A DNA stretch of 64,000 bases from an uncultured Candidatus Saccharibacteria bacterium (GTDB lineage: Bacteria > Patescibacteriota > Minisyncoccia > Phycocordibacterales > CAYSCM01), in contig CAYSCM010000001.1 in NCBI GenBank assembly GCA_964429815.1, positions 160,001-224,000 on the forward strand, in the 5' to 3' direction. Within the stretch, counting starts at the first letter, position 1. Each line of letters starts with the position of its first letter. Made by a program: the position numbers and the translations under genes. Below are positions 1 through 64,000 of the stretch, one piece after another. The notes under the pieces were generated by a model. It saw nothing but the letters and a program-made list of their open reading frames with translations, did no database searches and had not been told where the DNA came from.

Positions 1-229
1 TATGCCCAATACTTATGGGGTATACGGGAACTTCACATTGCCAAGCAATTTTAAGAATTAGAGAAATTTCTTTTTCATTTTCTGGAAGCAAAGCTCCCCC
101 GATCTGCTTACTATCTAACTCTATTGTTGACGCACCATAACGTTCCTGAGCCACATCTGGAGGCAAGACTCTTGAGTTTCCGAGTAATCCCCTCCATTGT
201 TCTAATGCCTCGGTAAGCCCCTCTGACAT
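1..229 (-). CDS. FAD-linked oxidoreductase (FAD_binding_4/PCMH-type), N-terminal fragment; the gene runs off the left window edge
   Basis: Minus-strand ATG at 229 opens MSEGLTEALEQWRGLLGNSRVLPPDVAQERYGASTIELDSKQIGGALLPENEKEISLILKIAWQCEVPVYPISIGH and continues past position 1. The ...P..E.E...I.K.A....VPV.P.G.GH pattern is typical of the N-terminus of FAD-linked oxidases. It is the last gene of the AT-rich island operon. Confidence 0.4.
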   Translation of the reverse strand, partial: MSEGLTEALEQWRGLLGNSRVLPPDVAQERYGASTIELDSKQIGGALLPENEKEISLILKIAWQCEVPVYPISIGH

Positions 230-290
230 GCAGTAAGGCTATCATGAACTCTCCTTTGCTGGGTGCGAACTAATTCGCTTGGAGATTCAA

Positions 291-1427
291 CTAAAAATTG
301 AAGCCGACGCTAAGCAAAAACGTTTTGAATTCGGAAGAAACAGCAGCTAATTTCTCTGCGCGAGCTTTCAAAAAATCTGAATCTGAACGAGTAGCGAGAT
401 CTGAGAAAAAATTACGAATTATGACATTCTGGAACGAATCTGCAGTAGCTTCACTGAATTTTTGGAGAGTCAGCTTGATGTCGGATATCCGCTCATTTCC
501 ATAAAACTCTAGAAGAAAGTTTGCATAGAAAAATCTAGCCTGCATAAAGACACCCCGCGTTTGATAACTTTCCTCATCTTCTCCCACTTTCGGTAAAGCG
601 TCCTGGAACGCCATCTCTCGCTCCTGAACTGCAATGTTTTTTAATACTCGGCTACTCGCGTTCATGCTGATAGCACGATAAAGACGCTGTCTTGCTACAT
701 GACTTGGTTCATATACCAAAGAGCTTTTGGACATATCGCCTCGTTTGATAAGTTCCTGAATTCTTGTGGCAAGAGTTTCCTTAGTCATTCCATTTGGAAT
801 AAAATTATTCGTTAGGAAACCGCTATATAGATATGCCGCTGAATAATTTGCGAGTGAATTTGGATATTTCTGGTCAGAAAGTAGGAAAAAATTAATTGCG
901 ACTAGACGCATATCTTCAGATGTAGAGGTTGCGGGCAAAAAAGAATTGTAGGGGGCTTCCTTGAAATTTGTTTCATAAAAAGTTCGGTCGCGAGAAGCTA
1001 TAAGAAAACCGATATCATCCAGAGCAGCGGCTATATTTGCAGGTGAGGAGGATGTATCGGCCAGAAAAGTTTTGTATATCTGCAGAGCCTCGGTTCGGTC
1101 ATTTCCCTCATTTCGGTTCCAAAGATCGAACGCTAGCATTGCATTTAGATGAAATTTTGTATTACTGTCCTGCGCCTCGATGATGAGGCTCCTCTCAGCA
1201 TCAATCGAACCATTCAAATCTCCACTATGATGGAGAGTGTGTGCTTCTTCATAATTTTTCCCGAACAATGTCATGGTGGCGTTACCTTTGTAGTACAAAG
1301 CATACCAATAGTAAACACCACCTGAAATCGCAACAACTAAAAGAATCAGAGTTAGGCGGAATGCTACTCTAGAGCTTTGCGGTCGTGATCCGATTGATTG
1401 CTGATCTGGAGAACTCTCCATATTCAA
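291..1427 (-). CDS. Hypothetical membrane-anchored protein (one N-terminal TM helix, large soluble domain); island operon member
   Basis: 378-aa ORF. N-terminal hydrophobic segment LTLILLVVAISGGVYYWYALYY. K/N/Y/F-rich composition matches the AT-rich island. Start lies 13 nt after the upstream peptide stop. No recognisable motif. Confidence 0.5.
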   Translation of the reverse strand: MNMESSPDQQSIGSRPQSSRVAFRLTLILLVVAISGGVYYWYALYYKGNATMTLFGKNYEEAHTLHHSGDLNGSIDAERSLIIEAQDSNTKFHLNAMLAFDLWNRNEGNDRTEALQIYKTFLADTSSSPANIAAALDDIGFLIASRDRTFYETNFKEAPYNSFLPATSTSEDMRLVAINFFLLSDQKYPNSLANYSAAYLYSGFLTNNFIPNGMTKETLATRIQELIKRGDMSKSSLVYEPSHVARQRLYRAISMNASSRVLKNIAVQEREMAFQDALPKVGEDEESYQTRGVFMQARFFYANFLLEFYGNERISDIKLTLQKFSEATADSFQNVIIRNFFSDLATRSDSDFLKARAEKLAAVSSEFKTFLLSVGFNF

Positions 1428-1439
1428 ACGCTAGATTTT

Positions 1440-1751
1440 TTAGCAACACTCAAGACCACCACCTTGCACCGACGCTTCACAACTTCCTCCTCCCCCACCC
1501 CCTTCAGCAAATCCATATCCCGATTCAGAATAATATGATGACTGGCCATAGTATCCTGACTGGCCGTAGTACGTAGATTGACTATAAGGAGTATCGGCTG
1601 AAGTAACGTTTGGAACGGCAAGTCCGCCAAGATTCCCTACTGATGGCACAGCGGCTGACGAATCTTTATTCAATAGATTAGTGAAGAAAATAAAAACTAC
1701 CAGAGAGGCAAGTGACAAAGCATTGATAACTAGTTGTCCAAGCGAACGCAT
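1440..1751 (-). CDS. Small membrane-anchored Gly/Tyr/Ser-rich peptide with a C-terminal Cys-containing tail; candidate substrate or precursor of the adjacent YcaO
   Basis: 103 aa. N-terminal TM/signal-anchor LVINALSLASLVVFIFFTNLL. Low-complexity repeats YYGQSGYYGQSSYY. C-terminus GGGGGGSCEASVQGGGLECC. It sits directly downstream of the YcaO gene in the same operon. Confidence 0.45.
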   Translation of the reverse strand: MRSLGQLVINALSLASLVVFIFFTNLLNKDSSAAVPSVGNLGGLAVPNVTSADTPYSQSTYYGQSGYYGQSSYYSESGYGFAEGGGGGGSCEASVQGGGLECC

Positions 1752-1801
1752 ATGTTAATAATACCAAGTTGGACAAAGTAGCCCAAGAACTTATGAACAC
1801 C

Positions 1802-3334
1802 CTATGGAAACGGGTGGGGTGTCACATTCACCTCAAAGTCACTGCTATCTTTATATCCGAAAGGATATAAACGAGAAGAGCCGAGAGGTGCAAACGTTTC
1901 ATTCATATAAAGAGAAATAAGCCCGGGAACACAGATTTTTACTGAATGATAGTTGAGTTTTCGTAGAATGGGATGACTAGCTTCAAATAAAAATACTTCG
2001 TAAGCAGGACCTCTCGCCTTAAATAGTTCCAGTAACTCATCGAGTCTTTCTCGTGGGGATCGGATAGTTTTATCTTTCCTCAAAAAAGGTACGGGGGTGG
2101 CTGCGATAAAAAAAGAAAACCTGTCGAGAAGTTCTGGTTTCGCCCATAAGAGCTGGCGATTGAAAGCACCCCACTCAAGCGTAAAAGGTTCTATTGAATT
2201 CAGGGAAGGAAGTTCGTCACTTGGTTCATTAACGTTTTGCCAAATGCGCACACTGAGCGCCTCAACAAGAGCTCGTAACAACGAATCTTCGTCATCACCC
2301 CCACACCCACCACCAAGACTTACTGCAGCTCCTCTCCCAGTCCTATCTAACACTGCGGCAATATACACCGGAATACCTACAGCAGAGTCTAGCTGCATAA
2401 AATGAACTTCTAGACCTGCCTCCCTACATTCTTTAAGATGGTGGGTAATACGCGGATCGGTGAATGACTCGACACTTATTTTTTTTGGGATGCGTTTGGT
2501 AAGCCAGTACAGTAAAAATGCATCACGTTGAATAAGTTCATAAAGTCCCGATAGAATCGCCTCATCTCTAGTGAACATTCCCCCCGCCCCATTAGTGTTA
2601 GATTCACGTAACACGGGCTCACCCTCTGTTGCGCGGTAGTTAAAAAAAACCAGTTGTGCGGGAATGAGAGCGTCACGACGTTTTGTCAACGAATAACCTT
2701 CAACAAAGTTAAAAATGCTGTCCCTGGTAAAAAACCGTCTGGGAAAACGTTTTTTCTGCCATGTCGAAGCATGTGAAGCAAGGAAAGGGTCGAGGAAGTG
2801 TCTTTTCCCGCGCTCCAAATCGCTAATTGAGGCTCGGCACAGATCTTTTTCGCGATAAATTGATAGCGGGTAACGCTCGAGTAGTTCCCCGAATACCTTC
2901 GAGAGTGCTTCTTGTATATCACCAGATATCCCCCTACTGTATCCTCCGCTTGCCACTTCTGGGGAACCATCGGTTGGAGAATTTGCTGCCCAGAGCCTTA
3001 CCGCGAAAAGACTTGGCTCCCCATGTAAAACCTTATCGAAGGTAATGTTCGGTTGCTTTAAAACTCCATTTGCATATAAGTACTGGCTCAATATTTGCCA
3101 TTCTGGAGGAATAGGATATTGCTGGGTCGGAAGAATTTCTGGATAAGAAGGCAACGGGTGGCCATGTTTCAGTCGAAGTATATCGGCGAAAGAAACGGGT
3201 AAATGATATCGAAAATGTGGGCCGACTGGGTAGCGCAAAGGATAATTTACCTGGTTATAAAAAGGTAGATAGGTGCCTAGACCTCGTTGGTTTTCGGAAT
3301 TTTTTTCTAAAACCGTAATCGGTTGGTTAAGCAT
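1802..3334 (-). CDS. YcaO-domain protein (ATP-dependent amide-backbone activating enzyme family)
   Basis: ORF listed 1802..3460. The internal Met at 3334 gives an ATG overlapping the upstream TAA, typical translational coupling, so I take 3334 as the probable start. YcaO N-terminal motif GYSRGISGDIQEALSKVFGELLERY. Core motif SNTNGAGGMFTRDEAILSGLYELIQRDAF (compare E. coli YcaO SNGMSAGNTRNEARVQGLSEVFERY). Pro-rich C-terminus ...VTPHPFP as in azoline-forming YcaOs. Confidence 0.75.
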   Translation of the reverse strand: MLNQPITVLEKNSENQRGLGTYLPFYNQVNYPLRYPVGPHFRYHLPVSFADILRLKHGHPLPSYPEILPTQQYPIPPEWQILSQYLYANGVLKQPNITFDKVLHGEPSLFAVRLWAANSPTDGSPEVASGGYSRGISGDIQEALSKVFGELLERYPLSIYREKDLCRASISDLERGKRHFLDPFLASHASTWQKKRFPRRFFTRDSIFNFVEGYSLTKRRDALIPAQLVFFNYRATEGEPVLRESNTNGAGGMFTRDEAILSGLYELIQRDAFLLYWLTKRIPKKISVESFTDPRITHHLKECREAGLEVHFMQLDSAVGIPVYIAAVLDRTGRGAAVSLGGGCGGDDEDSLLRALVEALSVRIWQNVNEPSDELPSLNSIEPFTLEWGAFNRQLLWAKPELLDRFSFFIAATPVPFLRKDKTIRSPRERLDELLELFKARGPAYEVFLFEASHPILRKLNYHSVKICVPGLISLYMNETFAPLGSSRLYPFGYKDSSDFEVNVTPHPFP

Positions 3335-5216
3335 GTTTTTTATATAAAAGCCTTGATATACCGAGTAAAATATGTGCGCTGGAATCAACCCACGCATCGG
3401 GGTTATTGTTATCGTGACGAAATCCTCCAACAAGCTTGTCTTGTCGTTCTTTAGGAACAAAAAAAAGATTGGTTTCGTCGTACTGCATTTTAGAAAGCCA
3501 ATCTAGCGCTCTAGCAAGGACTACTTTGTTGTTTTTCGAGTCAACAGCCAAAACCTCAAAAATTTTTCCTGTACCTCGGGTAAAAGAAAAAACAGAATTT
3601 TTTGTTCGAGGAAATGACCCGTCACTATTTTGTGAATTTTTCATCCAGAAAGTCACACGGTCCACAACCTCCATATTGTGGGGGAAGAAAAGATTTACAA
3701 GTTCAGCGTATAAAGCAAACTCAATACCTTCTCGTTTCTCTATATCTTGGTCAAATTTTTCAACCAAACGTCTCTCAAGAACCGGGGCTCCGCTTTGCTC
3801 CCACTGTGCAACAGGCATAATGAGTCGAGCCAGACCAAGCGCATGTGACAGCGTTATCACATCGTCACGCCAATAAAGTGGCAATAGGGACGCTAAAAAT
3901 TTTTCTGCAAGCTTTCTTTCACCGAGAGCCCAGGCTGCTTTGCCCAGATAAGCTCTAGTTAGATCAGCGCCGGCAATTTCTCTGGGGCGCCGATCCAATT
4001 GCTTTTCTATAGCCGCCATGCCACGATGTGCCGCCTTAACATAGTCCCGTCCAATCGATATTTTGGAAAATTCCGCAAGCGCCCACACAGCATATGCCTG
4101 CCTGGGCCAATCAGCAGTAGGAGAAGTGTCCTTTCGAGCCGAGACAATGACACGGAAATTTCCATCTGCGTCTTGATTAAAAGAAAGCCAGGTGGCAATT
4201 TTTTGTGCGACAGCAATTTCATTCTCCGCATTTTCTTGTACAATAGGCCCCTTTAGCGAATATATAGTTCCTATTCTTTGCGGAAATTCTATAAGATCTT
4301 CCACTTCGAAACTTACTGTCTCGGCTTTATCGATTGAACCCTGTATCGAAGCTTTTTCCCTGGCAAGGTTTAATAACAATTCGGGCATTCCGGAAAAATG
4401 TCGAATATTGAATATTTCCGGCAAAAACCAACCGCGATGGCTGCCGAGAGCCAAAAGATACCCCTTATCAGTGTATATGTCGCTGTTCTGTTTTTCTTTT
4501 TGTGTGAGCGGAATACGTAAATGACCCATAAGCGTAATTTCGATTACGACAGTTTCAAGCTCACTAGGGCCTATAGGTTTAAAACGTGGATCTCGAGCAG
4601 CCATCATAGCCGCCGTGGCAACTGCTTGTCCGATTTCCTTATTTTCTATGATGATGGAGCCGCGAAATTGTCCCTCAATCCAGAATGCTACATCAACATC
4701 ATTACGTAAGTGTAGACGCGTAGATCTTTGTGGAAGAATAAATTTTTCATCTCCATTATTGACATAATGTGTAAGTGCATGCCGGGCAATCCTGAATAAC
4801 TCCTTCTTTTCTTCATTTAATAAACCCCACCGTAATGGCTGCGGTGAAACGTTTCGCTTTTTCGACTCACGTATCTGGATAGTTGGCGAGGAATATAGGA
4901 TGGCCCACATTTCATCTACTTCCACGGATATCGGTGAATATTCGATAATAAATGTTATAGAGTCTTTGGAAGGAGGTGGGGGGATTTCGATAGGATGGTC
5001 ACCATACGTGAGCGGAAATGAAAAAGAAAAATATCTAACCTTCCCCTTCCCTCTTAAACAAAGGATGTCCTCTTTATTCGCCAATGTGCTAATAAAAAGA
5101 AAAGTTTCTTCAATTTGACGAGAAAAATGTTTGTTAAAAAATCTCTTATGGGGGGTGAAAAAAAAACCCTTTCGCATGATGAAGGCATCATAACACTCAG
5201 AAAATATCTGTAACAA
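3327..5216 (-). CDS. AMMECR1-domain protein fused to a C-terminal alpha/alpha-toroid (prenyltransferase/terpene-cyclase-like or LanC-like) repeat domain
   Basis: AMMECR1 signature LNEEKKELFRIARHAL ... RGSIII ... AVATAAMMAARDPRF ... YLLALGSHRGWFLPEI. C-terminal Q-x-DG-x-F type repeats (NQDADGNFRV, NSQNSDGSFPR, VGGFRHDNNNPDAWVDSSAHILLGI). The true start may be an internal Met near 4910. Confidence 0.55.
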   Translation of the reverse strand: MLQIFSECYDAFIMRKGFFFTPHKRFFNKHFSRQIEETFLFISTLANKEDILCLRGKGKVRYFSFSFPLTYGDHPIEIPPPPSKDSITFIIEYSPISVEVDEMWAILYSSPTIQIRESKKRNVSPQPLRWGLLNEEKKELFRIARHALTHYVNNGDEKFILPQRSTRLHLRNDVDVAFWIEGQFRGSIIIENKEIGQAVATAAMMAARDPRFKPIGPSELETVVIEITLMGHLRIPLTQKEKQNSDIYTDKGYLLALGSHRGWFLPEIFNIRHFSGMPELLLNLAREKASIQGSIDKAETVSFEVEDLIEFPQRIGTIYSLKGPIVQENAENEIAVAQKIATWLSFNQDADGNFRVIVSARKDTSPTADWPRQAYAVWALAEFSKISIGRDYVKAAHRGMAAIEKQLDRRPREIAGADLTRAYLGKAAWALGERKLAEKFLASLLPLYWRDDVITLSHALGLARLIMPVAQWEQSGAPVLERRLVEKFDQDIEKREGIEFALYAELVNLFFPHNMEVVDRVTFWMKNSQNSDGSFPRTKNSVFSFTRGTGKIFEVLAVDSKNNKVVLARALDWLSKMQYDETNLFFVPKERQDKLVGGFRHDNNNPDAWVDSSAHILLGISRLLYKKHA

Positions 5217-5261
5217 AACTAGAAAAAAACGCTTTGCTCTGGTAGGATTCGACCACTATCT

Positions 5262-5333
5262 GCCCTCGTCGTTCAATGGATAGGACGCAAGCTTGCGGAG
5301 CTTGTAATGTCAGTTCGATTCTGGCCGAGGGCG
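5262..5333 (+). tRNA. tRNA-Arg, anticodon GCG by manual folding
   Basis: Cloverleaf: acceptor GCCCTCG/CGAGGGC; D-arm GTTC-AATGGATA-GGAC; anticodon arm CAAGC-TTGCGGA-GCTTG; T-arm GTCAG-TTCGATT-CTGGC; discriminator G. The anticodon assignment should be confirmed with tRNAscan-SE. Confidence 0.7.
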
Positions 5334-5549
5334 CACATAGGGATTTTTGCGCCCGGCCAAAATCGAACGGGAAGGGGTCGGGGAACGGGAGTTCCCCGGG
5401 AGGAAAGCAGAGCGAAGCTCGTCGGAAACCATGGGTTTCTGAAGAGCCACCCTGCGGCGAGTGAGATAGCGAAGCGTCTGGCCGAGGGCGCCCATTTCCC
5501 AAGCGCCGCTTTTGTGGCATCATCCCGAGAGCTTAGTGAGGAGAGTTCG

Positions 5550-6152
5550 ATGCTCCGCAAAGCCGTCCCTATGGCGACGGCCGCTGGGCTCGTCGCACTT
5601 CTATCAGCCGCTGAACCCCTAGAGACCACCTACAAAACGCTGACCTACCGGACGTACCGCGTGGATCTTTCCGGTCGTGCAATGGCTCTTACCGAAGAGC
5701 GCTACGAGTTTGTGAGCCGCGACCTAAACGGAAGAACTCGACTGCGTCTCACGGTCCGAAAGCTCCCCGACGGAGAGATCCTCGAGAAAGACATCCCTGT
5801 AGTCACGACCCGCTTCGGCAACCTAGAGCGTCGCGGGGAGCTTCGGTGGAGCCCCTACCGCCCTCGCATCATCGAGCGTGAGTACGACACCCGCATCGAC
5901 TACACGACTCGAATGGGAGCGCAAAAGATGGCTACCGGTCGATCATTCATGCTTTCGTATGGACTGCGCGAAGCCACCTACGCCGGGAAAATCTACAAGG
6001 CCTTCAAGGTGCGCTCCGACATTTTCGAAAATAACGGATCAATGACGCGATACAAGTGCGTGTACGTGTTTGAACTTCGAACTATCGCTTTTTGTCGAGA
6101 ACAGGGCACCGAAGCTGACATTGAAACCCGACTCGAAAAGGTTGAGAACTAA
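5550..6152 (+). CDS. Secreted hypothetical protein
   Basis: The 5' part of listed ORF 5307..6152 overlaps the tRNA and is spurious. The internal start MLRKAVPMATAAGLVALLSAAEP is a signal peptide. A hairpin-rich terminator region follows at about 6154-6226. Confidence 0.5.
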   Translation: MLRKAVPMATAAGLVALLSAAEPLETTYKTLTYRTYRVDLSGRAMALTEERYEFVSRDLNGRTRLRLTVRKLPDGEILEKDIPVVTTRFGNLERRGELRWSPYRPRIIEREYDTRIDYTTRMGAQKMATGRSFMLSYGLREATYAGKIYKAFKVRSDIFENNGSMTRYKCVYVFELRTIAFCREQGTEADIETRLEKVEN

Positions 6153-6244
6153 AAACCGCCCCTGGCTAAAACAAAATCTTCGATTTTGTTTGCCCGATCA
6201 GCGCAGCTGATCTAGGGAGGCGGTTTTTTCTTTATGTGGAGTTT

Positions 6245-6511
6245 TTATGTGGAGTTTTTGCGTACCAAGGCGACGAGGCGGCTCTTTTTGCGGGCAGCGG
6301 CACCCGCCTTAATGACGCCACGCTTGGCTGCTTTATCGAGGGCCTGGAAAGCCTCCGGGAGGAGTTTCAGAGCATCGGCAGCTTTTCCGACAGCGACAAG
6401 ACGCCGGACCTCAGTCACGGCATCGTGCATCACGCGCTTGCGGCGCAGGTTGAAAACATACTTGCGCGAAGCATTGCGGATGGCCTTCTTGGCGTTCTTC
6501 GTAATCGGCAT
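6245..6511 (-). CDS. rpsT: 30S ribosomal protein S20
   Basis: MPITKNAKKAIRNASRKYVFNLRRKR... is typical of S20. Basic, about 88 aa. The start is the internal Met of the listed ORF. Confidence 0.85.
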   Translation of the reverse strand: MPITKNAKKAIRNASRKYVFNLRRKRVMHDAVTEVRRLVAVGKAADALKLLPEAFQALDKAAKRGVIKAGAAARKKSRLVALVRKNST

Positions 6512-6585
6512 GGGGAGCACTGTAGCCGAAAACCCGCCATGGCGCAACTACGCCGCAAGCGGGTTCTTTGCGGTATTATTGAGCC

Positions 6586-7164
6586 ATGATCGGCAGATTG
6601 CGCGGCACCGTTTCCGGAGGGACGGAGCGGGGCCTCATACTCGACGTAGGAGGTGTTGGTTATCGCGTCCACACCAACCCCCAAAGCAGCGCAAAGTGGC
6701 GCAAGGAACGCGGTGAGATTGTGCTCTACACCCACCTCGCGGTCCGCGAGGATTCCCTCGACCTCTATGGGTTTGAGACCGAAGAAGAGCTTTCTTTCTT
6801 TGAACTTCTCCTCTCCGTCTCGGGGATTGGGCCCAGGTCGGCGCTCAGCATTCTCGCGGTTGGAGACATTGGCGCGCTGCGAAGGGCAATCGGCGCGGGC
6901 GACACCTCCTACCTCACCAAGATCTCCGGGATCGGCAAAAAAACCGCGGAGCGTATTATTCTTGATCTTCGCGATAAAGCCGGTGGCGGCTCGGCAGAAG
7001 AGGCGGCACAACTGCGCGGCGACGTTGATGTGCTCGAAGCGCTCCGGGCACTGGGGTATGCCGGCAAAGAGGCCCGAGACGCCGTGGTGAAGGTGAGTCG
7101 GGAAGGTATGGATACGAACCAAAAACTCAAGGCGGCCCTGCGCGAGCTCGGCTCCGGCGTATGA
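6586..7164 (+). CDS. ruvA: Holliday junction DNA helicase subunit RuvA
   Basis: MIGRLRGTV... LDVGGVGYRV and HhH motifs LLSVSGIGPRSALSIL / LTKISGIGKKTAERIILDL. Confidence 0.9.
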   Translation: MIGRLRGTVSGGTERGLILDVGGVGYRVHTNPQSSAKWRKERGEIVLYTHLAVREDSLDLYGFETEEELSFFELLLSVSGIGPRSALSILAVGDIGALRRAIGAGDTSYLTKISGIGKKTAERIILDLRDKAGGGSAEEAAQLRGDVDVLEALRALGYAGKEARDAVVKVSREGMDTNQKLKAALRELGSGV

Positions 7165-8438
7165 GTATCGATTCTTTTCTCAACCTCATTCGACCTCTTA
7201 TCCCGAAGCCGCTCTTTCGCTTGCTCATTTCTCCCTACCACTTTCTTCTCGCGTACGCCGGCGCGCTGAAATATGGCTTTCCCTCAGGCTCTCTTGTCGT
7301 CATCGCGGTCACCGGAACGAAGGGAAAGACGAGCACCACCGAGCTTCTCAATGCCATCCTGGAAGAGGGCGGCGAAAAAACCGCGCTCGCCAACACTATC
7401 CGTTTTAAAGTAGGTACCGATAGCCGTCGCAATCTTTTCAAAATGACGATGCCGGGGCGCTTTTTCCAACAGCGCTTCCTTGCGCAGGCACGCGACGCCG
7501 GGTGCCGCTACGCGATTATGGAAATGAGCTCCGAGGGTGCGCGCCAACATCGCCATCGTTTCATTGATCTCGATGCGCTTATTGTCACCAATCTTGCGCC
7601 GGAGCATATAGAATCCCACGGTTCCTTCGAAGCCTACCGCGCTGCGAAGCTTTCGATCGGGGTACAGCTTGCGGCCTCCCGCAAAAAGCGCCACCTGCTT
7701 GCTCTCAATGCCGATGACGAAAATCTACAACCGTTTTCCAAACTCCCCGGCGTCGAACTACTTCCCTACTCTCTCGGGAAAGTGGTGCCCTACCGCGGCG
7801 ACGATTCCGGAAGTGCATTCACCCTCGAGGGTACGACTATCCTTTCTAAACTCCCCGGTGTCTTTAACATCTACAACATGCTCGGCGCGGCGACACTCGG
7901 GCGCGCACTCGGCGTTCCGCTCGAAACCGTGAAGCACGCCCTTGAGCGTGTCGACACCATCGCCGGCCGTGCCGAGCGCATCGAAGAAGGTCAAACCTTT
8001 CCCGTCATTGTCGACTACGCTCACACACCCGAATCGCTGGAAGCTCTCTACAAAGCATTCGATGGCTATCGGCGCATCTGCGTGTTAGGAAATACCGGCG
8101 GCGGCCGCGACCGCTGGAAGAGACCAAAAATGGCCGCTATTGCGGATTCCTACTGTGACGACATACTCCTCACCAACGAGGATCCCTACGATGAAAATCC
8201 GCGCGCTATTCTTGCGGATATGGAGAGCGGCATCACGAAGCGCACTCCGAAGATCGTACTCGATAGACGCGAAGCGATTGCGGAAGCACTTGCGCTCGCG
8301 AAAAGCGGCGGCGCGAAAAACGCGGTGCTCATTACCGGTAAAGGAACAGATCCCTACATCATGGAAGCTCATGGAAAAAAAACGCCCTGGAGCGACGCCA
8401 GCGTTACCCGCGAAGAACTTAAGAGGTTGCGCGCGTAG
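7161..8438 (+). CDS. Mur ligase family protein (MurE-like central and C-terminal domains; short N-terminus)
   Basis: P-loop VTGTKGKTSTT. Mur ligase motif MEMSSEGARQHRHRFIDLDALIVTNLAPEHIESHGSFEAYRAAK. Substrate specificity cannot be assigned from sequence. Confidence 0.6.
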   Translation: MSIDSFLNLIRPLIPKPLFRLLISPYHFLLAYAGALKYGFPSGSLVVIAVTGTKGKTSTTELLNAILEEGGEKTALANTIRFKVGTDSRRNLFKMTMPGRFFQQRFLAQARDAGCRYAIMEMSSEGARQHRHRFIDLDALIVTNLAPEHIESHGSFEAYRAAKLSIGVQLAASRKKRHLLALNADDENLQPFSKLPGVELLPYSLGKVVPYRGDDSGSAFTLEGTTILSKLPGVFNIYNMLGAATLGRALGVPLETVKHALERVDTIAGRAERIEEGQTFPVIVDYAHTPESLEALYKAFDGYRRICVLGNTGGGRDRWKRPKMAAIADSYCDDILLTNEDPYDENPRAILADMESGITKRTPKIVLDRREAIAEALALAKSGGAKNAVLITGKGTDPYIMEAHGKKTPWSDASVTREELKRLRA

Positions 8439-8462
8439 AGCCTCTGCGCGTAGCATAGATTC

Positions 8463-9413
8463 ATGGCAGAAGGAGGTGGTGGCAAAGGCGCGGGCAGCGA
8501 TGCACTCTTTGTCATCATGGTGCTGGTCGTCCTCTTTATCGTTTGGGCGGCAAGCGGTGGCATCGAGCGGGCCCGCCAAGACCCCGGCTACTTCTTGAAA
8601 CCTCCAGCGCCGCTCGGCTCCGGCGAGGTCTACGGCAGCTCTCTGACGCAAGGAGTGCACCAAACCGGAGACGCCATTTCTCAGAGCCTCTCGCAAGCGC
8701 AAAGCGAGCTCGGCACAAACATTCCCGTTGGAACACTCTCTCCGTATCACGGTCTCGTCCATCTCACGACCATAAGCGGTGCAGGTAGCTTCGAGCCAGC
8801 GCAGGAATACGTCGAGATCGACTACAACGGGGAGGGTTCACAATCTATACCCGTTACGGGATGGCGCATTGTAAGCGCGGTCAGTAATTTCTCCGCCGTA
8901 CTCCCGCTTGGCACCCGTATCCCCAACTCCGGCGCGCTCTCCTACACGGAGCCCATATACCTGCGCCCGGGAGAACAGGCCTATATCGTGACCGGCCGCT
9001 CGCCCATCGGCTACTCGTTCCTCACCAACAAGTGCGTGCCATACTTCCAGCAGTTCCAGAACTTTTATCCGAGCCTCTTTAATTCCTGCCCCTACCCGAC
9101 AGACGAGCTCCTGCGCTCACAAAACCAAGCCGTCCACACCGACAACGCCTGCTACGACTTTGTCTCGACGCTTTCCTCTTGCCGGATCTATCTCACACCG
9201 CTTGACCCATCGCTCTCCGGAAGCTGCCAGAATTTCGTCGCTAACACGCTCACTTATACCGGCTGCGTGGAGAATCATCGCGCCGATGCCGACTTCTACG
9301 GGCACGACTGGCGAATCTACCTCAATCGTGACCAGTCGCTCTGGCGGGATCGTCGCGAAGTCATTAAACTCCTCGACCAGAACGGCCGCACGGTCGACGT
9401 GTTGACCTACTAA
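8463..9413 (+). CDS. Membrane-anchored protein with a lamin-tail-domain-like (LTD) fold
   Basis: N-terminal TM FVIMVLVVLFIVWAA. EYVEIDYNGEGSQSIPVTGWRIVSA...GEQAYIVTG resembles LTD. Several Cys in the C-terminal part. Confidence 0.45.
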   Translation: MAEGGGGKGAGSDALFVIMVLVVLFIVWAASGGIERARQDPGYFLKPPAPLGSGEVYGSSLTQGVHQTGDAISQSLSQAQSELGTNIPVGTLSPYHGLVHLTTISGAGSFEPAQEYVEIDYNGEGSQSIPVTGWRIVSAVSNFSAVLPLGTRIPNSGALSYTEPIYLRPGEQAYIVTGRSPIGYSFLTNKCVPYFQQFQNFYPSLFNSCPYPTDELLRSQNQAVHTDNACYDFVSTLSSCRIYLTPLDPSLSGSCQNFVANTLTYTGCVENHRADADFYGHDWRIYLNRDQSLWRDRREVIKLLDQNGRTVDVLTY

Positions 9414-9448
9414 CTTTGATTTACTACTTAAAGAGACCTAACGGACGC

Positions 9449-9486
9449 ATACTCAAATTCTAAGCTATAGCTTAGAATTTGAGTAT
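9449..9486. repeat. 38-bp perfect palindrome ATACTCAAATTCTAAGCTATAGCTTAGAATTTGAGTAT (copy A)
   Basis: Exact reverse-complement symmetry read from the sequence. It lies between convergent genes (8463..9413 + and 9508..9987 -). A near-identical copy is at 40736..40773. Confidence 0.65.
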
Positions 9487-9507
9487 CGAGAAAGCTATAT
9501 TCTCTGG

Positions 9508-9987
9508 CTACACTCCCTGCACGTAAGCAAGAGCGATGCCCGCAGCGACGGAGACGTTGAGCGATTCTTTAGAACCTCGCATAGGGATTTCAGCGAGGAC
9601 GTCGGCACCCTCGAGAAGGTTCTGACTGATTCCCTCGGTCTCGCTGCCGAGTATGAGGAGAATATGTTTGCCCTTTGGCAGAGCCGACACGGAGATCGAG
9701 CCGCTCCCCTGCTCGAGCGCGGCTATGAAAAAACCTTTCGCACGGTACGTGTCGATGACGGGGAGCCCCGCCTCGGTGTGCTCCCACTTCACCGTTTGTT
9801 CGGCGCCGAGGGAAACTTTGGCGAAATCCGCTCGAGCTCTTCCGAAGCGGTCGAGCGGAGTTGGTGTAGTGCCAACGCAGTAGATTCTTAAAACAGCAAA
9901 AGCATCTGCGGTGCGGAAAATTGAGCCGACGTTGTGGACACTTCGGATATTGTCGAGTATCAGCACGGTCTTTCGCCGTTGACTCAT
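9508..9987 (-). CDS. SpoU/TrmH-family RNA 2'-O-methyltransferase
   Basis: Internal start MSQRRKTVLILDNIRSVHNVGSIFRTADAF (SpoU motif 1) ... LILGSETEGIS ... SLNVSVAAGIALA (motifs 2 and 3). The listed 230-aa ORF has a spurious N-terminal extension. Confidence 0.75.
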   Translation of the reverse strand: MSQRRKTVLILDNIRSVHNVGSIFRTADAFAVLRIYCVGTTPTPLDRFGRARADFAKVSLGAEQTVKWEHTEAGLPVIDTYRAKGFFIAALEQGSGSISVSALPKGKHILLILGSETEGISQNLLEGADVLAEIPMRGSKESLNVSVAAGIALAYVQGV

Positions 9988-10035
9988 GGGGGTTGGGCTA
10001 ATAGTATCGAAAAAAGAGATCCTGAGGAGTTGGTA

Positions 10036-10218
10036 ATGGCGAAGGGTGGGCGACGTAGCGACTGGCGCAATGGAAAACGAAAAGACCACGAGGAGTGTGA
10101 GAGGTTCAATCTCAAGCGTAAATCCTTTGAGCGTGGCTGCATCCGGTGCGGGCAAGGTCCCGTGGACCATACCCGCCGATGTGTACGATGTAAAACCCAA
10201 GAATCGAGGCCCGAATAG
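10036..10218 (+). CDS. Small basic zinc-ribbon protein (CxxC-x10-CxxC), hypothetical
   Basis: GAGGAG Shine-Dalgarno 5 nt before the ATG at 10036. MAKGGRRSDWRNGKRKDHEECERFNLKRKSFERGCIRCGQGPVDHTRRCVRCKTQESRPE. Followed by hairpin GAGGCCCGAATAGGGCCTC plus T-tract at 10206-10235. Confidence 0.4.
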   Translation: MAKGGRRSDWRNGKRKDHEECERFNLKRKSFERGCIRCGQGPVDHTRRCVRCKTQESRPE

Positions 10219-10249
10219 GGCCTCTTACTTTTTAGGGTATACTTTTCCC

Positions 10250-10651
10250 ATGCTCAACCCATTCCCCTACGTTCTCTCCTTCGGTGCATTCGCACCGCTG
10301 CTTATTCGACTTTCTGTTTCTCTCTTTCTCATGCTTGCCGCACGCCACCTCTGGCAAAATCGGCAGCGCGCAGTCGCGGAACTTCTCCCCAAACTAGGCT
10401 CGCTCGCGTGGCCAAAATTCTATGGCCTCCTCGGTATAGAAGTGGCTGCAGCGCTCTCACTTTTTCTCGGATTCTATACGCAAATCGGTGCCATAGCCGG
10501 TATGGTTGTCTTTCTGGGACTCCCCTACGCATTGAAGCGTTTCCCCTCGCTCTCTCCCTGGACCTACGCGCTTCCGCTTCTTCTTGCGCTCCTCTCTCTG
10601 ACTCTTCTCATAACTGGGGCGGGTATCTACGCCTTCGACTATCCGTTTTAA
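10250..10651 (+). CDS. DoxX-family small membrane protein
   Basis: Internal start MLNPFPYVLSFGAFAPLLIRLSVSLFLM... Four hydrophobic helices, DoxX-like size and pattern. Confidence 0.55.
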   Translation: MLNPFPYVLSFGAFAPLLIRLSVSLFLMLAARHLWQNRQRAVAELLPKLGSLAWPKFYGLLGIEVAAALSLFLGFYTQIGAIAGMVVFLGLPYALKRFPSLSPWTYALPLLLALLSLTLLITGAGIYAFDYPF

Positions 10652-10655
10652 CAAG

Positions 10656-10729
10656 TCCGCCCGGCAGGACTCGAACCTGCGACCTTCTCCTTAAAAGGGA
10701 GCGGCTCTACCAAACTGAGCTACGGGCGG
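10656..10729 (-). tRNA. tRNA-Lys (anticodon TTT)
   Basis: Minus-strand read: CCGCCCG-TA-GCTC-AGTTTGGTA-GAGC-C-GCTCC-CTTTTAA-GGAGA-AGGTC-GCAGG-TTCGAGT-CCTGC-CGGGCGG-A. Anticodon loop CU-UUU-AA. Confidence 0.8.
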
Positions 10730-10767
10730 ATGTGCGCTCACATTATAGCGAAAGGATGAATTGCTCA

Positions 10768-10800
10768 AGCGGAAAGGAAGAAACCCCACTTGCGTGGGGC
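10768..10800 (-). terminator. Rho-independent terminator of membrane-protein paralog 1
   Basis: Hairpin CCCCACTTGCGTGGGG followed, on the minus strand, by a T-rich tract. Confidence 0.5.
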
Positions 10801-10807
10801 TTCAAGG

Positions 10808-11449
10808 TTAACCTTCGTTCTCGAATCTCTCTTTAACGAAAGTAAGGAACTGTGAACTTACGACCGTCATGGCGGTCATGAGGCCGTATAAGATTACGAA
10901 GGTTATCACGGTCCAGAATGTTGACAGGGTCCTGCTGAAGATGGTCATCCAAGCGAAATAGAATACCATAACTGCGATGAGCCAGCTGCCAACATCCAAG
11001 TTGCGAAGTGTTATGGGACGAAGCCATTCGCATCGTTCGAAATACTTCGGCTTGCACTGCGCCCGAACATAAAAACGGGTAATGATCGCAGCGATGCCGA
11101 GGGCACTCATGAGAACAAACCACCAGTGTGATAATTCTCCCATTTTCAGTATCGCAGCGTACTCCAAGAAACCTAGCATGTAGGGAAATGCAACATCGGG
11201 GAAACGTGGTGTCGTTCTCATAATGAGTATCCACCAAGAGTATTCCGTTACTACCAGAAGTATTGCACACAATACTGCAAAAGCTTGAAGATAGAGCAAC
11301 ACGGACTCTTTTGTTTCTGCCATCCTCAAGATCAATCCACCAAGAGCGATGCTTTGGATTACTCCAAGCGAGGTGAGGTATGAAGAGGCAAAAAGTTCTT
11401 CAGAACGTCTCCGGAACTCGGCAGCATTTAGGGGCATGACAGCCTCCAT
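10808..11449 (-). CDS. Polytopic membrane protein, unknown family (paralog copy 1)
   Basis: 213 aa with about 6 hydrophobic helices (MPLNAAEFRRRSEELF...). A near-identical paralog lies 1 kb downstream. Confidence 0.6.
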   Translation of the reverse strand: MEAVMPLNAAEFRRRSEELFASSYLTSLGVIQSIALGGLILRMAETKESVLLYLQAFAVLCAILLVVTEYSWWILIMRTTPRFPDVAFPYMLGFLEYAAILKMGELSHWWFVLMSALGIAAIITRFYVRAQCKPKYFERCEWLRPITLRNLDVGSWLIAVMVFYFAWMTIFSRTLSTFWTVITFVILYGLMTAMTVVSSQFLTFVKERFENEG

Positions 11450-11553
11450 AGTCGGTTAGAACTTTTCGAAGCGACCTTACCGCAGAATCTTGCAAAAATC
11501 AATAAATATGTTATCATACTTTCTGGCAAGCTAGATTTTTGAAGGAGACGCAG

Positions 11554-11670
11554 ATGCAAGAAAGCCCTCAAAAGGAACAGGGGTTTTGGGATCGGTGGGG
11601 TACTCTGGTCTTCATCGGTCTACTCTTTGGGACCATGGCTGTAGTCGCGGCAAGCAAGCACTTCGCTTAG
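11554..11670 (+). CDS. Small single-TM peptide (38 aa) with GFW-x2-W motif, divergent from the membrane-protein gene
   Basis: RBS GAAGGAGA upstream. MQESPQKEQGFWDRWGTLVFIGLLFGTMAVVAASKHFA. Below the 60-aa cutoff of the ORF track. Conserved promoter-like TTGCAAAAATCAATAAATATGTTATCAT upstream. Own terminator. Confidence 0.45.
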   Translation: MQESPQKEQGFWDRWGTLVFIGLLFGTMAVVAASKHFA

Positions 11671-11683
11671 CGTCCCACGAACG

Positions 11684-11720
11684 GGCCCCGATGGTTTTTC
11701 ATTGGGGCCTTTTCTTTTTC
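11684..11720 (+). terminator. Rho-independent terminator after small peptide 1
   Basis: GGCCCCGATGGTTTTTCATTGGGGCC hairpin plus TTTTCTTTTT. Confidence 0.6.
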
Positions 11721-11751
11721 CTTAAATAGAAAGAATGAAACGCTCAAGCGC

Positions 11752-11780
11752 GAAAAAATAAGCCCCGCATACGCGGGGCT
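11752..11780 (-). terminator. Rho-independent terminator of paralog copy 2
   Basis: AGCCCCGCATACGCGGGGCT hairpin with a flanking T-tract on the minus strand. Confidence 0.5.
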
Positions 11781-11785
11781 CGGGT

Positions 11786-12416
11786 TCAGCTTTGGCGTTC
11801 AAATTCTTCCTTAAGCGACCTGAGGAAGTTTGAACTTATGATGGCCATCGAAACCATGAGGCCGTACAGGATGATGAAAGTTGTCACGGTCCAAAACGCT
11901 GACAGTGTTTTGCCAAAGATGGCCATCCATAGAAAATAGAAGGCCATCACAGCTACGAGACCACTGCCAATGTCAAGGTTGCGTAGCGTCAGTGGCCGGA
12001 CCCGGTCGCATTCTTCGAAATATTTTGGTTCGCATTGCCCTCGTACGTAGAAGCGCGTGATGATCGCTATGACGGCTGAGGCGGTCATACTGATATACCA
12101 CAGGGGTTCCTTGCCTATCAGCCAGCGCAATCGACACATACTCAAGGATTCCTAGCAGGTACGGAAAGACCGCGTCGAGAAAACTTGGTGTTTTCCTCAT
12201 AATTATTAGCCACCAAGTATATTCAGTTACCACCAGAAGTATTGCAAGTATTGCGGTCATGCCTTCTAACATGAGAACTGTTGAGGTTGGCGATTCAGCT
12301 ATTTTTAGTACGAGTCCACCAAGGGCGACACTTTGAATTACGCCGATCGAACTGAGATAAGACCCTGCAAACATTTCCTCGGAACGTCTTCTGAATTCCG
12401 CTGCGTTTAAAGGCAT
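11786..12416 (-). pseudogene. Frameshifted second copy of the polytopic membrane protein
   Basis: Two overlapping ORFs (11973..12416 and 11786..12145) together align end-to-end with copy 1. The frame switches near 12125-12135 (...EYVSIAL | GKEPLWYISMTASAVIAIITRFYVRGQC...). No homopolymer at the junction. Confidence 0.55.
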
Positions 12417-12523
12417 CGATACCTCCTTAGATCAGATTCGGGGCAAGTTTACAGGAAATATTGTAAAAATCAATAAATGTGATATAACTGGCTTGAAAGT
12501 TCTACTTCTTATTGGAGGTATCC

Positions 12524-12631
12524 ATGGCCCGTGAATCCAAAGGTTTCTGGCAAACCTGGGAAGCTCCTATTGGGGCTGCACTTATGCTCCTGGTACCCGC
12601 CATAGTGTTGGTTCTACTCATCAAATGGTGA
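12524..12631 (+). CDS. Small single-TM peptide (35 aa), paralog of 11554..11670
   Basis: RBS TTGGAGGT. MARESKGFWQTWEAPIGAALMLLVPAIVLVLLIKW. Same GFW-x2-W motif and the same upstream AAAAATCAATAAAT element. Confidence 0.45.
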   Translation: MARESKGFWQTWEAPIGAALMLLVPAIVLVLLIKW

Positions 12632-12651
12632 GGAAAACGAAACCAACTCGA

Positions 12652-12689
12652 AGAGGCCCGTCGCTTCAGCTGGGCCTTTTCTTTTTTAT
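12652..12689 (+). terminator. Rho-independent terminator after small peptide 2
   Basis: AGGCCCGTCGCTTCAGCTGGGCCT hairpin plus TTTTCTTTTTTATT. Confidence 0.6.
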
Positions 12690-13396
12690 TAAATCGATAA
12701 AATAAATTGCTCAAGCGCGACGGGGAGTTCGTGTTCTCCGCGACGAGCGTCGTGGTAGAGGCGGACAAGCTCGTGGGAGAGTGTCAAAAGCTCTTCTCGC
12801 GTGTAATTTTTCGCAAAACTATGTGCTTTTGAAAATACAAACGGCGAAAGCCCGCTCTCTTTGGCATTTTTCGAGGCGCTCGCGAGGAGCATCCCTTTCA
12901 CGATCCAAAAGAGCATTCCGTGAAGCTGCTCCTCCTCGGCGCCGGTTGCCCGCGCCTTTTGATACAAGACCCAGGCATTTTTCCGATCACGGCGACCGAG
13001 GGCGTCAGTGAACGCAAACACGTCAAACGATTCCTTCTTTCCCTTCGGCAACTCAACGATTTCTACTTTTTCTGCATGCCTTTCGATCTTTTTTTTAAGT
13101 TCGGCCTTGGGTTTGCTCTGAAGCACGATAAAAATATTTTCCGACTGCGCAAAATCAGCGATCTTCTCAGCAACAGACCCATCGGCCTCCTCTAAAAGTT
13201 CATCGAGGACAATCACAATTTTGTCGTGAAAGAGGTCCTGCGCACCCGCGTATTCTTCAAGCCTTCCGCTCTCAAGATCCTCGGGGGTTATGCGCACGAT
13301 GGATGGCTCATCGTAGCGACGACTCAGCCCTTCGGTGAGGGTATCGAGTTTTTCGAGCGCTTTCGCACGGTCATTGCCAATAATTGCGTAGAACAT
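12689..13396 (-). CDS. holA: DNA polymerase III delta subunit-like (short HolA)
   Basis: 235 aa. Delta-like N-terminus MFYAIIGNDRAKALEKLD and C-terminus LHGMLFWIVKGMLLA / ELVRLYHDARRGEHELPVALEQFIL. Much shorter than E. coli HolA. Confidence 0.4.
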   Translation of the reverse strand: MFYAIIGNDRAKALEKLDTLTEGLSRRYDEPSIVRITPEDLESGRLEEYAGAQDLFHDKIVIVLDELLEEADGSVAEKIADFAQSENIFIVLQSKPKAELKKKIERHAEKVEIVELPKGKKESFDVFAFTDALGRRDRKNAWVLYQKARATGAEEEQLHGMLFWIVKGMLLASASKNAKESGLSPFVFSKAHSFAKNYTREELLTLSHELVRLYHDARRGEHELPVALEQFILSI

Positions 13397-13397
13397 A

Positions 13398-13820
13398 CTA
13401 GTAGCAAAGATTTATACACTCTTCCAAATCACCAATAAGTGGCAGACCCTTTGCCGCCGTTGGCTTAACCCAGCGAAATGCTTTGTGAGATTTCGGATCG
13501 ATAACAATCTCTTCGGAGGGAGCACGGAGCTTATACATGTGATAGCAAAAATCGTACTCCGGATACGAAACAAAGACTTCCTGTATAAACTGCAGAGCAT
13601 CGCCCGGCACGATCATGCCCGTCTCTTCCTTAAGCTCACGCCTCAGTGCGTCGACGATTGATTCTCCCTTTTCTCGCTTGCCGGCAGGAACGCCCCAGGT
13701 GTTTCCTTGGGGCTTAGTATCCTGCCGCAGGAGGAGTAAAATTTTTCCCCTGTTTTCCACAAAACAAGAGACAACATCAAAGAGAGGGTCGAATGTTTTT
13801 GGTTTTTCTATATAGAGCAT
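13398..13820 (-). CDS. NUDIX hydrolase
   Basis: Nudix box GVPAGKREKGESIVDALRRELKEETGM. Confidence 0.75.
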   Translation of the reverse strand: MLYIEKPKTFDPLFDVVSCFVENRGKILLLLRQDTKPQGNTWGVPAGKREKGESIVDALRRELKEETGMIVPGDALQFIQEVFVSYPEYDFCYHMYKLRAPSEEIVIDPKSHKAFRWVKPTAAKGLPLIGDLEECINLCY

Positions 13821-16228
13821 CAGAGTTTAATTTTTTGAAGCTCTCCCCACGAGCGACCACTGTGCGGCACTGCTTCAAAAAGAATGCCGCTTGTTTCTTT
13901 GCGAGGAAGAATGTTTTCCATTACTTCTTTAATTGCCTTTGCGATTGCCTTTACTTTTTTTTCTTCAACTTCGTAGACCAATTCATCGTGCACCTGAAGA
14001 AGAAGGTGCGCTGCACTGGCTTCCCCCATATCCTTAAGCTTCTCCTCCCCTTTGATCATGGCGAGCTTTACGATATCGGCCTCCGTTCCCTGGATGGGGG
14101 CATTTATGGCCATGCGTTCGGCTTGTGCGCGGATATAGGGAAGCGGTGATTTGAGCCCGGCAAAATAGCGTCGGCGACCGTAGTAGGTCTCAGTATAGCC
14201 CTTACGCTCTGCATCGGCCTTGGTGTGGTCGAGGTAGCGCGCAAGAGTCGCAAAGTTTTTGAAATATTCGTTGAGAAACTTCTGCGCTTCAGCGCGGTCG
14301 GTGCCGAGGTTAGCGCGAAGCGCATTGACGCCCATACCGTAGAGAATGCCGAAGTTGATGACCTTTGCACGACGGCGCATTTCATAGTCCACCTGCTCCT
14401 CGGGAACATTAAACACCTGCGCCGCGACTACTGCGTGGACATCCCTCCCCGAGCGGAAAATATCGGTGAGCTTTTCATCCCCCGAGAGCCATGCCGCAAT
14501 GCGAAGCTCGATTTGTGAATAGTCGAAGGTGAGCAGTTTATAGCCGGATGGAGCGATGAACGCATGGCGTATCGCGCGCCCTAAATCGCTACGTATCGGT
14601 ATGTTTTGAAGACCAGGATCCTTGGTGGCCATACGACCCGTGGCGGACCCGGCTTGAAGAAAGGTCGTATGAATGCGACTTTCCCTGTCGGCAAGCTCGG
14701 GCATGGCATCGATGTAGGTGCCGAGGAGTTTGGCGAGTTCACGGTACGAGAGAATTTCGCCAATGATCGCGTGCTCCTCGCGAAGCTTCTCGAGTTCCGA
14801 TTCCTTGGTCGTGCGCTGTCCTCCTGCGGTTTTCTTGTGATTCTTGAGCGCGAGGCCGAGCTTGTCGAAGAGAATGACGCCGAGCTGCCGCGGCGAGTTA
14901 ATGTTAAATTCCTCGCCCGCGAGTTTGTAGATCTTCTTGCCGAGCGTGTCGAGCTCGTGGTGGTACTCCTTTGAAAGTTTTTTGAGGTACGGGATATCAA
15001 TAAGAACACCGCGCGCCTCCATCTTCTCAAGAATCGGTATGAGCGGCTCTTCGATTTCTTTGTATACCTTCTCGAGCTTTTGTTTTTTGAGCTCCGTAAA
15101 GATTTTTTCCTTGGCCTCCGAAAATTTTTTCGTCTTACCGTAGAGAAGGATGTCATCAAGTGTAGGATTGGTGATGTCGGAGTTGAGGAGCCACAGCGCA
15201 ACCGCCGCGCGCTTTCGCTCGCCTGCCGCAACTTCTTCGGGAGCCTCTAGAGAGCCCTCCTCTGCCCCAGCCCCGTTGGTGAGGTCGAGCGTTTTGGTGC
15301 CGAAGAGCCCTTTTGCACGGGCAACGAGCGAGCGGAATTCGAAATCAGAGAGGGTGCGCGCAACCGTATCGAGGTCGAGATTTTCTCGGAAGGATTTTTC
15401 AGGAAGCTTCCAGGCGATCGGCGCATCGCGATGAATGGTCGCGAGCATTTTGCTAAACTGCGCCTCCTCCTCGTTCTCTTTCAAGATCTCTTGAATGCGC
15501 GGTGTTATGCCCACCTTGGAAAATTTGTCCGCAGATTTTTTGTCTTTGAGCGCCTTATAAACGCCGTCGACGGTGCCAAAATTTTTGATAAGTGCTGTTG
15601 CGGTCTTCTCCCCGATGCCGCGCACGCCCACAATGTTGTCAGAGGGATCACCACGGAGCCCTTTATAGTCGGGAAGTTGCTCCGGCGAGAAGCCGAAACG
15701 CTCCACGACCGCGTCCTCATCGTAAAAGACTGTATCCTGGAGCCCTTTGCGCAGCGTAAAGACGCGCACGCGAGAGGTATCGACAAGCTGAAGCGTATCC
15801 ATATCACCGGAGGCAATGACTACGTCGAGATTTTTCTCCTTCTTTAATTTTTCAGACAGTGTACCGAGAATGTCATCGGCCTCGAATCCTTCTTTTTCAT
15901 AGATCGGAATCCCGAACGCCTCGAAAATCTCCCGCGAGCGCTTAATCTGAGAAATGAGGGCGGGATCGAGCTTCGGGCGCTTCGCTTTGTATTCCTTGTA
16001 CGCCTCATGACGATAGGTGGGGCCCGGAAGATCGTAGGCGGCGACGATGTAGTCGGGTTTGAGCTCGGAGACGATACGCATCAAAAATGCCGCAAGCCCG
16101 TAGAGCGCACCCGTCGGCTCGCCTCTGCTCGTCGTGAACTCCGGAAGGGCGTGGAAGGCGCGGTGGATGATGGCGTGCGTATCGAGGAGAACAATGCGTT
16201 TTTTTTCTTTTTTAGCGGTTTTCGGCAT
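13820..16228 (-). CDS. polA: DNA polymerase I (5'-3' exonuclease plus family A polymerase domains)
   Basis: KKRIVLLDTHAIIHRAFHAL (5' nuclease). Polymerase motifs RRRAKVINFGILYGMG and LLLQVHDELVYEV. Probable start at Met28 of the listed ORF. Confidence 0.9.
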   Translation of the reverse strand: MPKTAKKEKKRIVLLDTHAIIHRAFHALPEFTTSRGEPTGALYGLAAFLMRIVSELKPDYIVAAYDLPGPTYRHEAYKEYKAKRPKLDPALISQIKRSREIFEAFGIPIYEKEGFEADDILGTLSEKLKKEKNLDVVIASGDMDTLQLVDTSRVRVFTLRKGLQDTVFYDEDAVVERFGFSPEQLPDYKGLRGDPSDNIVGVRGIGEKTATALIKNFGTVDGVYKALKDKKSADKFSKVGITPRIQEILKENEEEAQFSKMLATIHRDAPIAWKLPEKSFRENLDLDTVARTLSDFEFRSLVARAKGLFGTKTLDLTNGAGAEEGSLEAPEEVAAGERKRAAVALWLLNSDITNPTLDDILLYGKTKKFSEAKEKIFTELKKQKLEKVYKEIEEPLIPILEKMEARGVLIDIPYLKKLSKEYHHELDTLGKKIYKLAGEEFNINSPRQLGVILFDKLGLALKNHKKTAGGQRTTKESELEKLREEHAIIGEILSYRELAKLLGTYIDAMPELADRESRIHTTFLQAGSATGRMATKDPGLQNIPIRSDLGRAIRHAFIAPSGYKLLTFDYSQIELRIAAWLSGDEKLTDIFRSGRDVHAVVAAQVFNVPEEQVDYEMRRRAKVINFGILYGMGVNALRANLGTDRAEAQKFLNEYFKNFATLARYLDHTKADAERKGYTETYYGRRRYFAGLKSPLPYIRAQAERMAINAPIQGTEADIVKLAMIKGEEKLKDMGEASAAHLLLQVHDELVYEVEEKKVKAIAKAIKEVMENILPRKETSGILFEAVPHSGRSWGELQKIKL

Positions 16229-16658
16229 AGGAAATAGCGATGTCGCGCGTGTGCTCATCGACAAAGGTAAAGGTGATGCGGTGCATTTCCTTCGGGAGCA
16301 CTTCCGCAACCCGCTCAGGCCACTCTATCAAAATGAGATTCTTCGGATCCGACAGAATTTCCTTCCACCCAAGTACCGCAAGCTCCTCTCCCCTCTCAAG
16401 ACGATAGGCATCGATGTGGATGAGTCGATCGAAGGGGCGCTTTTCAAGCTTGTATATTTTTTCAATGACGAAGGTGGGGCTCGTGACGGACTCCTCTACG
16501 CCGTAGGCTTTCGCGATGAGTTGCACAAACGCCGTCTTTCCCGAGCCGAGCTGTCCCGAGAGACCGACGACCGTGGCACCGCCCTCTCGCGGCATAAGGA
16601 GCTGTAAAAAATTGCGCGCTATGTGGTCGGTTTCCTGGAGGCTGTCCGAGCGCTTCAT
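16212..16658 (-). CDS. tsaE: tRNA threonylcarbamoyladenosine biosynthesis protein TsaE
   Basis: P-loop GQLGSGKTAFVQ and SPTFVIE motif. Internal start MKRSDSLQ. Confidence 0.8.
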   Translation of the reverse strand: MKRSDSLQETDHIARNFLQLLMPREGGATVVGLSGQLGSGKTAFVQLIAKAYGVEESVTSPTFVIEKIYKLEKRPFDRLIHIDAYRLERGEELAVLGWKEILSDPKNLILIEWPERVAEVLPKEMHRITFTFVDEHTRDIAISYAENR

Positions 16659-16699
16659 AGGGGTAATCTTCCACCAAAAGGCAAAAGAAGACAAAAGCG

Positions 16700-16730
16700 A
16701 AAACAAAAGGGCGCGCCGGAGGCGCGCCCT
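16700..16730 (-). terminator. Rho-independent terminator downstream of the lipoprotein gene
   Basis: GGGCGCGCCGGAGGCGCGCCC hairpin with a T-tract on the minus strand. Confidence 0.5.
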
Positions 16731-16748
16731 TGATAAAAGAAGAGGGAG

Positions 16749-17240
16749 TTAAAGTTGGATATCCTTCTCCCTCTGGGGAGCCGGATCCGCAACGGGCGGC
16801 GTCGGTGCGTCTTCGGAGGTGGGAGGGGGCGGTTCGAACTTGGGGACCACCCTCTTATCCGCTGGTGGCGCCTCGAAACGCGGTCGCGCTTCGGGCTCCC
16901 CCACGAACGGGATCCGCGGCTCTTCGAGCCGCGGATAGAACCGCTGTGTGAAGCAGCTCTGGTTCCACCCACGGTTCGTGGCGGTGTCGTAACGCCGATT
17001 CCCTCGTTCGTCGAACCAACGGTTCGACGAACGGTTGTAGTTTTGGTAATCAGTACATTCCCCGCGGCGGTAGCTATCGCCGCGCCACGCTTCGTAGTCC
17101 CTCGTGATGGAGTTGGAGAAGCTCGTATTGGAAGAAACGAGCCATCCCTGATCCATCAGAAAGCCGTCGACCTGCTGGTCGAAGCCGCTGCACGCGCCGA
17201 GCAAAAGCGCGACGAGTGCGAGACAGAGAGTGCGAATCAT
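16749..17240 (-). CDS. Lipoprotein, hypothetical
   Basis: Internal start MIRTLCLALVALLLGACSG (lipobox LLGAC). The listed 258-aa ORF fuses this with an upstream frame. Arg/Trp-rich and Pro-rich C-terminus. Confidence 0.5.
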   Translation of the reverse strand: MIRTLCLALVALLLGACSGFDQQVDGFLMDQGWLVSSNTSFSNSITRDYEAWRGDSYRRGECTDYQNYNRSSNRWFDERGNRRYDTATNRGWNQSCFTQRFYPRLEEPRIPFVGEPEARPRFEAPPADKRVVPKFEPPPPTSEDAPTPPVADPAPQREKDIQL

Positions 17241-17479
17241 CGATCGTCTCCTTCGAGGTCGAGGCCTGGCGCGAACTCCGCTTGGAACTGCTGCTCGGCG
17301 CGGTTGTAGAAGCCGTTGTCCTTCGGCAGCGGCGGGCGACGTTCCATTGTAAGTTTCCTGCGTAAGCGCTTGAGGCGCCGTGCGGAGAACTTCTCGAACT
17401 CCTTCCGCCGCCTCGCCCGAATAAGGGGTGAGTAGGAGATGGAGTCGAGAACGCGTTCCATATTTTCCTGCTTGCTCAT
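17237..17479 (-). CDS. Small basic hypothetical protein (80 aa)
   Basis: GGAGG 5 nt upstream of the ATG at 17479. MSKQENMERVLDSISYSPLIRARRRKEFEKFSARRLKRLRRK... The stop overlaps the lipoprotein ATG (ATGA). Confidence 0.35.
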   Translation of the reverse strand: MSKQENMERVLDSISYSPLIRARRRKEFEKFSARRLKRLRRKLTMERRPPLPKDNGFYNRAEQQFQAEFAPGLDLEGDDR

Positions 17480-17588
17480 GTGAGCCTCCACTCTGCAAAG
17501 AAAAATCTGAGTCAACTAATAGCACATCTTGGCAATTTTGTCAATAATCCCCTTGGTGCGACCCTCGAAGCGCGCTACGATTAGGAGA

Positions 17589-19259
17589 ATGGCTGTTTTC
17601 AATGAGGATAAGGAGCTCCGGAAGCTCTCCGAGCTCCGGAGCAAAGAGGAAGAGGACCTCGCGCAGCTTCTCTCCCAGAAGTACGGCACGCTCTACGCGG
17701 ACCTCACGCGCATGTCCATCAATACCGATGCCCTGCGTCTCATCAAGGAGACGGATGCGCGGGGCGGAAACATCGCCGCTTTTGCGATGGTGGGCAAGAA
17801 GCTCTCGGTCGCGGTAAAAAGCCCCCAGACGCTAAAGGTCGCGGAAATCCTCGAGGAGCTTAAAAAGCGGGGTTTCCTGGTAGACCTCTACATGGTCTCG
17901 ATGCGAAGCCTCGAGCGCGCGTTTGAGCATTACAAAGACCTCTCCTTCGCCACCGAGACCAAGGCGGGGGTGCTCGACATCTCTGGGGAGGAAATCCATC
18001 GGCTCCTCGCGGCCATCAAGAGCCTTGCCGACGCCAAGGGCCAGATCGAAGAACTCCTAAAACAGAAGAAGCTCTACCGCATCAGCCGCATCCTCGAAAC
18101 GGTGCTTGCCGGCGGCCTCTCGACCGACGCCTCCGACGTCCACATCGAGCCGCAGGAGGCTGACGTACGTCTGCGGTTCCGCCTCGATGGCGTCCTCACC
18201 GACGTTCTCACCTTCGATCGCGAGACATATCAGCTCCTCCTCTCGCGCATAAAGCTCCTCTCCGGACTCAAATTGAACATCAAAGACGCCGCTCAGGACG
18301 GGCGCTTTTCAGTAAAGATAGAAGGGAGCGATATCGAAGTGCGCACTTCGATACTTCCGGGCGCGTACGGCGAGTCGATAGTGCTGCGCATCTTAAACCC
18401 CAACACGATAGGCGTCCCCATGGAGGAGCTCGGCATTCCAAAAAATCTCCACGTAATTTTGGAGCGAGAAATACGAAAGCCGAACGGCATGATACTCAAC
18501 ACCGGCCCCACGGGCTCGGGCAAAACGACGACGCTCTACGCGTTCATGAAAAAGATCCACACGCCCGACATCAAGATAGTCACCATCGAGGACCCCATCG
18601 AATACCACCTTAAAGGTGTCGTGCAGACGCAGGTCGAGCCCAAGTCTTACACGTTCGCGCAGGGGTTGCGCAGCGCGCTGCGCCAAGACCCGGACGTCAT
18701 TATGATCGGCGAAATTCGCGACGAGGAGGTCGCGGGGGTCGCCATCAACTCCTCCCTCACCGGACATCTGGTGTTCTCAACGCTCCACACCAACGACGCC
18801 GCCGGCGCATTCCCCCGCCTCATCGACCTCGACGTAAACCCGAAAATTATCGGCTCGGCGGTCAACATCGTGATGGCGCAGCGCCTCGTGCGGCGGCTCT
18901 GTGAGCAGTGTCGAAGAGAAGTGAAGCTCACGGGAGAAGACAAAAAACTCATCGAGGAAACCCTCAAAGGCATTGTCGACTCTTCGCTCGTGCCGAAAGA
19001 AAAACCGACCGCCTGGGAGGCGGTTGGCTGCGAGGCCTGTAACGGGAGCGGCTACCGAGGGCGCATCGGCATTTTCGAGGCGATCATCATGGATAAAGGC
19101 ATCGAAGATAGAGTGGCTGCCTCGGCAAGCGAGCGTGAACTAGCCGCGGAAGCGCGTCGACAGAAGATTCTTTCGATGAAAGAGGACGGCGTGCTTAAAG
19201 TTCTCTCGGGCGTAACGACGCTTCCCGAGCTTGAGCGAGTCATCGAAATCCGCGATTAG
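17589..19259 (+). CDS. pilB: GspE/PilB-family secretion ATPase (type IV pilus/T2SS assembly ATPase)
   Basis: Walker A GPTGSGKTTTLYA. Asp and His boxes. Tetracysteine CEQCRRE...CEACNGSGYRGRIGIFE. N-terminal GSPII_E_N-like region. Confidence 0.85.
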   Translation: MAVFNEDKELRKLSELRSKEEEDLAQLLSQKYGTLYADLTRMSINTDALRLIKETDARGGNIAAFAMVGKKLSVAVKSPQTLKVAEILEELKKRGFLVDLYMVSMRSLERAFEHYKDLSFATETKAGVLDISGEEIHRLLAAIKSLADAKGQIEELLKQKKLYRISRILETVLAGGLSTDASDVHIEPQEADVRLRFRLDGVLTDVLTFDRETYQLLLSRIKLLSGLKLNIKDAAQDGRFSVKIEGSDIEVRTSILPGAYGESIVLRILNPNTIGVPMEELGIPKNLHVILEREIRKPNGMILNTGPTGSGKTTTLYAFMKKIHTPDIKIVTIEDPIEYHLKGVVQTQVEPKSYTFAQGLRSALRQDPDVIMIGEIRDEEVAGVAINSSLTGHLVFSTLHTNDAAGAFPRLIDLDVNPKIIGSAVNIVMAQRLVRRLCEQCRREVKLTGEDKKLIEETLKGIVDSSLVPKEKPTAWEAVGCEACNGSGYRGRIGIFEAIIMDKGIEDRVAASASERELAAEARRQKILSMKEDGVLKVLSGVTTLPELERVIEIRD

Positions 19260-19540
19260 TCAATTGAAATAGCCGCGTGGAAAGAGTAGCGTAAGGGAAG
19301 AGTTGAGAGCGCAACCCCCTAAGCAATACTTCTTCAACATAAGCGAAGAAGTTGGAAACCTATCTAAGGATAGTCTCCGTACGCGCCATAAAGGGCGACC
19401 GAGGCGTCCTCGATTGGCACCAGAAAGCCTAAGAGACCTATTGTTTAGGGGGCTGTGAGCTCAACTCGCGCACGTTTTAAAAATACTTTCGCAAACGTAT
19501 CGAAATCTGCGTGAAAAGACTCTAGCACGATATTAATATT

Positions 19541-20581
19541 ATGTCAAGTAAGCGGGGCGCAGCAGAAAGCGGAAACCCCTCCCCCAAGGAGGAACGCCAT
19601 CTCGACCAAACGCTACGGCCGACGAAGTTTTCCGAGTACATCGGCCAGAAGGCCGTTATGGAAAACCTCCGCATTCTCCTCACCGCGGCCAAGGAGCGCG
19701 AGCACCCACCGGAGCACCTTCTCTTTTATGGCCCACCGGGTCTTGGGAAGACGACGCTCGCACACCTCGTTGCCAAGGAGCTTGGCGTCGGATTTAAGAC
19801 GACCTCAGGACCGGCGATTGAAAAGGTGGGCGATCTGGCCGCTATTCTCTCCAACCTCACGCCAAACGATATTCTCTTTATTGATGAGGTTCACCGCCTC
19901 AACAAAGCCATCGAAGAGGTCCTCTACCCCGCAATGGAAAGCGGCGTGCTTGACATCATTATAGGTAAAGGCCCCTCCGCGCGCACCATTCAACTGGAAC
20001 TTCCTCCGTTCACACTCGTCGCGGCAACAACCCGCATCGCCGATCTCTCTGCCCCGCTGCGCTCTCGCTTTTCAGGCGGCATGTTCCGACTTGAGTTTTA
20101 TACAGAAAAAGAAATCGAGGAGATTCTCGCGCGCTCGGCAGGCATTTTAGGGATCGCGCCTTCGCGGGAGTCACTCGCTGCGATCGCTTCACGCGCTCGC
20201 GCGACACCACGTACGGGCAACTACCTACTCAAGCGCGCCCGCGACTTCGCGCAGGTGCATAAGCGCGACCTCACGCCGCAGCTTGTCGCCGAAGCGCTCA
20301 ACCTCCTCGGTATCGACGAGCTTGGTCTCACTCCGGCCGATCGGCACGTGCTCACTACCCTCATCGATAAGTTTGGTGGGGGTCCTGTGGGACTTTCGAC
20401 GATCGCTGCAGCAACCAGCGAAGAGGAGGCGACTATCGAGGAAGTCTACGAACCCTACCTTATTCAATTGGGACTTCTTGAGCGCACGCCGCGAGGGCGC
20501 AGGACCACAGCTCAGGGAGCCGCTCACATCGAAAAAGCGGCTCCGCGAGGGCGGCGCATGGGTCAGGGGAAGTTGGTGTAA
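19541..20581 (+). CDS. ruvB: Holliday junction helicase RuvB
   Basis: LRPTKFSEYIGQ... LLFYGPPGLGKTTLAHLVAKE ... ILFIDEVHRL. Confidence 0.9.
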   Translation: MSSKRGAAESGNPSPKEERHLDQTLRPTKFSEYIGQKAVMENLRILLTAAKEREHPPEHLLFYGPPGLGKTTLAHLVAKELGVGFKTTSGPAIEKVGDLAAILSNLTPNDILFIDEVHRLNKAIEEVLYPAMESGVLDIIIGKGPSARTIQLELPPFTLVAATTRIADLSAPLRSRFSGGMFRLEFYTEKEIEEILARSAGILGIAPSRESLAAIASRARATPRTGNYLLKRARDFAQVHKRDLTPQLVAEALNLLGIDELGLTPADRHVLTTLIDKFGGGPVGLSTIAAATSEEEATIEEVYEPYLIQLGLLERTPRGRRTTAQGAAHIEKAAPRGRRMGQGKLV

Positions 20582-20623
20582 GCCTAGTTGAACGAGAGAG
20601 GAATTTCCGTATACTCTATTGCC

Positions 20624-21154
20624 ATGAGCGGACACAGTAAGTGGGCCAAAATTAAGCACAAAAAAGCCATAACTGACGCTAAGAAAAGTAAGGCGTTTGG
20701 GAAGATTGTGCGTTTTCTTACCGTTGAATCAAAAAAGGCGAAGGGCGATGTAAACGCCCCAGGCCTTCGCGTTGCCATTGAAAAAGCAAAGGCCAACAAT
20801 GTGCCCGGCGATACCATTGAGCGAGCTATTTCTAAGGGTAAAACCGATACCGGAGCGATTATGAATGAGGTCACCTTCGAAGCATACGGCCCGGGAGGGG
20901 TAGCTCTCATCATCGAAGGACTTACCGACAACAATAACCGCACCAGCCAGGAGGTAAAGCAGGTGCTTAGCAAGAACGGCTCCTCACTTGCTGCACAAGG
21001 AAGCGCCAGTTGGGCATTTTCCCGTGAAGGGCGCGAGTGGAAACCTTCGACCATGGTTTCCATTTCGGAAGAAGACGGCGGAAAACTGGAAAACCTCGTC
21101 GACGCACTCGAAGATCTCGACGACATCCAGGAGGTATACACGAACGCGGAGTAA
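20624..21154 (+). CDS. yebC: YebC/PmpR-family transcriptional regulator (short form)
   Basis: MSGHSKWAKIKHKKA... conserved YebC N-terminus. About 176 aa against about 240 aa typical. Immediately upstream of ruvC, as in many bacteria. Confidence 0.75.
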   Translation: MSGHSKWAKIKHKKAITDAKKSKAFGKIVRFLTVESKKAKGDVNAPGLRVAIEKAKANNVPGDTIERAISKGKTDTGAIMNEVTFEAYGPGGVALIIEGLTDNNNRTSQEVKQVLSKNGSSLAAQGSASWAFSREGREWKPSTMVSISEEDGGKLENLVDALEDLDDIQEVYTNAE

Positions 21155-21156
21155 TC

Positions 21157-21630
21157 ATGCGCGTCATTGCCATAGACCCCGGATATGATCGCTGTGGAGT
21201 CGCGATACTCGAAAGGGCAGCGAAGGGAGAGGCGCTTCTCTTTTCGACGTGCGTAACGACCTCAAAAGAAAAACCCTTCATCGAACGCCTCGGTGAGGCC
21301 GTCGGCGCCGTGAAGCGGCTCATCAGTGCGCACCGCCCTTCCGAGATGGCTCTGGAGAAGCTTTTTTTCAATAAAAATCAAAAGACCGCGATGATGGTCG
21401 CCGAGGTGCGCGGCGCGCTCATTGAGCTCGCTCGCGGAAACGACCTCCCCGTTTCCGAGTACACGCCTGGCGAGATCAAGGTAGCGGTGACCGGAGACGG
21501 GCGCGCGGACAAGCGGCGCGTCGCACGTATGACGCAGGTGCTTTTGAAACTCGACGGACACAAACGGCTCGACGATGAGTATGACGCTATGGCAGTCGGC
21601 ATCACGCACCTCTCGCGACGCCGTCGCTAG
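21157..21630 (+). CDS. ruvC: Crossover junction endodeoxyribonuclease RuvC
   Basis: MRVIAIDPGYDRCGVAIL... and C-terminal ...DAMAVGITH. Confidence 0.85.
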   Translation: MRVIAIDPGYDRCGVAILERAAKGEALLFSTCVTTSKEKPFIERLGEAVGAVKRLISAHRPSEMALEKLFFNKNQKTAMMVAEVRGALIELARGNDLPVSEYTPGEIKVAVTGDGRADKRRVARMTQVLLKLDGHKRLDDEYDAMAVGITHLSRRRR

Positions 21631-21860
21631 CGTTATCCACACCAAAATGCCCCTCGTCTTGCCTGTAGGAATCGGGCTGTGCTAACAATGAGGTGCATAG
21701 GCTTAGCAGTTAATTTCACGGGCGCATCGTATGCGTGACGATAGGGAAAAAGAAGAGGGCGAAGAGACGGAGGAAGGGCTGGGCGAGGAAGGTGCCGACG
21801 ACGGCGAGGATGAAGATGAGGAAACTCTCCTCGATGAAGGCGATGAGATATAAAAACGAA

Positions 21861-21889
21861 ATCACCCGCGTACGCGGGTGATTTTATTT
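21861..21889. terminator. Bidirectional Rho-independent terminator (tyrS / upstream plus-strand unit)
   Basis: ATCACCCGCGTACGCGGGTGAT hairpin with T-tracts on both sides. Confidence 0.6.
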
Positions 21890-23104
21890 CGCCTTAAGCT
21901 CTATCGCGAGAAAGCGACGTTTGCCTATTTTAAGAATGAGTTCTTTCTCAAGGAGGGCTTCAGGAACGGTAATCGCTCCCCCGCCAACAACCTCAACGCC
22001 CCCTTGAGCGACGAGACGCTTCCATTCCGAGTTCGACGAGACAAGTCCGGAGCGTATGACCGCTTCGGAAAGCTTTGTGCCGAGCAAGGAGGAAACGCGA
22101 GGGAGATCGGCAGGAACGCCGCCTCCCTGAAAAGTCGTCGTGAAATCGTTCTCCGCGGCACGGGCCGCATCAGCGCCGTGGTAGAGCGTGACTATATCGC
22201 GGGCGAGGCGCATTTTGGCGTCCTTGGGGTGTAGGTTCCCCTCCTTCGTTTCCCGCGCGAGGCGCTTGGCTTCCTCGTAAGGAATCCGAGTCGCGTGTAT
22301 GAAGTAGTCCGGAACCATGTCGTCGTGCATGCTCATAATCTTCCCGTACATCTGCGAGGGAGCATCGGTGAGATTTATCGTATTGCCCCATGATGAGCTC
22401 ATTTTGCGCCCATCGAACCCCTCGATAAGGGGGTTCATGACGATGTTCTGCGGCTTTTGCTTAAAGTGTCCCTGAAGCGTCCTGCCGGCGAGAAGATTGA
22501 ACTTCTGGTCGGTGCCGCCGAGCTCGACATCGGCCGCGACGGCGACCGAGTCATAGCCTTGCATAAGCGGGTAGAGCACTTCGCGCAACGATACGCGCTT
22601 CCCCTCCGAGAGACGTTTGCCTATGTTTTCCCGTGCAACGAAGTCGGAGAGGGAAAAAAGGTCGGCGTGCTCGCCGATTTCCCTATACGAAAGCTTTTCG
22701 AGCCATTCGGAATTTCGCCGAAGCTCGGCCTCGCGCACGTCGATGAGCTTCCCGACCTGGGCAAAGTACGTTTTTTTGTTCGTCTCTATCGCTTCGCGCG
22801 AGAGCATGGGGCGCTCCGCCTCCTTGTCGGAGGTGTCGCCGATGACCGCGGTAAAATCACCAAGGATAAAGACGACCTGGTGCCCGAGCTCCTCAAAATC
22901 GCGAAGCTTGAGGAGTGAGACGGCCCGGCCGAGGTGGAGATGCGGGCTCGTGGGATCGATGCCGAGTTTTACCCGAAGTCGCCGGCCCGAGAGGAGCGCG
23001 CGACGGAGATCTTCCTTGACGATGACTTCGGAAACCCCGCGCTCCAGAAGCTCATCGATTTTGCGCACGTCGGTCGACACCGATCGGCTCTTCCTCCATA
23101 ACAT
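21884..23104 (-). CDS. tyrS: Tyrosyl-tRNA synthetase
   Basis: HIGH-like DPTSPHLHLGRAV, KMSSS (KMSKS) motif, C-terminal S4 domain. Confidence 0.9.
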   Translation of the reverse strand: MLWRKSRSVSTDVRKIDELLERGVSEVIVKEDLRRALLSGRRLRVKLGIDPTSPHLHLGRAVSLLKLRDFEELGHQVVFILGDFTAVIGDTSDKEAERPMLSREAIETNKKTYFAQVGKLIDVREAELRRNSEWLEKLSYREIGEHADLFSLSDFVARENIGKRLSEGKRVSLREVLYPLMQGYDSVAVAADVELGGTDQKFNLLAGRTLQGHFKQKPQNIVMNPLIEGFDGRKMSSSWGNTINLTDAPSQMYGKIMSMHDDMVPDYFIHATRIPYEEAKRLARETKEGNLHPKDAKMRLARDIVTLYHGADAARAAENDFTTTFQGGGVPADLPRVSSLLGTKLSEAVIRSGLVSSNSEWKRLVAQGGVEVVGGGAITVPEALLEKELILKIGKRRFLAIELKAK

Positions 23105-23169
23105 GGCCCCACTCTACCACGGACCCGCATATTTTTAAGCCCGCTCCTGCGTGTTAAAATAGCCAAACT

Positions 23170-25308
23170 GTGAGAGCTCACAAAACGAGTTTACTCCTCC
23201 TGCTCCTCTCCCTTTTCTTTTTTGCCGGGGGCATCTTCATCATCTGGGCCGCGACGCTGCCGCTCCCGGACCTGGGAAGTATCTCCGCGCGGCGCGTCGA
23301 ACAGTCGACCAAACTCTACGACCGAACAGGCAAGGTCCTCCTTTTTGATCTCCACGATGATAAACAGCGCACCCTCGTCACTTTCGACGAGATATCGCGC
23401 AACGTGAAAAACGCTACGGTCGCCATCGAGGACGCGCAATTTTATCAGCACGGCGGCATCCGTCTCCTCTCCATCGCTCGCGCCATACTCGCCGACGCGC
23501 TCGTGACGCTCCACTTGAGCGCCGGCTACGTGCAGGGCGGCTCGACTATCACGCAACAGGTCGTAAAAAACGCCCTGCTCACCCAGCAACGCTCGCTCGC
23601 ACGCAAACTCAAGGAGTGGGTGCTCGCGGTGAAGCTCGACCGCGCTCTCCCGAAGGAGAAAATCCTCGAGCTCTACCTCAATGAGACTCCCTATGGCGGC
23701 AACATCTACGGTGTCGAGGAAGCGAGCCTCGCCTATTTCGGTAAGCGTGCCGTGGATGTTGACCTCGCGGAGGCCGCCTACCTTGCGGCGCTTCCGCAGG
23801 CACCGACCTATTACAGCCCGTACGGCAACCACAAGGGCGCGCTTGAGGAGCGAAAAAACTTAGTCCTCTCAAAAATGCTCGAGAACGGATTCATAACGCA
23901 AGGGGAGTATGACTCCGCGAAAGCAGAGCAAGTAATATTTGCGGCACAGGAAGATAAGAGCATTAAAGCGCCGCACTTTGTCTTTTACATACGCGAGTAC
24001 CTCGAGAATAAGTACGGGAAGGATGCCTTGGAAAATGAAGGGCTTCGCGTCACGACGACCCTTGATTACGATCTCCAGGCCAAAGCGCAGGATATTGTGT
24101 CGCGCTACGCACAGAGCAACCAAAAAACCTTCAACGCGAGCAACGCCGGTCTCGTCGCGATAGATCCAAAAACCGGCCAAATACTTGTCATGGTAGGCTC
24201 CCGCGACTACTTCGATACGACGATCGACGGTGCGGTTAATGTGACGCTCGCCAAGCGTCAGCCGGGCTCATCGTTCAAACCCTTCGTGTACGCGACCGCG
24301 ATAGAAAAGGGCTATACGCCGGATACCGTCGTGTGGGACGTACCGACACAGTTTTCCACCTCCTGTCCCGTCGATAAACTCGAGAGTGACAAGGACCAGT
24401 GCTATGCGCCTCAAAACTACGACGGCAAGTTCCGCGGTCCGGTGACGCTCCGGAGCGCCCTGGCACAGTCGCTCAACGTCCCCTCCGTGAAGGTTTTCTA
24501 CCTTGCCGGGCTTTCCGATTCCCTCACGACCGCCAAGGCGATGGGTATCTCAACCCTCACCGATATCGGACGCTATGGGCTCACCCTGGTGCTCGGCGGC
24601 GGCGAGGTTACTCTCCTCGACGAGACGTCCGCCTACGGCGTGTTTGCCAACCAGGGCGTGCGCAACCCGCCGACCGGGATACTGCGCGTCGAGGACAGTA
24701 AGGGAAACGTGCTCGAGGAGTACGAGCAACACCCCTCCTCGGTGCTCGATCCCACAATCGCCAACACTATCTCTGATATGCTCTCGGACAACGTCGCACG
24801 TGCTCCTTCGTATGGGACGAATTCAGCACTGTATTTCCCCGGTCGTTCCGTCGCCGCAAAAACCGGTACCACCAACGACTACCGCGACGCTTGGATAATC
24901 GGCTACACGCCCTCCATCGCTGCCGGCGCATGGGCTGGCAACAACGACAATACGCCTATGCAAAAAAAGGTAGCGGGGTTCATCATCGCTCCTTTGTGGA
25001 ACGAATTCATGCGTGAAGCTCTGAAAACCCTCCCCGAAGAAGCTTTCCCCGAACCACAGTACGATGACCCCTCGACCCTTAAGCCGATTCTTCGCGGTGT
25101 GTGGCAGCCGGATGTTTCAAACGGCACCGTCCAATACCACGAGATTCTTCAGTACGTCGACCGGGGTAATCCGCGGGGCGCAGCGCCGGCAAACCCCGCG
25201 GCAGACCCACAGTACGCGTACTGGGAGTATGGACTCCAGCACTACCTTTCAAATTCGGGTGTCCCCCAGTCATTACCGACGGCGACACCGACGGTACCCA
25301 CTAACTAA
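23170..25308 (+). CDS. Class A penicillin-binding protein (glycosyltransferase plus transpeptidase)
   Basis: N-terminal TM. GT51 motif EDAQFYQHGGI. Transpeptidase SxxK GSSFKPF and KTGTT. Confidence 0.9.
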   Translation: MRAHKTSLLLLLLSLFFFAGGIFIIWAATLPLPDLGSISARRVEQSTKLYDRTGKVLLFDLHDDKQRTLVTFDEISRNVKNATVAIEDAQFYQHGGIRLLSIARAILADALVTLHLSAGYVQGGSTITQQVVKNALLTQQRSLARKLKEWVLAVKLDRALPKEKILELYLNETPYGGNIYGVEEASLAYFGKRAVDVDLAEAAYLAALPQAPTYYSPYGNHKGALEERKNLVLSKMLENGFITQGEYDSAKAEQVIFAAQEDKSIKAPHFVFYIREYLENKYGKDALENEGLRVTTTLDYDLQAKAQDIVSRYAQSNQKTFNASNAGLVAIDPKTGQILVMVGSRDYFDTTIDGAVNVTLAKRQPGSSFKPFVYATAIEKGYTPDTVVWDVPTQFSTSCPVDKLESDKDQCYAPQNYDGKFRGPVTLRSALAQSLNVPSVKVFYLAGLSDSLTTAKAMGISTLTDIGRYGLTLVLGGGEVTLLDETSAYGVFANQGVRNPPTGILRVEDSKGNVLEEYEQHPSSVLDPTIANTISDMLSDNVARAPSYGTNSALYFPGRSVAAKTGTTNDYRDAWIIGYTPSIAAGAWAGNNDNTPMQKKVAGFIIAPLWNEFMREALKTLPEEAFPEPQYDDPSTLKPILRGVWQPDVSNGTVQYHEILQYVDRGNPRGAAPANPAADPQYAYWEYGLQHYLSNSGVPQSLPTATPTVPTN

Positions 25309-25561
25309 GGTCACGCACAATGCGTTTCCCGGGGAGCGTCTCTGCGACCTCGCGTAGTATCGCTGCCTTATGGAGCATAATTTCGCTTCGTCGAACTGAA
25401 TCTATCTTGAGGTGTACCTTTGAGCCAGATAGTTTTATTTCTTCGGTGGAGACAATAAATCCACAGACCTTCTTAACCGCGGCAGCGACAACGTCCTTGA
25501 TCACTCGTTCGGGGGGTGTAAGGTTCGTAAACCTCGCGAGGTATTCTCGAAGTGGCCGCAT
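25301..25561 (-). CDS. Small protein downstream of dnaN, DUF721/DciA-like (tentative)
   Basis: 86 aa. Position after dnaN and the pattern V..VV....K.G.IVS....L.GSK..L...S... resemble DUF721. Confidence 0.35.
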   Translation of the reverse strand: MRPLREYLARFTNLTPPERVIKDVVAAAVKKVCGFIVSTEEIKLSGSKVHLKIDSVRRSEIMLHKAAILREVAETLPGKRIVRDLS

Positions 25562-25564
25562 GCC

Positions 25565-26665
25565 TTAACGATTCATCGGCATGACGAGATAAAGAAACGA
25601 TGCATCGCCCACACCTCGTATGACGAGCGGCTTGCCTGGTCCACCAAAGGTAAGGGTGAGGCTATCAGTGGAGATTGATTGGAGACAGTCGGAAAGGTAG
25701 CGATGGTTGAAGTGTATATCGAGTGATTCTCCGGATAAGGTTGCGGGTATCTGCTCCTCTATTTCACCGATATCCGCATTCCGGGAGCTTAGGGTAAATG
25801 CTTTTTTGTTTGGTTTGAGCGAGAAGGATACCTGATTGAACTTATCGGAAAATACGACAGCGCGCTTAAGAATGGCCATGAAATCGGCTTTAAGGAGCAC
25901 AGCCTCAGTGACTCCCTCTTTGGGAATTATTTGTCGATAGTCCGGGAAGGTGCCGTCGATGAGCCGTGAGGTTATGAACACCCGCTTAAAAGAGAGCGAG
26001 AGTTGGTTTTTTGAGAAGGAGATATTCAATTCAGCATCGGCTTCCTCGAGAATTTTCGCTATCTCAATGGCATTTCGTATGGGAAGTATGAGGGGATCGA
26101 AATCGACGCTCTTCTTTTCGGGAACTATTTTCTCCGCAAGCCTAAATGAATCCGTTGCTGCAAAGATGAGGCTTCCATTATGGTGATAGATATAAATACT
26201 GCAAAGCTCGGGTTTGATTGATGATGTTGAAGCGCTGTAGGCAACGGCTCGTACACCACGAGCGAGTATGTCGGGTTTTATGGAGAGCGACTTTCCGCCG
26301 GAAACGTAGGGGAGGTGAGGAAAATCGGCCGCTGCTTGTCCCTTGATTGTTGTTGTACTGCCTTTGGTTTCCACCTTAAGGTTCCCTTCAACTCCTACTA
26401 ATCGCACCGGGGTTCCTGATGGTGTGGTATTTACCACTTGTGAAAGGATGTGTCCTGGTACCGCAACTACTCCTTCGGTCGAAACTTTAGCCGGTACTTC
26501 AACCTCTATCCCAAGCTCGAGGTTGGTAGAGCGAATGAGAAGGTTGTTCTTTCCTGCAACGATACAAAGGCAGGAGAGTACCGGAAGGGTAACGTTGCGC
26601 CCCGTTGCTCGTTCTGCGAGACCAATGGCCCTCTGGAGTTCTTCGCTTCGTACCTCAACCTTCAT
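25565..26665 (-). CDS. dnaN: DNA polymerase III beta sliding clamp
   Basis: MKVEVRSEELQRAIGLAERA..., three-domain length (366 aa), immediately downstream of dnaA. Confidence 0.9.
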   Translation of the reverse strand: MKVEVRSEELQRAIGLAERATGRNVTLPVLSCLCIVAGKNNLLIRSTNLELGIEVEVPAKVSTEGVVAVPGHILSQVVNTTPSGTPVRLVGVEGNLKVETKGSTTTIKGQAAADFPHLPYVSGGKSLSIKPDILARGVRAVAYSASTSSIKPELCSIYIYHHNGSLIFAATDSFRLAEKIVPEKKSVDFDPLILPIRNAIEIAKILEEADAELNISFSKNQLSLSFKRVFITSRLIDGTFPDYRQIIPKEGVTEAVLLKADFMAILKRAVVFSDKFNQVSFSLKPNKKAFTLSSRNADIGEIEEQIPATLSGESLDIHFNHRYLSDCLQSISTDSLTLTFGGPGKPLVIRGVGDASFLYLVMPMNR

Positions 26666-26902
26666 ATATATGATTTTTAAATGAATTTAAAGAGATATTT
26701 CTATTTACTCTGTGGAAACCGTGAATAGTCATTGTAAGCTTTTATTTCAAGGGAATTTTTACGTTACTATATTCCTACTATGTGGATAGAATGCGTATTT
26801 CTCACTCAATAATCCCCACTCCCCGCTCATTTTATATTTTCAATCATCTTATGTACGCATAATTGTCGTTGTATCCATCGGCTACCAACGCACTCTCCAC
26901 AC
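26666..26902. promoter_or_regulatory. Candidate oriC (AT-rich dnaN-dnaA spacer with DnaA-box-like 9-mers)
   Basis: AT-rich unwinding-like stretch 26665-26710. DnaA-box-like 9-mers: CTATCCACA (rev. of 26783-26791, 8/9), GTTTCCACA (26711-26719 rev., 7/9), CTCTCCACA (26892-26900, 7/9). Canonical dnaA-dnaN context. Confidence 0.5.
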
Positions 26903-28288
26903 TTATTTCAACATTCCCCGTATCTGCTCTATTTCCTGGGTGAGAGTAGCATCGACCTTGAGATCGTTTTTTATCTTTTCACACGAGTGAATCACGGTCG
27001 TATGGTCGCGACCACCAAGCCGTGAGCCTATTGTGGGGAATGATACATGAAAATCCTCACGAAGAATGTACATAATGACTTGCCGCGGGCGCACCACCTC
27101 CTTTCGGCGCGTTTTTTCATAGATGGACTCTTCAGGGATGTCATAAAAATCGGCGATTTTCTTGATAATCTCCTTTGTGGAGACTAATTTTTTTGGTCGC
27201 GATGACAATTTAATAAGATTTTTTACCTCAGGGAGCGTCAAGGTGCGTCCCTTAAGTTGTGACTGCATAACGACGGCGTTGAGCATCCCCTCGAGCTCTC
27301 GGATGTTGGCGACGATGGTTCCCGCGAGGTGCTCGAGGAGCTCATGGTCGAGGAGATAGCCTTGCTGGAGCGATTTTGTCTTGAGAATTGCCATTCTCGA
27401 CTCGAAATCCGGCTCCGGTATGTCGACAATCATGCCGCCGGAGAAACGCGACTTAAGGCGGTCGTCGATATGCTGGAGCTCGGAGGGGTGCTTATCCGAG
27501 GAAAAGACTATCTGTTTGTTGTTGTCGTGGAGGACATTGAAGGTGTGGAAGAGCTCATCCATGGAGCGCTCTTTCTGCGAGATGAATTGCACGTCGTCCA
27601 TGATGAGCACATCGTACTGGCGATACTTTTCCTTAAAGCCTGTGAAATTCGTGCTCTGCACCGCAGCGAGGTAGTCCATGACGAACCGCTCCGAGGTCAC
27701 ATAGTAAATTTTTTTACCCGAATGAGCTTTTTTTATCTGGTTCCCTATTGCTTGGATGAGATGAGTTTTACCTCGGCCCGTCGCGCCGTAGATAAAGAGG
27801 GGGTTGTAAGCGATCCCGGGCTTTTTGACGACCGCTTGCGCCGCGGCGAACGCGAGCTCATTAAACGGCCCGACAACGAAGGTGTCGAAGGTATAGCGGG
27901 GGTTGAGGTTGTCGCTTTTGTTTATGTAGTACTCGGAGAGGGGCAGCTCTCCGGTAAGAAGGACATTGGGCCGTGGAGCCTCTTCTTCAGAGCGCGTGCG
28001 GCCCCGGCTTATCGTGTATTCAAGCCCGCGGATGTGAGTACTGGCGCTCCGGAGCGCCTTGAGTATGAATTTGTGGTACTTTTTTGAAAGCCAATCACGG
28101 ACGAACTGGTTCGGAACGGCCAAAAACACCACGCCGTCCTCGATGCGCGCGATCGACGTGTCTTTAAACCACGTCGTGAAGTTCGGTTTTGAGATGGAGA
28201 GCTCTATTTCGACGAGGACGTTCTGCCATAGCTCCTTCGTATCGATTTCCTCTACGACGACGCCAGCATGCGTATCAACCCCATCCAT
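26903..28288 (-). CDS. dnaA: Chromosomal replication initiator DnaA
   Basis: Walker A GATGRGKTHLIQAIGN, sensor motifs, C-terminal DNA-binding domain ...TLTQEIEQIRGMLK. Confidence 0.92.
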   Translation of the reverse strand: MDGVDTHAGVVVEEIDTKELWQNVLVEIELSISKPNFTTWFKDTSIARIEDGVVFLAVPNQFVRDWLSKKYHKFILKALRSASTHIRGLEYTISRGRTRSEEEAPRPNVLLTGELPLSEYYINKSDNLNPRYTFDTFVVGPFNELAFAAAQAVVKKPGIAYNPLFIYGATGRGKTHLIQAIGNQIKKAHSGKKIYYVTSERFVMDYLAAVQSTNFTGFKEKYRQYDVLIMDDVQFISQKERSMDELFHTFNVLHDNNKQIVFSSDKHPSELQHIDDRLKSRFSGGMIVDIPEPDFESRMAILKTKSLQQGYLLDHELLEHLAGTIVANIRELEGMLNAVVMQSQLKGRTLTLPEVKNLIKLSSRPKKLVSTKEIIKKIADFYDIPEESIYEKTRRKEVVRPRQVIMYILREDFHVSFPTIGSRLGGRDHTTVIHSCEKIKNDLKVDATLTQEIEQIRGMLK

Positions 28289-28382
28289 AGTGGTCCTAGT
28301 ATCGCACCGCCCCGCGGACCGTCAAACTTGCGTTAAAACGGCCGATATGGTACTAACGTGTGTATAACCTGTTGAAAATTTC

Positions 28383-28520
28383 GTGCCGAAACGAACCTAT
28401 CAACCCAAGAAGCGAAAACGCGCCCGTACCCACGGGTTCCTTGCTCGTACGCGTTCCCGAAAAGGAGGGAACGTTCTTGCACGCCGCCGCCGGCGCGGCC
28501 GGCGGCGTCTCTCTGTTTAG
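28383..28520 (+). CDS. rpmH: 50S ribosomal protein L34
   Basis: GTG start. [45 protein letters not shown] matches L34. Not in the ORF track (<60 aa). Precedes rnpA as usual. Confidence 0.8.
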
Positions 28521-28528
28521 GTTTTTCG

Positions 28529-28864
28529 ATGCTTCGGAAAAAAAATAGGCTAACCCGCGCCCACTTTGCGGGACTTGCCTCCGGGAGCATTTTCCAGAGA
28601 CCCTCTATGACCCTTCGTTTACGTACAGGGCAGGGAGAGAGCCGCTTCGCCGTTGTTGTTTCCTCGGCCGTTTCTAGAAATGCGACGAGTCGCAACTATT
28701 TGCGGAGAGTCCTCTACGGTGCGCTACGTTTCCACTGGCCGAAGCTAAAAAAAGGCCTCAATGGAGCCATATTTTTGAAAAAACACGCTGTGAACCTCCG
28801 GCCCAATGAGCTCAAGGAAGAGCTTAAAGATCTCTTGAACGTAAGCCGCAGCCTCACTCCGTAG
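28529..28864 (+). CDS. rnpA: RNase P protein component
   Basis: Basic 111-aa protein with RLRTGQGESRFAVVVSSAVSRNATSRNYLRR (RnpA RNR-motif region). Position after rpmH. Confidence 0.75.
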   Translation: MLRKKNRLTRAHFAGLASGSIFQRPSMTLRLRTGQGESRFAVVVSSAVSRNATSRNYLRRVLYGALRFHWPKLKKGLNGAIFLKKHAVNLRPNELKEELKDLLNVSRSLTP

Positions 28865-28917
28865 GCTACTTCCTTGGGAAAATTGTGGAATACCCTGAGA
28901 GCGGCTAGAATAGCCAA

Positions 28918-29646
28918 ATGTCGGCTCTCTTCCATGCCGCTCTCTACAACCCGCTTTACAACGGGCTTATTTTTTTGATAGGCGTCATGCCCGCGGGAGA
29001 TGCGGGGCTCGCCATCATAGCGCTCACCATCATCGTCAAGCTCATCCTCTTCCCTCTCTCGCTCCGGGCGGCACGCACCCAGATACTCATGCGCTCCCTC
29101 GAAGACGAGTTGGCGACTATAAAACAGCGCTATAAAGACCGGCGGGAACAGGCGATGAAGACCATGGAGCTCTACCGGCGCGAAAAGGTGAACCCGTTCT
29201 CAAGTTTCCTCCTCATCTTGATACAACTCCCTGTCATATTCGCGCTCTATTTCGTGTTCGTGCGCGGTGGATTGCCTACCATCCACACCGCCATTCTTTA
29301 CCCTTTCGTGCATGTACCCGGAAGCGTTGATCTCATCTTTCTAGGGCTCTTTGATCTTTCGACCCACAGCATTATTCTCGCAGTTCTTGCCGGCCTTTCT
29401 CAGTTCATCCAAGCCTCTATCAGCTTCTCGAAAGGTCCGCATGTGAAAGGCTCTGAAAGAACTGTTGCGCACGCCATGCAGCTCCAGATGAAATACCTCT
29501 TCCCCCTTCTCATCGCCTACATCGCCTACCGCTTCTTTGCCGCAGTTGCACTTTACTGGGTGACGAGTAATATCTTTGCAATCGGCCAGGAACTGTATGT
29601 GCGCGCAAAGCTCAAGCAGGTTGTCCGTCCAAACGCCGCGTCATGA
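28918..29646 (+). CDS. yidC: Membrane protein insertase YidC (short form)
   Basis: Five-TM Oxa1/YidC core, e.g. LPVIFALYF..., PLLIAYIAYRFFAAVALYWVTSNIF. Confidence 0.85.
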   Translation: MSALFHAALYNPLYNGLIFLIGVMPAGDAGLAIIALTIIVKLILFPLSLRAARTQILMRSLEDELATIKQRYKDRREQAMKTMELYRREKVNPFSSFLLILIQLPVIFALYFVFVRGGLPTIHTAILYPFVHVPGSVDLIFLGLFDLSTHSIILAVLAGLSQFIQASISFSKGPHVKGSERTVAHAMQLQMKYLFPLLIAYIAYRFFAAVALYWVTSNIFAIGQELYVRAKLKQVVRPNAAS

Positions 29647-30173
29647 ATGAAGAAAACCAGCAAAAACAACAGCATGCCAAAGAAACGCGCCGCCCTATCG
29701 ACCGGGCGCTCATTCGTAAACTTTTAACCGACGTACTGGAACGCCTCCAGATAACCGTTGAGGCGCTCGAGGAGATCGACCACCCGGCCCACCCCATTTT
29801 TTTGGTGAAGACACCCGATTCGGCGGTTCTCATAGGCAACCGGGGAGAGAGCCTCCAAGCACTCAACTATCTCTTGCGAAAAATGGTCGAGCAAGAGGGT
29901 GACGGAGAGGGCATGGAGCAGTTTCTCGTCGACGTCAATCACTACCAAAGCAAAAAAATAGACGAGCTGCGGCAAAAAGCGCTCATGCTCGCGGAGCGCG
30001 CTCGTCTCTTCAAGCACGACGTTGAAATGAGCCCCATGAGCGCCTACGAACGCATGATCGTGCACGCAACATTCGCCGATCATCCCGACGTCGGCACAGA
30101 ATCGCAAGGCGAAGGAAAGTTCCGCCGCGTGGTCATCAAATATAAGGGTTCAGGAAGCGGCGGAGGTACCTAA
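29643..30173 (+). CDS. jag: Jag/KhpB RNA-binding protein (KH plus R3H)
   Basis: R3H motif MSPMSAYERMIVHATFADHPDV. Canonical position after yidC. Confidence 0.75.
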   Translation: MNEENQQKQQHAKETRRPIDRALIRKLLTDVLERLQITVEALEEIDHPAHPIFLVKTPDSAVLIGNRGESLQALNYLLRKMVEQEGDGEGMEQFLVDVNHYQSKKIDELRQKALMLAERARLFKHDVEMSPMSAYERMIVHATFADHPDVGTESQGEGKFRRVVIKYKGSGSGGGT

Positions 30174-31438
30174 CGGGCGCCCGTCGATGTGGCACTGTCG
30201 CTGAGCCTCACGCTCCAGAGTGAGAGATCTTTTTTGTTTTGAAAGAGAAGCTCGTCTTCGTTAGGTGAGAGCGAGAGATACTGCACGTCGAAGAGACGCG
30301 TGCCTTCACTGCTGAAGCGATAGAAGAGGGTTGAAGCACCTGTTTGTGCGTCGATATGCCAAATGTTATCGGAGAAACTAGCTTGCCCCTGGTACCACAG
30401 GTCGGGATAGGTACCATTCGTATTTCCCGTAACTGCAAACGGCACCGCACAGAGTATCTCCGTTGGTTTTTTGACGCTCCAGAGGCACTTGTCGGGGATG
30501 GTGGCGACGGCTGCATCGATGACTTTCCCTGTTCTAACGTTGAGGATATGCATAAGGATGGTAGAACCGATGGTCTCGCTCCACAGAATACGCTTGCCGT
30601 CCGCGCTCGGGAGAGCTGTGAGCCCCGAAATGTCGCCAAGGAGGCGCCCCACGGTGCCCGAGGAGGGATTCACGCTGTAAAGATAGCCCGGAGTGTTTCC
30701 GGAGGGTTTGGAGAGAAGAAGCGGGGTTCCTCCGAGCCAGTAGGGAAGCCACTCGGATATAGGCGAGGAAAAGAGCTTGGTGATTTTCCCGGTAGAAATG
30801 TTGTCGACGATGACCGAAGAACCCTGATTCTCCTTGCGGATGTAGAGAAGCTGCTTTCCTTTGCTATCAGGTGCTACGGCGAGAATATTGTCTTCGAGAT
30901 AGGTGCCGCCGAGCGACCCTCCGCCCCCGTTTGCGTTTATACGGCCGAGGAACGTCTGTATGCGCTCGTCGCTCTCCGAGAGGAGACGCAAAAGCAAGAT
31001 TATCGGGCTGTCGAGCCAGAGCGCCTGGTAGATCTTAGGTATAGTTGTATTGGTAACGCGCTTCGTCTCGCTATTTTCGAAGTTAGCTTCGTAGACGTTG
31101 CCATCTTCGCGTTCAATGTAGCGAATGAACTCGTTGCCATTGGCGAGGAACGAGGCATACCCCGACACCGGCTTTCCGGATACCAGGTGCAGACGCGGTG
31201 ATGTGCTGGCCTGCCCGGAGAGTTCTGCTCCGGTGTCACCTCCTTGTGGAAAGGGCTCTCCCGAACCAGTGCCACCTTGCCCCGTTGGACTTTCAGAAAT
31301 TTGTCCGAATATAGGCTGTTGAGCTTGCGATGAGCTCCTAGAACTCGCGGTTTTCCCTAAGAAATAATAGCTGCCAACCCCAAGTAGCACGAGGCCGAAG
31401 AAAAGTCCGAGAGTGATGTAGAGGGTCTTTCGTCTCAT
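30170..31438 (-). CDS. Membrane-anchored hypothetical protein with beta-propeller-like repeats; first gene of the T4SS-like cluster region
   Basis: N-terminal TM LYITLGLFFGLVLLGVGSYYF. Ser/Gly-rich linker. Repeated TolB/WD-like strands. Confidence 0.45.
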   Translation of the reverse strand: MRRKTLYITLGLFFGLVLLGVGSYYFLGKTASSRSSSQAQQPIFGQISESPTGQGGTGSGEPFPQGGDTGAELSGQASTSPRLHLVSGKPVSGYASFLANGNEFIRYIEREDGNVYEANFENSETKRVTNTTIPKIYQALWLDSPIILLLRLLSESDERIQTFLGRINANGGGGSLGGTYLEDNILAVAPDSKGKQLLYIRKENQGSSVIVDNISTGKITKLFSSPISEWLPYWLGGTPLLLSKPSGNTPGYLYSVNPSSGTVGRLLGDISGLTALPSADGKRILWSETIGSTILMHILNVRTGKVIDAAVATIPDKCLWSVKKPTEILCAVPFAVTGNTNGTYPDLWYQGQASFSDNIWHIDAQTGASTLFYRFSSEGTRLFDVQYLSLSPNEDELLFQNKKDLSLWSVRLSDSATSTGAR

Positions 31439-31439
31439 A

Positions 31440-32393
31440 TCAAAATCCTATAGCGCTGCACCTCGGTGCTTCTCCGAATCCCGGACAATATTGCTGGCAA
31501 TCAGCGAGAGAGGAAAAGGCTACTTTCCCAGTCTCGATTCCCTTCCCCCAGGTGCAGAGTGTTTCCTGCGGGGCATTAAAAAGACTCTGTGGCTCTTGTG
31601 GCGGAGGTGGCAGGTTCGTCGTTTGTGATTGTAAAACGTCAGCCGACACCGCCGTGCATCTGCCCGAACAGGTTCGCTGGCACTCATCCATTGATGCAAC
31701 ATAGTAGCGTCGTCCTTGATATGAACCGTTATCTTCACGAAGTTCGCACGCCGCCTGAGAACTTATGCTAGTTGGAATCCCGTTTATAATCGGAGTCTTG
31801 TTTGGCTGGGTCGTTATTGTCGTCGGGCTCCCCGTCCCGGGCGTTGTGGATGGCCCGCCGAGGAGCGAATTATTTTTTACAATCTGCGGATTGATGGTGA
31901 CGAGGAGTACGTAGGAGAGAAGGATGATAAGAAGGCCGTATATCGCGGATTCAATGTAATCACGCCCACCCTCTTTCCCAAACGGCGTACTGCTCAGCAT
32001 GTACTTGAAACCGCCAAAGGTAATCATAAGAACGGCGAGAAGCGCTGCGATGCCAAGGCCAAAATCAAAAATAGTATTGAGGACACTACTGAGACTCCCG
32101 TTGTTTTTTGTGTAAAGCCCTCCAATATTTTCAAGGGGGACGAAACCTTGAGAGCCGGTTACTTGTGTTCCTAAGGGAGTAGTTTGTAAGGGGGAAGCGT
32201 CACCACATCCACCGGTTCCTTGTACATCAACGCAGGGTGTGCCCGATTGCGCTGGTTGAAGTGCAGAAGAACAATTTTCCGTATAGCCTCGAGAACAGGA
32301 GTCTCCAGATTCTGCCTTAGAAAAGGCAAACGGCAGCATCAAAAGACAGAGAATGGAGATTATTATTTGTGACTTTCTCATATCATTTACCAA
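31440..32393 (-). CDS. Cys-rich secreted protein with a central two-helix hydrophobic hairpin; possible VirB2/TrbC-like pilin
   Basis: Signal peptide. Cys-rich N-domain. Hydrophobic helices FDFGLGIAALLAVLMITFGG and AIYGLLIILLSYVLLVTINP. Cys-rich C-domain. Confidence 0.35.
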   Translation of the reverse strand: MVNDMRKSQIIISILCLLMLPFAFSKAESGDSCSRGYTENCSSALQPAQSGTPCVDVQGTGGCGDASPLQTTPLGTQVTGSQGFVPLENIGGLYTKNNGSLSSVLNTIFDFGLGIAALLAVLMITFGGFKYMLSSTPFGKEGGRDYIESAIYGLLIILLSYVLLVTINPQIVKNNSLLGGPSTTPGTGSPTTITTQPNKTPIINGIPTSISSQAACELREDNGSYQGRRYYVASMDECQRTCSGRCTAVSADVLQSQTTNLPPPPQEPQSLFNAPQETLCTWGKGIETGKVAFSSLADCQQYCPGFGEAPRCSAIGF

Positions 32394-33402
32394 AGTTTAT
32401 TTGAAGGGCTATCGATGTGGCCTGAAAAATTTGCGAAACATTTTGTAGCGAGAGAGCAAGATTTGCTGTGCCCGATGATGGGGCCGTCTGGCGCAGCACT
32501 ACATCGGCCGGATTTTTACTCGAGGGAGTCACGCTCTTGTCATTGAGCGTCCAGGCGTAGGTGAGCGCTCCTCCGCCGCGGGAATCCGTCGAGAAAAAGT
32601 ACGGGAAGGCGGAGACCGTCGCCTCGCTTTTAGTGAGATTGACACTTTCAGGAAGTGCCCGGTCGAAACGAAATCCTAGAAGTGGGTCGTTTTCATAGAG
32701 GATGACGAATGGCTCGTCTCCGTTGAACGAGAGGGAACGAGTTGCTTTGATGGAACCATCCGAACTCGCTACGTCTACCGACACATTGATCCCGCGATAG
32801 ACGCGGGCGCCGGGGATGGTAACGGACTGAGCGCCGCGCCCCGAAGAATCCCCCAGCACCTGGCCATTAAGGTGCCACGTGTAGAAAAGGGCCTCAGGCC
32901 TGATGCGCGCGCCGTTCTCGTCTACGAAAAACGGCATCGCAAAGAGGACCATCGTGGCGTCATAGGGAGCGAGAGCTTTACCGCGGTAAAAGGGCGGGGT
33001 GTAGACATTCGCTTGCCACAGCAGATCAAGGCCTGCCGGGCGAACGATGGCTGTTTTGGTAAGGGTCGAGCCATTGGGGAGTGTTGCGTTAACGCGAAGC
33101 ACATTGATGCTTCCAATACCGCCAACCGTGAAGTGGGCCGTGACGACACCAACCCCTGAGTCAATGATCTTCCCGTTAAGGCTCCACACCAAGGTGGCGC
33201 GGGCAAGGTTTTCTGCGTAACTGGCGACCTGGGCCGATACGGCTTGACCCGCTCCGGGTACCTCAGGCGAGAGGGAGAGCGAAAAATCTCCTGGCACGGT
33301 GGGCAAATTTAGCTGTGCAAAGAGCGTTGTAGGGAGCGAAAGGGCCGCGACGAGGAGTGTCGTCGCGCAGAGGCCGCGCATGATTCGGGGGGAAATAGTC
33401 AT
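32383..33402 (-). CDS. Secreted protein with repeated Ig-like beta-sandwich modules
   Basis: Signal peptide LCATTLLVAALSLPTTLFA. Repeated WxLNG...G motifs. Confidence 0.45.
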   Translation of the reverse strand: MTISPRIMRGLCATTLLVAALSLPTTLFAQLNLPTVPGDFSLSLSPEVPGAGQAVSAQVASYAENLARATLVWSLNGKIIDSGVGVVTAHFTVGGIGSINVLRVNATLPNGSTLTKTAIVRPAGLDLLWQANVYTPPFYRGKALAPYDATMVLFAMPFFVDENGARIRPEALFYTWHLNGQVLGDSSGRGAQSVTIPGARVYRGINVSVDVASSDGSIKATRSLSFNGDEPFVILYENDPLLGFRFDRALPESVNLTKSEATVSAFPYFFSTDSRGGGALTYAWTLNDKSVTPSSKNPADVVLRQTAPSSGTANLALSLQNVSQIFQATSIALQINFGK

Positions 33403-34016
33403 CAGGCTGCCTTCACTTTGGCTTGAGATTTATTATATTCCCTATCCTCCTGGTGAACGAGGCGGATTTCCGACCACACGCACATCGTCCATATAGGTAT
33501 TGCATTTAACCCAGGCGCTAATTTAACCGCGATGAGAATCAAATCTCGGATCGGGCGTTTTAGTGTCAAAAAGTTATGACCAGAAGTAGCAAACCATCCA
33601 ATGAAAATAAAGAAAATCACGATCGACAAAACCGTGTTGATGATGAGTCCAATGATGAGAAAGGTGAGAACAAGTTGGATAAGATCGAAAAACATCGCCA
33701 CTCCCATCATGGCCGCATACTGAAGTCCTCCGATGCGGTGACGTTTTTTTGCGGGTACGGAAACGCGTTGGGCCGTCGCCACTTGAGCGGGCTCCCGTGG
33801 TGAAACCCGCGTATATCCCGATGGCTGCCGTTGCCAAAACGCACGCTCTTGCGGGTCGAGTTCCTTACTCCCCATGCTCACCTTCGGGTTCCCGCCTATG
33901 CGAATGCCTCGCTTTACTCCTTCGGCTCGTAAGGCTTCGTATTCCTGTCGAGTCATGGAGGGATCCGCTCCAGCCGGAGGGGTCCACTTTTTTGATTGCG
34001 GGTCACGCGGAGGCAT
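33402..34016 (-). CDS. Membrane protein, hypothetical (T4SS-like cluster)
   Basis: Basic N-terminus followed by three hydrophobic helices. Confidence 0.45.
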   Translation of the reverse strand: MPPRDPQSKKWTPPAGADPSMTRQEYEALRAEGVKRGIRIGGNPKVSMGSKELDPQERAFWQRQPSGYTRVSPREPAQVATAQRVSVPAKKRHRIGGLQYAAMMGVAMFFDLIQLVLTFLIIGLIINTVLSIVIFFIFIGWFATSGHNFLTLKRPIRDLILIAVKLAPGLNAIPIWTMCVWSEIRLVHQEDREYNKSQAKVKAA

Positions 34017-34018
34017 GA

Positions 34019-35851
34019 CTATTTATTCGCCTCGGCCTCGAGCTCCTGGCGGGCCTTTTTAATAGCGAGAATTTGGCTCGGATCGGAGGTGATGATTTGA
34101 TCTTCGGTATAAGAGGCGATGATTTTGATGGCGACGTGTTTGAGGCCGGCAAAGAATATCCCCTCTCCCACGTCCGATTCCAGGAGCAGGTACTTTTCCT
34201 CGTCGGTGAGGTTAAACGTTTTCTGCACGTTGTCGATGGAGGTTGGCGATTGCTTCAGCAGCAGCTGAATGGAGGAGTTGGTTATCATAGGGAGCCCGTA
34301 GGGAGAGTTCAAGAAATCAGAAACGTCTTGCGTGATGGTGGCAAGACCCAGGAAGTATTTGCGCCCGCGTTTGGCGACCGAAAAGAGGAAACTCGCCGTA
34401 TCCTCGCTCTGCATCATCCAGTGCGCTTCATCGACGATAAAGAGGCGTTTCTTGAGCTCCTTGCGCACTGCGGTCCAGATGAAGTGCGTGACGATGTACA
34501 TGGCGACGGGCTTGAGCTCATCCTCCATGTCGCGCACGGAGAATACGACAAAATTTTTGTTGATATCGACATTGGTCGGGCGATTGATGAAACCTGCCCA
34601 CGTACCCTTGGTGTACTTGGAGAGGCGCTGCACGAGCGACTCGGAGCCTTCCATTCCGGCGAGCACGAGCTCGAAGTCGGAGAGGAGCGGCGGCTCGATG
34701 CTGGTGAAGTCGCTCTCCCCCGTTATGTCCTTGAGCGCATAGGTTTCCGTGATAGCCCGGTCGATGATGGAGTCTTCCTCCGGCGTTAGGCCGCCGAGCA
34801 TGATGCGGAACAGGCCCACGAGATTCACGATGTTGCTTCGAAGCACGTCGCCGGGAGCTTCGTCTTCCCGCGGGGTCGGCAGGTCGAAGGGGTTGATGTG
34901 GTGCTCGGAGGTGAGGGATATGTTGAAGTAGCGCCCACCGACGGCGTCCGCCATGTACTCGTACTCACGCTCAGGGTCGATGACAATGACCTCGGTGCCG
35001 AACATAAGGGAGCGCAAAATTTCGAGCTTTACCGCGTAGGATTTGCCGGCGCCGGATTTTGCGAACGTCACCGAGTTGTAGTTTTCGAGGCTAAAGCGAT
35101 CAAAGAGGATGAGGGAGCTGTTGTGGCGGTTGATGCCGTAGAGAATTCCCTTGTCGGAAGTGAGATCGAAGGAGACAAAGGGAAAGAGCGAGGAGAGCGG
35201 CGAGGAGTTGAGCTTCGTGTGCACGGAGAGCTCATCGGAGGCTATGGGAAGTACGGAGCGGAACCCCTGCTCCTGCTGAAAGAGCGCGGGCTTCACGTAG
35301 ATGAGGCGGCTCTCGAGCATGGTCTTTATCTCGCTCTCCACCTTGTCGAGCTCTTCCTGCGAGTTGCCATAGATAGAAATGTAAAGCCCGACATCGAAGA
35401 GTTTCTCTTGCGCCTGCTGGAGCTGGTCGCGGAGCGATTCAAGGTCACGATAGGCGGTGTCGAGCATTGGATCGCGCACGAGCCCGCGCTCCTCTCGGGT
35501 CGTGATCTGACTTTGCACCTCCGCGACCTTTTTTTGGAATTTCCGAAGCACTGTAGCGGTGTCCGCCGGATGCACGAATATGGATACGTCGAAGACCCGA
35601 TCGAGATTTATGATGGGAGCAAACCAGGAATCCGCGAGGTAGCGTGGGTAGGAAATAACAAATAGCGTGCGCACCAGCTTGTCGCCGAGATTCATCTCCC
35701 GCGGGGTGATCTTGAGCGCTGAAGGGGCGATGATGTCGTGGAACTCAAGCGCTCCCGCTTCATAGATTTCCTGCGGCAAAATGGGAGTGACCGGGACTTC
35801 CCTCCTCTTTTTCCCGCCCAAGCCTCCTGTGAGAAAATCAAGTAGAGCCAT
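34019..35851 (-). CDS. VirB4/TrbE/CagE-family type IV secretion ATPase (C-terminal ATPase portion)
   Basis: Walker A FAKSGAGKSYAVKLEIL. Walker B LFIVDEAHWMM. About 600 aa of VirB4-like sequence. Confidence 0.8.
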   Translation of the reverse strand: MALLDFLTGGLGGKKRREVPVTPILPQEIYEAGALEFHDIIAPSALKITPREMNLGDKLVRTLFVISYPRYLADSWFAPIINLDRVFDVSIFVHPADTATVLRKFQKKVAEVQSQITTREERGLVRDPMLDTAYRDLESLRDQLQQAQEKLFDVGLYISIYGNSQEELDKVESEIKTMLESRLIYVKPALFQQEQGFRSVLPIASDELSVHTKLNSSPLSSLFPFVSFDLTSDKGILYGINRHNSSLILFDRFSLENYNSVTFAKSGAGKSYAVKLEILRSLMFGTEVIVIDPEREYEYMADAVGGRYFNISLTSEHHINPFDLPTPREDEAPGDVLRSNIVNLVGLFRIMLGGLTPEEDSIIDRAITETYALKDITGESDFTSIEPPLLSDFELVLAGMEGSESLVQRLSKYTKGTWAGFINRPTNVDINKNFVVFSVRDMEDELKPVAMYIVTHFIWTAVRKELKKRLFIVDEAHWMMQSEDTASFLFSVAKRGRKYFLGLATITQDVSDFLNSPYGLPMITNSSIQLLLKQSPTSIDNVQKTFNLTDEEKYLLLESDVGEGIFFAGLKHVAIKIIASYTEDQIITSDPSQILAIKKARQELEAEANK

Positions 35852-35853
35852 AG

Positions 35854-36489
35854 CTATAGGTTCGCTGCGATCGGCTTTTCGAGCTCACCGGGGTTGAAGA
35901 GTTTGTAGTAAAGCTCGATGGCTTCCTCGGTGCCTAAGGTCGCGACCCTAACTCCGGTGCGCACGAGCCCTTGCTCGACGACCGCGACGCGTTGCTCAAG
36001 TTGGGTGCGGCTCTCTTCGAACGTCGCGGCGGCCTCCTCCTTCGTTTTTTTGCCGAAGCTCGGGAGCGTTGGGAGCCCGCTTTTTCCCACGGAGAGCACC
36101 GCCGGCGAGTACGGCACAACGATAAAGAAATTTTTCGTCATAATGTTGGCCTGCTCGACGAAGCTTTTTATGAAATCAATGTACTCGCGTGTCTGGATTT
36201 TCATAAGCTCGGTGGTCTGCTCTTTGTACTTTCCCTCAAGGAGCGCCACGTAGGGGCGGATATCGAGCTGGCGTGATTCGATGAATATCTGGATGGAAAA
36301 GTCGAGCGAGTTGAGGAAGTTTTGGAACTGCGCGAGGATGGCGGTCTGTTCGTCGGCGGATTTAAGCGCAAAATTGAGCGAGGAGGCGATGAGAATGGAG
36401 CGCAACCCTCCGTCCTTGAGGACCACGATGCCATCACGCACCTCCTTGATGGGCACGAACTCCTGGCTTGCTTTTCCGGCGACGGCCAT
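35854..36489 (-). CDS. VirB4 N-terminal domain encoded as a separate ORF
   Basis: GIVVLKDGGLRSILIASSLNFALKSADEQTAILAQFQNFLNSLDFSIQIFIESRQL matches the conserved VirB4 N-terminus. Its stop lies 2 nt before the ATG of the ATPase ORF, in a different frame. Confidence 0.6.
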   Translation of the reverse strand: MAVAGKASQEFVPIKEVRDGIVVLKDGGLRSILIASSLNFALKSADEQTAILAQFQNFLNSLDFSIQIFIESRQLDIRPYVALLEGKYKEQTTELMKIQTREYIDFIKSFVEQANIMTKNFFIVVPYSPAVLSVGKSGLPTLPSFGKKTKEEAAATFEESRTQLEQRVAVVEQGLVRTGVRVATLGTEEAIELYYKLFNPGELEKPIAANL

Positions 36490-36495
36490 GGTGAT

Positions 36496-36909
36496 TTAGC
36501 GATAGGCGCCCGTTTTCTCCTTTATATCGAGGCTCCAGGCGAGATCCTTAAGTTTGCTCTCCGAGAGCTTAGGCACGACGATAGTCGCCTCCAGTTTCGT
36601 CTCCGGAGTGGCTTTTGCGGCGGCTTTGGGAACAACCTTTTTCCAGAGGTAGAGCCGGCCGCGCATCATGTAGTAGAAGGCCGCCTCGAGAGTCTCGATG
36701 AACGGACGATTATTTATCTTATAGAACGCAAGTGCAGCGGAAAGCGCGGCGACCGGAATACCAAGGAGTATCACGAGAAAAAGTGGCAGAAAAACGTAGA
36801 GAATGGCGATCACTCCTCCACCGCCGGCGAGGTAGACAAACTGGCGGAACGTGAGGGGCCCCACTATCTTGTCTTCCACCTCAATGAACTGCGGCACCTG
36901 GAACTGCAT
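36496..36909 (-). CDS. PrgI/VirB3-like small T4SS membrane protein
   Basis: MQFQVPQFIEVEDKIVGPLTFRQFVYLAGGGGVIAILYVF... matches the PrgI-family start (..P.fi..edki.GpLT.rQ..yl) plus two TM helices. Directly upstream of VirB4. Confidence 0.55.
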   Translation of the reverse strand: MQFQVPQFIEVEDKIVGPLTFRQFVYLAGGGGVIAILYVFLPLFLVILLGIPVAALSAALAFYKINNRPFIETLEAAFYYMMRGRLYLWKKVVPKAAAKATPETKLEATIVVPKLSESKLKDLAWSLDIKEKTGAYR

Positions 36910-36982
36910 AGAAGTAGTATACCCCGCGCAAAGCCGCATCGCGGCTTTGCGCTGTAGATTCGGCGCGTACTACTATGAGTGC

Positions 36983-37273
36983 ATGAAATTCTATACGCCA
37001 AACTATGGAAACGCTTCACACGACGCCCGTCCGCAGTTTGAAATGCGCGGCAACGCCATCTACATCACCGCGCACCACCCCGGCTTTACCCCCAAAGGGG
37101 CGGTGCTCCCCTGGTATGAAAATAGGGGCGGGAAAGTCTATGCGACCGAGCATCACCCCGAGGGCAAATCACTCCATCCGGTCTATGAAATCCGGGGCGA
37201 TAGGGTGCACACTACGGTCGAACATTCTCAGCACGACCCACTACGCCACAGCTTTGAACTCCGCCTGCATTAA
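36983..37273 (+). CDS. Small His-rich protein with three ~24-aa tandem repeats
   Basis: Repeats FEMRGNAIYITAHHPGFTPKGAVLPWYE / ENRGGKVYATEHHPEGKSLHPVYE / EIRGDRVHTTVEHSQHDPLRHSFE. Opposite strand to the surrounding cluster. Confidence 0.35.
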   Translation: MKFYTPNYGNASHDARPQFEMRGNAIYITAHHPGFTPKGAVLPWYENRGGKVYATEHHPEGKSLHPVYEIRGDRVHTTVEHSQHDPLRHSFELRLH

Positions 37274-37281
37274 AGCGAGTT

Positions 37282-37680
37282 CTATTTTTTTCGATATACA
37301 AATACTGACTTTATGCCGATGATGATCAGACTGATCAAGAAGAAAAGTATCGAGAGGAAGAACGAAATCCGCCCCTTGTCATTCGGAAACATCCAGTCAG
37401 TGCTGGTATTTGGCGCGATAAGTATCAACGCCACGGAGATTGCAAGAAACCACTGGGCAAAGCGGATCCACATTCGGAAAATTTCATCTCGGAGTTTATA
37501 GGTGACTAAACTCAAGATGAACAAAATTGGAAAAAACCTAAGTAAATCAATCAACCACAAAGTCTGATCTCTACAGAAAAAAAATTTATCTTGACATCCA
37601 TTACGAAGCACGAGGCTGAGAAGGATAAGAAACATTCCCGCGCCTATTCCGGAAAAAATTAAAAGAGTTTTTTTGGTCAT
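37282..37680 (-). CDS. Small polytopic membrane protein encoded in a locally AT-rich segment
   Basis: 132 aa, four hydrophobic helices, K/F/I-rich. Composition unlike the flanking GC-rich genes. Confidence 0.45.
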   Translation of the reverse strand: MTKKTLLIFSGIGAGMFLILLSLVLRNGCQDKFFFCRDQTLWLIDLLRFFPILFILSLVTYKLRDEIFRMWIRFAQWFLAISVALILIAPNTSTDWMFPNDKGRISFFLSILFFLISLIIIGIKSVFVYRKK

Positions 37681-37682
37681 AA

Positions 37683-40679
37683 CTATCTCAATCCTACCGT
37701 CACCGAATAGGTCTTTCCATCATCTAGCTGTGCAGACACTTTATACCAGTACCCAGGAGTAACCCCCTTCGTGTTCCAGTTGTAAATATATTGCCCTGGT
37801 GCCGAGTCCCAACGAAACTCACCTCCAGAGGTGCTGGGGTCGGAATATGTTGACTCATCGATGGCGGCAGTTAAAGTCGAGCCTTTAATCGGGGTAAGCC
37901 AAACTGGATTTTTACCTGCTTGTGCTAGCATTCCATTCACTTTCTTAAGTTGGAATTTTACCGGTACGGTACTTCCTCCTTTAAAAACGCTTAGAGACTG
38001 AGTGGGATTAATCGACGGGTCGTTTATTGGCTGGAGAAAACCGCTCCACCGATAGGTGATAGTCAGTGTGCCGACAATAAAAGAGGTGAATTGGTAGGTG
38101 CTCGAAGTTAAGGTGCCTATGGTGCAAATAATTGGATAAATTCCAATACCAGTTGTTGCTGTTGCCGTGGTTGAACATTGTGGAACCCCGGCAATGTCGT
38201 TGTGTGCCGCATCATCGCCATTTACAAATCCGCTGAAACTTACCGTAAAGGAAGGAATAGGAGAACCGAGCACGATGGTTTTATTATCCACGGTGACCGT
38301 AAGGGGATTGAAAACTACTAGTCCGTCCAACTTCGGAGTGAGAGAATAAACTGTAGTTCCGTCTCCGTTTACATCGAGTGAGAGAGGACTCGCGCCAGCG
38401 ATCGTCCCGTCAGAGAAATTCATAGTCGCGATGGTAGTTGTTGCCGAAGGAATGTCTGCGAACGTTGTTGTTGCAAGAATAGAATTCCCTTCAACCTCTT
38501 CTATTTTGAGAGTAAATCCTCCAGCCGATTCTCCTTCCAACCGCAGAGTCGGGAGGTCTTCTGCAGGGACACTCACGTATTTAATGTCACCAAACTCAGT
38601 GTACGTTGCTCCTGGGATGGTATTTTCAAGAATCCTTGTACTCGTTGCTAGTTTCAGGTGGTTCCCATTTTTATCATTGATCTCAATGGAAAGTGGTGAG
38701 TGCAGGAAGTATCTTAGACGCTTTTGAATTAAATGAGAGGGAACTTCTTTGGAGATGTATTGCGGTAGCTGTGCTGCGCTATTTATAATGATACCGTCAA
38801 TCAAATCGTTGAGTTGCCCAACTTCAAGGATGTCTGCGTGGTCTCTGCCCAAAGGAATAGTGAGTCGGTTGTCCTTATTGAACTGGTTCAAATCAACCCA
38901 ATATCTGCTCACGTTAGGCGAGCTCGTACTCATCGTGAGCGCACTTGGAGTGACTACAGTTCCGTCCCCATCGACAACGATGCCAAGGTCTTCGTCGAGA
39001 CATGGGTTGTACCTGAGACAATGGTAAAAGCCACCATTTCGATAAGAAATATTACCCACTGTTTCGTTGCCCCACCCCGCAATTTGATACAACTGAATTC
39101 CCGACGGTGGAACCCACGTATCGAGATGGCTATGCAGGACGTCAGCATCATTCAAGAGCAATGCATTACCGACGAGAGGATAGGTCACATTGGAAAATGA
39201 AGGCCCAGTTCGCCCCTCGATCCCCGAGACAAATGAAGCGAGCTCATTGAAAGTATTTATATTCGAGCCATAGGCGTCAGTAAATATTTTTGTCGTGCTG
39301 CCGCTCCGAAATGATATGGGTGGAGTAATCACATCACTCCCAGGCCCGTCAAAGTACGCTCGGGACGGGAGGAGGTTGTACACCATTGGAGAATTTTGTG
39401 CGAATGCGCGCGCCGTCGCCTCGCTTAGAACGAACCCCAAGGCATGTGATTGATTGGTTCCATCCAGGAGAGCCCCTACGGCGATAGGGGTCCCCGTTTG
39501 AGGAACGGCGACAAAAATAATCTTGTCGATAAGGGAGCTAGCTTCCGGACCGAGTATTTCCATCAATCTTTTGGCCAAAAGGCCCCCGTTGGAATGGGCG
39601 ATGATAGTGACTTTTCCGGTATTCGAGGTTCCGGCCAAGCGTCGAAGTTCCTGGAGTATGTACGGGGTCGTAGTGGAGCGGAGGTTTCCCGAATAGTAGA
39701 TATGATCGCCGACCTGATGCCCATACTTTAGAATATCATCGAGCGACAATCGCCAGTCATAAGCAGCCGGCAGCCAATCCTTGATCGTGCCGGCGGTTTT
39801 GAGTTGATCCATTTCACCGATAAAACTTTTGTAAATATTCGCTCCGGTCGGCAATTCGTCGATAACGTCGCCGATTTTTGTATATATATCGCCACGCACG
39901 CTTGAACCATCCGGATTCATGAAAAGATCCCGCGCATCGGCATTGCTGAAGGGCTCCCACAGTCTATCTTCCCCTCCGCCGTCGGCCGGGCGATATAAGC
40001 GACTTGCCTCTATGCCAGGCAAAAAGAGCACGTTTGAGTTGCTTTGCGTATTGATATTACTCGTTCCGAGTTCGTCATACATCAGAAGATCGCCCAGGTC
40101 TGGGCGTGCACCGAATTCTGCCGACAAAGCGACGGTGTCGATGAAATCTCCCGCCGCATGAGCCACGGCGCCTACCCACGAGCAGTGTCCAACATCAACA
40201 TCATCTTGCTGAAAACATGTTTCCTTGGCACCTACATGATCTCGCCATGCAAAAAGATATTGATGCCACTGTCCATCGAGAGGAGTAAATCTATTTCTGA
40301 ATTCACAATTGGTTGAAGCCGAAACATTCGGCGCACCGGTACAAAGTAAAACGATGCTGCCGTACCCAAATTGAGCCCATCCGCTCTGGGCTTTTGCGTA
40401 GAATGTGATGTTTCCTTCGGTTAACGGAGTCCCTGTTTTGTAAATTCTAGGAATTTGGAAAAGCACGGTACTTTGAAGACATTGACCGGAGATACACCCG
40501 CTGCTCACTTGGGTAAACGGGCCTACACTTCCACCGTACACGTTCCAGCCAAAGTATCCGAAGGGTAAATCGAAGGAGTCGGAGACGGGAGCGGCCGCAA
40601 ACGCGTGACTGCCGGAGAGAAGAAGAAAAAATAGTCCGAAAACGAAAACGAAGAGTCGCCAGTAGCGGACTTTTTTCAT
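37683..40679 (-). CDS. Large secreted protein (998 aa) with a lipase-like alpha/beta-hydrolase domain
   Basis: Signal peptide. AHSNGG nucleophile elbow (GKVTIIAHSNGGLLAKRLMEILG; compare Bacillus LipA AHSMGG). Long beta-rich C-terminal region. Confidence 0.55.
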   Translation of the reverse strand: MKKVRYWRLFVFVFGLFFLLLSGSHAFAAAPVSDSFDLPFGYFGWNVYGGSVGPFTQVSSGCISGQCLQSTVLFQIPRIYKTGTPLTEGNITFYAKAQSGWAQFGYGSIVLLCTGAPNVSASTNCEFRNRFTPLDGQWHQYLFAWRDHVGAKETCFQQDDVDVGHCSWVGAVAHAAGDFIDTVALSAEFGARPDLGDLLMYDELGTSNINTQSNSNVLFLPGIEASRLYRPADGGGEDRLWEPFSNADARDLFMNPDGSSVRGDIYTKIGDVIDELPTGANIYKSFIGEMDQLKTAGTIKDWLPAAYDWRLSLDDILKYGHQVGDHIYYSGNLRSTTTPYILQELRRLAGTSNTGKVTIIAHSNGGLLAKRLMEILGPEASSLIDKIIFVAVPQTGTPIAVGALLDGTNQSHALGFVLSEATARAFAQNSPMVYNLLPSRAYFDGPGSDVITPPISFRSGSTTKIFTDAYGSNINTFNELASFVSGIEGRTGPSFSNVTYPLVGNALLLNDADVLHSHLDTWVPPSGIQLYQIAGWGNETVGNISYRNGGFYHCLRYNPCLDEDLGIVVDGDGTVVTPSALTMSTSSPNVSRYWVDLNQFNKDNRLTIPLGRDHADILEVGQLNDLIDGIIINSAAQLPQYISKEVPSHLIQKRLRYFLHSPLSIEINDKNGNHLKLATSTRILENTIPGATYTEFGDIKYVSVPAEDLPTLRLEGESAGGFTLKIEEVEGNSILATTTFADIPSATTTIATMNFSDGTIAGASPLSLDVNGDGTTVYSLTPKLDGLVVFNPLTVTVDNKTIVLGSPIPSFTVSFSGFVNGDDAAHNDIAGVPQCSTTATATTGIGIYPIICTIGTLTSSTYQFTSFIVGTLTITYRWSGFLQPINDPSINPTQSLSVFKGGSTVPVKFQLKKVNGMLAQAGKNPVWLTPIKGSTLTAAIDESTYSDPSTSGGEFRWDSAPGQYIYNWNTKGVTPGYWYKVSAQLDDGKTYSVTVGLR

Positions 40680-40735
40680 CCGGGAAGCCTACCATTGTCC
40701 CGCTTAGAGTCAATGCATACCGTGGCGTGCATTGA

Positions 40736-40773
40736 ATACTCAAATTATAAGCTATAGCTTATAATTTGAGTAT
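40736..40773. repeat. 38-bp perfect palindrome ATACTCAAATTATAAGCTATAGCTTATAATTTGAGTAT (copy B)
   Basis: Differs from copy A (9449..9486) by one substitution in each arm, and the two changes are complementary, so the palindrome stays perfect. Confidence 0.65.
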
Positions 40774-40829
40774 GGTGTTTTTCTGCTGCACACCGCTCTG
40801 AGCCTACAACGACATCTGGTCGGGTCTGA

Positions 40830-41732
40830 TTAGGAGAGGGGTTCGCGGTAGGGGTCGACTTTTGGCTTTTCAGGACCTGCGGAGGCGGAGGGGCCTATCG
40901 GTGGCACGATTTTTTTCTCCTGCATCGGGGAGCGCACCTGGCTTTGGAGCTTCGCCGCGGTGAAGTCTTGTCCAAAAGTGCGAAGTGGGGGAAGTGAGCT
41001 TTCCTGCACCGGCGCTCCCACCACCGGCCCTCTATTAATAGAGGGGGTCGGGGCAGGTTGCGGTGCGACCAGAGATGTGGCTTTTGTCGGAGCTGAGGAG
41101 ACCGAGGCCGGACGGACGGGAATTTCTGGCGTCTTTTGAAGAGCAGCTATCGCGTCGGCGAGAGCTTCTCTGCCGCCGGGCGCCGTCGAGGGGCGCGCAG
41201 GAATTGAACTCGAAAGTGGAGGTTTTGTCTGGGGAGGGGGCGGGGCTTGCCTTGGTACTTGCTCCCCAGGTGGCCTTTGTGGTTGCGGGGTTTGCGTCGC
41301 GGGTTGCGGTCGTGGTGTTTGTTGGGGTGCGGCTCCTCCTTCCCCACCGCGGGCATGTGCGAAGGGGGCGGATTGAAGGGAGGGCGTTATATCTCCTTTG
41401 AGAGGAGTTTGTTTTGAGGGTTCCTCGGTAATTTTTTTAAGAGAGTCGCGAATGGGTTTAAAAATCTGTTCATTAACATCCAGAACAACCGAGCCGACTT
41501 TTTCTACAGGAAAACCACGTTTTCGAAGTTCATCTGGTAGTACCTCAGCCTTAATTTCTCCAAGAATGACTAGCGTGATTACATCACTAAGAAGACCAAC
41601 CTTATCAATGAGTAGCGCCTGTTTCCTACCAATGGCTTGAATAGCTTCTGTTACTTTCTCAGAAAAAAGAACGTCTTGGAGTTCTGAAGGAAGTTGGAAT
41701 ATCCGTCTTATTTTTTGCTTAGTATCGATCAT
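40830..41732 (-). CDS. Pro/Ala-rich low-complexity protein, hypothetical
   Basis: 300 aa with long PQ/PA-rich stretches. Structured N-terminal 100 aa. Confidence 0.4.
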   Translation of the reverse strand: MIDTKQKIRRIFQLPSELQDVLFSEKVTEAIQAIGRKQALLIDKVGLLSDVITLVILGEIKAEVLPDELRKRGFPVEKVGSVVLDVNEQIFKPIRDSLKKITEEPSKQTPLKGDITPSLQSAPFAHARGGEGGAAPQQTPRPQPATQTPQPQRPPGEQVPRQAPPPPQTKPPLSSSIPARPSTAPGGREALADAIAALQKTPEIPVRPASVSSAPTKATSLVAPQPAPTPSINRGPVVGAPVQESSLPPLRTFGQDFTAAKLQSQVRSPMQEKKIVPPIGPSASAGPEKPKVDPYREPLS

Positions 41733-41737
41733 ACTTC

Positions 41738-44182
41738 TTATGGAATCCTACCGAGAGTGTGGAAGAGACGTCCCCCTTGGCTATTTCCAAAGTTTGCTAG
41801 CGCAAGTATGGCAGGATCGGTCGCACCCGCGTTTCGGCGATTAATTACTTCTTGCATAATGGCATTACCAGCACCCACATCAGCGCCTGCTTTCATCATT
41901 TCTCGAAGCGCTTCTTGTTTTAGGTGAGGAACAAGCTCGGGAAGGAGGGTGGCTCTCGTACTTGAATCGTCATAGAGACCCAGCGCCATTTTGGCCATTG
42001 CCTTGGGATCAACCCGCAACTTCTTAATATCCGTACCAAAGGTTCCAATCGCTCCATGGCCCAGAGACTCTTTAAGGAAATCCCCTCGCTGTTTACCAAG
42101 TGCCGCTTTAATACTGGCGGCGATCTTGTCGCTTTTCATAACCTCGTCGTATTTATCCTGGGACAGTGTCCTCGCCAAGGTGTCGATTTGTCCAGCGAGG
42201 GCCTTTTCAGTAATTATGAGCTCGAGCTCTTTATTGTTTACCTTGTCGAATTTCTTTATTAACTCCTCGTCTTCCGCTGAAAGATGGCCAGGAATTGCGG
42301 CCGCTGCCGCACGTGCAGCATTTTCCAGAAGTTCTTTGTGACGAGCGGTGGTTACTTTATCGCGCATTTCGTCGGTGTACTTATCATTTTTCACATCAGA
42401 TATGGATAGATACTGTGAAGAGGTAAGATTCTTCGCTACCCAGTCTTTTGTCAAAGTCTTCACCCCCAAAGAGGCCAGCTGCGTATCACTCATCGCACCA
42501 AGAGCTCGAAGACCTTTTGCTTCAGCTTCTTGTTTTTGTGCGTCTGTGTATTTTGTTGGATTCTCACTGATCTCAATCGCGCGCTCAATGTCGTCGCGGA
42601 AGTCTGCCTCCCTGCGTACCGCAGCACGCCCGAGCTTTTCCTTCTTAACCTCTTCCTTGATCGCGACTCCTGATTTAGTCGTTCCAAACTTAGCACCTGC
42701 AATTAGGCCGGTGGTGTACTTGCGGGCAAGGGAACCCAACTGGGTCCCACCAATAAGGCGTGACTGAGCGAGCCTTTGATCAAGGTTCGCAATGGGCCTG
42801 CCAATTGCATTGCGGGCCAGGAAGCCACCGCCGTATTTGCCGATAGATTTTACAGTAAAGTTGATTGCATTCAGGCCTTCATTGCCAATTTTTTTTGCAA
42901 CCGATAGGGTTAGAAGTGATAATCCAATAACAACTGCAAAGTTTATTAGCAATTGGATTGATCCGGGGGCAGTAGCCGCCGAGCTTCCGTCCGCTAGGTC
43001 CGCAAACGTTCCATTACCAATAGCGGTTTGAAATGCTGGATTTTTCATTACACCCAACACGAACCACAATAATCCAAAGTAGGCCGGTAGCATTATCGCA
43101 TTTGACCAAAGCGCCCCCCACCACTGGTTCCATAGTCCACCGAAGAAGGGTAAAAAACGAGCAAGCACAGCTAACGGAGAGGTGACCATTAGCACAAGGA
43201 ATACAATAATTCGCCCAATTATATGTAAAGCAGCGATGAGGAATGAATAGGCAAGGATTATAAAGAGAATGCAGCCAAGCATACTCAAAAGAAAACTATT
43301 GCCATTACTGAGCAGGGCGGCCGCCCTACTGCCGGTGAAGTTTTTCAAATCATATAAAGACCCCATCCGTAAAACTTGCATAAACTGTCCCGATAGCCCG
43401 ACATCCGAGTTTAGAAATTGATCAGTCTGCCCCTTCGCAAGTAACTGAGTGTAGAACTGTGTTGAAATATAATTACTTGCATCGATTACGACCCTTGTTA
43501 GAGCGAAGCTAAAATTTATCAGTAACGCCGCTATTACCACGTTCGCCAAAAGTTTTTTTGCCCCGTATTGTTGTACCCGCAATATGGTGGAAATGCCGAT
43601 AATCAAAAGGCTGAAAATAAGAACAATATTCGCCACATCACGAATGGTCATCCAAAATCCGTCGAGAGTACCGAAGGTCTTTATTGTTGTTCCAAAGTCA
43701 AGAACACCCCACACCACCACCTTGTTCAAGAAGAACCCGGCAACTCCCAGAATCCAAGCAAACAAGGTTAGGAATGCGTACCCAATACATCCGATGGAAA
43801 TATCAGGAATAAAGCCGACGTACGGGTCACAGTTGGGTGGCTTACTTCGTATATCGTCACCCTTTTTCTTTGAGGCATCGGCTGCTTGTGTATCGGTACT
43901 TTCCCTTACGTCTGCATCACTCACAGCGTCACCCTTTACGGTAATTAAGGAACCATCGGCCGCACGATAAAAATACGGATCAGTTATGTTTTTCCCTGGG
44001 CCAAGCAATGTATAGGTCTTTCCATTCCAAGTGCAAGCTGGGGGGTAGTTGTTTGCGCCAGTGGCTGTGCAAAGAGGGTCCGCGGCGAGAGCAACTTCTG
44101 TATGTAGTGAAAAGCCATACCCAACCACAAAAGACTTTAAGATGAAAATTGTGAGTAGTAATGTTGAAACAGCTTTTCTCAT
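41738..44182 (-). CDS. VirB6/TrbL-like polytopic T4SS membrane protein with extracellular N-domain and long coiled-coil C-terminal extension
   Basis: Signal peptide. Cys-containing ecto-domain. Six to eight TM helices between residues about 140 and 440. Then about 370 charged and coiled-coil residues. Confidence 0.5.
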   Translation of the reverse strand: MRKAVSTLLLTIFILKSFVVGYGFSLHTEVALAADPLCTATGANNYPPACTWNGKTYTLLGPGKNITDPYFYRAADGSLITVKGDAVSDADVRESTDTQAADASKKKGDDIRSKPPNCDPYVGFIPDISIGCIGYAFLTLFAWILGVAGFFLNKVVVWGVLDFGTTIKTFGTLDGFWMTIRDVANIVLIFSLLIIGISTILRVQQYGAKKLLANVVIAALLINFSFALTRVVIDASNYISTQFYTQLLAKGQTDQFLNSDVGLSGQFMQVLRMGSLYDLKNFTGSRAAALLSNGNSFLLSMLGCILFIILAYSFLIAALHIIGRIIVFLVLMVTSPLAVLARFLPFFGGLWNQWWGALWSNAIMLPAYFGLLWFVLGVMKNPAFQTAIGNGTFADLADGSSAATAPGSIQLLINFAVVIGLSLLTLSVAKKIGNEGLNAINFTVKSIGKYGGGFLARNAIGRPIANLDQRLAQSRLIGGTQLGSLARKYTTGLIAGAKFGTTKSGVAIKEEVKKEKLGRAAVRREADFRDDIERAIEISENPTKYTDAQKQEAEAKGLRALGAMSDTQLASLGVKTLTKDWVAKNLTSSQYLSISDVKNDKYTDEMRDKVTTARHKELLENAARAAAAAIPGHLSAEDEELIKKFDKVNNKELELIITEKALAGQIDTLARTLSQDKYDEVMKSDKIAASIKAALGKQRGDFLKESLGHGAIGTFGTDIKKLRVDPKAMAKMALGLYDDSSTRATLLPELVPHLKQEALREMMKAGADVGAGNAIMQEVINRRNAGATDPAILALANFGNSQGGRLFHTLGRIP

Positions 44183-45840
44183 ATCGTTTGTTGTTGCGGG
44201 AAGGCGTAGCAGGCATCGAGCCTCTGCAAGGCGTCCTGAATGAGCGGATTTATTTCGGCGAGCATGTCGGACTGCTCTTGCTGCGCTGTTGCGATATCGG
44301 CATCGGAGGGGAGCGCGCCGGAGGATGTGAGTGCAGTGAACTGGGCCGAAGCGGCATCGAGCTCGTCGGGAGAAGTTGCATTCTGTATCTGGGATTCAAG
44401 TTGATACGCCTGGTTGATAGCACCCTGTGTTTTGGCGATTTGAGCCGAGAGAGCCACCTTCTTGGTCGTGACGAGGCTCGCCTGCGTCGTCGAGGCGGCG
44501 AGAATGCTTCGCTGCGCCGTCGCTAGGTCGGTGGAGCTGAGGGAAGAGCTGGCAATTTTGTTCCGGTAACAGTCAATGAGGCTCCCGAAATCGCTGTCGG
44601 CGATGAGCACTTGGTTTAGCGTCGCCTGCTTGACGCTTATGTACTGCTGGGCTTTAGCGATCGAGACATCGACGAGCGAGAGACCCGCACTTTGACGCCC
44701 CGAAATTTCTGCTGATTGCGCGTTGGCGACGTAGACGTCAAGTGCGGTACCGCCGCCAAACTGGCCGTTTTGCGTCGAGAGACCCTTGACGCCGCCGAGC
44801 GCGAGAAGGCCTTGCTTGATGAGCTGTCCGACGAGCGCGGAGATGATGGAGTTTATGTCATTGGCGAGCTCGAGCTGGTCTATATCGGTGCCTAGGACTT
44901 TTGAGAGCTGATCTTGTATCGCCGCTCCCGGGGTGACGATGGTGCAATTTGCTTTCGGGTCCGTTTTATAAGGATCTTGTCCAGGATAGTAGGTCGTGAA
45001 GGTGCCGCCGGTGCCGCTTGTTCCGTCGCTGTAGGTGGTTATAGGTGATTGGCTGCTGCACTGTTTGAACGAGAAGAAGCCGCGGCCGAACTCAAGAAGC
45101 TTCGTGTTGGTGTACTGCGCGCTCGCGATACGCACGGAGAGCTCGCTCTGTGCCATGAGGTAGGAGCCATAGGGATTGTTTTGCGGATTGGTTGTCATCG
45201 CAAACCACGCGGGCCAACCGCCGGCAGCAAAATTCGTGAACGCACTGTTGACGTTTCCGACGACGCTTGAGAGTGTGCAGCGCGCTTTGTTTTGGTACGG
45301 TTGGAAATTAAGCGCGAGCGCGACGCGCACCTGGAGCTGAAAGGGGGAACACAGGAATGAGAGTTCGGAGCCGTAAATAAATTCTCCTATCACCTGGTCG
45401 GCGACGTTGGTGAGGAATCCTTGAAGGTCGGTGACGAAGGCGGGATTCCCCTGAAAGCCGTTGTTTATCCAATTGACGATGCTTCTGGTGAGCTGCGCAA
45501 GGAGCGTCTTGGCGATGAGGATGATGATGGGCTTAATAACACAGTCATGAATGGTCGCGCTTTCGGTCGCGCCCTGGATGCCACCGCTCGCGATATGGAG
45601 ATACTTGTCTACGGCTGGGACATCAGCAGCTTGAAGTCCTATAGAACTGACCCCCGTTGCCTTGCCCTGAATAAGGGAGCTTAGGCAGAAAGCCGTATCG
45701 GGGCCGGCGGGAGTCTGAGCACTCGCCCTCTGGGGGAAGAAAGAAATAGCGGCAGCCCATGGCGCCAGAAGCACGACGAGGAGGAGCCCGGCGATTTGCC
45801 TTTGCATTGAGCCACGGATTGTAGAAATAAGCCCCCTCAT
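44179..45840 (-). CDS. Secreted hypothetical protein (553 aa) with coiled-coil C-terminus
   Basis: Signal peptide LLLVVLLAPWAAAISFF. Gln/Ala-rich C-terminal coiled coil. Confidence 0.45.
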   Translation of the reverse strand: MRGLISTIRGSMQRQIAGLLLVVLLAPWAAAISFFPQRASAQTPAGPDTAFCLSSLIQGKATGVSSIGLQAADVPAVDKYLHIASGGIQGATESATIHDCVIKPIIILIAKTLLAQLTRSIVNWINNGFQGNPAFVTDLQGFLTNVADQVIGEFIYGSELSFLCSPFQLQVRVALALNFQPYQNKARCTLSSVVGNVNSAFTNFAAGGWPAWFAMTTNPQNNPYGSYLMAQSELSVRIASAQYTNTKLLEFGRGFFSFKQCSSQSPITTYSDGTSGTGGTFTTYYPGQDPYKTDPKANCTIVTPGAAIQDQLSKVLGTDIDQLELANDINSIISALVGQLIKQGLLALGGVKGLSTQNGQFGGGTALDVYVANAQSAEISGRQSAGLSLVDVSIAKAQQYISVKQATLNQVLIADSDFGSLIDCYRNKIASSSLSSTDLATAQRSILAASTTQASLVTTKKVALSAQIAKTQGAINQAYQLESQIQNATSPDELDAASAQFTALTSSGALPSDADIATAQQEQSDMLAEINPLIQDALQRLDACYAFPQQQTI

Positions 45841-46805
45841 GAAGAAAGCGTAAGCTTGAGGTTATTCACGAGCATAAAGCTTCCTAGGGTGCGGAAGGAC
45901 TGGTTGAGCGCGGCTTCTCGCGCCTCATAGCCGCTCATGGCGACGAAGGCGACGAGAGGGTCGGTCGCGATGGTCTCGAGGTCGGCGAGCGTTGCCTTCA
46001 TGCCCGAGAGAGCGTTGAGGAGTCCCACATGTGCCGAAAGTGCGTCGCGCGGAACGTTCATCGACACGAGCGCGCGGATACTTTCCCCATAGAGCGCGAC
46101 GTCGTGCTTGTAGGTCATCATCCCGTTTGGATCTTGACCGCTGATGGCATTCTGGAGCGTGAGAAGCTCGTACTCTTTGATGGAAAGGACCGGTGCGAGC
46201 GCGGCGCTGAGGGCACGGTTGTATGCGGCAAGCGTCGACGATGAGGTGCCGGTGACGGAAACGTCGCCGGCTGCGTACACCGTTGGTTTGGTCGCGACGT
46301 TGCCGCTTGCGGCTACGGCATTGACGACCGCCTGCTCATCCTCGGGGGTGAGCGTCTGGCCGCCCTGCTTTTTGCTCAAATAATTTTTGAACAGATTGAT
46401 GGCAAGCGCGTCGGTGTTGCTGAGGCCATTGCCGGGGGCGGTACGAGCGGTAAGGTCGAGCGTCGATCCTGGAGACGTGACAGACGGACTTTTTCCCTCC
46501 CCCGGTGTGAGAGGGTCGCGGCCCTGCGCGACTTCCTGTCCGTCGGAGACCCCGTCGCCGTCGGTGTCGGGATTGTGCGGATCGGTGCCGCGGAGTTGTT
46601 CTTCCCAGTCGGGAAGGCCGTCCCCGTCACTGTCCTTACTTGCCGACGCTATAAGAGCGCTACTTATAGCATCTTCCGAGCTCGCAAGTGAGGGGGAGGA
46701 TGGGGTTTTTGGTTGTAGGAGCGTGAAAAAGGCGACTAAGGCGACGAAAAGAGCCACCACAATGAAAACAAGTACCAGCCCTCTGCTTGGTAGCCACTTG
46801 TACAC
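45837..46805 (-). CDS. Membrane-anchored protein with thrombospondin-type-3-like Ca-binding repeats
   Basis: N-terminal TM. DSDGDGLPDWEE and DTDGDGVSDGQE aspartate-rich repeats. Confidence 0.45.
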   Translation of the reverse strand: MYKWLPSRGLVLVFIVVALFVALVAFFTLLQPKTPSSPSLASSEDAISSALIASASKDSDGDGLPDWEEQLRGTDPHNPDTDGDGVSDGQEVAQGRDPLTPGEGKSPSVTSPGSTLDLTARTAPGNGLSNTDALAINLFKNYLSKKQGGQTLTPEDEQAVVNAVAASGNVATKPTVYAAGDVSVTGTSSSTLAAYNRALSAALAPVLSIKEYELLTLQNAISGQDPNGMMTYKHDVALYGESIRALVSMNVPRDALSAHVGLLNALSGMKATLADLETIATDPLVAFVAMSGYEAREAALNQSFRTLGSFMLVNNLKLTLSS

Positions 46806-46877
46806 ACCTTAAGTATAAGCGCCGACCCTGTAATCCCTCGCTATTTTGCTGTGAATACCGGCGCACGTTCCACAGGA

Positions 46878-47381
46878 ATGAGCTATAGTTGGCTTATCAT
46901 GCGGAAAATCTCCCGTCTTGGAATCGTGACGCTCCTCCTCGGGGCATTTTTGCTTACGTTTTCGCCACTTTCCGGCGTTTTTGCTAAAACAGGCATGAGT
47001 ACAAACAAGGCATCGACGTTCGGCTTTATAGGGCTTGGAGCGTTAGGGCTTGGCATAGGAGCGTCTTTGTTTGGGAGCGGAGCGGGAACGGTAGCGAACG
47101 CACCAGCCGCCATCACCGCCTTCGGTGGGCTTATAACTAAAATAGTCCCTTGCACGAACGGCGGCTTCTGGATGCTTGTTGCCCAACCTCCCCCGAAACA
47201 ACCGACCATCCAAGCTCTGATCTGGACCCCCGCTACGCGGACTTATTTGTGGGGCCCTCCCCGCAAGGTGGGGCAATGGGTACTCGGCCGCTACGATATC
47301 CCCTACGCGTGCACCCAAGGACCACACATCCCAGCGCTCTATGGCTTTCGCATGACTATGGTCGGAACAAGCGCTATCTAA
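46878..47381 (+). CDS. Small secreted/membrane protein with Gly-rich hydrophobic segment (possible pilin-like)
   Basis: Signal peptide LGIVTLLLGAFLLTFSPLSGVFA, then FGFIGLGALGLGIGASLFGSGAG. Two Cys in the C-domain. Confidence 0.35.
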   Translation: MSYSWLIMRKISRLGIVTLLLGAFLLTFSPLSGVFAKTGMSTNKASTFGFIGLGALGLGIGASLFGSGAGTVANAPAAITAFGGLITKIVPCTNGGFWMLVAQPPPKQPTIQALIWTPATRTYLWGPPRKVGQWVLGRYDIPYACTQGPHIPALYGFRMTMVGTSAI

Positions 47382-47392
47382 CTGGCAATTAT

Positions 47393-48172
47393 TTAAAGCG
47401 CTTTCGCCAACGCAAGCCACGTTTCAAGTCCCACATCCTCGGCACGGGCTTTTTCGGAAAGTCTGAGGCGCGCGAAAAGCTCGAGGAGCTTTTCGCGCGG
47501 AGCAAACTTTTTCAGATTTCCAACGAGCTGTTTTCGTTTGCTCGAGAATCCCGCGCGAAGCAGTTTAAAAAATAATGCTTCGTCAGCGTCGGCGAAGTTC
47601 TTTCGTGAGATATCCTCGATATTCAAAACCGCGGAGTCGACCTTCGGAGTTGGCGCAAATGCGCCACGGGGAATTTTCGCTACGTAGCGGGGCCTTCCAA
47701 AAACTTTTACCGAAATGGAGAGAATACTTTCTTTTGTATCTTTGGCGATTCGCTTTGCCACATCGTCTTGCACGAGTAGCGTCATGCGCTCGGGAAATAT
47801 TGCGCTCGAAAGAAATGAGCGCAGAATTTCTCCCGTAATGTAGTAGGGAATGTTAGCGACCACTTTATATGCACCTGGCTTAAGGCCAAGCTTTGAAAGA
47901 GGAACATCGCGGATATCGGCGTTAATGAGCGTGAGTTTGTTACGCTCGATTTCCGTTTTAAATTTTTCTGAAAGAAGCGGAATGAGGTCGCGATCTTTTT
48001 CGATCGCGATGATATGGTGGGCCCGCAACAGTAGCTCTTGCGTAAGCACTCCCTGCCCGGGCCCGATCTCCAGAACGTTTTCTTCGGGGGTAATGTCGGC
48101 GGCGTCGACAATGCGCTTAAGCGCCGCTTGAGAGCGCAAAAAGTTTTGTCCTAAGGCCTTTTTTGCCTGCAT
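47393..48172 (-). CDS. rsmA: 16S rRNA (adenine1518/1519-N6)-dimethyltransferase
   Basis: LGQNFL motif. SAM-binding VLEIGPGQGVLT. KsgA fold length. Confidence 0.85.
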   Translation of the reverse strand: MQAKKALGQNFLRSQAALKRIVDAADITPEENVLEIGPGQGVLTQELLLRAHHIIAIEKDRDLIPLLSEKFKTEIERNKLTLINADIRDVPLSKLGLKPGAYKVVANIPYYITGEILRSFLSSAIFPERMTLLVQDDVAKRIAKDTKESILSISVKVFGRPRYVAKIPRGAFAPTPKVDSAVLNIEDISRKNFADADEALFFKLLRAGFSSKRKQLVGNLKKFAPREKLLELFARLRLSEKARAEDVGLETWLALAKAL

Positions 48173-48173
48173 G

Positions 48174-50108
48174 TCAGTCTAAATAGATCACCTTTCTCGG
48201 CATCTGCGGGTCGACCGTCTCGAGAAGATCCTCCGGTACGTCGGTGATGAACTCGGAGGGAACATTGACCTGACGTGCGCCGAACAGGGTGCGTACAGAT
48301 GCATACGAGAGGTAGAGTTTTTTGCGCGCGCGGGTGAGAGCCACGTAAAAGAGACGCCGCTCTTCCTCGTCGTCGCGTCTTTCATCGCCGAGCCCTTCGT
48401 GCGGGAAAAGCCCGTCTTCAAGGCCGGCAATGAACACGTAGTCGAACTCGAGGCCTTTGGCGGCGTGCACGGTCATAAGCCTGATGGCCGATTTCTTTTC
48501 ATCGAGCTCATCCTGCTCGCTTTGGAGCGCCGCATCGGAGAGCATCGTCTCGATGCCGGAGGGTATCGGCAGATGGTCATAGCGGCTCGCGAGCGTCGCA
48601 AGCTCGCGAATGTTCTCGAGTCGCTCGAGGTCTTCTTCCGTTCCTTTTTTCAAAAAATCCTCGATACCGGATGACTGCAGCGCTATTTTTACTACCTCGC
48701 TCGGAGATTTTGTTGCCACGGCCGCTTTTATTTTATCCAACGTGCTCGTGACAGCGGCGATTTTGGCGCGCATGTTTGCCGGTAACGTCTCTCTCTTACC
48801 TTCCAATAGTTTCAGGAGCGTCACCTTGCCGATACCGCGTGGCGGAAAACTGTACGCGCGCTTTACGTCCGAGATACTCTCACTGCCGAGCGCGAGCCGC
48901 AGATACGAGAGCACGTCCTTCACCTCCTTGCGCTCGAAGAAACGCACCCCGAGCACCTGGTAGGGAAGGTTTTCAGCCAGCATTGCCTCCTCTATAGCGC
49001 GCGACTGGAAGTTCGCGCGGTAGAGAACCGCGATTTCTTCCGGAGGGACGTACTGCAGAAGCTCTTTGGCGGTCGTCGCGATAAAGCGCGCTTCATCTAT
49101 CTCGTCATAGGCGCCATAGAGCGCCACCTTGTCCCCTTCAGGGTTGTCGGTGAAGAGGTTTTTTTCCTTTCGGCGAACGTTCTTTTTGATGATGTCGTTG
49201 GCGGCAGCAAGAATAGTCTTCGTCGAGCGATAGTTTTGTTCAAGCACTACGGTGCACACTCCAGAGTAATCCTTTTCAAAATTGAAAATGTGCTCGAGGT
49301 CCGCGCCGCGCCAGCTGTAGATGTTCTGGTCGATGTCGCCGACGACGCAAATATTCTTGTGTTTTCCGGCAAGGAGCTTTATGAGCTCGTACTGTACGCC
49401 GTTGGTGTCTTGGTATTCGTCGACATGGATGTACTTCCAGAGTCCCTGGTAGTAGTCGCGGATGGCGGAGTTTTCGCGCAGCAGGGTGAGGGTGCGCAGG
49501 AGAAGATCGTCGAAGTCGAGAGCCTTCTCTTCTCGCAGGGAGCGCTCGTACCGCTCCCACACCGCAAGAACGAGCCGTTTGAAAAAGTCGTTCCCCGGAT
49601 TCTCTCTAAACTGTGCGAGCGCAACCCCCTTCCCTTTCTCCCGCGAGATGGCCGAGAGAATACGGCGTGGCTCGAACTCCTTCGGATCGAACCCGGCTTC
49701 CGAGAGGGCTTCTTTCACCGCGCGAGTTGAGTCGGTGCGGTCGTAGATAGTGAAATTGCGGGGTATATTGAGGGCGCGGGAATTTTCTTTAAGGATGTGG
49801 ACGCCAAGGCTATGAAAGGTTGAAACAAAGGGGGCGCCCTCCGCGCGCATCAACGTGGAGCTTCGAAGGAGCGCGCGGACGCGCTCGCGCATCTCCTTGG
49901 CGGCTTTGTTGGTAAAGGTGACGGCGAGAATTTCATGGGGGGCGACGCCCGACTGAATGAGAACTCCGATACGATGTGTTATGACGCGGGTTTTGCCGGC
50001 CCCCGCTCCTGCGAGAATGAGGAGTGGGCCCTCGGTCTGAAGAACGGCCTTTTTTTGGACGGGATTGAGACCCTCGGTGAGCGAAGAAAAATCGCTTTTC
50101 ATCGGCAA
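48174..50108 (-). CDS. pcrA: ATP-dependent DNA helicase PcrA/UvrD
   Basis: LNPVQKKAV...LILAGAGAGKTRVITHRI. SF1 motifs throughout. 644 aa. Confidence 0.9.
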   Translation of the reverse strand: MPMKSDFSSLTEGLNPVQKKAVLQTEGPLLILAGAGAGKTRVITHRIGVLIQSGVAPHEILAVTFTNKAAKEMRERVRALLRSSTLMRAEGAPFVSTFHSLGVHILKENSRALNIPRNFTIYDRTDSTRAVKEALSEAGFDPKEFEPRRILSAISREKGKGVALAQFRENPGNDFFKRLVLAVWERYERSLREEKALDFDDLLLRTLTLLRENSAIRDYYQGLWKYIHVDEYQDTNGVQYELIKLLAGKHKNICVVGDIDQNIYSWRGADLEHIFNFEKDYSGVCTVVLEQNYRSTKTILAAANDIIKKNVRRKEKNLFTDNPEGDKVALYGAYDEIDEARFIATTAKELLQYVPPEEIAVLYRANFQSRAIEEAMLAENLPYQVLGVRFFERKEVKDVLSYLRLALGSESISDVKRAYSFPPRGIGKVTLLKLLEGKRETLPANMRAKIAAVTSTLDKIKAAVATKSPSEVVKIALQSSGIEDFLKKGTEEDLERLENIRELATLASRYDHLPIPSGIETMLSDAALQSEQDELDEKKSAIRLMTVHAAKGLEFDYVFIAGLEDGLFPHEGLGDERRDDEEERRLFYVALTRARKKLYLSYASVRTLFGARQVNVPSEFITDVPEDLLETVDPQMPRKVIYLD

Positions 50109-50147
50109 ACTATACCTCGCGCGACGCTCTTAAGAAAATGAGCAGCG

Positions 50148-50441
50148 CTATCCTTGAAGTTTTCTTGCGGCCACGAGAATTTTCGCGGCTTCTTCACTGA
50201 CGATGTGTTCGAAGTTTTTAAGGTGGGAGCACAAAAATTCATACACTTCCTCGGTCGAGGCGTTAGCGTCGATGAGGGAAGAAAGCTTAGAAACGTCCTT
50301 TTCTGAAAGTTCGCCAACGGAGCGCACCGAAACGGCCGCGAACACGGCCGTTGCTACGTCAGCGGATACTTCGGCCGCTCCCTCTGTAGTCAGTGTGTCG
50401 AGGGCGAGGAGTTCTGCGAGTGATTTTTGTTCGGAGTCCAT
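50148..50441 (-). CDS. Small acidic hypothetical protein
   Basis: 97-aa ORF between the large hypothetical gene and pcrA, same strand. Confidence 0.3.
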   Translation of the reverse strand: MDSEQKSLAELLALDTLTTEGAAEVSADVATAVFAAVSVRSVGELSEKDVSKLSSLIDANASTEEVYEFLCSHLKNFEHIVSEEAAKILVAARKLQG

Positions 50442-50443
50442 GA

Positions 50444-53134
50444 TTATTTCAAATAGGGCAGTCGCGAAGCGATGATGTCGAGTCGAGAAATCTGTTCAGG
50501 GGAGAGATGTTGCGCCTGGGAAAGAAATTTCCCAAATAGCGAAGGGTCTTTCAAAATCCCGGCATAGTTTATGGTGCCGCCGATATTGGCACCTTGGTTG
50601 ATGCCCTTCAAAACTTCCTCTGGCTTCAATCCCCACCTTGCGAGCTGTTCGAAGTTGCCGCTATCGAGAGCTCCTTTCACCGTCTTGCTTAGACCGTCCG
50701 CGATGTACATACGCTGGCCGGGAGAGAGGTCGAGACTATCGAGATCGGGATGCCCATGCATCGTTTTTGCGAGCGTACTCCAAAGACTGTCTCCTCGCTC
50801 GATGGTAACTCCTCCATAGATCGGATTTTCTGGAGCCGCAGGAACCTCGCCAGGGTGGGCCGGTACGCTGGGCGCTTCTGGGTGGTACGGTGGCGTTGGG
50901 GGTGATGTATCTGGATTGGCTAATGAGGATTGATCGAGCTGATGCTGCGCTTCGTTGAAACCTTCGGGAGCCGATGGGGAACCTGGTGCGATCGAACCAA
51001 CTCCTAGATCGGTCAGTGCCGCCATCGCGCCGGCTCCCCCTGCAGTGGAAACGGCACGAATTATTTTTTCATTTCGCTCGACACGTGCGGTTCTTCTTTC
51101 TATTTCCTTAAGGAGATAGTCCTTCTCGGCGATCGGAGCGCCCTGGAGAGCGAACTTAAGCTTGGCGATTTCCTGTTTTTCCTTTTCGGCACGATTTTGC
51201 CAGGCGCTATAGGAGTGCGCGGCGAATTCTCCCAAAAATCTACCACCAGCAGCTCCGAGAAGAGCACGCCCGACCAATATCGCGCCTCCAGTTAGTGATG
51301 CTCCGCCGCCAGCCGCAAGTATCGTCGCACCCGCAGCAGCCTTTGCGTAGCGATTTTGCCTCCCATACCAACTCGCCATCTTTCTAAACGCACCTGCACG
51401 TCGCGAAGGTAGAGCGGCAGCGCGTTCCTCGGCAAGTTTACGTGACTCTAGAAGTACAAGTTGTTGCACGAGGCGGCCCTCGTAGCGGCGTTTAAATATT
51501 TCCTCTGCTTCGGCCGCAGTTCTCCTTCCCGGGCCCCGATTTTTCTCAATTTTTTTCCAAAATTGCCACCAGCTTTTGTTTTCCTCCTGTCCTTGTTCGA
51601 AGGCCGCCTGGTTTGCGACAGCAGCTTTACGCAGCTTGCTCTTACGAAAATGTTCGTCAGCTTCCGCTCGGAGCCGCATAAGCATTTCTTGTCGCACGGC
51701 TTCGTGTTGATGGCGCGCCGCCGCTAACGTTTCGGGCTCCCCTCGGCTTCGCAAACCCACAAATTCAAGGGTTTTGCTAAGTCTCCCACGAGAGTTATAC
51801 CGCACCTCTTCCTGGGCAAGTTTTTTGCGTGCCTGTACGAGATGCGCCGCTCTCTCCTGGCCAAGGTATCTCTCAAGCAAATCCTCTTCCTTCACGGGGG
51901 CTCTTTCTCGAAGTTTTGCACGGGGTTCATCAGGGAGACGATCGGTAAGTTCCAAAACGTCTTCCTGTTCGCGTCGCGCCTTCTCCTCCTTTTCAAAATC
52001 AGGACGAAATTGTTCTGCGAGAACGAGCGCCTCAGCTTTCGTTGCTCGAGTATCAGCGTCTTGTGCGCGAAGTTTCTCTCGGGCCGCCTCCGCCGCAGCT
52101 CCTGCCTCGGAACTTAGCGGCGAGACTTTTTCAGCTTTGAGTTTTCGCAGATAGCGCTGGGGCACGGGTACTTCATGCGGAGGTTTTTGCTCCGTGGCGG
52201 CGTTAATCCGTACCGTACGGTAAAAATCACTTCGGTTTTGAAAACGCTGCAGTTCATTTGTGTAAGCCGCGGATGGCGCTACGAATTTGTTTTCAGGGCG
52301 CAGCTCTTTTGTGGTTGAGGTCCTTGCCGTGTCTTTCTTCATAGGTACGGTATCTTCACCTCTCCACTCACCACCAACGTTTACTCGCCGGACCATCTTC
52401 GCCCCTCCATCACGTTGACGCCGGTATTCCTGACCTTCCGGCTCTTTCGCTACCATAGGCGCGTCAATCTGCGCCTCCTCGTGCGTGGTAATGGTTTCAG
52501 TACTTTCGGTTGAGACATGGCCGGGTTGGGAATCATCCACCTCTACAGCGGGAATTTCGATTTGCGGTTCCTCGTACGTGGTGATGGTGTTGCCACGCCC
52601 TATCGTTTCATTTGCTCGGACACGATCCCCAGGAGCAACCACGGTAGAGACCTTGGACGGTTTCTTCCCATCGCGTGAGCCGCGTCCGTATCTTTTTTCG
52701 AGAACTTCCTTTTGACGACGCACACTTGTTACCCATTGGTCATGGCCAATGGACTTTTGGATGTCTTTAACCTCGTCCATGTGTCGTCGGTACTTGGTGG
52801 CCACTCCTCGCGCGACTCTCCCGAGCTTCCCAAAGCGATCCCTCCCTTGAGCGGGCTTCTCTTTGGAAGTCGCTCCAACTTCAAGGTGCTCGGTTTTATC
52901 TGACCGTTTCATTTCAACAGTCGGACGAAACCGCAGTGGCGAGCGCCTAACCGTAGTTCCCTGTTCACTTTTGGGACGCCGGATACCAACGGGGATGGGA
53001 GCACCTTTTTGGTTAACCTGGGCCTCTCGATCACCCAGGGCGTTTTTGGATGGAGAGCTGGTTAGTTTGCGGGCGTTGTTGAGGGGTGACTGACCTTTTT
53101 TCCTTGAAGAAGGAAGGTTCTCAATCCTTTTCAT
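50444..53134 (-). CDS. Large hypothetical protein (896 aa): charged low-complexity N-half, Gly-rich TM segments, C-terminal LysM-like motif
   Basis: GVTIERGDSLWSTLAKTM is LysM-like. ILAAGGGASLTGGAILVGRALLGAAGG is hydrophobic. Confidence 0.45.
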   Translation of the reverse strand: MKRIENLPSSRKKGQSPLNNARKLTSSPSKNALGDREAQVNQKGAPIPVGIRRPKSEQGTTVRRSPLRFRPTVEMKRSDKTEHLEVGATSKEKPAQGRDRFGKLGRVARGVATKYRRHMDEVKDIQKSIGHDQWVTSVRRQKEVLEKRYGRGSRDGKKPSKVSTVVAPGDRVRANETIGRGNTITTYEEPQIEIPAVEVDDSQPGHVSTESTETITTHEEAQIDAPMVAKEPEGQEYRRQRDGGAKMVRRVNVGGEWRGEDTVPMKKDTARTSTTKELRPENKFVAPSAAYTNELQRFQNRSDFYRTVRINAATEQKPPHEVPVPQRYLRKLKAEKVSPLSSEAGAAAEAAREKLRAQDADTRATKAEALVLAEQFRPDFEKEEKARREQEDVLELTDRLPDEPRAKLRERAPVKEEDLLERYLGQERAAHLVQARKKLAQEEVRYNSRGRLSKTLEFVGLRSRGEPETLAAARHQHEAVRQEMLMRLRAEADEHFRKSKLRKAAVANQAAFEQGQEENKSWWQFWKKIEKNRGPGRRTAAEAEEIFKRRYEGRLVQQLVLLESRKLAEERAAALPSRRAGAFRKMASWYGRQNRYAKAAAGATILAAGGGASLTGGAILVGRALLGAAGGRFLGEFAAHSYSAWQNRAEKEKQEIAKLKFALQGAPIAEKDYLLKEIERRTARVERNEKIIRAVSTAGGAGAMAALTDLGVGSIAPGSPSAPEGFNEAQHQLDQSSLANPDTSPPTPPYHPEAPSVPAHPGEVPAAPENPIYGGVTIERGDSLWSTLAKTMHGHPDLDSLDLSPGQRMYIADGLSKTVKGALDSGNFEQLARWGLKPEEVLKGINQGANIGGTINYAGILKDPSLFGKFLSQAQHLSPEQISRLDIIASRLPYLK

Positions 53135-53507
53135 GTCGTCAGTGTATCAGAAGGGTAAATTTTGTCGGAAAATGAGCCTACGAAAGCCCTTTTTTGACAA
53201 AATATTGCTATCCACATGTAGTTTGCATGGCAGTTGACGCGCCTACCCCGGGGGCTATAGTGGGTATATACCGAACGGAAGCTAAATCCATGGCTCAACA
53301 GAGCCATTTTTTCTGAAAAGGATCGAAATTCCGCATAAAAACAGGCCTATAGCTCACGAACGCTCAAAGCTCAGGTCAAAGCTGAAAATATGGCTTAACC
53401 GGGCCAAATACCGAGTACTACGCGCACTTTTCCTTTCCGGGGTTGTCGCTTCCCTTTCCTTTACCCCGATCATTGCAAGCGCCGGCCTTCTCTCAAATCT
53501 TAGCGGT

Positions 53508-54425
53508 ATGTTGGGCACATCCGTATCTGCTGCCTCGGCCACCGCACCGAAGACTTTCTGGAATCTCCAAACCATGCCGCTTCTCCAGGCGGCTCACAAT
53601 CAGGATCTGACGCTTGCGCGCGGCGGCGGGGACATCACCATCGTCGATAATACCTCGCTTCTCCCTGAATCAGGCCCCTCGGGAACACTTGCCGACATAG
53701 AGGATGCACAATCGACCGTGATCAGCGTCTACGTCGTACGACCAGGCGACACGCTCTCCTCGATAGCCAAACTCTTTGGCGTGACCGCCAACACCATCTT
53801 CTGGGCCAACGATCTCAAGAGCATCCGCGACATCCATCCTGGGGACACCCTCGTCATTCTCCCCATTTCGGGCGTTCGCTACACGGTGAAGAAAGGTGAT
53901 ACGGTCGCCTCCGTCGCTAAAAAATTCAAAGCCGACGCCGCCGACATTATTTCCTACAACAATCTCGGCGACGGCGGGCTCACGGTGGGTGCGGACATCA
54001 TCATCCCCGACGGCGAGCTCGCAACTCCGCCAACGCCGGTAAAAGGGAATCCTTACCGTGGTGGCAGTGGCCCTCTCTACGCGGGTTACTATATTGCACC
54101 ACTTGCGCACTACATAAAGACGCAGGGCCTCCATGGCTACAACGGCGTCGACCTGGCTGCGCCCTACGGCTCCCCTGTTCTTGCCGCAGCGGGTGGCACT
54201 GTAATCATCGTCAAAGACTTTGGCTGGAACGGCGGCTACGGCAACTACATCGTCATAAGCCATCCAAACGGCACCCAGACGCTCTACGCTCATACGTCCA
54301 AAAATATCGTTTCTGTGGGCGAGAGCGTCGTTCAGGGCCAAGTAATCGGCTACGAGGGAGCGACCGGCAAGGCGACCGGGCCTCATGTCCACTTCGAGAT
54401 ACGCGGTGCGAAAAATCCGTTCTAA
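53508..54425 (+). CDS. LysM-LysM-M23 (LytM-family) peptidoglycan endopeptidase
   Basis: Two LysM motifs (YVVRPGDTLSSIAKLFGV; YTVKKGDTVASVAKKF). M23 motifs HGYNGVDLAAPYGSPV and HVHFE. Confidence 0.8.
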   Translation: MLGTSVSAASATAPKTFWNLQTMPLLQAAHNQDLTLARGGGDITIVDNTSLLPESGPSGTLADIEDAQSTVISVYVVRPGDTLSSIAKLFGVTANTIFWANDLKSIRDIHPGDTLVILPISGVRYTVKKGDTVASVAKKFKADAADIISYNNLGDGGLTVGADIIIPDGELATPPTPVKGNPYRGGSGPLYAGYYIAPLAHYIKTQGLHGYNGVDLAAPYGSPVLAAAGGTVIIVKDFGWNGGYGNYIVISHPNGTQTLYAHTSKNIVSVGESVVQGQVIGYEGATGKATGPHVHFEIRGAKNPF

Positions 54426-54459
54426 CGAAGCGGTTTCGCCCGAGCGCGAAGAATCCGCT

Positions 54460-54987
54460 CTAGAGCCGCTCTACGTCGCGAAACTCTTCCTTTCGAGTTT
54501 CAAGCTCTTCCGGGGTTTGTTCACCATAACCTTTGATCTCAAGAAGTCCTTCTGCCACGAGATTGATTGAGGCGGGCAATTTTGACTGAACAAATTCATA
54601 TACCTGCGGACGTAGTGTATCGATAATTTCTCGTCGCACCGAAAGGGGAATGGTCGCCAGGAGGCCTTTTTTGCTGAATGCCCGCATTGGCGGATCGCAG
54701 GCAAACACTATGTCGACGTCGCTTTCCTCACTCATTTCCTTCCCAAAAGCATTTCCGCCAACGACATAGAGAGCTGTCTCCTTGGTGGTGACGCCAGCTG
54801 CGGCCTCAGCGATGGTTTTAAAAAGTTCTACTACCTCTGTGCGCTGCTCAGTCAGTACGGTAAGTACAGCTTCGAGAGTCTTTTTTCGTTCCGAAATTTT
54901 TGTTGGATCGGAATCGGCCACAGCTTCTCGAGCTTGCATTCTTTCGATAAGCGACGGAGAGGGTTTTTGTGGAAAAGATTCTTTCAT
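54460..54987 (-). CDS. Nucleotidyltransferase-fold protein, hypothetical
   Basis: LYVVGGNAFGKEMSEESDVDIVF resembles the minimal nucleotidyltransferase GS...D.D motif. Confidence 0.35.
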   Translation of the reverse strand: MKESFPQKPSPSLIERMQAREAVADSDPTKISERKKTLEAVLTVLTEQRTEVVELFKTIAEAAAGVTTKETALYVVGGNAFGKEMSEESDVDIVFACDPPMRAFSKKGLLATIPLSVRREIIDTLRPQVYEFVQSKLPASINLVAEGLLEIKGYGEQTPEELETRKEEFRDVERL

Positions 54988-56528
54988 TGGATGTTTTGTT
55001 TAGGGCGGTACCGCAGTGCTTCAAGCACGTGCACATCGGCAACCTCATCAGCGCCCTCGACATCCGCGATCGTGCGGGCGATTTTTATGACACGGTGGTA
55101 GGCGCGAGGTGAAAGATCCAGCTTTTGTGCCGATTCATTGAGAAGTCCTCGGACATTCGGCGCAAGTTCGGCGAATTCCTCTAGATCTTTCACGCCCATG
55201 TCGCTGTTTTTCGAAATAGCCCTGCCCGCAAAACGCTCACGCTGACGCTCTCGAGCTTCCGCGACGATCCTCTGCGCTCGCGTCGTTTCGCCCTCGGAGC
55301 CGCGCTTTCCCGAAAGTTTTTCGTGGTCGATATGAGGCACCTCTATCCAGAGGTCAACGCGATCGATGATGGGGCCGGAAATTTTTCTGCGATAGCGCGA
55401 GAGCGCGACTGGCGTGCACAGGCAGGGCTTCCCTGAGCCGAAATTGCCGCACGGGCAGGGATTCATCGCGGCGATAAGAGTGAAGTTCGCCGGAAAACGG
55501 GCGGAGCCTTTCGCGCGGGAGATGGAAACGACACGGTCTTCGAGCGGCTGGCGCAGGGCGTCGATGACGCGCCGGTCGAATTCGGGAAACTCGTCCATGA
55601 AAAGCACGCCGCGATGGGCGAGCGTTATCTCGCCGGGTTTAGGGAACGCGCCGCCGCCCACAAGCGACACGTAGGAGGCGGTGTGATGGGGCGAGCGAAG
55701 CGGTGGCATCGTGAGAGGTTCTCCGGATAGCGTACCGGCAACCGAGTGAATGCCGGTCACCTCGAGCACTTCCGCCGAGGAGAGCGGCGGCAGGAGGCTG
55801 ACGAACGCTTTGGCGAGCATGGATTTGCCGGTCCCCGGCGGACCGTAGAGGACGACATTGTGCCCGCCCGCAGCTGCAATGATGAGCGCGCGCTTGCCGC
55901 TTTCCTGTCCGCGAATGTCTTCAAGGGCGACGAGCGGTTCTTCATTCTTCACGTCGATCGGAGTCAGTGGAGCTGGTTGTATGCGAAATGTGCTCACGTT
56001 CCCGGATCTTTCCCCCGTAAGATGTTCGATGAGTTTACCGAGGGTTTCAAGAGGGTATACTGAAATGCCTTCGATGAGAGCGGCTTCCTCGACGTTCTCT
56101 CGAGGAACATAGAGCTCCTTGATTCCCCCCTCGCGCGCAGCACGCGCCGCGGAGAGGATTCCAGTAATTTTACGTATCGAGCCGTCAAGACCAAGCTCAC
56201 CCAAAAACAGCTTTCCCGTCGGATCGAACGTTATCTCGTCAGCCGCGAGGAGATAAGAAAGTGCGATCGGTACGTCAAACGCGGGCCCCTCTTTTTTGAG
56301 ATCGGCCGGTGCGAGGGATATCGTTATCTTATGGTTTTTTGATTTTGGGGAGACGAACCCCGAATTTTTTATCGCCGCCGAAACGCGGTCCCGCGACTCC
56401 TCAACGGCTTTATCCGGGAGGCCGACGATAGTGAACGAGTGGAGACCGCGCGCGATGTCAGCTTCGACCGAGAGCAGACACGCGCCCAGAAGTTGTGGCT
56501 GGGCACTCCCGACTTTTGCGAACGACAT
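54984..56528 (-). CDS. comM: YifB/ComM-family Mg-chelatase-like AAA+ ATPase
   Basis: Lon-like N-domain, Walker A VVLYGPPGTGKSM, VLFMDEFPEF, Cys cluster MNPCPCGNFGSGKPCLC. Confidence 0.85.
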   Translation of the reverse strand: MSFAKVGSAQPQLLGACLLSVEADIARGLHSFTIVGLPDKAVEESRDRVSAAIKNSGFVSPKSKNHKITISLAPADLKKEGPAFDVPIALSYLLAADEITFDPTGKLFLGELGLDGSIRKITGILSAARAAREGGIKELYVPRENVEEAALIEGISVYPLETLGKLIEHLTGERSGNVSTFRIQPAPLTPIDVKNEEPLVALEDIRGQESGKRALIIAAAGGHNVVLYGPPGTGKSMLAKAFVSLLPPLSSAEVLEVTGIHSVAGTLSGEPLTMPPLRSPHHTASYVSLVGGGAFPKPGEITLAHRGVLFMDEFPEFDRRVIDALRQPLEDRVVSISRAKGSARFPANFTLIAAMNPCPCGNFGSGKPCLCTPVALSRYRRKISGPIIDRVDLWIEVPHIDHEKLSGKRGSEGETTRAQRIVAEARERQRERFAGRAISKNSDMGVKDLEEFAELAPNVRGLLNESAQKLDLSPRAYHRVIKIARTIADVEGADEVADVHVLEALRYRPKQNIQ

Positions 56529-56533
56529 GGAAA

Positions 56534-56905
56534 TCAGGCGTTCATGTGCTTTATGCACGTTTGCGCCGCCGGGTCGGCATCGAGGCGCTTCTCTTCGATG
56601 GGCTCTCCGGATATTTTGCAGATGCCGTAGGTACTCTGCTCAATGCGAGCGAGTGCGTCTTTTACCTCGTTGTAGCGCGTCTCGAGCTCCTTGAGAATGG
56701 CGGAATTTTCTTCGTAGCCCTCGATGCGGTCCGCCGCTTCGTTGGTATCGGCTTCGACGTCCTCCGCGAGCGGGGCGGTCGCCTCCCAGTCGGCCGGATT
56801 CTGAGGATTCTTTCGCCCGACGCCCCGGAGCTCCTCTTCGAGCTCAGTGAGCTCTTCCTCGAGACGGCTTTTGTATTTTTTCACGTCGATCATGTGCGCC
56901 ATCAT
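56534..56905 (-). CDS. DksA/TraR-family regulator (degenerate zinc finger)
   Basis: Coiled-coil N-half and C-terminal GICKISGEPIEEKRLDADPAAQTCIKH (DksA-like, only two Cys). Confidence 0.55.
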   Translation of the reverse strand: MMAHMIDVKKYKSRLEEELTELEEELRGVGRKNPQNPADWEATAPLAEDVEADTNEAADRIEGYEENSAILKELETRYNEVKDALARIEQSTYGICKISGEPIEEKRLDADPAAQTCIKHMNA

Positions 56906-56931
56906 ACCAAGAGGGCGCGGGCACGCAAACG

Positions 56932-57987
56932 CTAAAGGCGTTTGCTTTGGAGTCGAGTGAGCACCTCGGCGAAGGTGTTTTCGTTGGTCGTGATGACAAG
57001 CGTGTTTCTGTCGACGAACGAATACACGAGACGCATCTTTCCGGTCTCGTCATAAAGCGCCCGCGCGTCGTGGTTTTTTATGATTTTATCGACGAAGGCG
57101 GGATTGAACGCCGGCGTCGTCGTGCCGCTTGCGGGGTGTGAAAGGAGTTGCGGCCCGAAAAAGCCGAAAAAGTCGTTGAGAATATTTCTCTCGAATGCGA
57201 GCATTCCTGAAAATGCCCCCTCATAGTTGTCGGTTTCAAGAATGAGGAACCCCTGATTGCCGTCGAAGACATGAACCCCGAGCATAAACGGTGCGGAAAG
57301 CGTTCGTGTAAGCTCTTGCGGCGCAGAGGTGCCGAGGAGTTTTAGAAAGCTTTGCGCGTCGATAAGTTTTTTAGTCGCATCTTCCCCCTGCGTGAAGTGG
57401 ATGTCCTCAACGCTCCCGAGCCGCAAAGTGACACTATCCCTCTCAGCAACGAGACGCTGTCCGAGATTTCTTCCGAAGAGCCCCATGACGGGGATTTCGG
57501 CTTGCTTGTCGACGAATATGAGCGGCGTATAGACGAAACCCTCTGGCGCTGAGGAAGGAAGCGACGAGAAGTAGAGCCCGATACCTATCGAAAGTCCGAC
57601 GACGACGAGCACCGTCGCCACGGTAACGGTAATGCGCCTGACACGAGTATCGTGAATTTCCCGTTTCATCTCGTCGCTCAAGACCTCGGCTTCTTTGGCG
57701 CTGTGCGTGCGTTTTTCCTGCTCTGCGGCGGCGACCTGCACGGTCGATATATGCTCGGTTTTGATGATCTCAGCGAGATCATCTTTGAAGGTGCGCAATC
57801 GCGGGATGGAACCCTCCTCGGAGGGCGTCTGCATGCGGGCCGACGTTGGTATAGATGGTCCGTTCATCGGTCCACCTGTCGGGTTTTTGAGATCGGCACT
57901 ACTAAATCGCCGCTCGAATTCGCTGCTGAGCGCTGACTTTATCTTTTCATTTTCTCCCTGGGGAGATTCTTTAATGTCGTCGGCCAT
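56932..57987 (-). CDS. Membrane-anchored hypothetical protein
   Basis: One TM (ITVTVATVLVVVGLSIGIGLYF) after a charged N-terminus. Confidence 0.45.
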   Translation of the reverse strand: MADDIKESPQGENEKIKSALSSEFERRFSSADLKNPTGGPMNGPSIPTSARMQTPSEEGSIPRLRTFKDDLAEIIKTEHISTVQVAAAEQEKRTHSAKEAEVLSDEMKREIHDTRVRRITVTVATVLVVVGLSIGIGLYFSSLPSSAPEGFVYTPLIFVDKQAEIPVMGLFGRNLGQRLVAERDSVTLRLGSVEDIHFTQGEDATKKLIDAQSFLKLLGTSAPQELTRTLSAPFMLGVHVFDGNQGFLILETDNYEGAFSGMLAFERNILNDFFGFFGPQLLSHPASGTTTPAFNPAFVDKIIKNHDARALYDETGKMRLVYSFVDRNTLVITTNENTFAEVLTRLQSKRL

Positions 57988-60157
57988 TGCCGTGTGTGGG
58001 TGGGCGCGGTGAAGTGTCGGGCTCGACTCCTTTGCGCGAGGCGAACTCCGGGTCTACGTCTTTGATCGAAAGGTTGATGCGCCCCTCCCTGTCGATCTCT
58101 CGTATGACGACTGGCACTTTCTCGCCAAGCGAGAGCGCCTGCTCGACGCGGCCGATGCGGAAGGGCGCGATCTCCGAAATGTGGACGAGTCCCTCGGCCG
58201 AATCATTGAGCCTCACGAAGGCCCCAAATGTCGCGATGCGCGACACGGTGCCTTCGAAGCGCTCCCCGGCTACGTACTGCCGGGTCATATCGACAATGAT
58301 AGCAGCAGCCTTGTTTGCCGTCCCGTTTTTTCCGGTGATAAATACCGAGCCGTCGTCCTCGATGTCGATTTCTTCGACACCGGTCTTTTCCTTGATGGCC
58401 TTGATGACTTTTCCAGCCGGCCCGATGATGGAGCCGATTTGATCGGGGCGGATCTTGAGCGCGACTATCTTCGGCGCATTCGGCGAAATATCCGGCCGCG
58501 GCGCGGCGATGGCGCGCTCGATGACGTCAAGAATTTCCATGCGCGCGGTCCTAGCCTGCGCGAGCGCTTCAGAGAGAATCCGCACCGGTATCGCACCTAC
58601 CTTGATGTCGAGTTGGATGGCCGTGACGCCGCGGCGCGTGCCGGCCACCTTGAAGTCCATGTCTCCATACTCGTCCTCCGGACCCTGAATATCGGTGAGA
58701 ATTTTGTACGCTCCGTCCGTGTGGTGCTTCGGCGAGAGCATGAGTCCCATGGCGATGCCAGCAACGGGCGCTTTAATGGGCACTCCGCCATCCATGAGCG
58801 CGAGCGTGGAGGCGCAAACTGAACCCATGGACGTAGAGCCGTTGCTGGCAAGGCATTCGGAGACGAGGCGTATGGTGTAGGGAAACGTCTCCTTGGGCGG
58901 AATGACGGCTTCGAGCGCTTTTTCCGCGAGAGCGCCGTGTCCGACCGCGCGGCGATTCGCGCCTCCAACACGGCCTGTCTCGCCCGGCGCGAACGGAGGA
59001 AAGTTGTAATGGTGCATGAAGCGCTTCTGTGCCTCGCGCGCTTCCATGGAGTCGATTATCTGAGAGTCCTGCGGACCGCCGAGGGTGAGGGTCGAGAATA
59101 CGTGCGTGCCGCCGCGATAGAAGATTCCCGAACCATGGAGCATGGGCGAAAAGTCTCCAGCCTGCGCGAAGAGTTGGCGCAGCTGCCCCATACCCCTCCC
59201 GTCGGCACGCGCGGTGCGCTTCACCGCTCCCTCGTGGATGGCAAGGTCGACGCCATCATCGAAGAGGCTTGAAGCTTGTCTAATGTTCGCATCGGGAAGT
59301 TTCTCCGTGAGCGCCGCCTTCCACTCATCCTTAAGTGCGTAAATTTTTTCCTTACTTGCGGAGTTGGAGAAGACGGCCTTTTCCATCCTCGGCGCAATGA
59401 GCTCGTCGTAGAGCGCCCGCACGTCGACTGGAATCTCGGACTTTGCGAACGCACGCTTTTCCTGCCCAAGCTCGGTACGAAGTTTCTGTTGGAATTCCTG
59501 CAGCTTCTCGATTTCTTCCGATGCGCGAGTGAGGGCGGCGATGAGCACCTCCTCCGACACCTCTTGCGCACTGACCTCGATCATATTAATAGCGGCATCC
59601 TTGCCGCAGGCGAGGAGGTCGAGCTCATAGTCCCCGTGAGCGCGGCTCGCATACGAAGGATTCACTTCGAAGCTGTCACTGCCGTGCTTTTTCCCGATGC
59701 GTACCGCGCTCGCCGGTCCACTCCAGGGTATATCACTGGTGTGGAGCGCGACCGAGGCGGCGTTGATGGCCATGACGTCCGGATCGTCCTCGTCGATGGA
59801 GAGAACGGTAATGATGGCCTGCACCTCATTTCTGATGTGATGATCGAAGAGAGGCCTAATGGTGCGATCGACGACACGCCCGGAAAGGATCGCCTCCTCA
59901 GAAGGCTTCCCTTCGCGGCGTACGAAACGCGAGCCAAGAATTTGCCCGGCAGCATAAAAGCGCTCTTCGAAATCGACCGTGAGCGGAAAATGGTCGATAT
60001 CGTCGCGTGTCTTCTCCGACAGTACTGCCGTCGCGAGCACCACAGTGTTGCCGTAGCGTACAAGGACCGAGCCGTTGGCATTCTCGGCGAGGTCCGAGAA
60101 GGTGAAAGTCATGGGTTTCCCGCCTACGGCAAGCGAGTATTCTTTTTTCTGCATCAA
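57971..60157 (-). CDS. pnp: Polynucleotide phosphorylase
   Basis: Two RNase PH domains, KH and S1 domains, about 728 aa. The first codon at 60155-60157 is TTG, with ATG at 60152-60154. Confidence 0.9.
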   Translation of the reverse strand: MMQKKEYSLAVGGKPMTFTFSDLAENANGSVLVRYGNTVVLATAVLSEKTRDDIDHFPLTVDFEERFYAAGQILGSRFVRREGKPSEEAILSGRVVDRTIRPLFDHHIRNEVQAIITVLSIDEDDPDVMAINAASVALHTSDIPWSGPASAVRIGKKHGSDSFEVNPSYASRAHGDYELDLLACGKDAAINMIEVSAQEVSEEVLIAALTRASEEIEKLQEFQQKLRTELGQEKRAFAKSEIPVDVRALYDELIAPRMEKAVFSNSASKEKIYALKDEWKAALTEKLPDANIRQASSLFDDGVDLAIHEGAVKRTARADGRGMGQLRQLFAQAGDFSPMLHGSGIFYRGGTHVFSTLTLGGPQDSQIIDSMEAREAQKRFMHHYNFPPFAPGETGRVGGANRRAVGHGALAEKALEAVIPPKETFPYTIRLVSECLASNGSTSMGSVCASTLALMDGGVPIKAPVAGIAMGLMLSPKHHTDGAYKILTDIQGPEDEYGDMDFKVAGTRRGVTAIQLDIKVGAIPVRILSEALAQARTARMEILDVIERAIAAPRPDISPNAPKIVALKIRPDQIGSIIGPAGKVIKAIKEKTGVEEIDIEDDGSVFITGKNGTANKAAAIIVDMTRQYVAGERFEGTVSRIATFGAFVRLNDSAEGLVHISEIAPFRIGRVEQALSLGEKVPVVIREIDREGRINLSIKDVDPEFASRKGVEPDTSPRPPTHGNGRRH

Positions 60158-60180
60158 AGGAGTGACCTTCGGATTCCAGA

Positions 60181-60198
60181 ATTGAACCGCGGTTCAAT
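60181..60198. promoter_or_regulatory. 18-bp perfect palindrome ATTGAACCGCGGTTCAAT in the pnp leader
   Basis: Located 24-40 nt upstream of the pnp start. Possible autoregulatory or RNase III-type hairpin. Confidence 0.35.
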
Positions 60199-60345
60199 GC
60201 TGTCTATCCAAAGGCCACGGTTACGAGTAATGATCCAACAATAACAAAATGGCAAAAAAAGAAAATTCTCGAAATTGAGGGAGTTGTGGCGATACGTTGT
60301 TTTTGGTAATTTCTTTGCAGTTGGTCTCAACGAAGGAGAAATGTC

Positions 60346-60846
60346 GTGCAACATGTGCACCCCAAAAGCGGCAAGATCGTCGAAGGACTTCGTCTCGTGC
60401 CAGGCGCTGTCTTCCGGGAGGAGGATCTCTACACTTCCACATCTGGGGACTGGGAGCCATGCCCTATGGACGTCAGCGAAGGGGTAGAGCTAAAACAGAC
60501 CCCAGCTATCTGGATTCGGCCGGGGAATCTGTCCGAACCCGCGCGAACCCTCCTCGCCGTTCTCAGTGACCCAAAAGCCTTTTATTCGTGCGCGATCGAA
60601 TCGACACGAGGAACTGTGGCAGCTCCTGCTCCTCACTGGAACCACGATGGACGCTGGGACTTGCCAATAATTCTTCACCCCGAGTGCCTCCAAGAGCTCG
60701 TCGACGTCGGCTACCTGAAATTCGGCGAACATCCGATCAAGAATTGGGAATCGGATTATGCCGTGTGCCGACCGGAGGGCACCAACAAGGCCTATACGGT
60801 CACAGAAATAGGTAAGCGAAAGGGCGAAGAGCTTCGCACTACGTGA
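60346..60846 (+). CDS. Hypothetical protein
   Basis: 166-aa ORF followed by a strong terminator. No recognisable motif. Confidence 0.35.
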   Translation: MQHVHPKSGKIVEGLRLVPGAVFREEDLYTSTSGDWEPCPMDVSEGVELKQTPAIWIRPGNLSEPARTLLAVLSDPKAFYSCAIESTRGTVAAPAPHWNHDGRWDLPIILHPECLQELVDVGYLKFGEHPIKNWESDYAVCRPEGTNKAYTVTEIGKRKGEELRTT

Positions 60847-60854
60847 ACCAAAAA

Positions 60855-60885
60855 CCCGAGCAGGACTACCTGCTCGGGTTTTCTT
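60855..60885. terminator. Bidirectional Rho-independent terminator
   Basis: CCCGAGCAGGACTACCTGCTCGGG hairpin flanked by an A-tract and TTTTC. Between convergent genes. Confidence 0.6.
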
Positions 60886-61417
60886 AAAAGTGTATGAGGG
60901 GTTTGCCTTCGGCTCGGTAGCCGATGAGGAACTTGCGCGGGTCGTCGCACATGTCGATGAAATCGTCAACTTCCTCACGCAAGCGCGAGGAAGTTGATTT
61001 GCCGAACGCCATCGCTTCCACCTGGCAGGAACCCTTCAGATACTCGACGAGCGGCACGAAGTCCCCATCCCCGGAGGCGATGATGATGGCGTCGAGCTTC
61101 GGAGCCATCTTGATGGCGTCGACCGCCATGCCCACGTCCCAGTCGGCCTTCTTGGCGCCACCGTAGAAAACCTGGAGGTCCTTTGTTTTCGTCTCGATGC
61201 CGATCTTGGTGAGCGCATCGAAAAACGCCTTCTCCTCCCCGCTCTCCGTGGTGACGACGTAGGCGACGGCGCGCACCAGAATGCGTCCGGCGAGCGCTTC
61301 TTTTAATACGTTTGCGAAATTGACCTTCGCTCGGTAGAGATTCTTGGCGGAGTGATAGAGATTCTGCGTGTCGATGAAAAGGCCGACCCGCTGCGCCTTA
61401 TGTTTAATGATAGCCAT
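60884..61417 (-). CDS. NYN-domain (LabA-like/PIN-like) protein
   Basis: Internal start MAIIKHKAQRVGLFIDTQNLY... and IIASGDGDFVPLVEYLK, typical of NYN/DUF88. Confidence 0.65.
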   Translation of the reverse strand: MAIIKHKAQRVGLFIDTQNLYHSAKNLYRAKVNFANVLKEALAGRILVRAVAYVVTTESGEEKAFFDALTKIGIETKTKDLQVFYGGAKKADWDVGMAVDAIKMAPKLDAIIIASGDGDFVPLVEYLKGSCQVEAMAFGKSTSSRLREEVDDFIDMCDDPRKFLIGYRAEGKPLIHF

Positions 61418-61529
61418 ATAAATTACTGACAAAACTGCTGTTAAAAAGTGCCTGCTGGCACGACTGCTGACGTTAAAAAACAAGAAAACCTACAAAAAGT
61501 ATACGCCCGAAGCGGCGAAAGGAGAAAAA

Positions 61530-61796
61530 CTACTTCTTAAGGTCGTGTTTCTTCAAGACCGCGTTGTAGAGACGCTTGTTGGTCTTCTCGAGGTAGCGAA
61601 GGTGTGCGCGGCGATCGGCCACCATCTGCAAAAGTCCGCGGCGGGAATGCTTATCCTTCCCATGCTTCCGGAGGTGGCTTGTAAGCTCGTCGATGCGTTT
61701 GGAGAGGAGCGCGACCTGAACCTCCGGGGAGCCGGTATCCGTGTCGTGACGCTTGGTTTCCTTGATTACGTTAGCTTTTTGTCGTTTCGTGAGCAT
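61530..61796 (-). CDS. rpsO: 30S ribosomal protein S15
   Basis: MLTKRQKANVIKETKRHDTDTGSPEVQVALLSKRIDELTSHL... Confidence 0.9.
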   Translation of the reverse strand: MLTKRQKANVIKETKRHDTDTGSPEVQVALLSKRIDELTSHLRKHGKDKHSRRGLLQMVADRRAHLRYLEKTNKRLYNAVLKKHDLKK

Positions 61797-61867
61797 AAAT
61801 GCAGAATATCACGCTTTTTTCACCTTTGCAAGACCCTCGAAAGAAAAGAGGGCTCACCGAGAGCCCT

Positions 61868-62050
61868 CTAAGCGGCACGTGGAAGCGGGATAACCTTGAT
61901 GTACTCGGCGCACCCCGGGGATTCGACCACAGTGGCGAGGCGGTGATTTGCCTCGCTGCAACCACAGTGCACACAGAGGCCTTCGCGCAGTCTCCGAGCA
62001 AGTTCGTCGAGGTATTCGGGCGACAGATCATAACCGCGGAGTTTCAGCAT
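61868..62050 (-). CDS. Small Cys-containing hypothetical protein (60 aa)
   Basis: GGAGG 6 nt upstream of the ATG at 62050. MLKLRGYDLSPEYLDELARRLREGLCVHCGCSEANHRLATVVESPGCAEY... Confidence 0.3.
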   Translation of the reverse strand: MLKLRGYDLSPEYLDELARRLREGLCVHCGCSEANHRLATVVESPGCAEYIKVIPLPRAA

Positions 62051-62220
62051 GGCCACCTCCCTCAATCCTATGTATAAGTGTAGCGCTTGGATCGTGAGCG
62101 CTCTAGATATTTGTGTGTAAAAGCAAGCGGCCCCCACCGGGTTGCTTGCAATATTTTGCATCAGATAAAAGAATTGTCAAGTATATTGTGCGACGTTTGC
62201 GTTAGCTGCACAATATCCCT

Positions 62221-63132
62221 ATGGCCGACCTTGAGACGCTCAAACGCCAGTTCCTCGAACACCTTGAGATAGAAAAGGGCCGCTCGCTCAAGACGATCGA
62301 AAATTACGATCGCTACCTCTCGCGCTTCCTCGATTTCACCAAAACGAAATCCCCCAAAAGCATCTCGGACGATTCGGTGCGAGAATTCCGGCTTTGGCTC
62401 AACCGCCAGCCAGGCGGCGGCAACGAGACGCTCAAGCGCAAGACGCAAAACTACTACCTCATCGCGCTTCGCGCGTTCCTCAAGTACTTGCGCAAGCGCG
62501 GCATTGAGTCCATCTCCCCGGAGCGCATCGAGCTTGCCAAAGTATCGCAGCGGGAACTCGATCTCATTTCAGGAAGCGAACTCGAGCGTTTGATGAAAGC
62601 ACCGGAAGAGAACACTCTCTCTTCCCTTCGCGATCGCGCCATCCTTGAGCTTCTTTTTTCGACCGGATTGCGGGTGTCAGAGCTCACCTCGCTCAATGCC
62701 GACATCGACTTGGGGAGCGACGAGCTTTCCGTGCGCGGCAAGGGCGAAAAAATACGCGTGGTGTTTCTCTCCCCCTCAGCCAAAGATGCCCTGAAAAAGT
62801 ACCTCGCGAAACGAAAGGACATGGACGAAGCGCTCTTCGTGCAGATGGGAAAAAACGCTAAAGGAGTGAGTGAACTTCGCCTCACCCCGCGCTCCGTCGA
62901 GCGGCTCGTGAAACGCTACGCGATAAAGGCCGGCATCACGCGCAAGGTGACCCCGCATGTCATCCGTCACTCCTTCGCCACCGACCTTCTTCATAATGGC
63001 GCGGACCTTCGAAGTGTGCAGGCGATGCTCGGGCACGCCAACATCGCGACGACGCAGGTCTACACACATGTTACCGACAAGCACCTACGAGACATTCACA
63101 AACATTTTCACGGGCGTAAGCGTCGCTCCTAA
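62221..63132 (+). CDS. xerC: Tyrosine site-specific recombinase XerC/XerD
   Basis: C-terminal HSFATDLLHNGADLRSVQAMLGHANIATTQVYTHV (R..H..R...Y catalytic region), 303 aa. Confidence 0.85.
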   Translation: MADLETLKRQFLEHLEIEKGRSLKTIENYDRYLSRFLDFTKTKSPKSISDDSVREFRLWLNRQPGGGNETLKRKTQNYYLIALRAFLKYLRKRGIESISPERIELAKVSQRELDLISGSELERLMKAPEENTLSSLRDRAILELLFSTGLRVSELTSLNADIDLGSDELSVRGKGEKIRVVFLSPSAKDALKKYLAKRKDMDEALFVQMGKNAKGVSELRLTPRSVERLVKRYAIKAGITRKVTPHVIRHSFATDLLHNGADLRSVQAMLGHANIATTQVYTHVTDKHLRDIHKHFHGRKRRS

Positions 63133-63209
63133 CAAAAAAACCGCGTGCCGGGGAGGGTTCCCAAAACACGCGGTGCGTCCAGTTACGGCAAGGGCGGACG
63201 CAAGTACCC

Positions 63210-63596
63210 CTACTCTATCACGCGATACGTCGGCCTCCCTTGTACGCGGGAGGGGTTGCGGACGGCTATCGTGCAGCGCGCCTTCACTGCGCCGCCTTTC
63301 TCCCAAAACGGCACGCGCTGCGATACCGCCTCGCCACGAGTGAGCGTTTGTCTAAGGAGCGGAAGTGGTCCTGTCCACATGCTGCGCGTGCCTTCCATAA
63401 CGATGCAGGTCTTGATCGATACCCTCACGGTATCGCTCGAGCCGTTTTCGAACACGAGGCGTGTCGTGCCAGAGAGCGTGCATACAAGGACGGTAATGCG
63501 GAGGTCAGTGCTCACCCCTGGTTGACAGCGCCACGAGGGCGATGCGACGGTCTGCTGCGAGAGGACGATAAGAGCGAGAATAGAGAGCGGGAACAT
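63210..63596 (-). CDS. Secreted hypothetical protein
   Basis: Signal peptide MFPLSILALIVLSQQTVASP. Several Cys. Confidence 0.35.
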   Translation of the reverse strand: MFPLSILALIVLSQQTVASPSWRCQPGVSTDLRITVLVCTLSGTTRLVFENGSSDTVRVSIKTCIVMEGTRSMWTGPLPLLRQTLTRGEAVSQRVPFWEKGGAVKARCTIAVRNPSRVQGRPTYRVIE

Positions 63597-63678
63597 ACAG
63601 CGCACGGGTACCTCCTTATGCGAACCGCTCCCACCTTACCATAGCGGCACCGTAAAAGAAGAAGCCCGCTTTCGCGGG

Positions 63679-64000
63679 CTACGTACAGGTCGGAAAGCGG
63701 CGCATTTTTTCAAGGATATGCTCCTCCCGCTCCCTGCTCTTGCCGAAAAGTTTGAGGTGCTTCTCGCTTGCGTGCAGCATCTGCTCACGGACGAGCGAGA
63801 GACGCACCATCTGGGCGAGGAGCTCTTCGAGCCCGAGGCCCTCGGGAAGGGGAACGGTCTTGTTGAGCTTCTCCAAATCGAGTCCGCGGTCGCGCGCAAG
63901 CATCCAAAAGAGGTGTGCCGCGGCGAGCATGCGGTCGGTCTCTCGCCGCTGCTCCTCGTAGTCTCTCGAGAGAAGAAACCACTCCTGGCGCTGGAAGCGA
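63679..64000 (-). CDS. Hypothetical protein, C-terminal part (gene starts beyond the right window edge); weak MazG-like resemblance
   Basis: Open frame continuous from position 64000: ...RFQRQEWFLLSRDYEEQRRETDRMLAAAHLFWMLARDRGLDLEKL... Confidence 0.3.
   Translation of the reverse strand, partial: RFQRQEWFLLSRDYEEQRRETDRMLAAAHLFWMLARDRGLDLEKLNKTVPLPEGLGLEELLAQMVRLSLVREQMLHASEKHLKLFGKSREREEHILEKMRRFPTCT

Follow-up and report, generated by a model that had tools for sequence, protein, structure and literature searches.

Perfect palindromes in gene spacers near a bacterial replication origin belong to a small family of mirror-symmetric elements

Why does a 38-bp perfect palindrome occur twice on one stretch of a bacterial chromosome, with a change in one arm of the second copy that is mirrored in its other arm, and what might such a palindrome do in the spacers that hold it? 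The window, by which we mean the whole stretch of 64,000 nucleotides that was analysed, is chromosomal and spans the replication origin, and the proteins homologous to those it encodes are labelled Paceibacterota, Kaiserbacteria or Patescibacteria; its host is a member of the Patescibacteria (CPR), probably of a Paceibacteria- or Kaiserbacteria-like kind. To our knowledge, descriptions of regulatory or repeat elements are few for CPR bacteria, most of which are uncultured, and a search of the literature on this sequence and on palindromic repeats of Patescibacteria found nothing relevant.

Copy A (9449-9486, ATACTCAAATTCTAAGCTATAGCTTAGAATTTGAGTAT) and copy B (40736-40773, ATACTCAAATTATAAGCTATAGCTTATAATTTGAGTAT) are both perfect 38-bp palindromes of 19+19 nt without a spacer, and their sole difference lies at the mirrored positions 12 and 27, which are C/G in A and A/T in B. 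Both sequences and positions, and the C-to-A change matched by G-to-T in the opposite arm, are exactly as the original prediction had described them. By our own arithmetic, a random sequence of 64 kb would contain 64000 x 4^-19, or about 2e-7, perfect palindromes of this length, and the pattern of A and B appeared in 0 of 100 dinucleotide-preserving shuffles. The palindromes are a real, non-random and reproducible feature. Their G+C content (26% in A, 21% in B) compares with a window average of roughly 53%, and a search of the window with half-sites allowing up to 3 mismatches found no copy beyond these two. When single-stranded, either strand of both copies forms a hairpin of 17 bp in the stem and 4 nt in the loop; the RNA hairpin reaches -22.1 kcal/mol for copy A (z = -8.9) and -20.0 kcal/mol for copy B (z = -8.7), and the DNA hairpins reach -15.2 and -14.1 kcal/mol, respectively. 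Over the whole palindrome family described below, RNA hairpins range from -16 to -28 kcal/mol, with z from -4.9 to -9.1. Hairpins of this kind would block PNPase, a 3'-to-5' exonuclease whose gene lies at 57971-60157.

Copy A is located between convergent genes whose 3' ends both face it, 35 nt past the stop codon of a + strand gene of 316 aa (8463-9413) with a weak lamin-tail-domain match and 21 nt past that of a - strand ORF for a SpoU-type RNA methylase (9508-10200); because the orthologue of the latter in a relative has 158 aa, the true start of this ORF is probably further downstream. Copy B is centred in a 150-nt spacer with 56 nt on either side, following, in the direction of transcription, the stop codon of a 300-aa - strand ORF without a Pfam match (40830-41732) and preceding the LCAT-like/MBG (PxKF-type) gene, which is on the same strand and encodes a secreted protein of 998 aa (37683-40679). 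Since copy B also precedes the ATG of this gene (40679) by 56 nt, it is not solely a gene-3'-end element, and the initial view that both copies sit at gene 3' ends holds for A and is incomplete for B. Among the five family members whose context is known, convergent genes flank three and tandem genes flank two, and each of the five follows at least one stop codon. Convergent junctions make up about 17-20% of the gene junctions of the window (a rough count from the ORF map), and three convergent members in five are therefore only weakly above expectation (binomial p ~0.05).

Neither copy is a classic intrinsic terminator, in agreement with the original prediction, as a G+C-rich stem-loop with a U-tract on the transcribed strand is found at neither of them (stem G+C 21-26%) and such candidates do exist elsewhere in the genome. 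Examples in the window are the GC-rich hairpins with T-tracts at 21859-21884 and 16707-16731; a palindrome flanked by A-/T-tracts is present at 60851-60882. No terminator-like site and no T-tract was found at copy A, and here the accompanying claim that flanking T-tracts are lacking stands. It has to be amended for copy B, which is followed on the + strand by a T-run (GGTGTTTTTC) that a scan marked as terminator-like, but no + strand gene reads into it. Rfam 15 gave only two tRNAs above the gathering threshold over the window, and at the palindromes it gave only generic hairpin (miRNA-precursor) matches of 14-23 bits, against thresholds of 40-200 bits.

Are the two copies a local duplication or part of something larger? 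Viral contigs had 0 matches to the outer-arm pattern and 2 chance matches to the family consensus, and the best blastn matches to plasmids and phages had E ~3. A one-arm pattern scanned over a collection of genomes matched once, at a lone half-site of Lentisphaerota zth2 that precedes a gene by 18 nt; with nothing else similar there, it was judged a chance match (about one is expected by our own estimate). Of nine matches in a metagenome scan, eight were non-palindromic and due to chance, and the one on JACXTT010000264.1 (MAG GCA_016853205.1, which stems from the same study as the window) alone was real. This third copy, copy C (ATACTCAAATTATAAGCTATAGCTTACGATTTGAGTAT), has the sequence of copy B with two adjacent, un-mirrored changes in one arm only. 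It is located between a bPH_2 gene and a 71-aa gene that converge on it (2901-2938 of the fetched locus L011, the same site as 9596-9633 of L017), and its sequence is the same in three independent assemblies. The runs that contain it (SRR12313479 and SRR12313480) belong to a series shared with the Logan contigs of the window (SRR12313482), and its host may be the same population as the window host or a close relative.

The three near-identical copies (2 + 1, over the 64-kb window and ~21 kb of the related MAG, ~85 kb together) agree with each other at 36-38 of 38 positions, including positions that vary freely between genomes. Comparison of their flanks revealed no similarity right up to the 38-bp edge, thus no extended element, and neither target-site duplications or other direct repeats nor a common tetranucleotide. 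We then turned to orthologous sites in a relative (assembly ERZ27300258) whose conserved proteins are 72-83% identical to those of the window host. At the site orthologous to A (L013) two genes overlap by 11 nt, with no room for the element, and the site orthologous to C (L020) is a 31-bp spacer, shorter than the 38-bp unit. A different 34-bp perfect palindrome that another relative (L016) has at the site orthologous to A shows an arm identity of 6/17, which is chance level, and was excluded from the family.

Diverged members were sought as long no-spacer palindromes in the fetched loci, and three were recovered. The member in L025 (5904-5941, AAACACCGAACCTACGCTA / TAGCGTAGGTTCGGTGTGT) is separated by 59 nt from the ATG of the LCAT/MBG homologue downstream of it (978 aa, 50% identity), and its arm, anchored at the dyad, is identical to the window arm at 12 of 19 positions (empirical P(>=11/19) = 0.002). 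The member L017b (17127-17158 of L017, CACAAACCGTAAGCCA / TGGCCTACGGTTTGTG) shares its MAG contig with copy C, from which it is 7.5 kb away, and is flanked by the 3' ends of rpoD and of a 136-aa gene; 11 of 16 dyad-anchored arm positions are identical (empirical P(>=11/16) = 0.0002). The third is at 1-28 of L027 (...AATTCTAGCAT / ATGCTAGAATTTGCTAT), and the ATG of the closest LCAT/MBG homologue (55% identity) follows 75 nt downstream of its right edge. Because the Logan contig L027 begins within the palindrome, the right arm alone is observed; the left arm reconstructed from it matches the window arm at 14 of 17 bases with two 1-nt gaps, and we infer the perfect symmetry of this member, and hence its mirrored indels, from the contig break. 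Seventeen of the 38 columns are invariant across the five aligned members, which share a conserved GC-N4-GC centre, and the outer three positions are the least conserved part of the unit. Across 204 kb of fetched loci, a covariance model of the family picked up no additional one. Copies A and B are therefore members of a small family of mirror-symmetric spacer elements of 34-38 bp present in several related genomes, with diverged homologues in other Patescibacteria, and the further copy C and the diverged relatives found elsewhere settle in favour of a repeat family the question of whether the pair is a chance local duplication. An assembly artefact was ruled out, as copy C and the L025 member (also present in L026) were each recovered in independent assemblies. 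Logan contigs terminate within copies A and B and within the members of L025/L026 and L027. A contig break is expected at any perfect palindrome longer than the assembler k-mer (k = 31), and the breaks in A and B are therefore uninformative on copy number.

How is the mirror symmetry maintained? Among the five full-length members, both sides have changed in 8 of the 19 arm pairs, and pairing holds in 93.7% of cells; none of 500 shuffles reached 8/19, and slid controls paired at 21-39%. Because members were chosen for being palindromes, it is the homology between them and not the pairing that is the informative result. Symmetry has been kept through substitutions and probably through indels. 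It extends to the axis: the central four bases, unpaired in any RNA or single-stranded DNA hairpin, yet show mirrored changes, with pair 18/21 of L017b (within the would-be hairpin loop) mirrored from T-A to C-G and all four central bases of L027 different (TATA to ATAT), yet self-complementary. Since the terminator candidate at 21859-21884 is also a no-spacer palindrome, axis symmetry alone is no proof of duplex recognition. Template switching during replication at quasipalindromes is known to perfect imperfect inverted repeats without selection (PMC7202029), and as it would mirror or revert changes in single arms, persistent symmetry needs no selection. The original reading of the mirrored change as the signature of selection is thus supported as far as symmetry is kept through divergence, but one mirrored substitution is no proof of selection where template switching suffices; moreover, copy C has changed in one arm and loop bases are mirrored too. 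Copy C looks like an intermediate that is not yet mirrored. Its CG at positions 11-12 is the state found in L017b, which hints, speculatively, at conversion between members.

Besides gene ends, the family is linked to one kind of gene. Both members in a tandem context, and that of L027, lie upstream of LCAT/MBG genes with otherwise non-syntenic neighbours; among seven homologous loci read, three have a family member upstream of the LCAT/MBG ATG, at 56 (copy B), 59 (L025) and 75 nt (L027). The other four have none, L031 carrying an unrelated 41-nt hairpin 111 nt upstream and three having no hairpin of this kind. As these genomes hold about one long no-spacer palindrome per 27 kb, three in the LCAT/MBG spacer are unlikely by chance (p < 0.001, a rough value). 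Similarity between the palindromes tracks that between the LCAT/MBG proteins, L027 being closer than L025, and the C that copy A, L025 and L027 share at position 12 makes the A/T of copy B look derived. PaaX_M-type regulators adjoin the LCAT loci L025 and L028 and were considered as candidates, but the window has no homologue.

The sequence upstream of the LCAT/MBG gene also contains a putative core promoter of the leaderless type (40686-40713, - strand), with a -35 TTGACT (40713-40708), a 16-nt spacer, a -10 TAGGCT (40691-40686) and 6 nt to the ATG; copy B would lie at about -57 to -94 relative to its start. A second small hairpin (TCAATGCA-N10-TGCATTGA, 40710-40735, - strand) is directly adjacent to copy B; the arm of this hairpin that is proximal overlaps with the putative -35. 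Over the window, TAnnnT precedes the ATG by 6-10 nt in 11 of 28 genes (by 6 nt in nine), against 6% in the null, and an SD-like motif is present in 3 of 28; from these motifs the genome seems largely leaderless.

REP-like elements, RNase III/processing hairpins and operators were the candidates of the original prediction. Any explanation has to reconcile three facts, namely the copying of an exact 38-bp unit to unrelated spacers, symmetry kept through divergence including at the axis, and a long-lived link to the upstream region of one operon. The copying and the gene-end placement fit a REP-like element and the operon link fits a cis-regulatory protein-binding site. We rank first, tentatively, the reading that the family consists of REP-like, copy-spreading hairpin elements of gene ends whose symmetry is maintained by template switching. 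The extra copies in this lineage would descend from an older member upstream of the LCAT/MBG operon, a source to which the C at position 12 of copy A, L025 and L027 points. Intrastrand template switching (quasipalindrome correction) would be the main reason why the arms stay identical, whether or not pairing is also selected for, and transcription from the adjacent gene or genes would produce the same stable hairpin in both directions. The predicted function of such a hairpin is to insulate converging or tandem units from each other or to form a barrier at their 3' ends, not to work as a U-tract terminator. Like the REP/PU elements and REPINs of Proteobacteria, the family consists of palindromic units within 20-40 nt with sharp edges and no target-site duplication; they lie in spacers after gene ends, convergent or tandem, all copies being intergenic, have a lineage-specific sequence, form hairpins with compensated stem changes and are missing from orthologous sites of relatives. 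Unlike REP units, which are imperfect, these are perfect without a spacer, AT-rich in the window and poorly conserved at the tips; they begin with ATAC and end with GTAT, not with the 5' GTAG/CTAC tetranucleotide, and only about one copy was seen per 25-30 kb. A REP/RAYT system comprises tens to hundreds of copies per genome and a cognate RAYT (Y1/HUH transposase) gene that REPs often flank; Pfam matches in the window and related loci include no Y1_Tnp, RAYT, HUH or other transposase. The low number of near-identical copies in ~85 kb of the lineage counts against the REP-like reading, as do the lack of a transposase gene in the window and the related loci, the missing target-site duplications, GTAG/CTAC and U-tract and the least-conserved tips. 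Some members are, moreover, stably linked to the upstream region of one operon across genomes: related palindromes 56-75 nt upstream of LCAT/MBG ATGs at 50-55% protein identity argue for a long-kept, locus-specific cis-function that spread of the REP type does not predict. Nor do the units resemble MITEs, which have terminal inverted repeats with conserved tips and target-site duplications and are far longer than 38 bp; no flanking direct repeats were found here.

The link to the operon is what a symmetric DNA-binding protein, dimeric or tetrameric, would explain, with copy B, L025 and L027 as operator or architectural sites regulating the LCAT/MBG operon and the other copies as extra or decoy sites. 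We rank this reading second and consider it possible though rather doubtful. Long palindromic operators are exemplified by the 28-bp IR1 of QacR and the symmetric lac operators, and these three members are likewise (near-)exact dyads of a few tens of bp near a promoter; between them, the upstream neighbours are non-syntenic and the rest of the spacers share no 6-mers. The operator reading is favoured as well by the position of copy B relative to the putative TTGACT-16-TAGGCT promoter, by the invariant columns of the alignment and by the symmetry that continues across the dyad axis, and in L025 the outer-arm CACCGA recurs as CACCGA-N6-TCGGTG between palindrome and ATG, overlapping the likely core promoter. 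Most copies are, however, not near promoters; A, C and L017b sit in convergent spacers, where there is no promoter for them to control. The sharp edges and near-identity of A, B and C over all 38 positions speak for copying and not for independent evolution of sites, and perfect mirroring at variable positions is not expected of protein contacts alone. The distance from palindrome centre to putative -10 varies (~64, 69 and 80 nt), which does not preserve helical phase; four of the seven LCAT-homologue loci lack a member; and no candidate regulator was found, the PaaX_M-type proteins near L025 and L028 being without a window homologue. A bolder form of the protein-site idea, which we regard as unlikely, is a novel cis-regulatory or architectural DNA site of Patescibacteria, in which an exact 34-38-bp dyad would be read by a symmetric or recombinase-like protein, conserved upstream of a secreted LCAT-like lipase/acyltransferase operon (plausibly serving the scavenging of host lipids) and copied to other spacers; in the extreme, A and B would be recombination sites that flip the 31-kb origin segment.

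Template switching also supports an account without any function, in which a short inverted duplication was copied a few times and is perfect only through template-switch correction. The low copy number seen, the absence from the orthologous sites of the close relative, the convergent spacers as the least harmful places for insertion, the decay already visible in one arm of copy C and the known mechanism of symmetric drift (PMC7202029) are all in keeping with such a selfish or neutral palindrome. We nevertheless consider it improbable, as homologues persist beside genes that are only 50-55% identical while the surrounding spacer is unalignable. Neutral DNA seldom survives in streamlined genomes of ~0.5 Mb whose genes overlap, and a long palindrome is easily deleted. 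Less probable again is a compact bidirectional promoter of the leaderless type, with a -10 hexamer in each arm (TAnnnT at positions 25-30 and its mirror) and starts at the palindrome edges. All members do have TAnnnT at 25-30 (TATAAT, TAGAAT, TACGAT, TAGGTT, TACGGT), the arms in the window end in TAnnnT-N6-AT, which resembles local gene starts with their frequent TAnnnT and rare SD-like motifs, and 38 bp is the length of a core promoter, about -36 to +2. The -35 positions are poor, though (TACTCA, AACACC), and a promoter scan found nothing at copy A or B; at A, C and L017b such a promoter would drive only antisense RNA into convergent genes, its geometry is lost in the shorter L027 member, and exact mirror symmetry is not needed for it.

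The location around the origin raises one further explanation. Besides dnaN (25565-26665) and dnaA (26903-28288), the origin region holds rnpA, yidC and jag (~28.6-30.2 kb); cumulative GC skew reaches its minimum at ~28-30 kb, and the two copies stand on either side of dnaA/oriC, A at about -18 kb and B at about +12 kb. The boundaries of an ICE or genomic island were considered and rejected, as the 31 kb between A and B hold dnaA, dnaN, polA, ruvB and tyrS. Sites of comparable size and layout are loxP (13-8-13) and dif (11-6-11), both with arms around a centre, and parS is a perfect no-spacer palindrome with a few origin-proximal copies. The palindromes share with loxP and dif the overall size and arm-centre-arm layout, and with parS the perfect dyad and the few copies near the origin; they differ in a symmetric centre without directionality, in their multiple dispersed copies and in a sequence unrelated to dif or to the parS consensus, and no recombination products were observed. 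A recombinase core site (arm, 8-bp centre GCnnnnGC, arm) or a non-canonical parS-like centromere would account for the exact 34-38-bp dyad with its conserved GC-N4-GC centre, and the window does encode an Xer-type tyrosine recombinase (62221-63132). A canonical parS/ParB centromere was not found: the 64 kb around the origin have no parS-like match to the TGTTNCACGTGAAACA consensus better than chance, which leaves room for a non-canonical site, but neither a ParA nor a ParB gene is encoded in the window. Copy C is, moreover, probably far from the origin, as its syntenic region is on a 173-kb contig of the relative, whereas the region syntenic with the window, and by synteny the origin, is in the middle of a 402-kb contig. 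Across site A the genes are collinear with those of the relative, and hence no inversion has been fixed; dif is normally a single-copy site at the terminus; and the link to LCAT would be left unexplained. We give this explanation the smallest chance of those weighed here.

Bidirectional intrinsic terminators are a further known system close to the family. Such terminators, too, are symmetric hairpins usable on both strands between convergent genes, and that at 21859-21884 of this genome shares the no-spacer palindrome; the family differs in having no G+C-rich stem flanked by A-/T-tracts and in the reuse of the same 38 bp at unrelated loci. The element is a variant of dispersed extragenic palindromic repeats with an unusual conserved link to one operon. 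Being compact and easily searchable, with strong covariation between its mirrored arms and a recurring link to one surface-enzyme operon, it offers a handle on transcription ending and regulation in reduced genomes, and it bears on whether CPR genomes carry REP-like mobile hairpins without a known transposase. It also provides a clean natural case of palindrome arms evolving in concert. Finally, as perfect palindromes longer than the k-mer break the contigs of de Bruijn graphs, metagenome assemblies fragment at predictable places where such elements occur.

Upstream of the LCAT/MBG homologue at locus L025, which carries a member of the palindrome family at 5904-5941, the outer-arm motif of that palindrome is repeated as CACCGA-N6-TCGGTG (5968-5985), between the palindrome and the ATG. 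Since the likely core promoter and this repeat overlap, the latter is a possible second operator. Ahead of another LCAT/MBG homologue, at L031, lies a 41-nt near-perfect hairpin (135-175) with 19-bp arms and a 3-nt loop, 111 nt upstream of the ATG; it is unrelated to the palindrome family and is preceded by the upstream gene's canonical terminator. Within the family, copy C (L017 9596-9633) carries CG at positions 11-12 of one arm, which is the state of the member at 17127-17158, found on the same contig at a distance of 7.5 kb. This match could reflect conversion between family members.

Other palindromes and a half-site were also found. The site orthologous to that of copy A in a relative (61% identical) is occupied by a different 34-bp perfect palindrome, ATTACTCGCCTATTCGCGCGAATAGGCGAGTAAT (L016 2736-2769), which has only the outer bases ACTC...GAGT in common with the window palindrome, the arm identity being at chance level. 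Between the RuvC and TyrRS genes of the window, AAATCACCCGCGTACGCGGGTGATTT (21859-21884) forms a G+C-rich hairpin, a perfect 26-bp palindrome without spacer; the A- and T-runs on its flanks give it the look of a bidirectional terminator. In Lentisphaerota zth2 (CP071032.1; L003 7050-7070), a member of an unrelated phylum, one half of the 38-bp palindrome occurs alone as an exact 21-nt match, TATAGCTTATAATTTGAGTAT, which ends 18 nt ahead of a gene's ATG. This half-site is probably a chance occurrence, and it resembles a -10 region.

Copies A and B are located on either side of the replication-origin region (25565-30173; dnaN and dnaA, with rnpA, yidC, and jag on the opposite strand), at ∼-18 kb and ∼+12 kb, and the cumulative GC skew reaches its minimum at ∼28-30 kb. 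A gene for an Xer-type tyrosine recombinase (62221-63132, forward strand; Phage_integrase plus SAM-like N-terminal domain) is ∼34 kb away from dnaA. Immediately adjoining jag is a type IV secretion-like cluster (30170-36939, reverse strand) encoding PrgI-like and TraC-like proteins, a VirB4/TraG P-loop ATPase, and a protein that weakly matches T4SS pilin, as well as unknown genes; no relaxase was seen. Next to the cluster come a gene for a 132-aa membrane protein and then the LCAT/MBG gene. Elsewhere (1802-5177, reverse strand), a YcaO-domain protein adjoins an uncommonly long AMMECR1-domain protein (∼616 aa), a gene pair kept in a relative (L013). The window's genome looks largely leaderless: a TAnnnT hexamer, frequently as ggTAGnnT, precedes the ATG by 6-10 nt in 11 of 28 window genes (nine of them at 6 nt; null 6%; e.g., starts at 6586, 8463, 23104, 28918, 31438, and 40679), and an SD-like motif is present in only three of the 28.

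Logan contigs (k = 31) terminate within perfect palindromes longer than k, as seen at the end of L001 and at the starts of L002, L026, and L027, so that a half-palindrome at a contig end can be used to recognize such an element. These palindromes are also a cause of assembly fragmentation.

Follow-up and report, generated by a model that had tools for sequence, protein, structure and literature searches.

How does a two-gene unit of less than 1 kb come to stand twice, head to tail, beside a housekeeping gene in the genome of an uncultured Candidatus Saccharibacteria bacterium, and what might its two products do? We addressed these questions by computational analysis of a window, that is, the whole stretch of 64,000 nt of contig CAYSCM010000001.1 that was analysed.

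Results

Two accessory cassettes that diverged long ago

The array lies between a holA-like gene and, as its distal neighbour, a tRNA-Lys(UUU) gene (10655..10729, minus strand; ARAGORN; Rfam tRNA model, 66 bits). This tRNA alone was matched in the Rfam scan, which gave no sRNA. A preliminary description of this DNA had recognized a tandem two-gene module of ~970 bp, and this is borne out by families of direct repeats that run in register across the array (spacings of 979, 967 and 971 nt) and by full alignment, in which the two units are collinear head-to-tail repeats with the same order of parts. These comparisons of the region with itself, a check that the description had suggested, show extended nucleotide similarity between 10743-11721 (unit 1) and 11722-12690 (unit 2). 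All the parts ascribed to each unit were located: a minus-strand gene for a six-helix membrane protein, a divergent plus-strand gene that has a Shine-Dalgarno (SD) site and encodes a peptide of 35-38 aa, and two terminators. Similarity between the units is uneven, the best-conserved segment being the boundary R (77-80% identity), followed by the membrane-protein coding sequence (69%), the intergenic region (66%) and the peptide coding sequence (55%, the level of shuffled sequence).

The duplication had been described as recent, a view that the divergence of the copies contradicts: after correction of the reading frame of copy 2, the two membrane proteins are 61% identical, and synonymous sites are saturated (pS 0.70, dS ~2). 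The dN/dS ratio in the halves of copy 2 is ~0.14 (0.13 upstream and 0.15 downstream of the frameshift). Judged from these sequence comparisons, the pair of copies is old and the frameshift in copy 2 is young. We conclude that an accessory cassette of ~0.97 kb is present between holA and tRNA-Lys in two copies that diverged long ago.

Three copies of the holA end

The holA-like gene (DNA polymerase III delta; 12689..13396, minus strand) was identified by the Pfam model DNA_pol3_delta_C (6e-8). A boundary motif had been noted in three copies, and three occurrences were indeed found (10754, 11733 and 12700; 0.35 expected), but the middle copy reads ACGCTCAAGCG and not (A/T)TGCTCAAGCG. What had been missed is that the 3'-terminal 10 codons of holA make up this motif and are present three times on the minus strand. 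R3 (12689-12718; ALEQFILSI-stop) is the real end of the gene and the only copy in use. R2 (11722..11751; ALERFILSI-stop), a remnant of the same codons, forms the junction between the units, and R1 (10743..10772; PLEQFILSL-stop), a remnant 77% identical to R3, lies 13 nt from the tRNA gene. A search of genome contigs for holA gave one locus, 30% identical and without synteny, and an exact-protein look-up returned the same arrangement only, with no circular or empty-site form.

A reproducible frameshift in the second membrane-protein gene

Copy 2 of the membrane-protein gene (11786..12416, minus strand) carries one extra base in the helix 3-4 loop, either of the CC at 12122-12123 (CTG[G]CTG on the minus strand). 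The gene is thereby split into 11973..12416 and 11786..12145, both on the minus strand and both still stop-free; deletion of nt 12122 yields a 630-nt, 209-codon ORF that aligns with copy 1 without gaps. The preliminary description of two overlapping frames with no homopolymer at the switch is thus confirmed, the extra base lying close to the interval (12125-12135) that it had given.

That description had left a choice between pseudogenisation and sequencing error. An artefact, with two intact paralogues in the actual genome, would give just what is seen downstream of the site, namely a fully open frame conserved like the upstream one. However, assemblies of three separate sequencing runs (L001-L003), each assembled independently, are 100% identical over 3.6-7 kb, frameshift included; both NCBI assemblies with the locus carry the two fragments; the site is no homopolymer; and a collection of 5.8 billion proteins holds no record of an intact copy-2 protein. 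Judged from assemblies and protein records, the frameshift is real, and an assembly error is hardly credible.

It is also very improbable that copy 2 still functions, whether by programmed +1 frameshifting or by assembly of two separately made three-helix halves. In favour of this, the frame is interrupted precisely within the loop that joins helices 3 and 4, and the C-terminal half begins with an ATG (12139) and is called in one annotation as a gene of 117 aa (P0003). Against this, there is no good SD site ahead of ATG 12139, 49 junk codons continue the N-terminal frame, and neither a slippery or shifty sequence nor a stop or a known stall codon is present at the switch; with no shifty site, programmed frameshifting was rejected. 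Moreover, a family member from another genome (L018) is broken elsewhere in the gene, which suggests decay and not design. With a single reproducible indel interrupting an otherwise alignable ORF and no recoding signal, copy 2 is best read as a pseudogene, as had been proposed.

A membrane-protein family with a TMEM175-type fold

Copy 1 (minus strand) is intact, as the preliminary description had stated; the length of 213 aa given there applies only to the longest ORF, which reaches 11449. The likely start is the ATG at 11437, with GGAGG 5 nt upstream and homologues that begin with MPLN, giving a protein of 209 aa (10808..11437). A fast word-index search of 5.8 billion proteins gave no match to the membrane protein outside its own genome, missing even the C-terminal fragment P0003, and made the family look orphan. 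This view was dropped once an exhaustive search of 1.84 billion representatives, the only search to find relatives, gave 272 matches at E<=1e-3. Full-length relatives are 35-38% identical, and only ~10 sequences match at <= ~1e-23 over most of the length. Pfam and NCBIfam scans matched neither the membrane-protein copies nor the peptides to any model. Some distant family members are fused to conflict-system domains (Mrr_cat, Trypco2/Pepco; bioRxiv 10.1101/2025.11.14.688446); matches to PADLOC defence models are limited to the N-terminal fusion domains of a few such distant relatives, the protein in the window having none.

The AlphaFold2 (AF2) model built from a 98-sequence alignment has six helices and high confidence (pLDDT 96.5, pTM 0.90); it is a rerun of a prediction from a 3-row alignment that reached a pLDDT of only 47. 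Foldseek ranked 5vre_A first (probability 0.97), and the predicted six-helix, single-repeat fold superposes on solved TMEM175 structures. The relationship is one of fold only, with 13% sequence identity: the TMEM175/DUF1211 Pfam profile matched neither the window protein at E<=1 nor any of 98 relatives at E<=0.01, and a profile search against PDB sequences returned no TMEM175, just spurious GPCR matches. In MtTMEM175, helix 1 bears the signature RxxxFSD (Arg24, Phe28-Ser29-Asp30; PMC7176437). The consensus of the first transmembrane helix in the present family is instead R-x4-F-[PAT]-x-[SG]-Y-L-T...IIQG, which lacks the conserved Asp, and a set of invariant residues (Y66, W68, W69, R74, D81, P85, Y86, E92 and W106) is particular to the family. 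On the strength of the structural model, we assign a TMEM175-type fold to the unnamed family of this membrane protein.

Divergent peptides, crossed promoters and terminators

Each unit encodes on the plus strand a predicted single-pass peptide: peptide 1 (38 aa, MQESPQKEQGFWDRWGTLVFIGLLFGTMAVVAASKHFA; 11554..11670) follows an AAGGAG SD site and has a hydropathy of 2.31 over residues 17-33, and peptide 2 (35 aa, MARESKGFWQTWEAPIGAALMLLVPAIVLVLLIKW; 12524..12631) follows GGAGG and has a hydropathy of 2.92. With 8 of 35 residues identical, against 61% for the membrane proteins, the peptides are the more diverged products, in agreement with the earlier reading. The peptide gene and promoter of unit 2 are intact despite the broken membrane gene.

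In unit 1, two divergent promoters appear to cross at 11474..11517. A promoter scan placed that of the peptide gene at 11490-95 (-35, TTGCAA) and 11512-17 (TGn-extended -10, TATCAT); the putative promoter of the membrane gene, read from the minus strand by eye, has TTGATT (11502-11497) and TAAGGT (11479-11474), is weak by consensus and was not called by the scan. The -35 element of each lies inside the spacer of the other, and the predicted start sites are ~57 bp apart and directed away from each other, so no transcript overlap is expected. The peptide promoter of unit 2 (12461..12488, plus strand), also read from the sequence, would consist of TTGTAA, a 16-nt spacer and a TGn-extended -10 TATAAC, and falls within a conserved box. 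This box, TTGYAAAAATCAATAAATRTG, had been singled out as a promoter-like element common to the units, and it occurs exactly twice in the 64 kb, with 0.01 occurrences expected. The idea of an operator motif common to the loci was dropped, since the elements that recur look like ordinary extended -10 and -35 sequences.

A consensus scan called three intrinsic terminators, for membrane gene 1 (10780..10803, minus strand; -18.5 kcal/mol, z -4.9), peptide gene 1 (11683..11710, plus strand; -24.3 kcal/mol, z -4.3) and membrane gene 2 (11760..11781, minus strand; z -4.3). It missed the hairpin after peptide gene 2 (12650..12681, plus strand; -19.1 kcal/mol, z -2.7), but each of the four hairpins folds, at z scores between -2.7 and -4.9.

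Related loci in other genomes

A search for the gene pair elsewhere, also suggested in the preliminary description, found a divergent partner peptide in all five related loci with enough flanking sequence (L006, L007, L008/L014, L009 and L018). The partner ORFs (31-42 aa, with an SD site) lie upstream on the opposite strand, and a strong transmembrane segment was found in seven of the eight peptides scored, the L018 peptide being outside the scoring. The neighbours of the cassette are different in every genome. Decay is frequent: three of ~10 close members are broken or truncated, namely copy 2 in the window, the frameshifted L018 copy and the 5'-truncated L015 copy. L008/L014 has extra peptide genes without a membrane gene, and L007 and L009 have tandem peptide genes.

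In three other genomes, the cassette is bracketed by the repeated 3' end of a different neighbour gene. At L009, this is the end of a YkuD-like gene (...DIGTKVVVRD-stop vs NIGTKVVVRD-stop). The two ends share nine sense codons, in which each of the eight base differences is synonymous; TAA replaces TGA as the stop, and the codon at the boundary specifies D in one and N in the other. The repeat at L006 spans ~40 codons, and that at L018, the end of cysS, spans 17 codons with five synonymous differences and one non-synonymous. Because the repeats are short (10 codons per copy in the window), the signal of selection depends on pooling the four loci; pooled, they give pS 0.50 and pN 0.10 (pN/pS 0.19), neutrality being rejected at p=1.5e-7 and a model in which one branch is neutral at p=6e-4. 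No coding-end repeats were found at L007 and L008, the latter having ~100 nt of non-coding flank repeats and the former a 12-mer only. A metagenome scan with a subfamily profile returned one locus, a duplicate of L008, and no relatives of the cassette were found among viral contigs, phage records and plasmid records.

Discussion

Origin of the array

The explanation that we favour, and to which as a whole we assign a probability of roughly 0.6, combines two diverged cassettes, recombination at gene ends, a young frameshift in copy 2, and a pore with a partner peptide. Because the differences between gene-end repeats are mostly synonymous and three other genomes show a similar arrangement, we infer that recombination within the 3' end of the neighbour gene brought in each cassette or continues to exchange it. 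Such an event would be akin to single-crossover integration of a circle bearing the gene end of a relative, with the geometry of e14 in icd; e14 provides icd with a substitute 3' end (PMC6379469). The cassette looks horizontally exchanged and, given the holA-end repeats and the comparable repeats elsewhere, two separate acquisitions, or recombination at the repeats, are more likely than plain in-place duplication, which would not be the origin of the array. In a later step, copy 2 gained one base and became a young pseudogene, with its peptide gene and promoter left intact.

The competing scenario is an ancient in-place tandem duplication of the holA end together with the cassette, with gene conversion keeping the spare ends similar and no horizontal step. 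It would account for units 1 and 2 being mutually closest (61% identity vs 35-38% to all others); tandem partial duplications do recur in the family (peptide plus promoter at L008/L014, peptide pairs at L007 and L009), and a scan of the cassette and of 15 ORFs of the window (3.3 to 19.3 kb) gave no recombinase. However, a duplication of the type aXb yields two copies of every segment, whereas R is present in three. Repeated gene ends also flank both sides of the cassette at the single-cassette loci L009, L006 and L018, and the bias of R differences towards synonymous sites, unexpected under conversion and neutral drift, would follow from past service of both copies as gene ends. We regard in-place duplication as an unlikely account and retain recombination at gene ends.

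Possible roles of the pore and the peptide

By analogy of its modelled fold, the membrane protein would form an oligomeric cation-conducting pore like TMEM175; since that link is through fold alone and the RxxxFSD signature is missing, cation conductance stays putative. The peptide may be a membrane-embedded partner of the pore, most likely a restraining or antidote-like subunit, given that loci with a decaying membrane gene have kept or multiplied their peptide genes, whereas the converse was never seen. With their promoters overlapping, the two genes could be expressed in a mutually exclusive manner. We tentatively entertain, at well below even odds, a broader scheme in which integrase-less mini-cassettes of ~1 kb, encoding a TMEM175-fold pore and a single-pass antidote-like peptide under crossed promoters, spread via the 3' ends of housekeeping genes among small-genome uncultivated bacteria, carry a relative's gene end along, and act as a selfish or defensive membrane-depolarising module.

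The roles could conceivably be reversed, with the peptide as the harmful agent, similar to a type I toxin or a bacteriocin, and the six-helix protein as its immunity or antidote. The peptides are small, single-pass and fast-evolving, like known membrane toxins, and multi-pass immunity proteins are common next to small peptides in bacteriocin loci. Yet intact peptide genes are found beside a damaged membrane gene or in its absence (unit 2 of the window, L008/L014 and L018), whereas a toxin deprived of its immunity protein would be expected to show the opposite; the peptides have neither a leader nor a GG motif, no exporter is encoded nearby, and the predicted transcripts do not overlap, leaving no evident antisense control. 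This reversal of roles appears unlikely, and still more doubtful is a plain housekeeping role as an ion channel aided by a small accessory subunit, the flank repeats being incidental. Such a channel would fit a fold shared with a K+ channel family thought to control membrane potential in bacteria, and small single-pass partners of transporters, such as KdpF, are known; but the very patchy distribution of close members, the neighbourhood that changes with every genome, the proportion of broken or truncated copies and the fusion of some distant members to conflict-system domains all speak against it. A putative pore with a restraining peptide remains the reading that we prefer.

The family would add a structurally confident, unnamed branch to the TMEM175 channel fold, and a partner peptide built into this branch offers an experimental handle. 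The geometry of gene-end repeats, together with the signature of selection at four unrelated genomic sites, points to transfer of small cargo between related genomes without an element-encoded recombinase. Transfer of this kind is relevant to the gain and loss of accessory genes in the reduced genomes of uncultivated bacteria.

Comparison with known systems

Like the prokaryotic TMEM175/DUF1211 K+ channels (CmTMEM175, 5VRE; MtTMEM175, 6HD8), the family has one six-helix repeat in ~190-230 aa, a conserved Arg and Phe opening helix 1, and a conserved Trp at the cytoplasmic end of helix 2. It differs in having no sequence-level match to these channels, in F-[PAT]-x-[SG]-Y in place of FSD, and in the accompanying divergent gene for a single-pass peptide, which is not described for TMEM175. 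The peptides resemble those of small membrane-peptide modules (type I toxin-antitoxin systems; KdpF and KCNE-type subunits) in their size of 30-42 aa, polar N-terminus, single hydrophobic helix, own promoter and terminator, and tight linkage to a partner gene, although they show no sequence similarity to known peptide families; unlike in type I systems, the partner is a six-helix protein and not an antisense RNA, and the predicted transcripts are non-overlapping.

As regards the array, integron gene cassettes are similar in being mobile-looking units of ~1 kb that stand head to tail with a short repeat at each junction. In the present case, however, no attC-type imperfect palindrome is common to the loci and no IntI lies nearby, the repeats at the junctions consist of host coding sequence and differ between loci, and the cassettes carry their own promoters. 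Integrative elements that give a protein gene a substitute 3' end, such as e14 and phage 21 in icd, differ from the cassette in that the insert here is only ~1 kb and has no integrase, the repeats are 30 to ~125 nt long, and the repeated gene end changes by genome (holA, a ykuD-like gene, cysS and an unnamed gene), so that there is no single att site. ICE/CIME accretion at fda is a further case of such elements. The features shared with such integrative elements are direct repeats of the 3' coding end of the target that bracket the insert, a target ORF that is kept intact, a displaced copy whose differences are mainly silent, and tandem accretion leading to the order repeat-element-repeat-element-repeat.

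Results

The tandem arrangement of two membrane-gene and peptide cassettes between holA and the tRNA-Lys gene is confirmed. As the preliminary description held, this is a pair of two-gene modules: the direct-repeat families are in register, with spacings of 979, 967 and 971 nt in the window, and units 10743-11721 and 11722-12690 align collinearly over their full length. The order of parts does not differ between the units: a 30-nt boundary repeat, then a terminator and the membrane-protein gene on the minus strand, an AT-rich box, and, on the plus strand, a small ORF that has a strong Shine-Dalgarno (SD) site and is followed by a terminator, so the terminators, the divergent small ORF and the shared box that had been described are all present. 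The boundary motif is found at the three places reported for it (0.35 expected in the window), and there are just two occurrences of the 21-nt box TTGYAAAAATCAATAAATRTG in the 64 kb (0.01 expected).

Copy 1 of the membrane gene is an intact ORF, as described, but its length of 213 aa probably does not stand. The start is likely the ATG at 11437 rather than 11449, yielding 209 aa, because a GGAGG precedes 11437 by 5 nt, MPLN or MPLD opens both copy 2 and all homologues, and the upstream ATG belongs to the ribosome-binding site. Copy 2 is indeed divided between two frames with no homopolymer at the site. Deleting nucleotide 12122 (one of CC 12122-12123; CTG[G]CTG on the minus strand) restores a 630-nt ORF that aligns with copy 1 without gaps, and the break maps to the helix 3-4 loop in the AlphaFold model.

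The two copies share 61% protein and 66% DNA identity, and synonymous divergence is saturated (pS 0.70, dS about 2), so the recent duplication proposed earlier is not supported. Overall dN/dS is 0.14, with 0.13 for the part before the shift and 0.15 for the part after it, and the frame downstream of the shift is still stop-free. Purifying selection thus acted on both halves of copy 2 during almost the whole of their divergence; the pair is therefore old and the frameshift young.

No model for the membrane protein was found in Pfam, NCBIfam or PADLOC. A fast word-index search with window 10808-11449 returned only two self matches, both products of the same genome, and missed the C-terminal fragment of copy 2 (P0003) and all relatives at 35-38% identity; to call the protein an orphan from this search alone would be wrong, given that an exhaustive HMM search recovered 272 proteins at E<=1e-3. 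Seven of these are full-length relatives (208-238 aa, 33-38% identity), and many distant members of 260-570 aa carry the domain at the C-terminus.

The peptide partner is kept by position. The divergent pair recurs in all related loci whose upstream sequence is long enough (L006, L007, L008/L014, L009/L016 and L018, seven cassettes with the two window units), in the form of an opposite-strand ORF of 31-42 aa with a good SD site, starting ~100-120 nt from the membrane-gene start. Similarity between loci is slight (QKEQGFWDRW, SKGFWQTW, QKEPGWVYTSF and MMKWWR are examples); a strong hydrophobic helix, preceded by a short, polar N-terminus often containing Trp, is present in seven of the eight peptides scored, a set that leaves out the L018 peptide. 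The peptides are more diverged than the membrane proteins, in agreement with the initial reading: those of the window have 8 of 35 residues in common, and the DNA identity of their genes is at the shuffled level, compared to 69% for the membrane genes.

For the conserved box, the best interpretation is a pair of crossed promoters. In unit 1, a promoter scan places the peptide promoter on the plus strand, with a -35 element TTGCAA (11490-95), a 16-nt spacer and a TGn-extended -10 element TATCAT; a putative minus-strand promoter of the membrane gene, read from the sequence, would have its -35 element TTGATT within that spacer and a weak -10 element TAAGGT. The L018 locus has a near-consensus version of the crossed layout (TTGAAA-17-TATAAT versus TTGCAA-16-TATACT). 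Under this layout, the two promoters might exclude each other.

The boundary motif is the 3' coding end of a holA-like gene. Its third copy, R3 (12689-12718, ALEQFILSI-stop), is the real end of holA, and R2 (ALERFILSI-stop) and R1 (PLEQFILSL-stop) are remnants, each after a cassette; R is the best-conserved segment of the unit (77-80%). The same geometry recurs at unrelated sites in other genomes. In L009, the YkuD-like neighbour has the working end DIGTKVVVRD-stop and the remnant NIGTKVVVRD-stop; their nine shared sense codons differ at eight bases, all of them synonymously, the stop changes from TGA to TAA, and the boundary codon differs (D/N). In L018, the last 17 codons of the convergent cysS are repeated on the far side, with 5 synonymous differences to 1 non-synonymous, and in L006 the last ~40 codons of an unnamed gene are repeated beyond the cassette. 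Hairpins at both ends of the L006 cassette (4735-4766 and 5648-5679) are 94% identical to each other, one terminating the upstream gene and the peptide gene and the other the membrane gene; beyond the second of them comes the gene-end remnant, and then a third hairpin (5808-5833), unlike the other two. Pooled over four loci, the gene-end repeats show pS 0.50 and pN 0.10 (ratio 0.19; p=1.5e-7 against neutrality and p=6e-4 against a model of a neutral remnant and a constrained working copy). This synonymous bias indicates that, during most of the time since they diverged, the spare copies served as functional gene ends.

Each genome has different housekeeping genes as neighbours of the cassettes: in the window these are holA and tRNA-Lys and, elsewhere, ykuD and bipA, an unnamed gene downstream of pheST and a GT2 glycosyltransferase, a CYTH and a DHFR gene, an unnamed gene and cysS, and an RNase T-family gene and rplT. 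No relatives were found on phage, viral or plasmid records. In the window, the plus-strand ORF at 10046-10651 (longest form 201 aa, with a weak DoxX match at E 8e-4, below the Pfam cut-off) overlaps an opposite-strand SpoU methylase ORF (9508-10200); public gene calls give it 133 aa, so its true start is probably further downstream.

Membrane-gene decay is frequent. The L018 gene (2843-3603, P0012) has a frameshift after residue 34: codons 1-34 (MPLNTAEFRKRSEDLFPGAYLTSLGIIQNVTLG) lie in a different frame from the rest, and one base is apparently missing at CTGGGCTC; its divergent 38-aa peptide gene is intact. The L015 copy (4001-4483, P0010) is 5'-truncated, with helix 1 and some of helix 2 missing, overlaps the end of the RNase T-family gene by 8 nt, has neither a peptide gene nor flank repeats, and looks like a decayed remnant; it is the sole membrane copy found without a peptide gene. 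In several loci, peptide genes outnumber membrane genes. Tandem peptide pairs occur in L007 (4633-4900; both end in GKPL[FI] and have SD sites) and in L009 (4626-4885), where the second copy keeps the K-x-E-R-P-G-L-V-Y motif with no canonical start upstream of it. In L008/L014, a second peptide gene and box lie downstream of the membrane gene without a second membrane gene: the L008 box occurs twice (1180-1204 and 2235-2259, 96% identical), the second peptide gene (L014, 1499-1621; MMKWWRKLKPGTRD...) encodes a full-length 40-aa product, and the first peptide, of 31 aa, looks truncated. The L008 array is bracketed by a non-coding repeat of ~100 nt (812-915 and 2291-2390).

Discussion

The region is a two-copy array of an accessory cassette for a channel-like protein and a peptide, one copy of which carries a young, real frameshift, and its gene-end repeats form an unusual signature that is met again in other genomes. 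The analysis shows the anatomy of the array, the relative ages, the fold, the conservation of the pair and the statistics of the repeats; the route of recombination, the interplay of the promoters and the physiological role are inferred. The earlier interpretation, pseudogenization after a recent duplication or else a sequencing error, is partly supported, in that the decay of copy 2 holds. An assembly artefact is very unlikely because independent assemblies of runs SRR12313479, SRR12313480 and SRR12313482 match the window at 100% identity across 3.6-7 kb, frameshift included, the copy-2 products on record, in two NCBI assemblies, are the two fragments only, and no intact variant turned up when 5.8 billion proteins were searched with the C-terminal half. 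As to the origin of the array, simple in-place duplication yields neither three R copies nor a single cassette flanked by R at both ends. These repeats are most economically read as the outcome of recombination within the neighbour's gene end. The cassette would arrive on DNA of a diverged relative, carrying that relative's version of the neighbour's last codons, and one crossover would suffice to integrate it, as with e14 at icd (PMC6379469); a second such integration would stack a second cassette. No recombinase was found in or near the cassette, and neither an empty site nor a circular form was seen; the window repeats are only 10 codons long, and coding-end repeats are absent from L007 and L008. 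A PilB/T2SSE-type ATPase (17529-19259, plus strand, E 2e-114) is encoded at a distance of 5 kb; were transformation the way in which the cassettes spread, machinery for type IV pili and DNA uptake would be of relevance.

In two-component addiction or immunity modules, the dispensable component is expected to be the harmful one and the retained component the protective one. Following this logic, the persistence of peptide genes where the membrane gene has been lost leads us to favour, tentatively and with low confidence, a pore protein restrained by the peptide. A toxic peptide with the membrane protein as immunity is less favoured.

Among the distant members, P0013 and P0018 have an Mrr-type nuclease (restriction-endonuclease) domain, and P0054 and P0091 a Trypco2 domain, N-terminal to the six-helix domain. 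Mrr-type and Trypco2 (Pepco) domains are known from anti-phage conflict systems, and such fusions in a few distant relatives are only a hint as to the stand-alone subfamily. Recent work has shown Trypco2, also named Pepco, to act as a protease-activated pore effector (bioRxiv 10.1101/2025.11.14.688446). The AlphaFold model, based on an alignment of 98 of the 272 matched proteins, is very confident (six helices, pLDDT 96.5, pTM 0.90), and Foldseek ranks the potassium channel CmTMEM175 (5vre_A) first. No sequence-level link to TMEM175 was found, and the helix-1 motif of the family, R-x4-F-[PAT]-x-[SG]-Y-L-T...IIQG, has no counterpart of the Asp in the TMEM175 signature RxxxFSD (PMC7176437). Hence, rather than a demonstrated member of the TMEM175 family, the protein represents an unnamed family that is TMEM175-like in its predicted fold and plausibly forms a cation pore.

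Follow-up and report, generated by a model that had tools for sequence, protein, structure and literature searches.

Two short open reading frames (ORFs) in the genome of an uncultured Candidatus Saccharibacteria bacterium, each encoding a peptide with one transmembrane (TM) helix and each transcribed away from a gene for a polytopic membrane protein, raise the question of whether such small ORFs are genuine genes and what their products could do for their larger neighbours. In an initial annotation of the window (the whole stretch of DNA analysed here, 64,000 nucleotides), the two ORFs were described as unlisted genes with a good ribosome-binding site, one TM helix and an intrinsic terminator each, divergently transcribed from membrane-protein genes of an unrecognised family. 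Re-inspection of the DNA bore this description out: coordinates and translations of both ORFs were reproduced, Shine-Dalgarno (SD) sites, hydrophobic cores and terminator hairpins were found for each of them, and both pairs are divergent, with a protein of six TM helices (6-TM protein) as the partner. The locus has the following features.

10743..10771, leftmost copy of repeat R, a remnant of the holA 3′ end (...PLEQFILSL-stop on the minus strand)
10780..10803, minus strand, intrinsic terminator of 6-TM gene 1
10808..11437, minus strand, 6-TM gene 1, intact, 209 aa from MPLN, SD GGAGG
11474..11517, both strands, predicted two-way promoter core of unit 1 (sigma-70-type prediction), symmetric
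complement of 11474..11479, predicted membrane-side −10 box of unit 1, TAAGGT
11490..11502, central TTGCAAAAATCAA of unit 1, read as two abutting back-to-back −35 hexamers
11512..11517, predicted peptide-side −10 box of unit 1, TATCAT
11554..11670, plus strand, peptide 1, 38 aa, one TM helix, MQESPQKEQGFWDRWGTLVFIGLLFGTMAVVAASKHFA
11683..11710, plus strand, intrinsic terminator of peptide 1, hairpin of −24.3 kcal/mol, z −3.8
11722..11753, copy of repeat R at the unit junction, likewise left over from the 3′ end of holA (...ALERFILSI-stop on the minus strand)
11760..11781, minus strand, intrinsic terminator of 6-TM gene 2
11786..12416, minus strand, 6-TM gene 2, frameshifted by an extra base at 12122
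12461..12473, central TTGTAAAAATCAA of the predicted unit 2 promoter, with peptide-side −10 box TATAAC and membrane-side −10 box TAAACT
12524..12631, plus strand, peptide 2, 35 aa, one TM helix, MARESKGFWQTWEAPIGAALMLLVPAIVLVLLIKW
12650..12681, plus strand, intrinsic terminator of peptide 2, hairpin of −20.7 kcal/mol followed by a T-run
12672..12720, rightmost copy of repeat R, overlapping the true holA 3′ end (...ALEQFILSI-stop)
12689..13396, minus strand, holA

Here, a cassette of ~0.98 kb has been duplicated in tandem; within it, a terminator, the peptide gene, a putative two-way promoter, the 6-TM gene and another terminator follow one another, each gene of the locus having a terminator of its own. 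Pair-wise comparison of units 1 and 2 gave nucleotide identities of 65% for the 6-TM gene (about 64% at the amino acid level), 82% for the promoter core and 36% for the peptide ORF. The start of 6-TM gene 1 was placed at MPLN (11437) and not at 11449, to which the ORF stays open. In 6-TM gene 2, the extra base at 12122 (GCGCTG-G-CTGATA) yields one ORF of 147 aa and another of 117/119 aa, and this break was reproduced in three assemblies. Since the site GCGCTGGCTG is not slippery, a programmed frameshift is unlikely, and 6-TM gene 2 is probably a pseudogene even though its break is reproducible. The gene 1 start, the tandem duplication and the pseudogenised partner had been missed in the initial annotation, as had the symmetric promoter, the TMEM175-like fold and the flanking gene-end duplications dealt with below.

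To begin with the peptides themselves, SD sequences were found as GAAGGAGA, 6 nt 5′ of the ATG at 11554, and as GGAGG, 5′ of the ATG at 12524, and each translation contains a single hydrophobic core of TM length, with Kyte-Doolittle values (17 residues) of 2.3 and 2.9 for peptides 1 and 2, respectively. A small-ORF filter, applied to both strands and combining an ATG start, an SD, a length of 28–60 aa and a hydrophobic core, returned peptides 1 and 2 only from the 64-kb window; these are also the 2 matches of the pattern G[FWY]W..W in its six-frame translation. That the peptides are unlisted was confirmed, as both are absent from a collection of 15 billion proteins and uncalled on two Logan contigs that match the window at 100% identity, and searches of Pfam, NCBIfam, PADLOC and PDB sequences with the peptides gave nothing usable. 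The distance from GFW to the stop is exactly 26 codons in both peptides, the SD, ORF and TM helix are kept, and the Gly and Phe codons of the GFW motif differ synonymously only (GGG/GGT and TTT/TTC). With the window copies at a nucleotide identity of 36%, the coding pattern was analysed in the only informative pair, two paralogous peptides (MMKWWR...) that accompany one 6-TM gene in the metagenomic contig L003. In the first 24 codons of these paralogues, 8 synonymous versus 9 non-synonymous changes were counted, with a dN of 0.27 and a saturated dS. This pattern is a protein-coding signature and supports a coding reading of the L003 peptides. Peptides 1 and 2 look like real, selected protein-coding genes as well.

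The initial annotation had also considered a type I toxin-like module. Neither peptide ORF has a promoter-like site on its opposite strand, whether inside the ORF or immediately 3′ of it. Rfam gave no sRNA or riboswitch match, whether run on the locus in E-value mode or on the whole window in gathering mode; its matches were tRNAs only, and a known sRNA or riboswitch at the locus was therefore rejected. The predicted peptide leaders, measured from the −10 box to the ATG, are 26–36 nt long, and their folding energies equal those of shuffled sequences (z of +0.27, +0.54, −0.22 and −0.11). Unstructured leaders, together with the absence of an antisense promoter and of a known RNA family at this locus, argue against both a type I toxin-antitoxin system and a structured sRNA; the short leaders, the strong SDs and the near-consensus predicted promoters described below likewise speak against the type I reading, which is not supported.

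Conservation of the pair in other genomes had been named as a further check, and the DNA around close 6-TM relatives (L003, L004, L005, L006, L007, L008, L009 and L015) was examined for it. In total, 8 peptide/6-TM pairs were obtained on 7 contigs, i.e., the window and six metagenomic contigs, plus one orphan peptide in L003. The 6-TM genes of the six other contigs are 30–42% identical and have the same layout: wherever the upstream DNA suffices and the 6-TM N-terminus is complete, a divergent single-TM ORF of 31–58 aa with an SD and a terminator was found, and the peptide-side promoter match is good at all such loci except L008. L015, which was retrieved last and served as a blind test, contains the predicted 42-aa ORF (MTHRQQPSQRRTETFIAIGCFAYLALYVTLVVLTDAFKIPLL), an SD, the central TTG-N7-CAA and a terminator. 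The small-ORF filter returned the partner peptide only in L003, L004, L005, L007 and L015, with the L008 partner and a truncated copy, L003a, lying below its thresholds; over about 111 kb of window and fetched loci, its candidates appeared only at the predicted position. The same geometry recurs in six other contigs. What is firmly established is that the cassette is conserved and self-contained, that it consists of two membrane-protein genes and that its small genes are unannotated and protein-coding.

The nine peptides are 31–58 aa long and have one hydrophobic core each, and most of them show an N-terminal excess of K/R. The ORF, the SD and a TM-length core are kept in 8/9 copies, the core of the truncated L003a being short and weaker. 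The peptide sequences diverge fast and are lineage-specific. Of the supposedly conserved GFW..W, what stands is its presence in both window peptides and nowhere else in the six frames of the window; it is private to this genome, the other N-termini being of the KWWR or the MT..R.SQ[KR]R type, with an MT..R..Q.R-type shared by L005, L007, L008 and L015, and it was rejected as a family motif since the peptides of other lineages do not contain it. An intact peptide with a broken or missing 6-TM gene was observed in window unit 2, in L005 and in the orphan L003b. In L005, the peptide gene beside the frameshifted 6-TM gene is intact and has a strong predicted promoter, with no further copy within 3 kb. 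Such decay of the 6-TM gene first is uninformative by itself, because this gene is a 5.6-fold larger mutational target; a rule that the toxin decays first was set aside as evidence of polarity, given that target size alone predicts the same pattern.

How the two genes of a pair could be controlled was analysed in the region between them, in which promoters were predicted by sigma-70-type rules that are assumed for the host rather than derived from it. By these rules, the predicted promoter of peptide 1 is TTGCAA-16-TATCAT with a TG extension (11490..11517), and that of peptide 2 is TTGTAA-16-TATAAC. The start-to-start distance between the peptide and 6-TM genes is 89–116 bp in 8/8 pairs, and a TTG-N7-CAA lies at most about 5 bp from the midpoint in 7/8 pairs, with TCG-N6-CAA found in L003a; based on shuffled regions, the chance of a central TTG-N7-CAA is 0.006 per region. 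The spacers between the −35 and −10 boxes are 16–17 nt on either strand. The peptide-side −10 boxes (TATCAT, TATAAC, TATTAT, TATAAT, TATACT in two cases and TAAAGT) are usually near consensus and mostly TG-extended, whereas the membrane-side boxes (TAAGGT, TAAACT, TAGGTT, CATAGT, CATGGT, TAGGAT and TACTCT) mostly follow the weaker patterns TAxxxT or CATxGT; exceptions are L008, with a poor peptide-side −10 box, and L005, with a consensus membrane-side one. From this arrangement, we infer a symmetric two-way promoter with transcription starts about 55–60 bp apart, on which two RNA polymerases would compete and the peptide would normally be made in excess.

As for the larger partner, its family is unrecognised as the initial annotation had stated, in that the 6-TM protein has no Pfam (E ≤ 1), NCBIfam or PADLOC family and no PDB sequence match. 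An exhaustive profile search retrieved 275 homologues at E ≤ 1e-3, none of them in a Pfam family, and within these relatives a close subfamily of about 210-aa proteins shares 30–42% identity. A word-indexed homologue search with the single 6-TM protein gave self matches only, a pattern scan of 185,579 species-representative genomes found no close homologue, and a metagenome contig collection contained one close-homologue locus only. No relative was found in viral contigs, by tblastn against phages and plasmids or in a BFVD fold search, and with these searches empty a phage or plasmid origin is not supported.

The AlphaFold2 model of the 6-TM protein, based on a 53-sequence alignment, consists of six long helices (pLDDT 95, pTM 0.89). 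It is closest to bacterial TMEM175, with 5vre_A at the top Foldseek rank at a weak E value of 0.67, and the helix arrangement of TMEM175 is found in the predicted six-TM subunit. The TMEM175/DUF1211 K+ channels (CmTMEM175, 5VRE; MtTMEM175, 6HD8) likewise have a six-TM subunit of about 200 aa, in which helices 1–3 are conserved, helices 5–6 are variable, polar and aromatic residues are conserved close to the cytoplasmic ends of helices 1–3 and the signature RxxxFSD marks the start of helix 1 (PMC7176437). The loops of the 6-TM protein contain 13 K+R inside versus 3 outside, which predicts an N-in/C-in topology, and its near-invariant residues fall in helix 1 (F20, Y24 and Q32), the end of helix 2 (E69-Y70-x-W72-[WF]73) and helix 3 (D85, P89 and G93). 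The cytoplasmic half of helices 1–3 would hold most of them, and helices 5–6 are variable here as well. Unlike TMEM175, the 6-TM family has no FSD at the start of helix 1 in either the 53- or the 149-sequence alignment and shows the consensus R-x4-F-[PA]-x2-Y-L-T-x-I-x-I-I-Q-G instead; no HMM link was found either, and profile searches of PDB sequences with the family returned no TMEM175 chain. Because the RxxxFSD signature and a sequence link are both absent, the 6-TM protein is regarded as TMEM175-like in fold and not as a member of that family. A channel or pore-type protein is the most likely reading of this TMEM175-like predicted fold, with its conserved polar and aromatic positions in the cytoplasmic half of helices 1–3. 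To our knowledge, no small-peptide partner of TMEM175 is known.

Among 149 sampled relatives of the 6-TM protein, 5 are fusions, all distant members, namely two with Mrr_cat, two with Trypco2/Pepco and one with WD40; the remaining relatives mostly stand alone with about 210–290 aa. Two distant contexts are ion-related, one member adjoining an MscS-family gene and another lying near a KefB-like gene. At three distant 6-TM loci, no adjoining small TM ORF was present and the small-ORF filter came back empty. This indicates that the 6-TM fold in general needs no peptide and that the peptide partner is a feature of the close subfamily.

The surroundings of the cassette bear on how it could have reached its positions. 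Repeat R of the window, ~30–50 nt long, occurs in three copies, one on either side of the tandem and one between the two units, with 84% identity over 49 nt. Direct repeats were also found to flank the cassette in L015 (62–109 nt, 84–95%, the last ~36 codons of a 241-aa gene), L005 (54–64 nt, 84–89%, the last ~17 codons of cysS) and L003 (32 nt, 94%, the last ~10 codons of a 185-aa gene), and thus repeats of 32–109 nt bracket it at four loci, derived from a different neighbouring gene end each time. L004 has no flanking repeat, and for L007 and L008 the fetched flanking DNA is not long enough to show one. Among the called genes on the fetched flanks, of which those of L003 are unannotated, no Pfam integrase or transposase match was found. 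The GC content of the cassette is 44–50% versus 52–60% in the flanks; its neighbourhood differs in every genome, and the neighbours are housekeeping genes at all loci. No defence genes adjoin the window 6-TM gene, and PADLOC gave no match of note. Direct repeats of >30 bp taken from the target, with no mobility gene, are the marks of gene units that insert with long target duplications (PMC2853133), and both were seen at the four loci. The gene-end repeats are consistent with such an insertion, or with local duplication followed by decay, and the cassette is probably mobile; the order R-unit-R-unit-R would be the expected product of unequal crossing-over between flanking repeats.

On these grounds we put forward the following explanation, in which we infer, rather than observe, the interaction of the two products, the channel activity, the sign of the regulation and the mobility of the cassette. 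The cassette would be a self-contained, apparently mobile two-gene membrane unit of ~1 kb, present here in tandem. Its peptide would insert into the membrane with the N-terminus in the cytoplasm, and the promoter geometry would set the ratio of peptide to 6-TM protein such that the peptide is in excess. We give an even chance to the reading that the peptide serves the channel-like 6-TM protein as its dedicated partner. Within it, we favour an inhibitory role in which the peptide would restrain the 6-TM protein, either in an antitoxin-like way or as a gating subunit, because the peptide-side promoter is usually the stronger one, because the cassette appears to move, amplify and decay like selfish two-gene units, because members of the 6-TM family are occasionally wired into conflict systems, and because an intact, presumably well-expressed peptide stands beside a broken 6-TM gene in L005 and window unit 2, a state that is difficult to square with a toxic peptide. 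Such a pair could amount to a toxin-antitoxin-like module, spread by insertions that duplicate a long target and amplified when its flanking repeats cross over unequally. In its fullest form, this would be a new mobile toxin-antitoxin-like membrane module, with a TMEM175-like channel as the potential lethal effector, an excess of a lineage-specific peptide that plugs or gates it, and a 1-kb unit inserting at gene 3′ ends in small-genome uncultivated bacteria, a picture we regard as unlikely in its entirety.

Other explanations account for part of the same evidence. An unlikely one takes the peptide as an obligate stabilising or assembly subunit of the KdpF/CydX type, free of toxin-like or selfish behaviour, and the repeats as local duplication and decay only. 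The pair is conserved, its promoter geometry would imply a fixed expression ratio, target size alone explains the decay pattern, and known small subunits such as CioY and CydX diverge and yet keep their role (PMC12648545). Against an obligate subunit, however, stand the distant 6-TM homologues with no neighbouring peptide, the tolerated pseudogenised copy and the great rarity of close homologues (0 in 185,579 genomes and one metagenome contig locus), while the genome-by-genome change of neighbourhood, the gene-end duplications in four of these and the lower GC point to accessory or mobile DNA. The polarity could also be reversed, the peptide being a membrane-depolarising toxin or leaderless bacteriocin and the 6-TM protein conferring immunity, in the manner of the immunity genes of pore-forming colicins and bacteriocins, or of type I toxins. 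Immunity genes against pore-forming toxins encode polytopic membrane proteins and often run opposite in direction to the toxin gene. A small, hydrophobic peptide that evolves fast (36% nucleotide identity between the paralogues versus 65% for the neighbouring gene) and a cassette that is amplified in tandem, decaying and apparently mobile would fit a toxin. We nevertheless consider this reversal improbable, as L005 and window unit 2 keep an intact peptide beside a frameshifted 6-TM gene, the promoter is near consensus and looks constitutive, the SD is strong, the leader is unstructured with no antisense RNA signal, and the 6-TM family is widespread without peptides. As for a locus encoding a bacteriocin and its immunity protein in particular, no double-glycine leader is present and no dedicated export or processing gene was found near any locus.

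It is also conceivable, though quite improbable in our judgement, that the two genes share no more than a promoter, either because their products act on unrelated targets or because the small transcription unit mainly regulates the 6-TM promoter by competition, with the peptide secondary. The promoter block is indeed the best conserved element between the window copies (82% versus 36% for the ORF), and the abutting −35 boxes would suggest mutual exclusion of RNA polymerases. Yet the ORF, SD and TM-length core persist in 8/9 copies despite near-random nucleotide identity, a dN/dS signal was obtained in L003, and the peptide transcripts carry no excess structure. That the small ORFs arose by chance in intergenic DNA and are no genes, to which their lack of annotation in any source could point, is scarcely credible, given that the filter found candidates only at the predicted position in the whole of the DNA searched, that the anatomy recurs in seven contigs with the L015 test among them, and that synonymous changes occur inside conserved motifs.

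Small TM peptides paired with a polytopic protein are already known: KdpF (29 aa, with KdpABC), AcrZ (49 aa, with AcrB), MgtS and MgtR (with MgtA and MgtC) and CydX (with cytochrome bd) are such single-pass partners (PMC12648545). Like these, the cassette encodes a one-TM peptide of about 30–60 aa whose gene is linked to that of a larger membrane protein, as in the 8 pairs found on 7 contigs, and whose biophysical design is kept through fast sequence divergence. The suggestion of the initial annotation that the peptides are accessory or regulatory subunits by the logic of KdpF, MgtS and AcrZ is retained as the leading reading of a putative partnership on the basis of the genetic coupling in six other contigs. 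In contrast to the known cases, the partner family is uncharacterised, the pair is neither an operon nor unlinked and would instead share one symmetric two-way promoter at a fixed start-to-start distance of 89–116 bp, and the cassette looks mobile and duplicating. We found no description of the peptide family, of the 6-TM family, of abutting −35 promoters at a fixed distance or of the flanking gene-end duplications. The cassette would add a conserved, unannotated small-protein family and give a first handle on a widespread, Pfam-less 6-TM family (275 representative relatives), with a structural tie to the poorly understood prokaryotic TMEM175-type channels. The predicted symmetric promoter with abutting −35 boxes would offer a compact, testable way to hold two membrane proteins at a fixed ratio. 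Should the peptide restrain a channel-like effector, the pair would represent a new type of protein-protein membrane toxin-antitoxin module. The cassette would also be a case of long-target-duplication insertion outside restriction-modification, in genomes whose accessory functions are difficult to spot.

Three further groups of systems resemble the cassette in part. Like the cassette peptides, type I toxins (Hok, TisB, Fst and TimP) are short, strongly hydrophobic peptides with one TM helix, each with a promoter and a terminator to itself, and they occur in duplicated, decaying loci; unlike them, the cassette has no predicted antisense or overlapping RNA, its leader is short and unstructured with a strong, exposed SD, and its conserved neighbour is a protein gene and not an sRNA gene. 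The long-target-duplication gene units (PMC2853133) are likewise short, lack integrase and transposase, carry target-derived repeats of >30 bp and have a target that differs by genome, but their cargo is restriction-modification genes instead of a peptide and a 6-TM protein, and in the cassette the repeats are specifically the last codons of the neighbouring gene. With the TM effectors of NTPase- or protease-linked conflict systems (Kaur et al., 2020, PMC7159879; bioRxiv 10.1101/2025.11.14.688446), in which Pepco is a protease-activated death effector (bioRxiv 10.1101/2025.11.14.688446), the family is connected by its distant members fused to Mrr_cat, Trypco2/Pepco and WD40, whereas such fusions make up 5/149 relatives and the window protein is a stand-alone protein of 209 aa.

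On both sides of the cassette, direct repeats were found in which the C-terminal codons of an adjacent gene are duplicated, and this gene was a different one in each genome, namely that of the window and those of three of the other metagenomic contigs carrying the peptide/6-TM pair (L015, L005 and L003). [quoted passage not shown]

Direct repeats flanking the cassette and their source
10743-10771, 11722-11753 and 12672-12720, window, C-terminal codons of holA
2111-2219 and 3193-3301, L015, C-terminal codons of a 241-aa gene
2581-2644 and 3627-3690, L005, C-terminal codons of cysS
246-277 and 1859-1890, L003, C-terminal codons of a 185-aa gene

In two loci, L015 and L008, the outer terminator hairpins at the opposite cassette ends were almost equal in sequence and have the look of repeats that terminate the unit, while no such matching outer hairpins were seen at the cassette ends in the window.

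Outer terminator hairpins
2235-2266 and 3148-3179, L015, near-identical, 32 nt at 94%
3-25 and 1008-1030, L008, identical, 23 nt at 100%

Across the cassette array (window 10600-12800) the GC content fell to 44-50%, whereas the flanking genes had 52-60%. The left end of the array is adjoined by a tRNA gene.

10655..10729, minus strand, tRNA-Lys(UUU)

Further to the left lies an uncalled basic ORF of 60 aa with two CxxC pairs (MAKGGRRSDW...CIRC...CVRC...), an SD sequence GAGGAG and a hairpin downstream, which is divergent from a SpoU-type methyltransferase gene and upstream of a DoxX-like gene, and which may encode a small zinc-ribbon protein.

10037..10218, plus strand, 60-aa CxxC ORF

The 6-TM gene was broken in more than one locus. 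In the second 6-TM gene of the window (11786..12416, minus strand), one additional base at 12122 (GCGCTG-G-CTGATA) divides the gene into ORFs of 147 aa and 117 aa, which the sources enter individually as P0002 and P0003. Because the same frameshift occurs in two Logan assemblies (SRR12313479/80), it is probably genuine and not an assembly error. The 6-TM gene of L005, an independent metagenomic locus, is frameshifted too (about 2900-3070), with the N-terminal stretch MPLNTAEF... out of frame with the called 200-aa product; despite this, the partner peptide and both predicted promoters look intact, and the predicted membrane-side −10 box is a perfect TATAAT.

A 6-TM remnant lacking the N-terminus (residues ~42-210) was found at 2989-3483 of L006, a close-relative locus from the same source sample as L015, where an RNase T-like gene runs with its end into the remnant; the partner peptide is absent at this remnant.

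At L003, one 6-TM gene lies between two paralogous MMKWWR... peptides (468-563 and 1499-1621). The copy adjoining the 6-TM gene's promoter is cut to 31 aa and has a weak hydrophobic core. The other, intact at 40 aa, is an orphan that carries a promoter block of its own.

Among the distant 6-TM family members, one from a high-GC organism (L011-L013) begins directly behind the stop codon of an MscS-family channel gene of 616 aa (2500/2501) and is therefore probably co-transcribed with it, and another (L014) has a KefB-like K+ efflux gene and a MAPEG gene in its vicinity. The MscS-family and KefB-like neighbours hint at a role of the 6-TM family in ion homeostasis.
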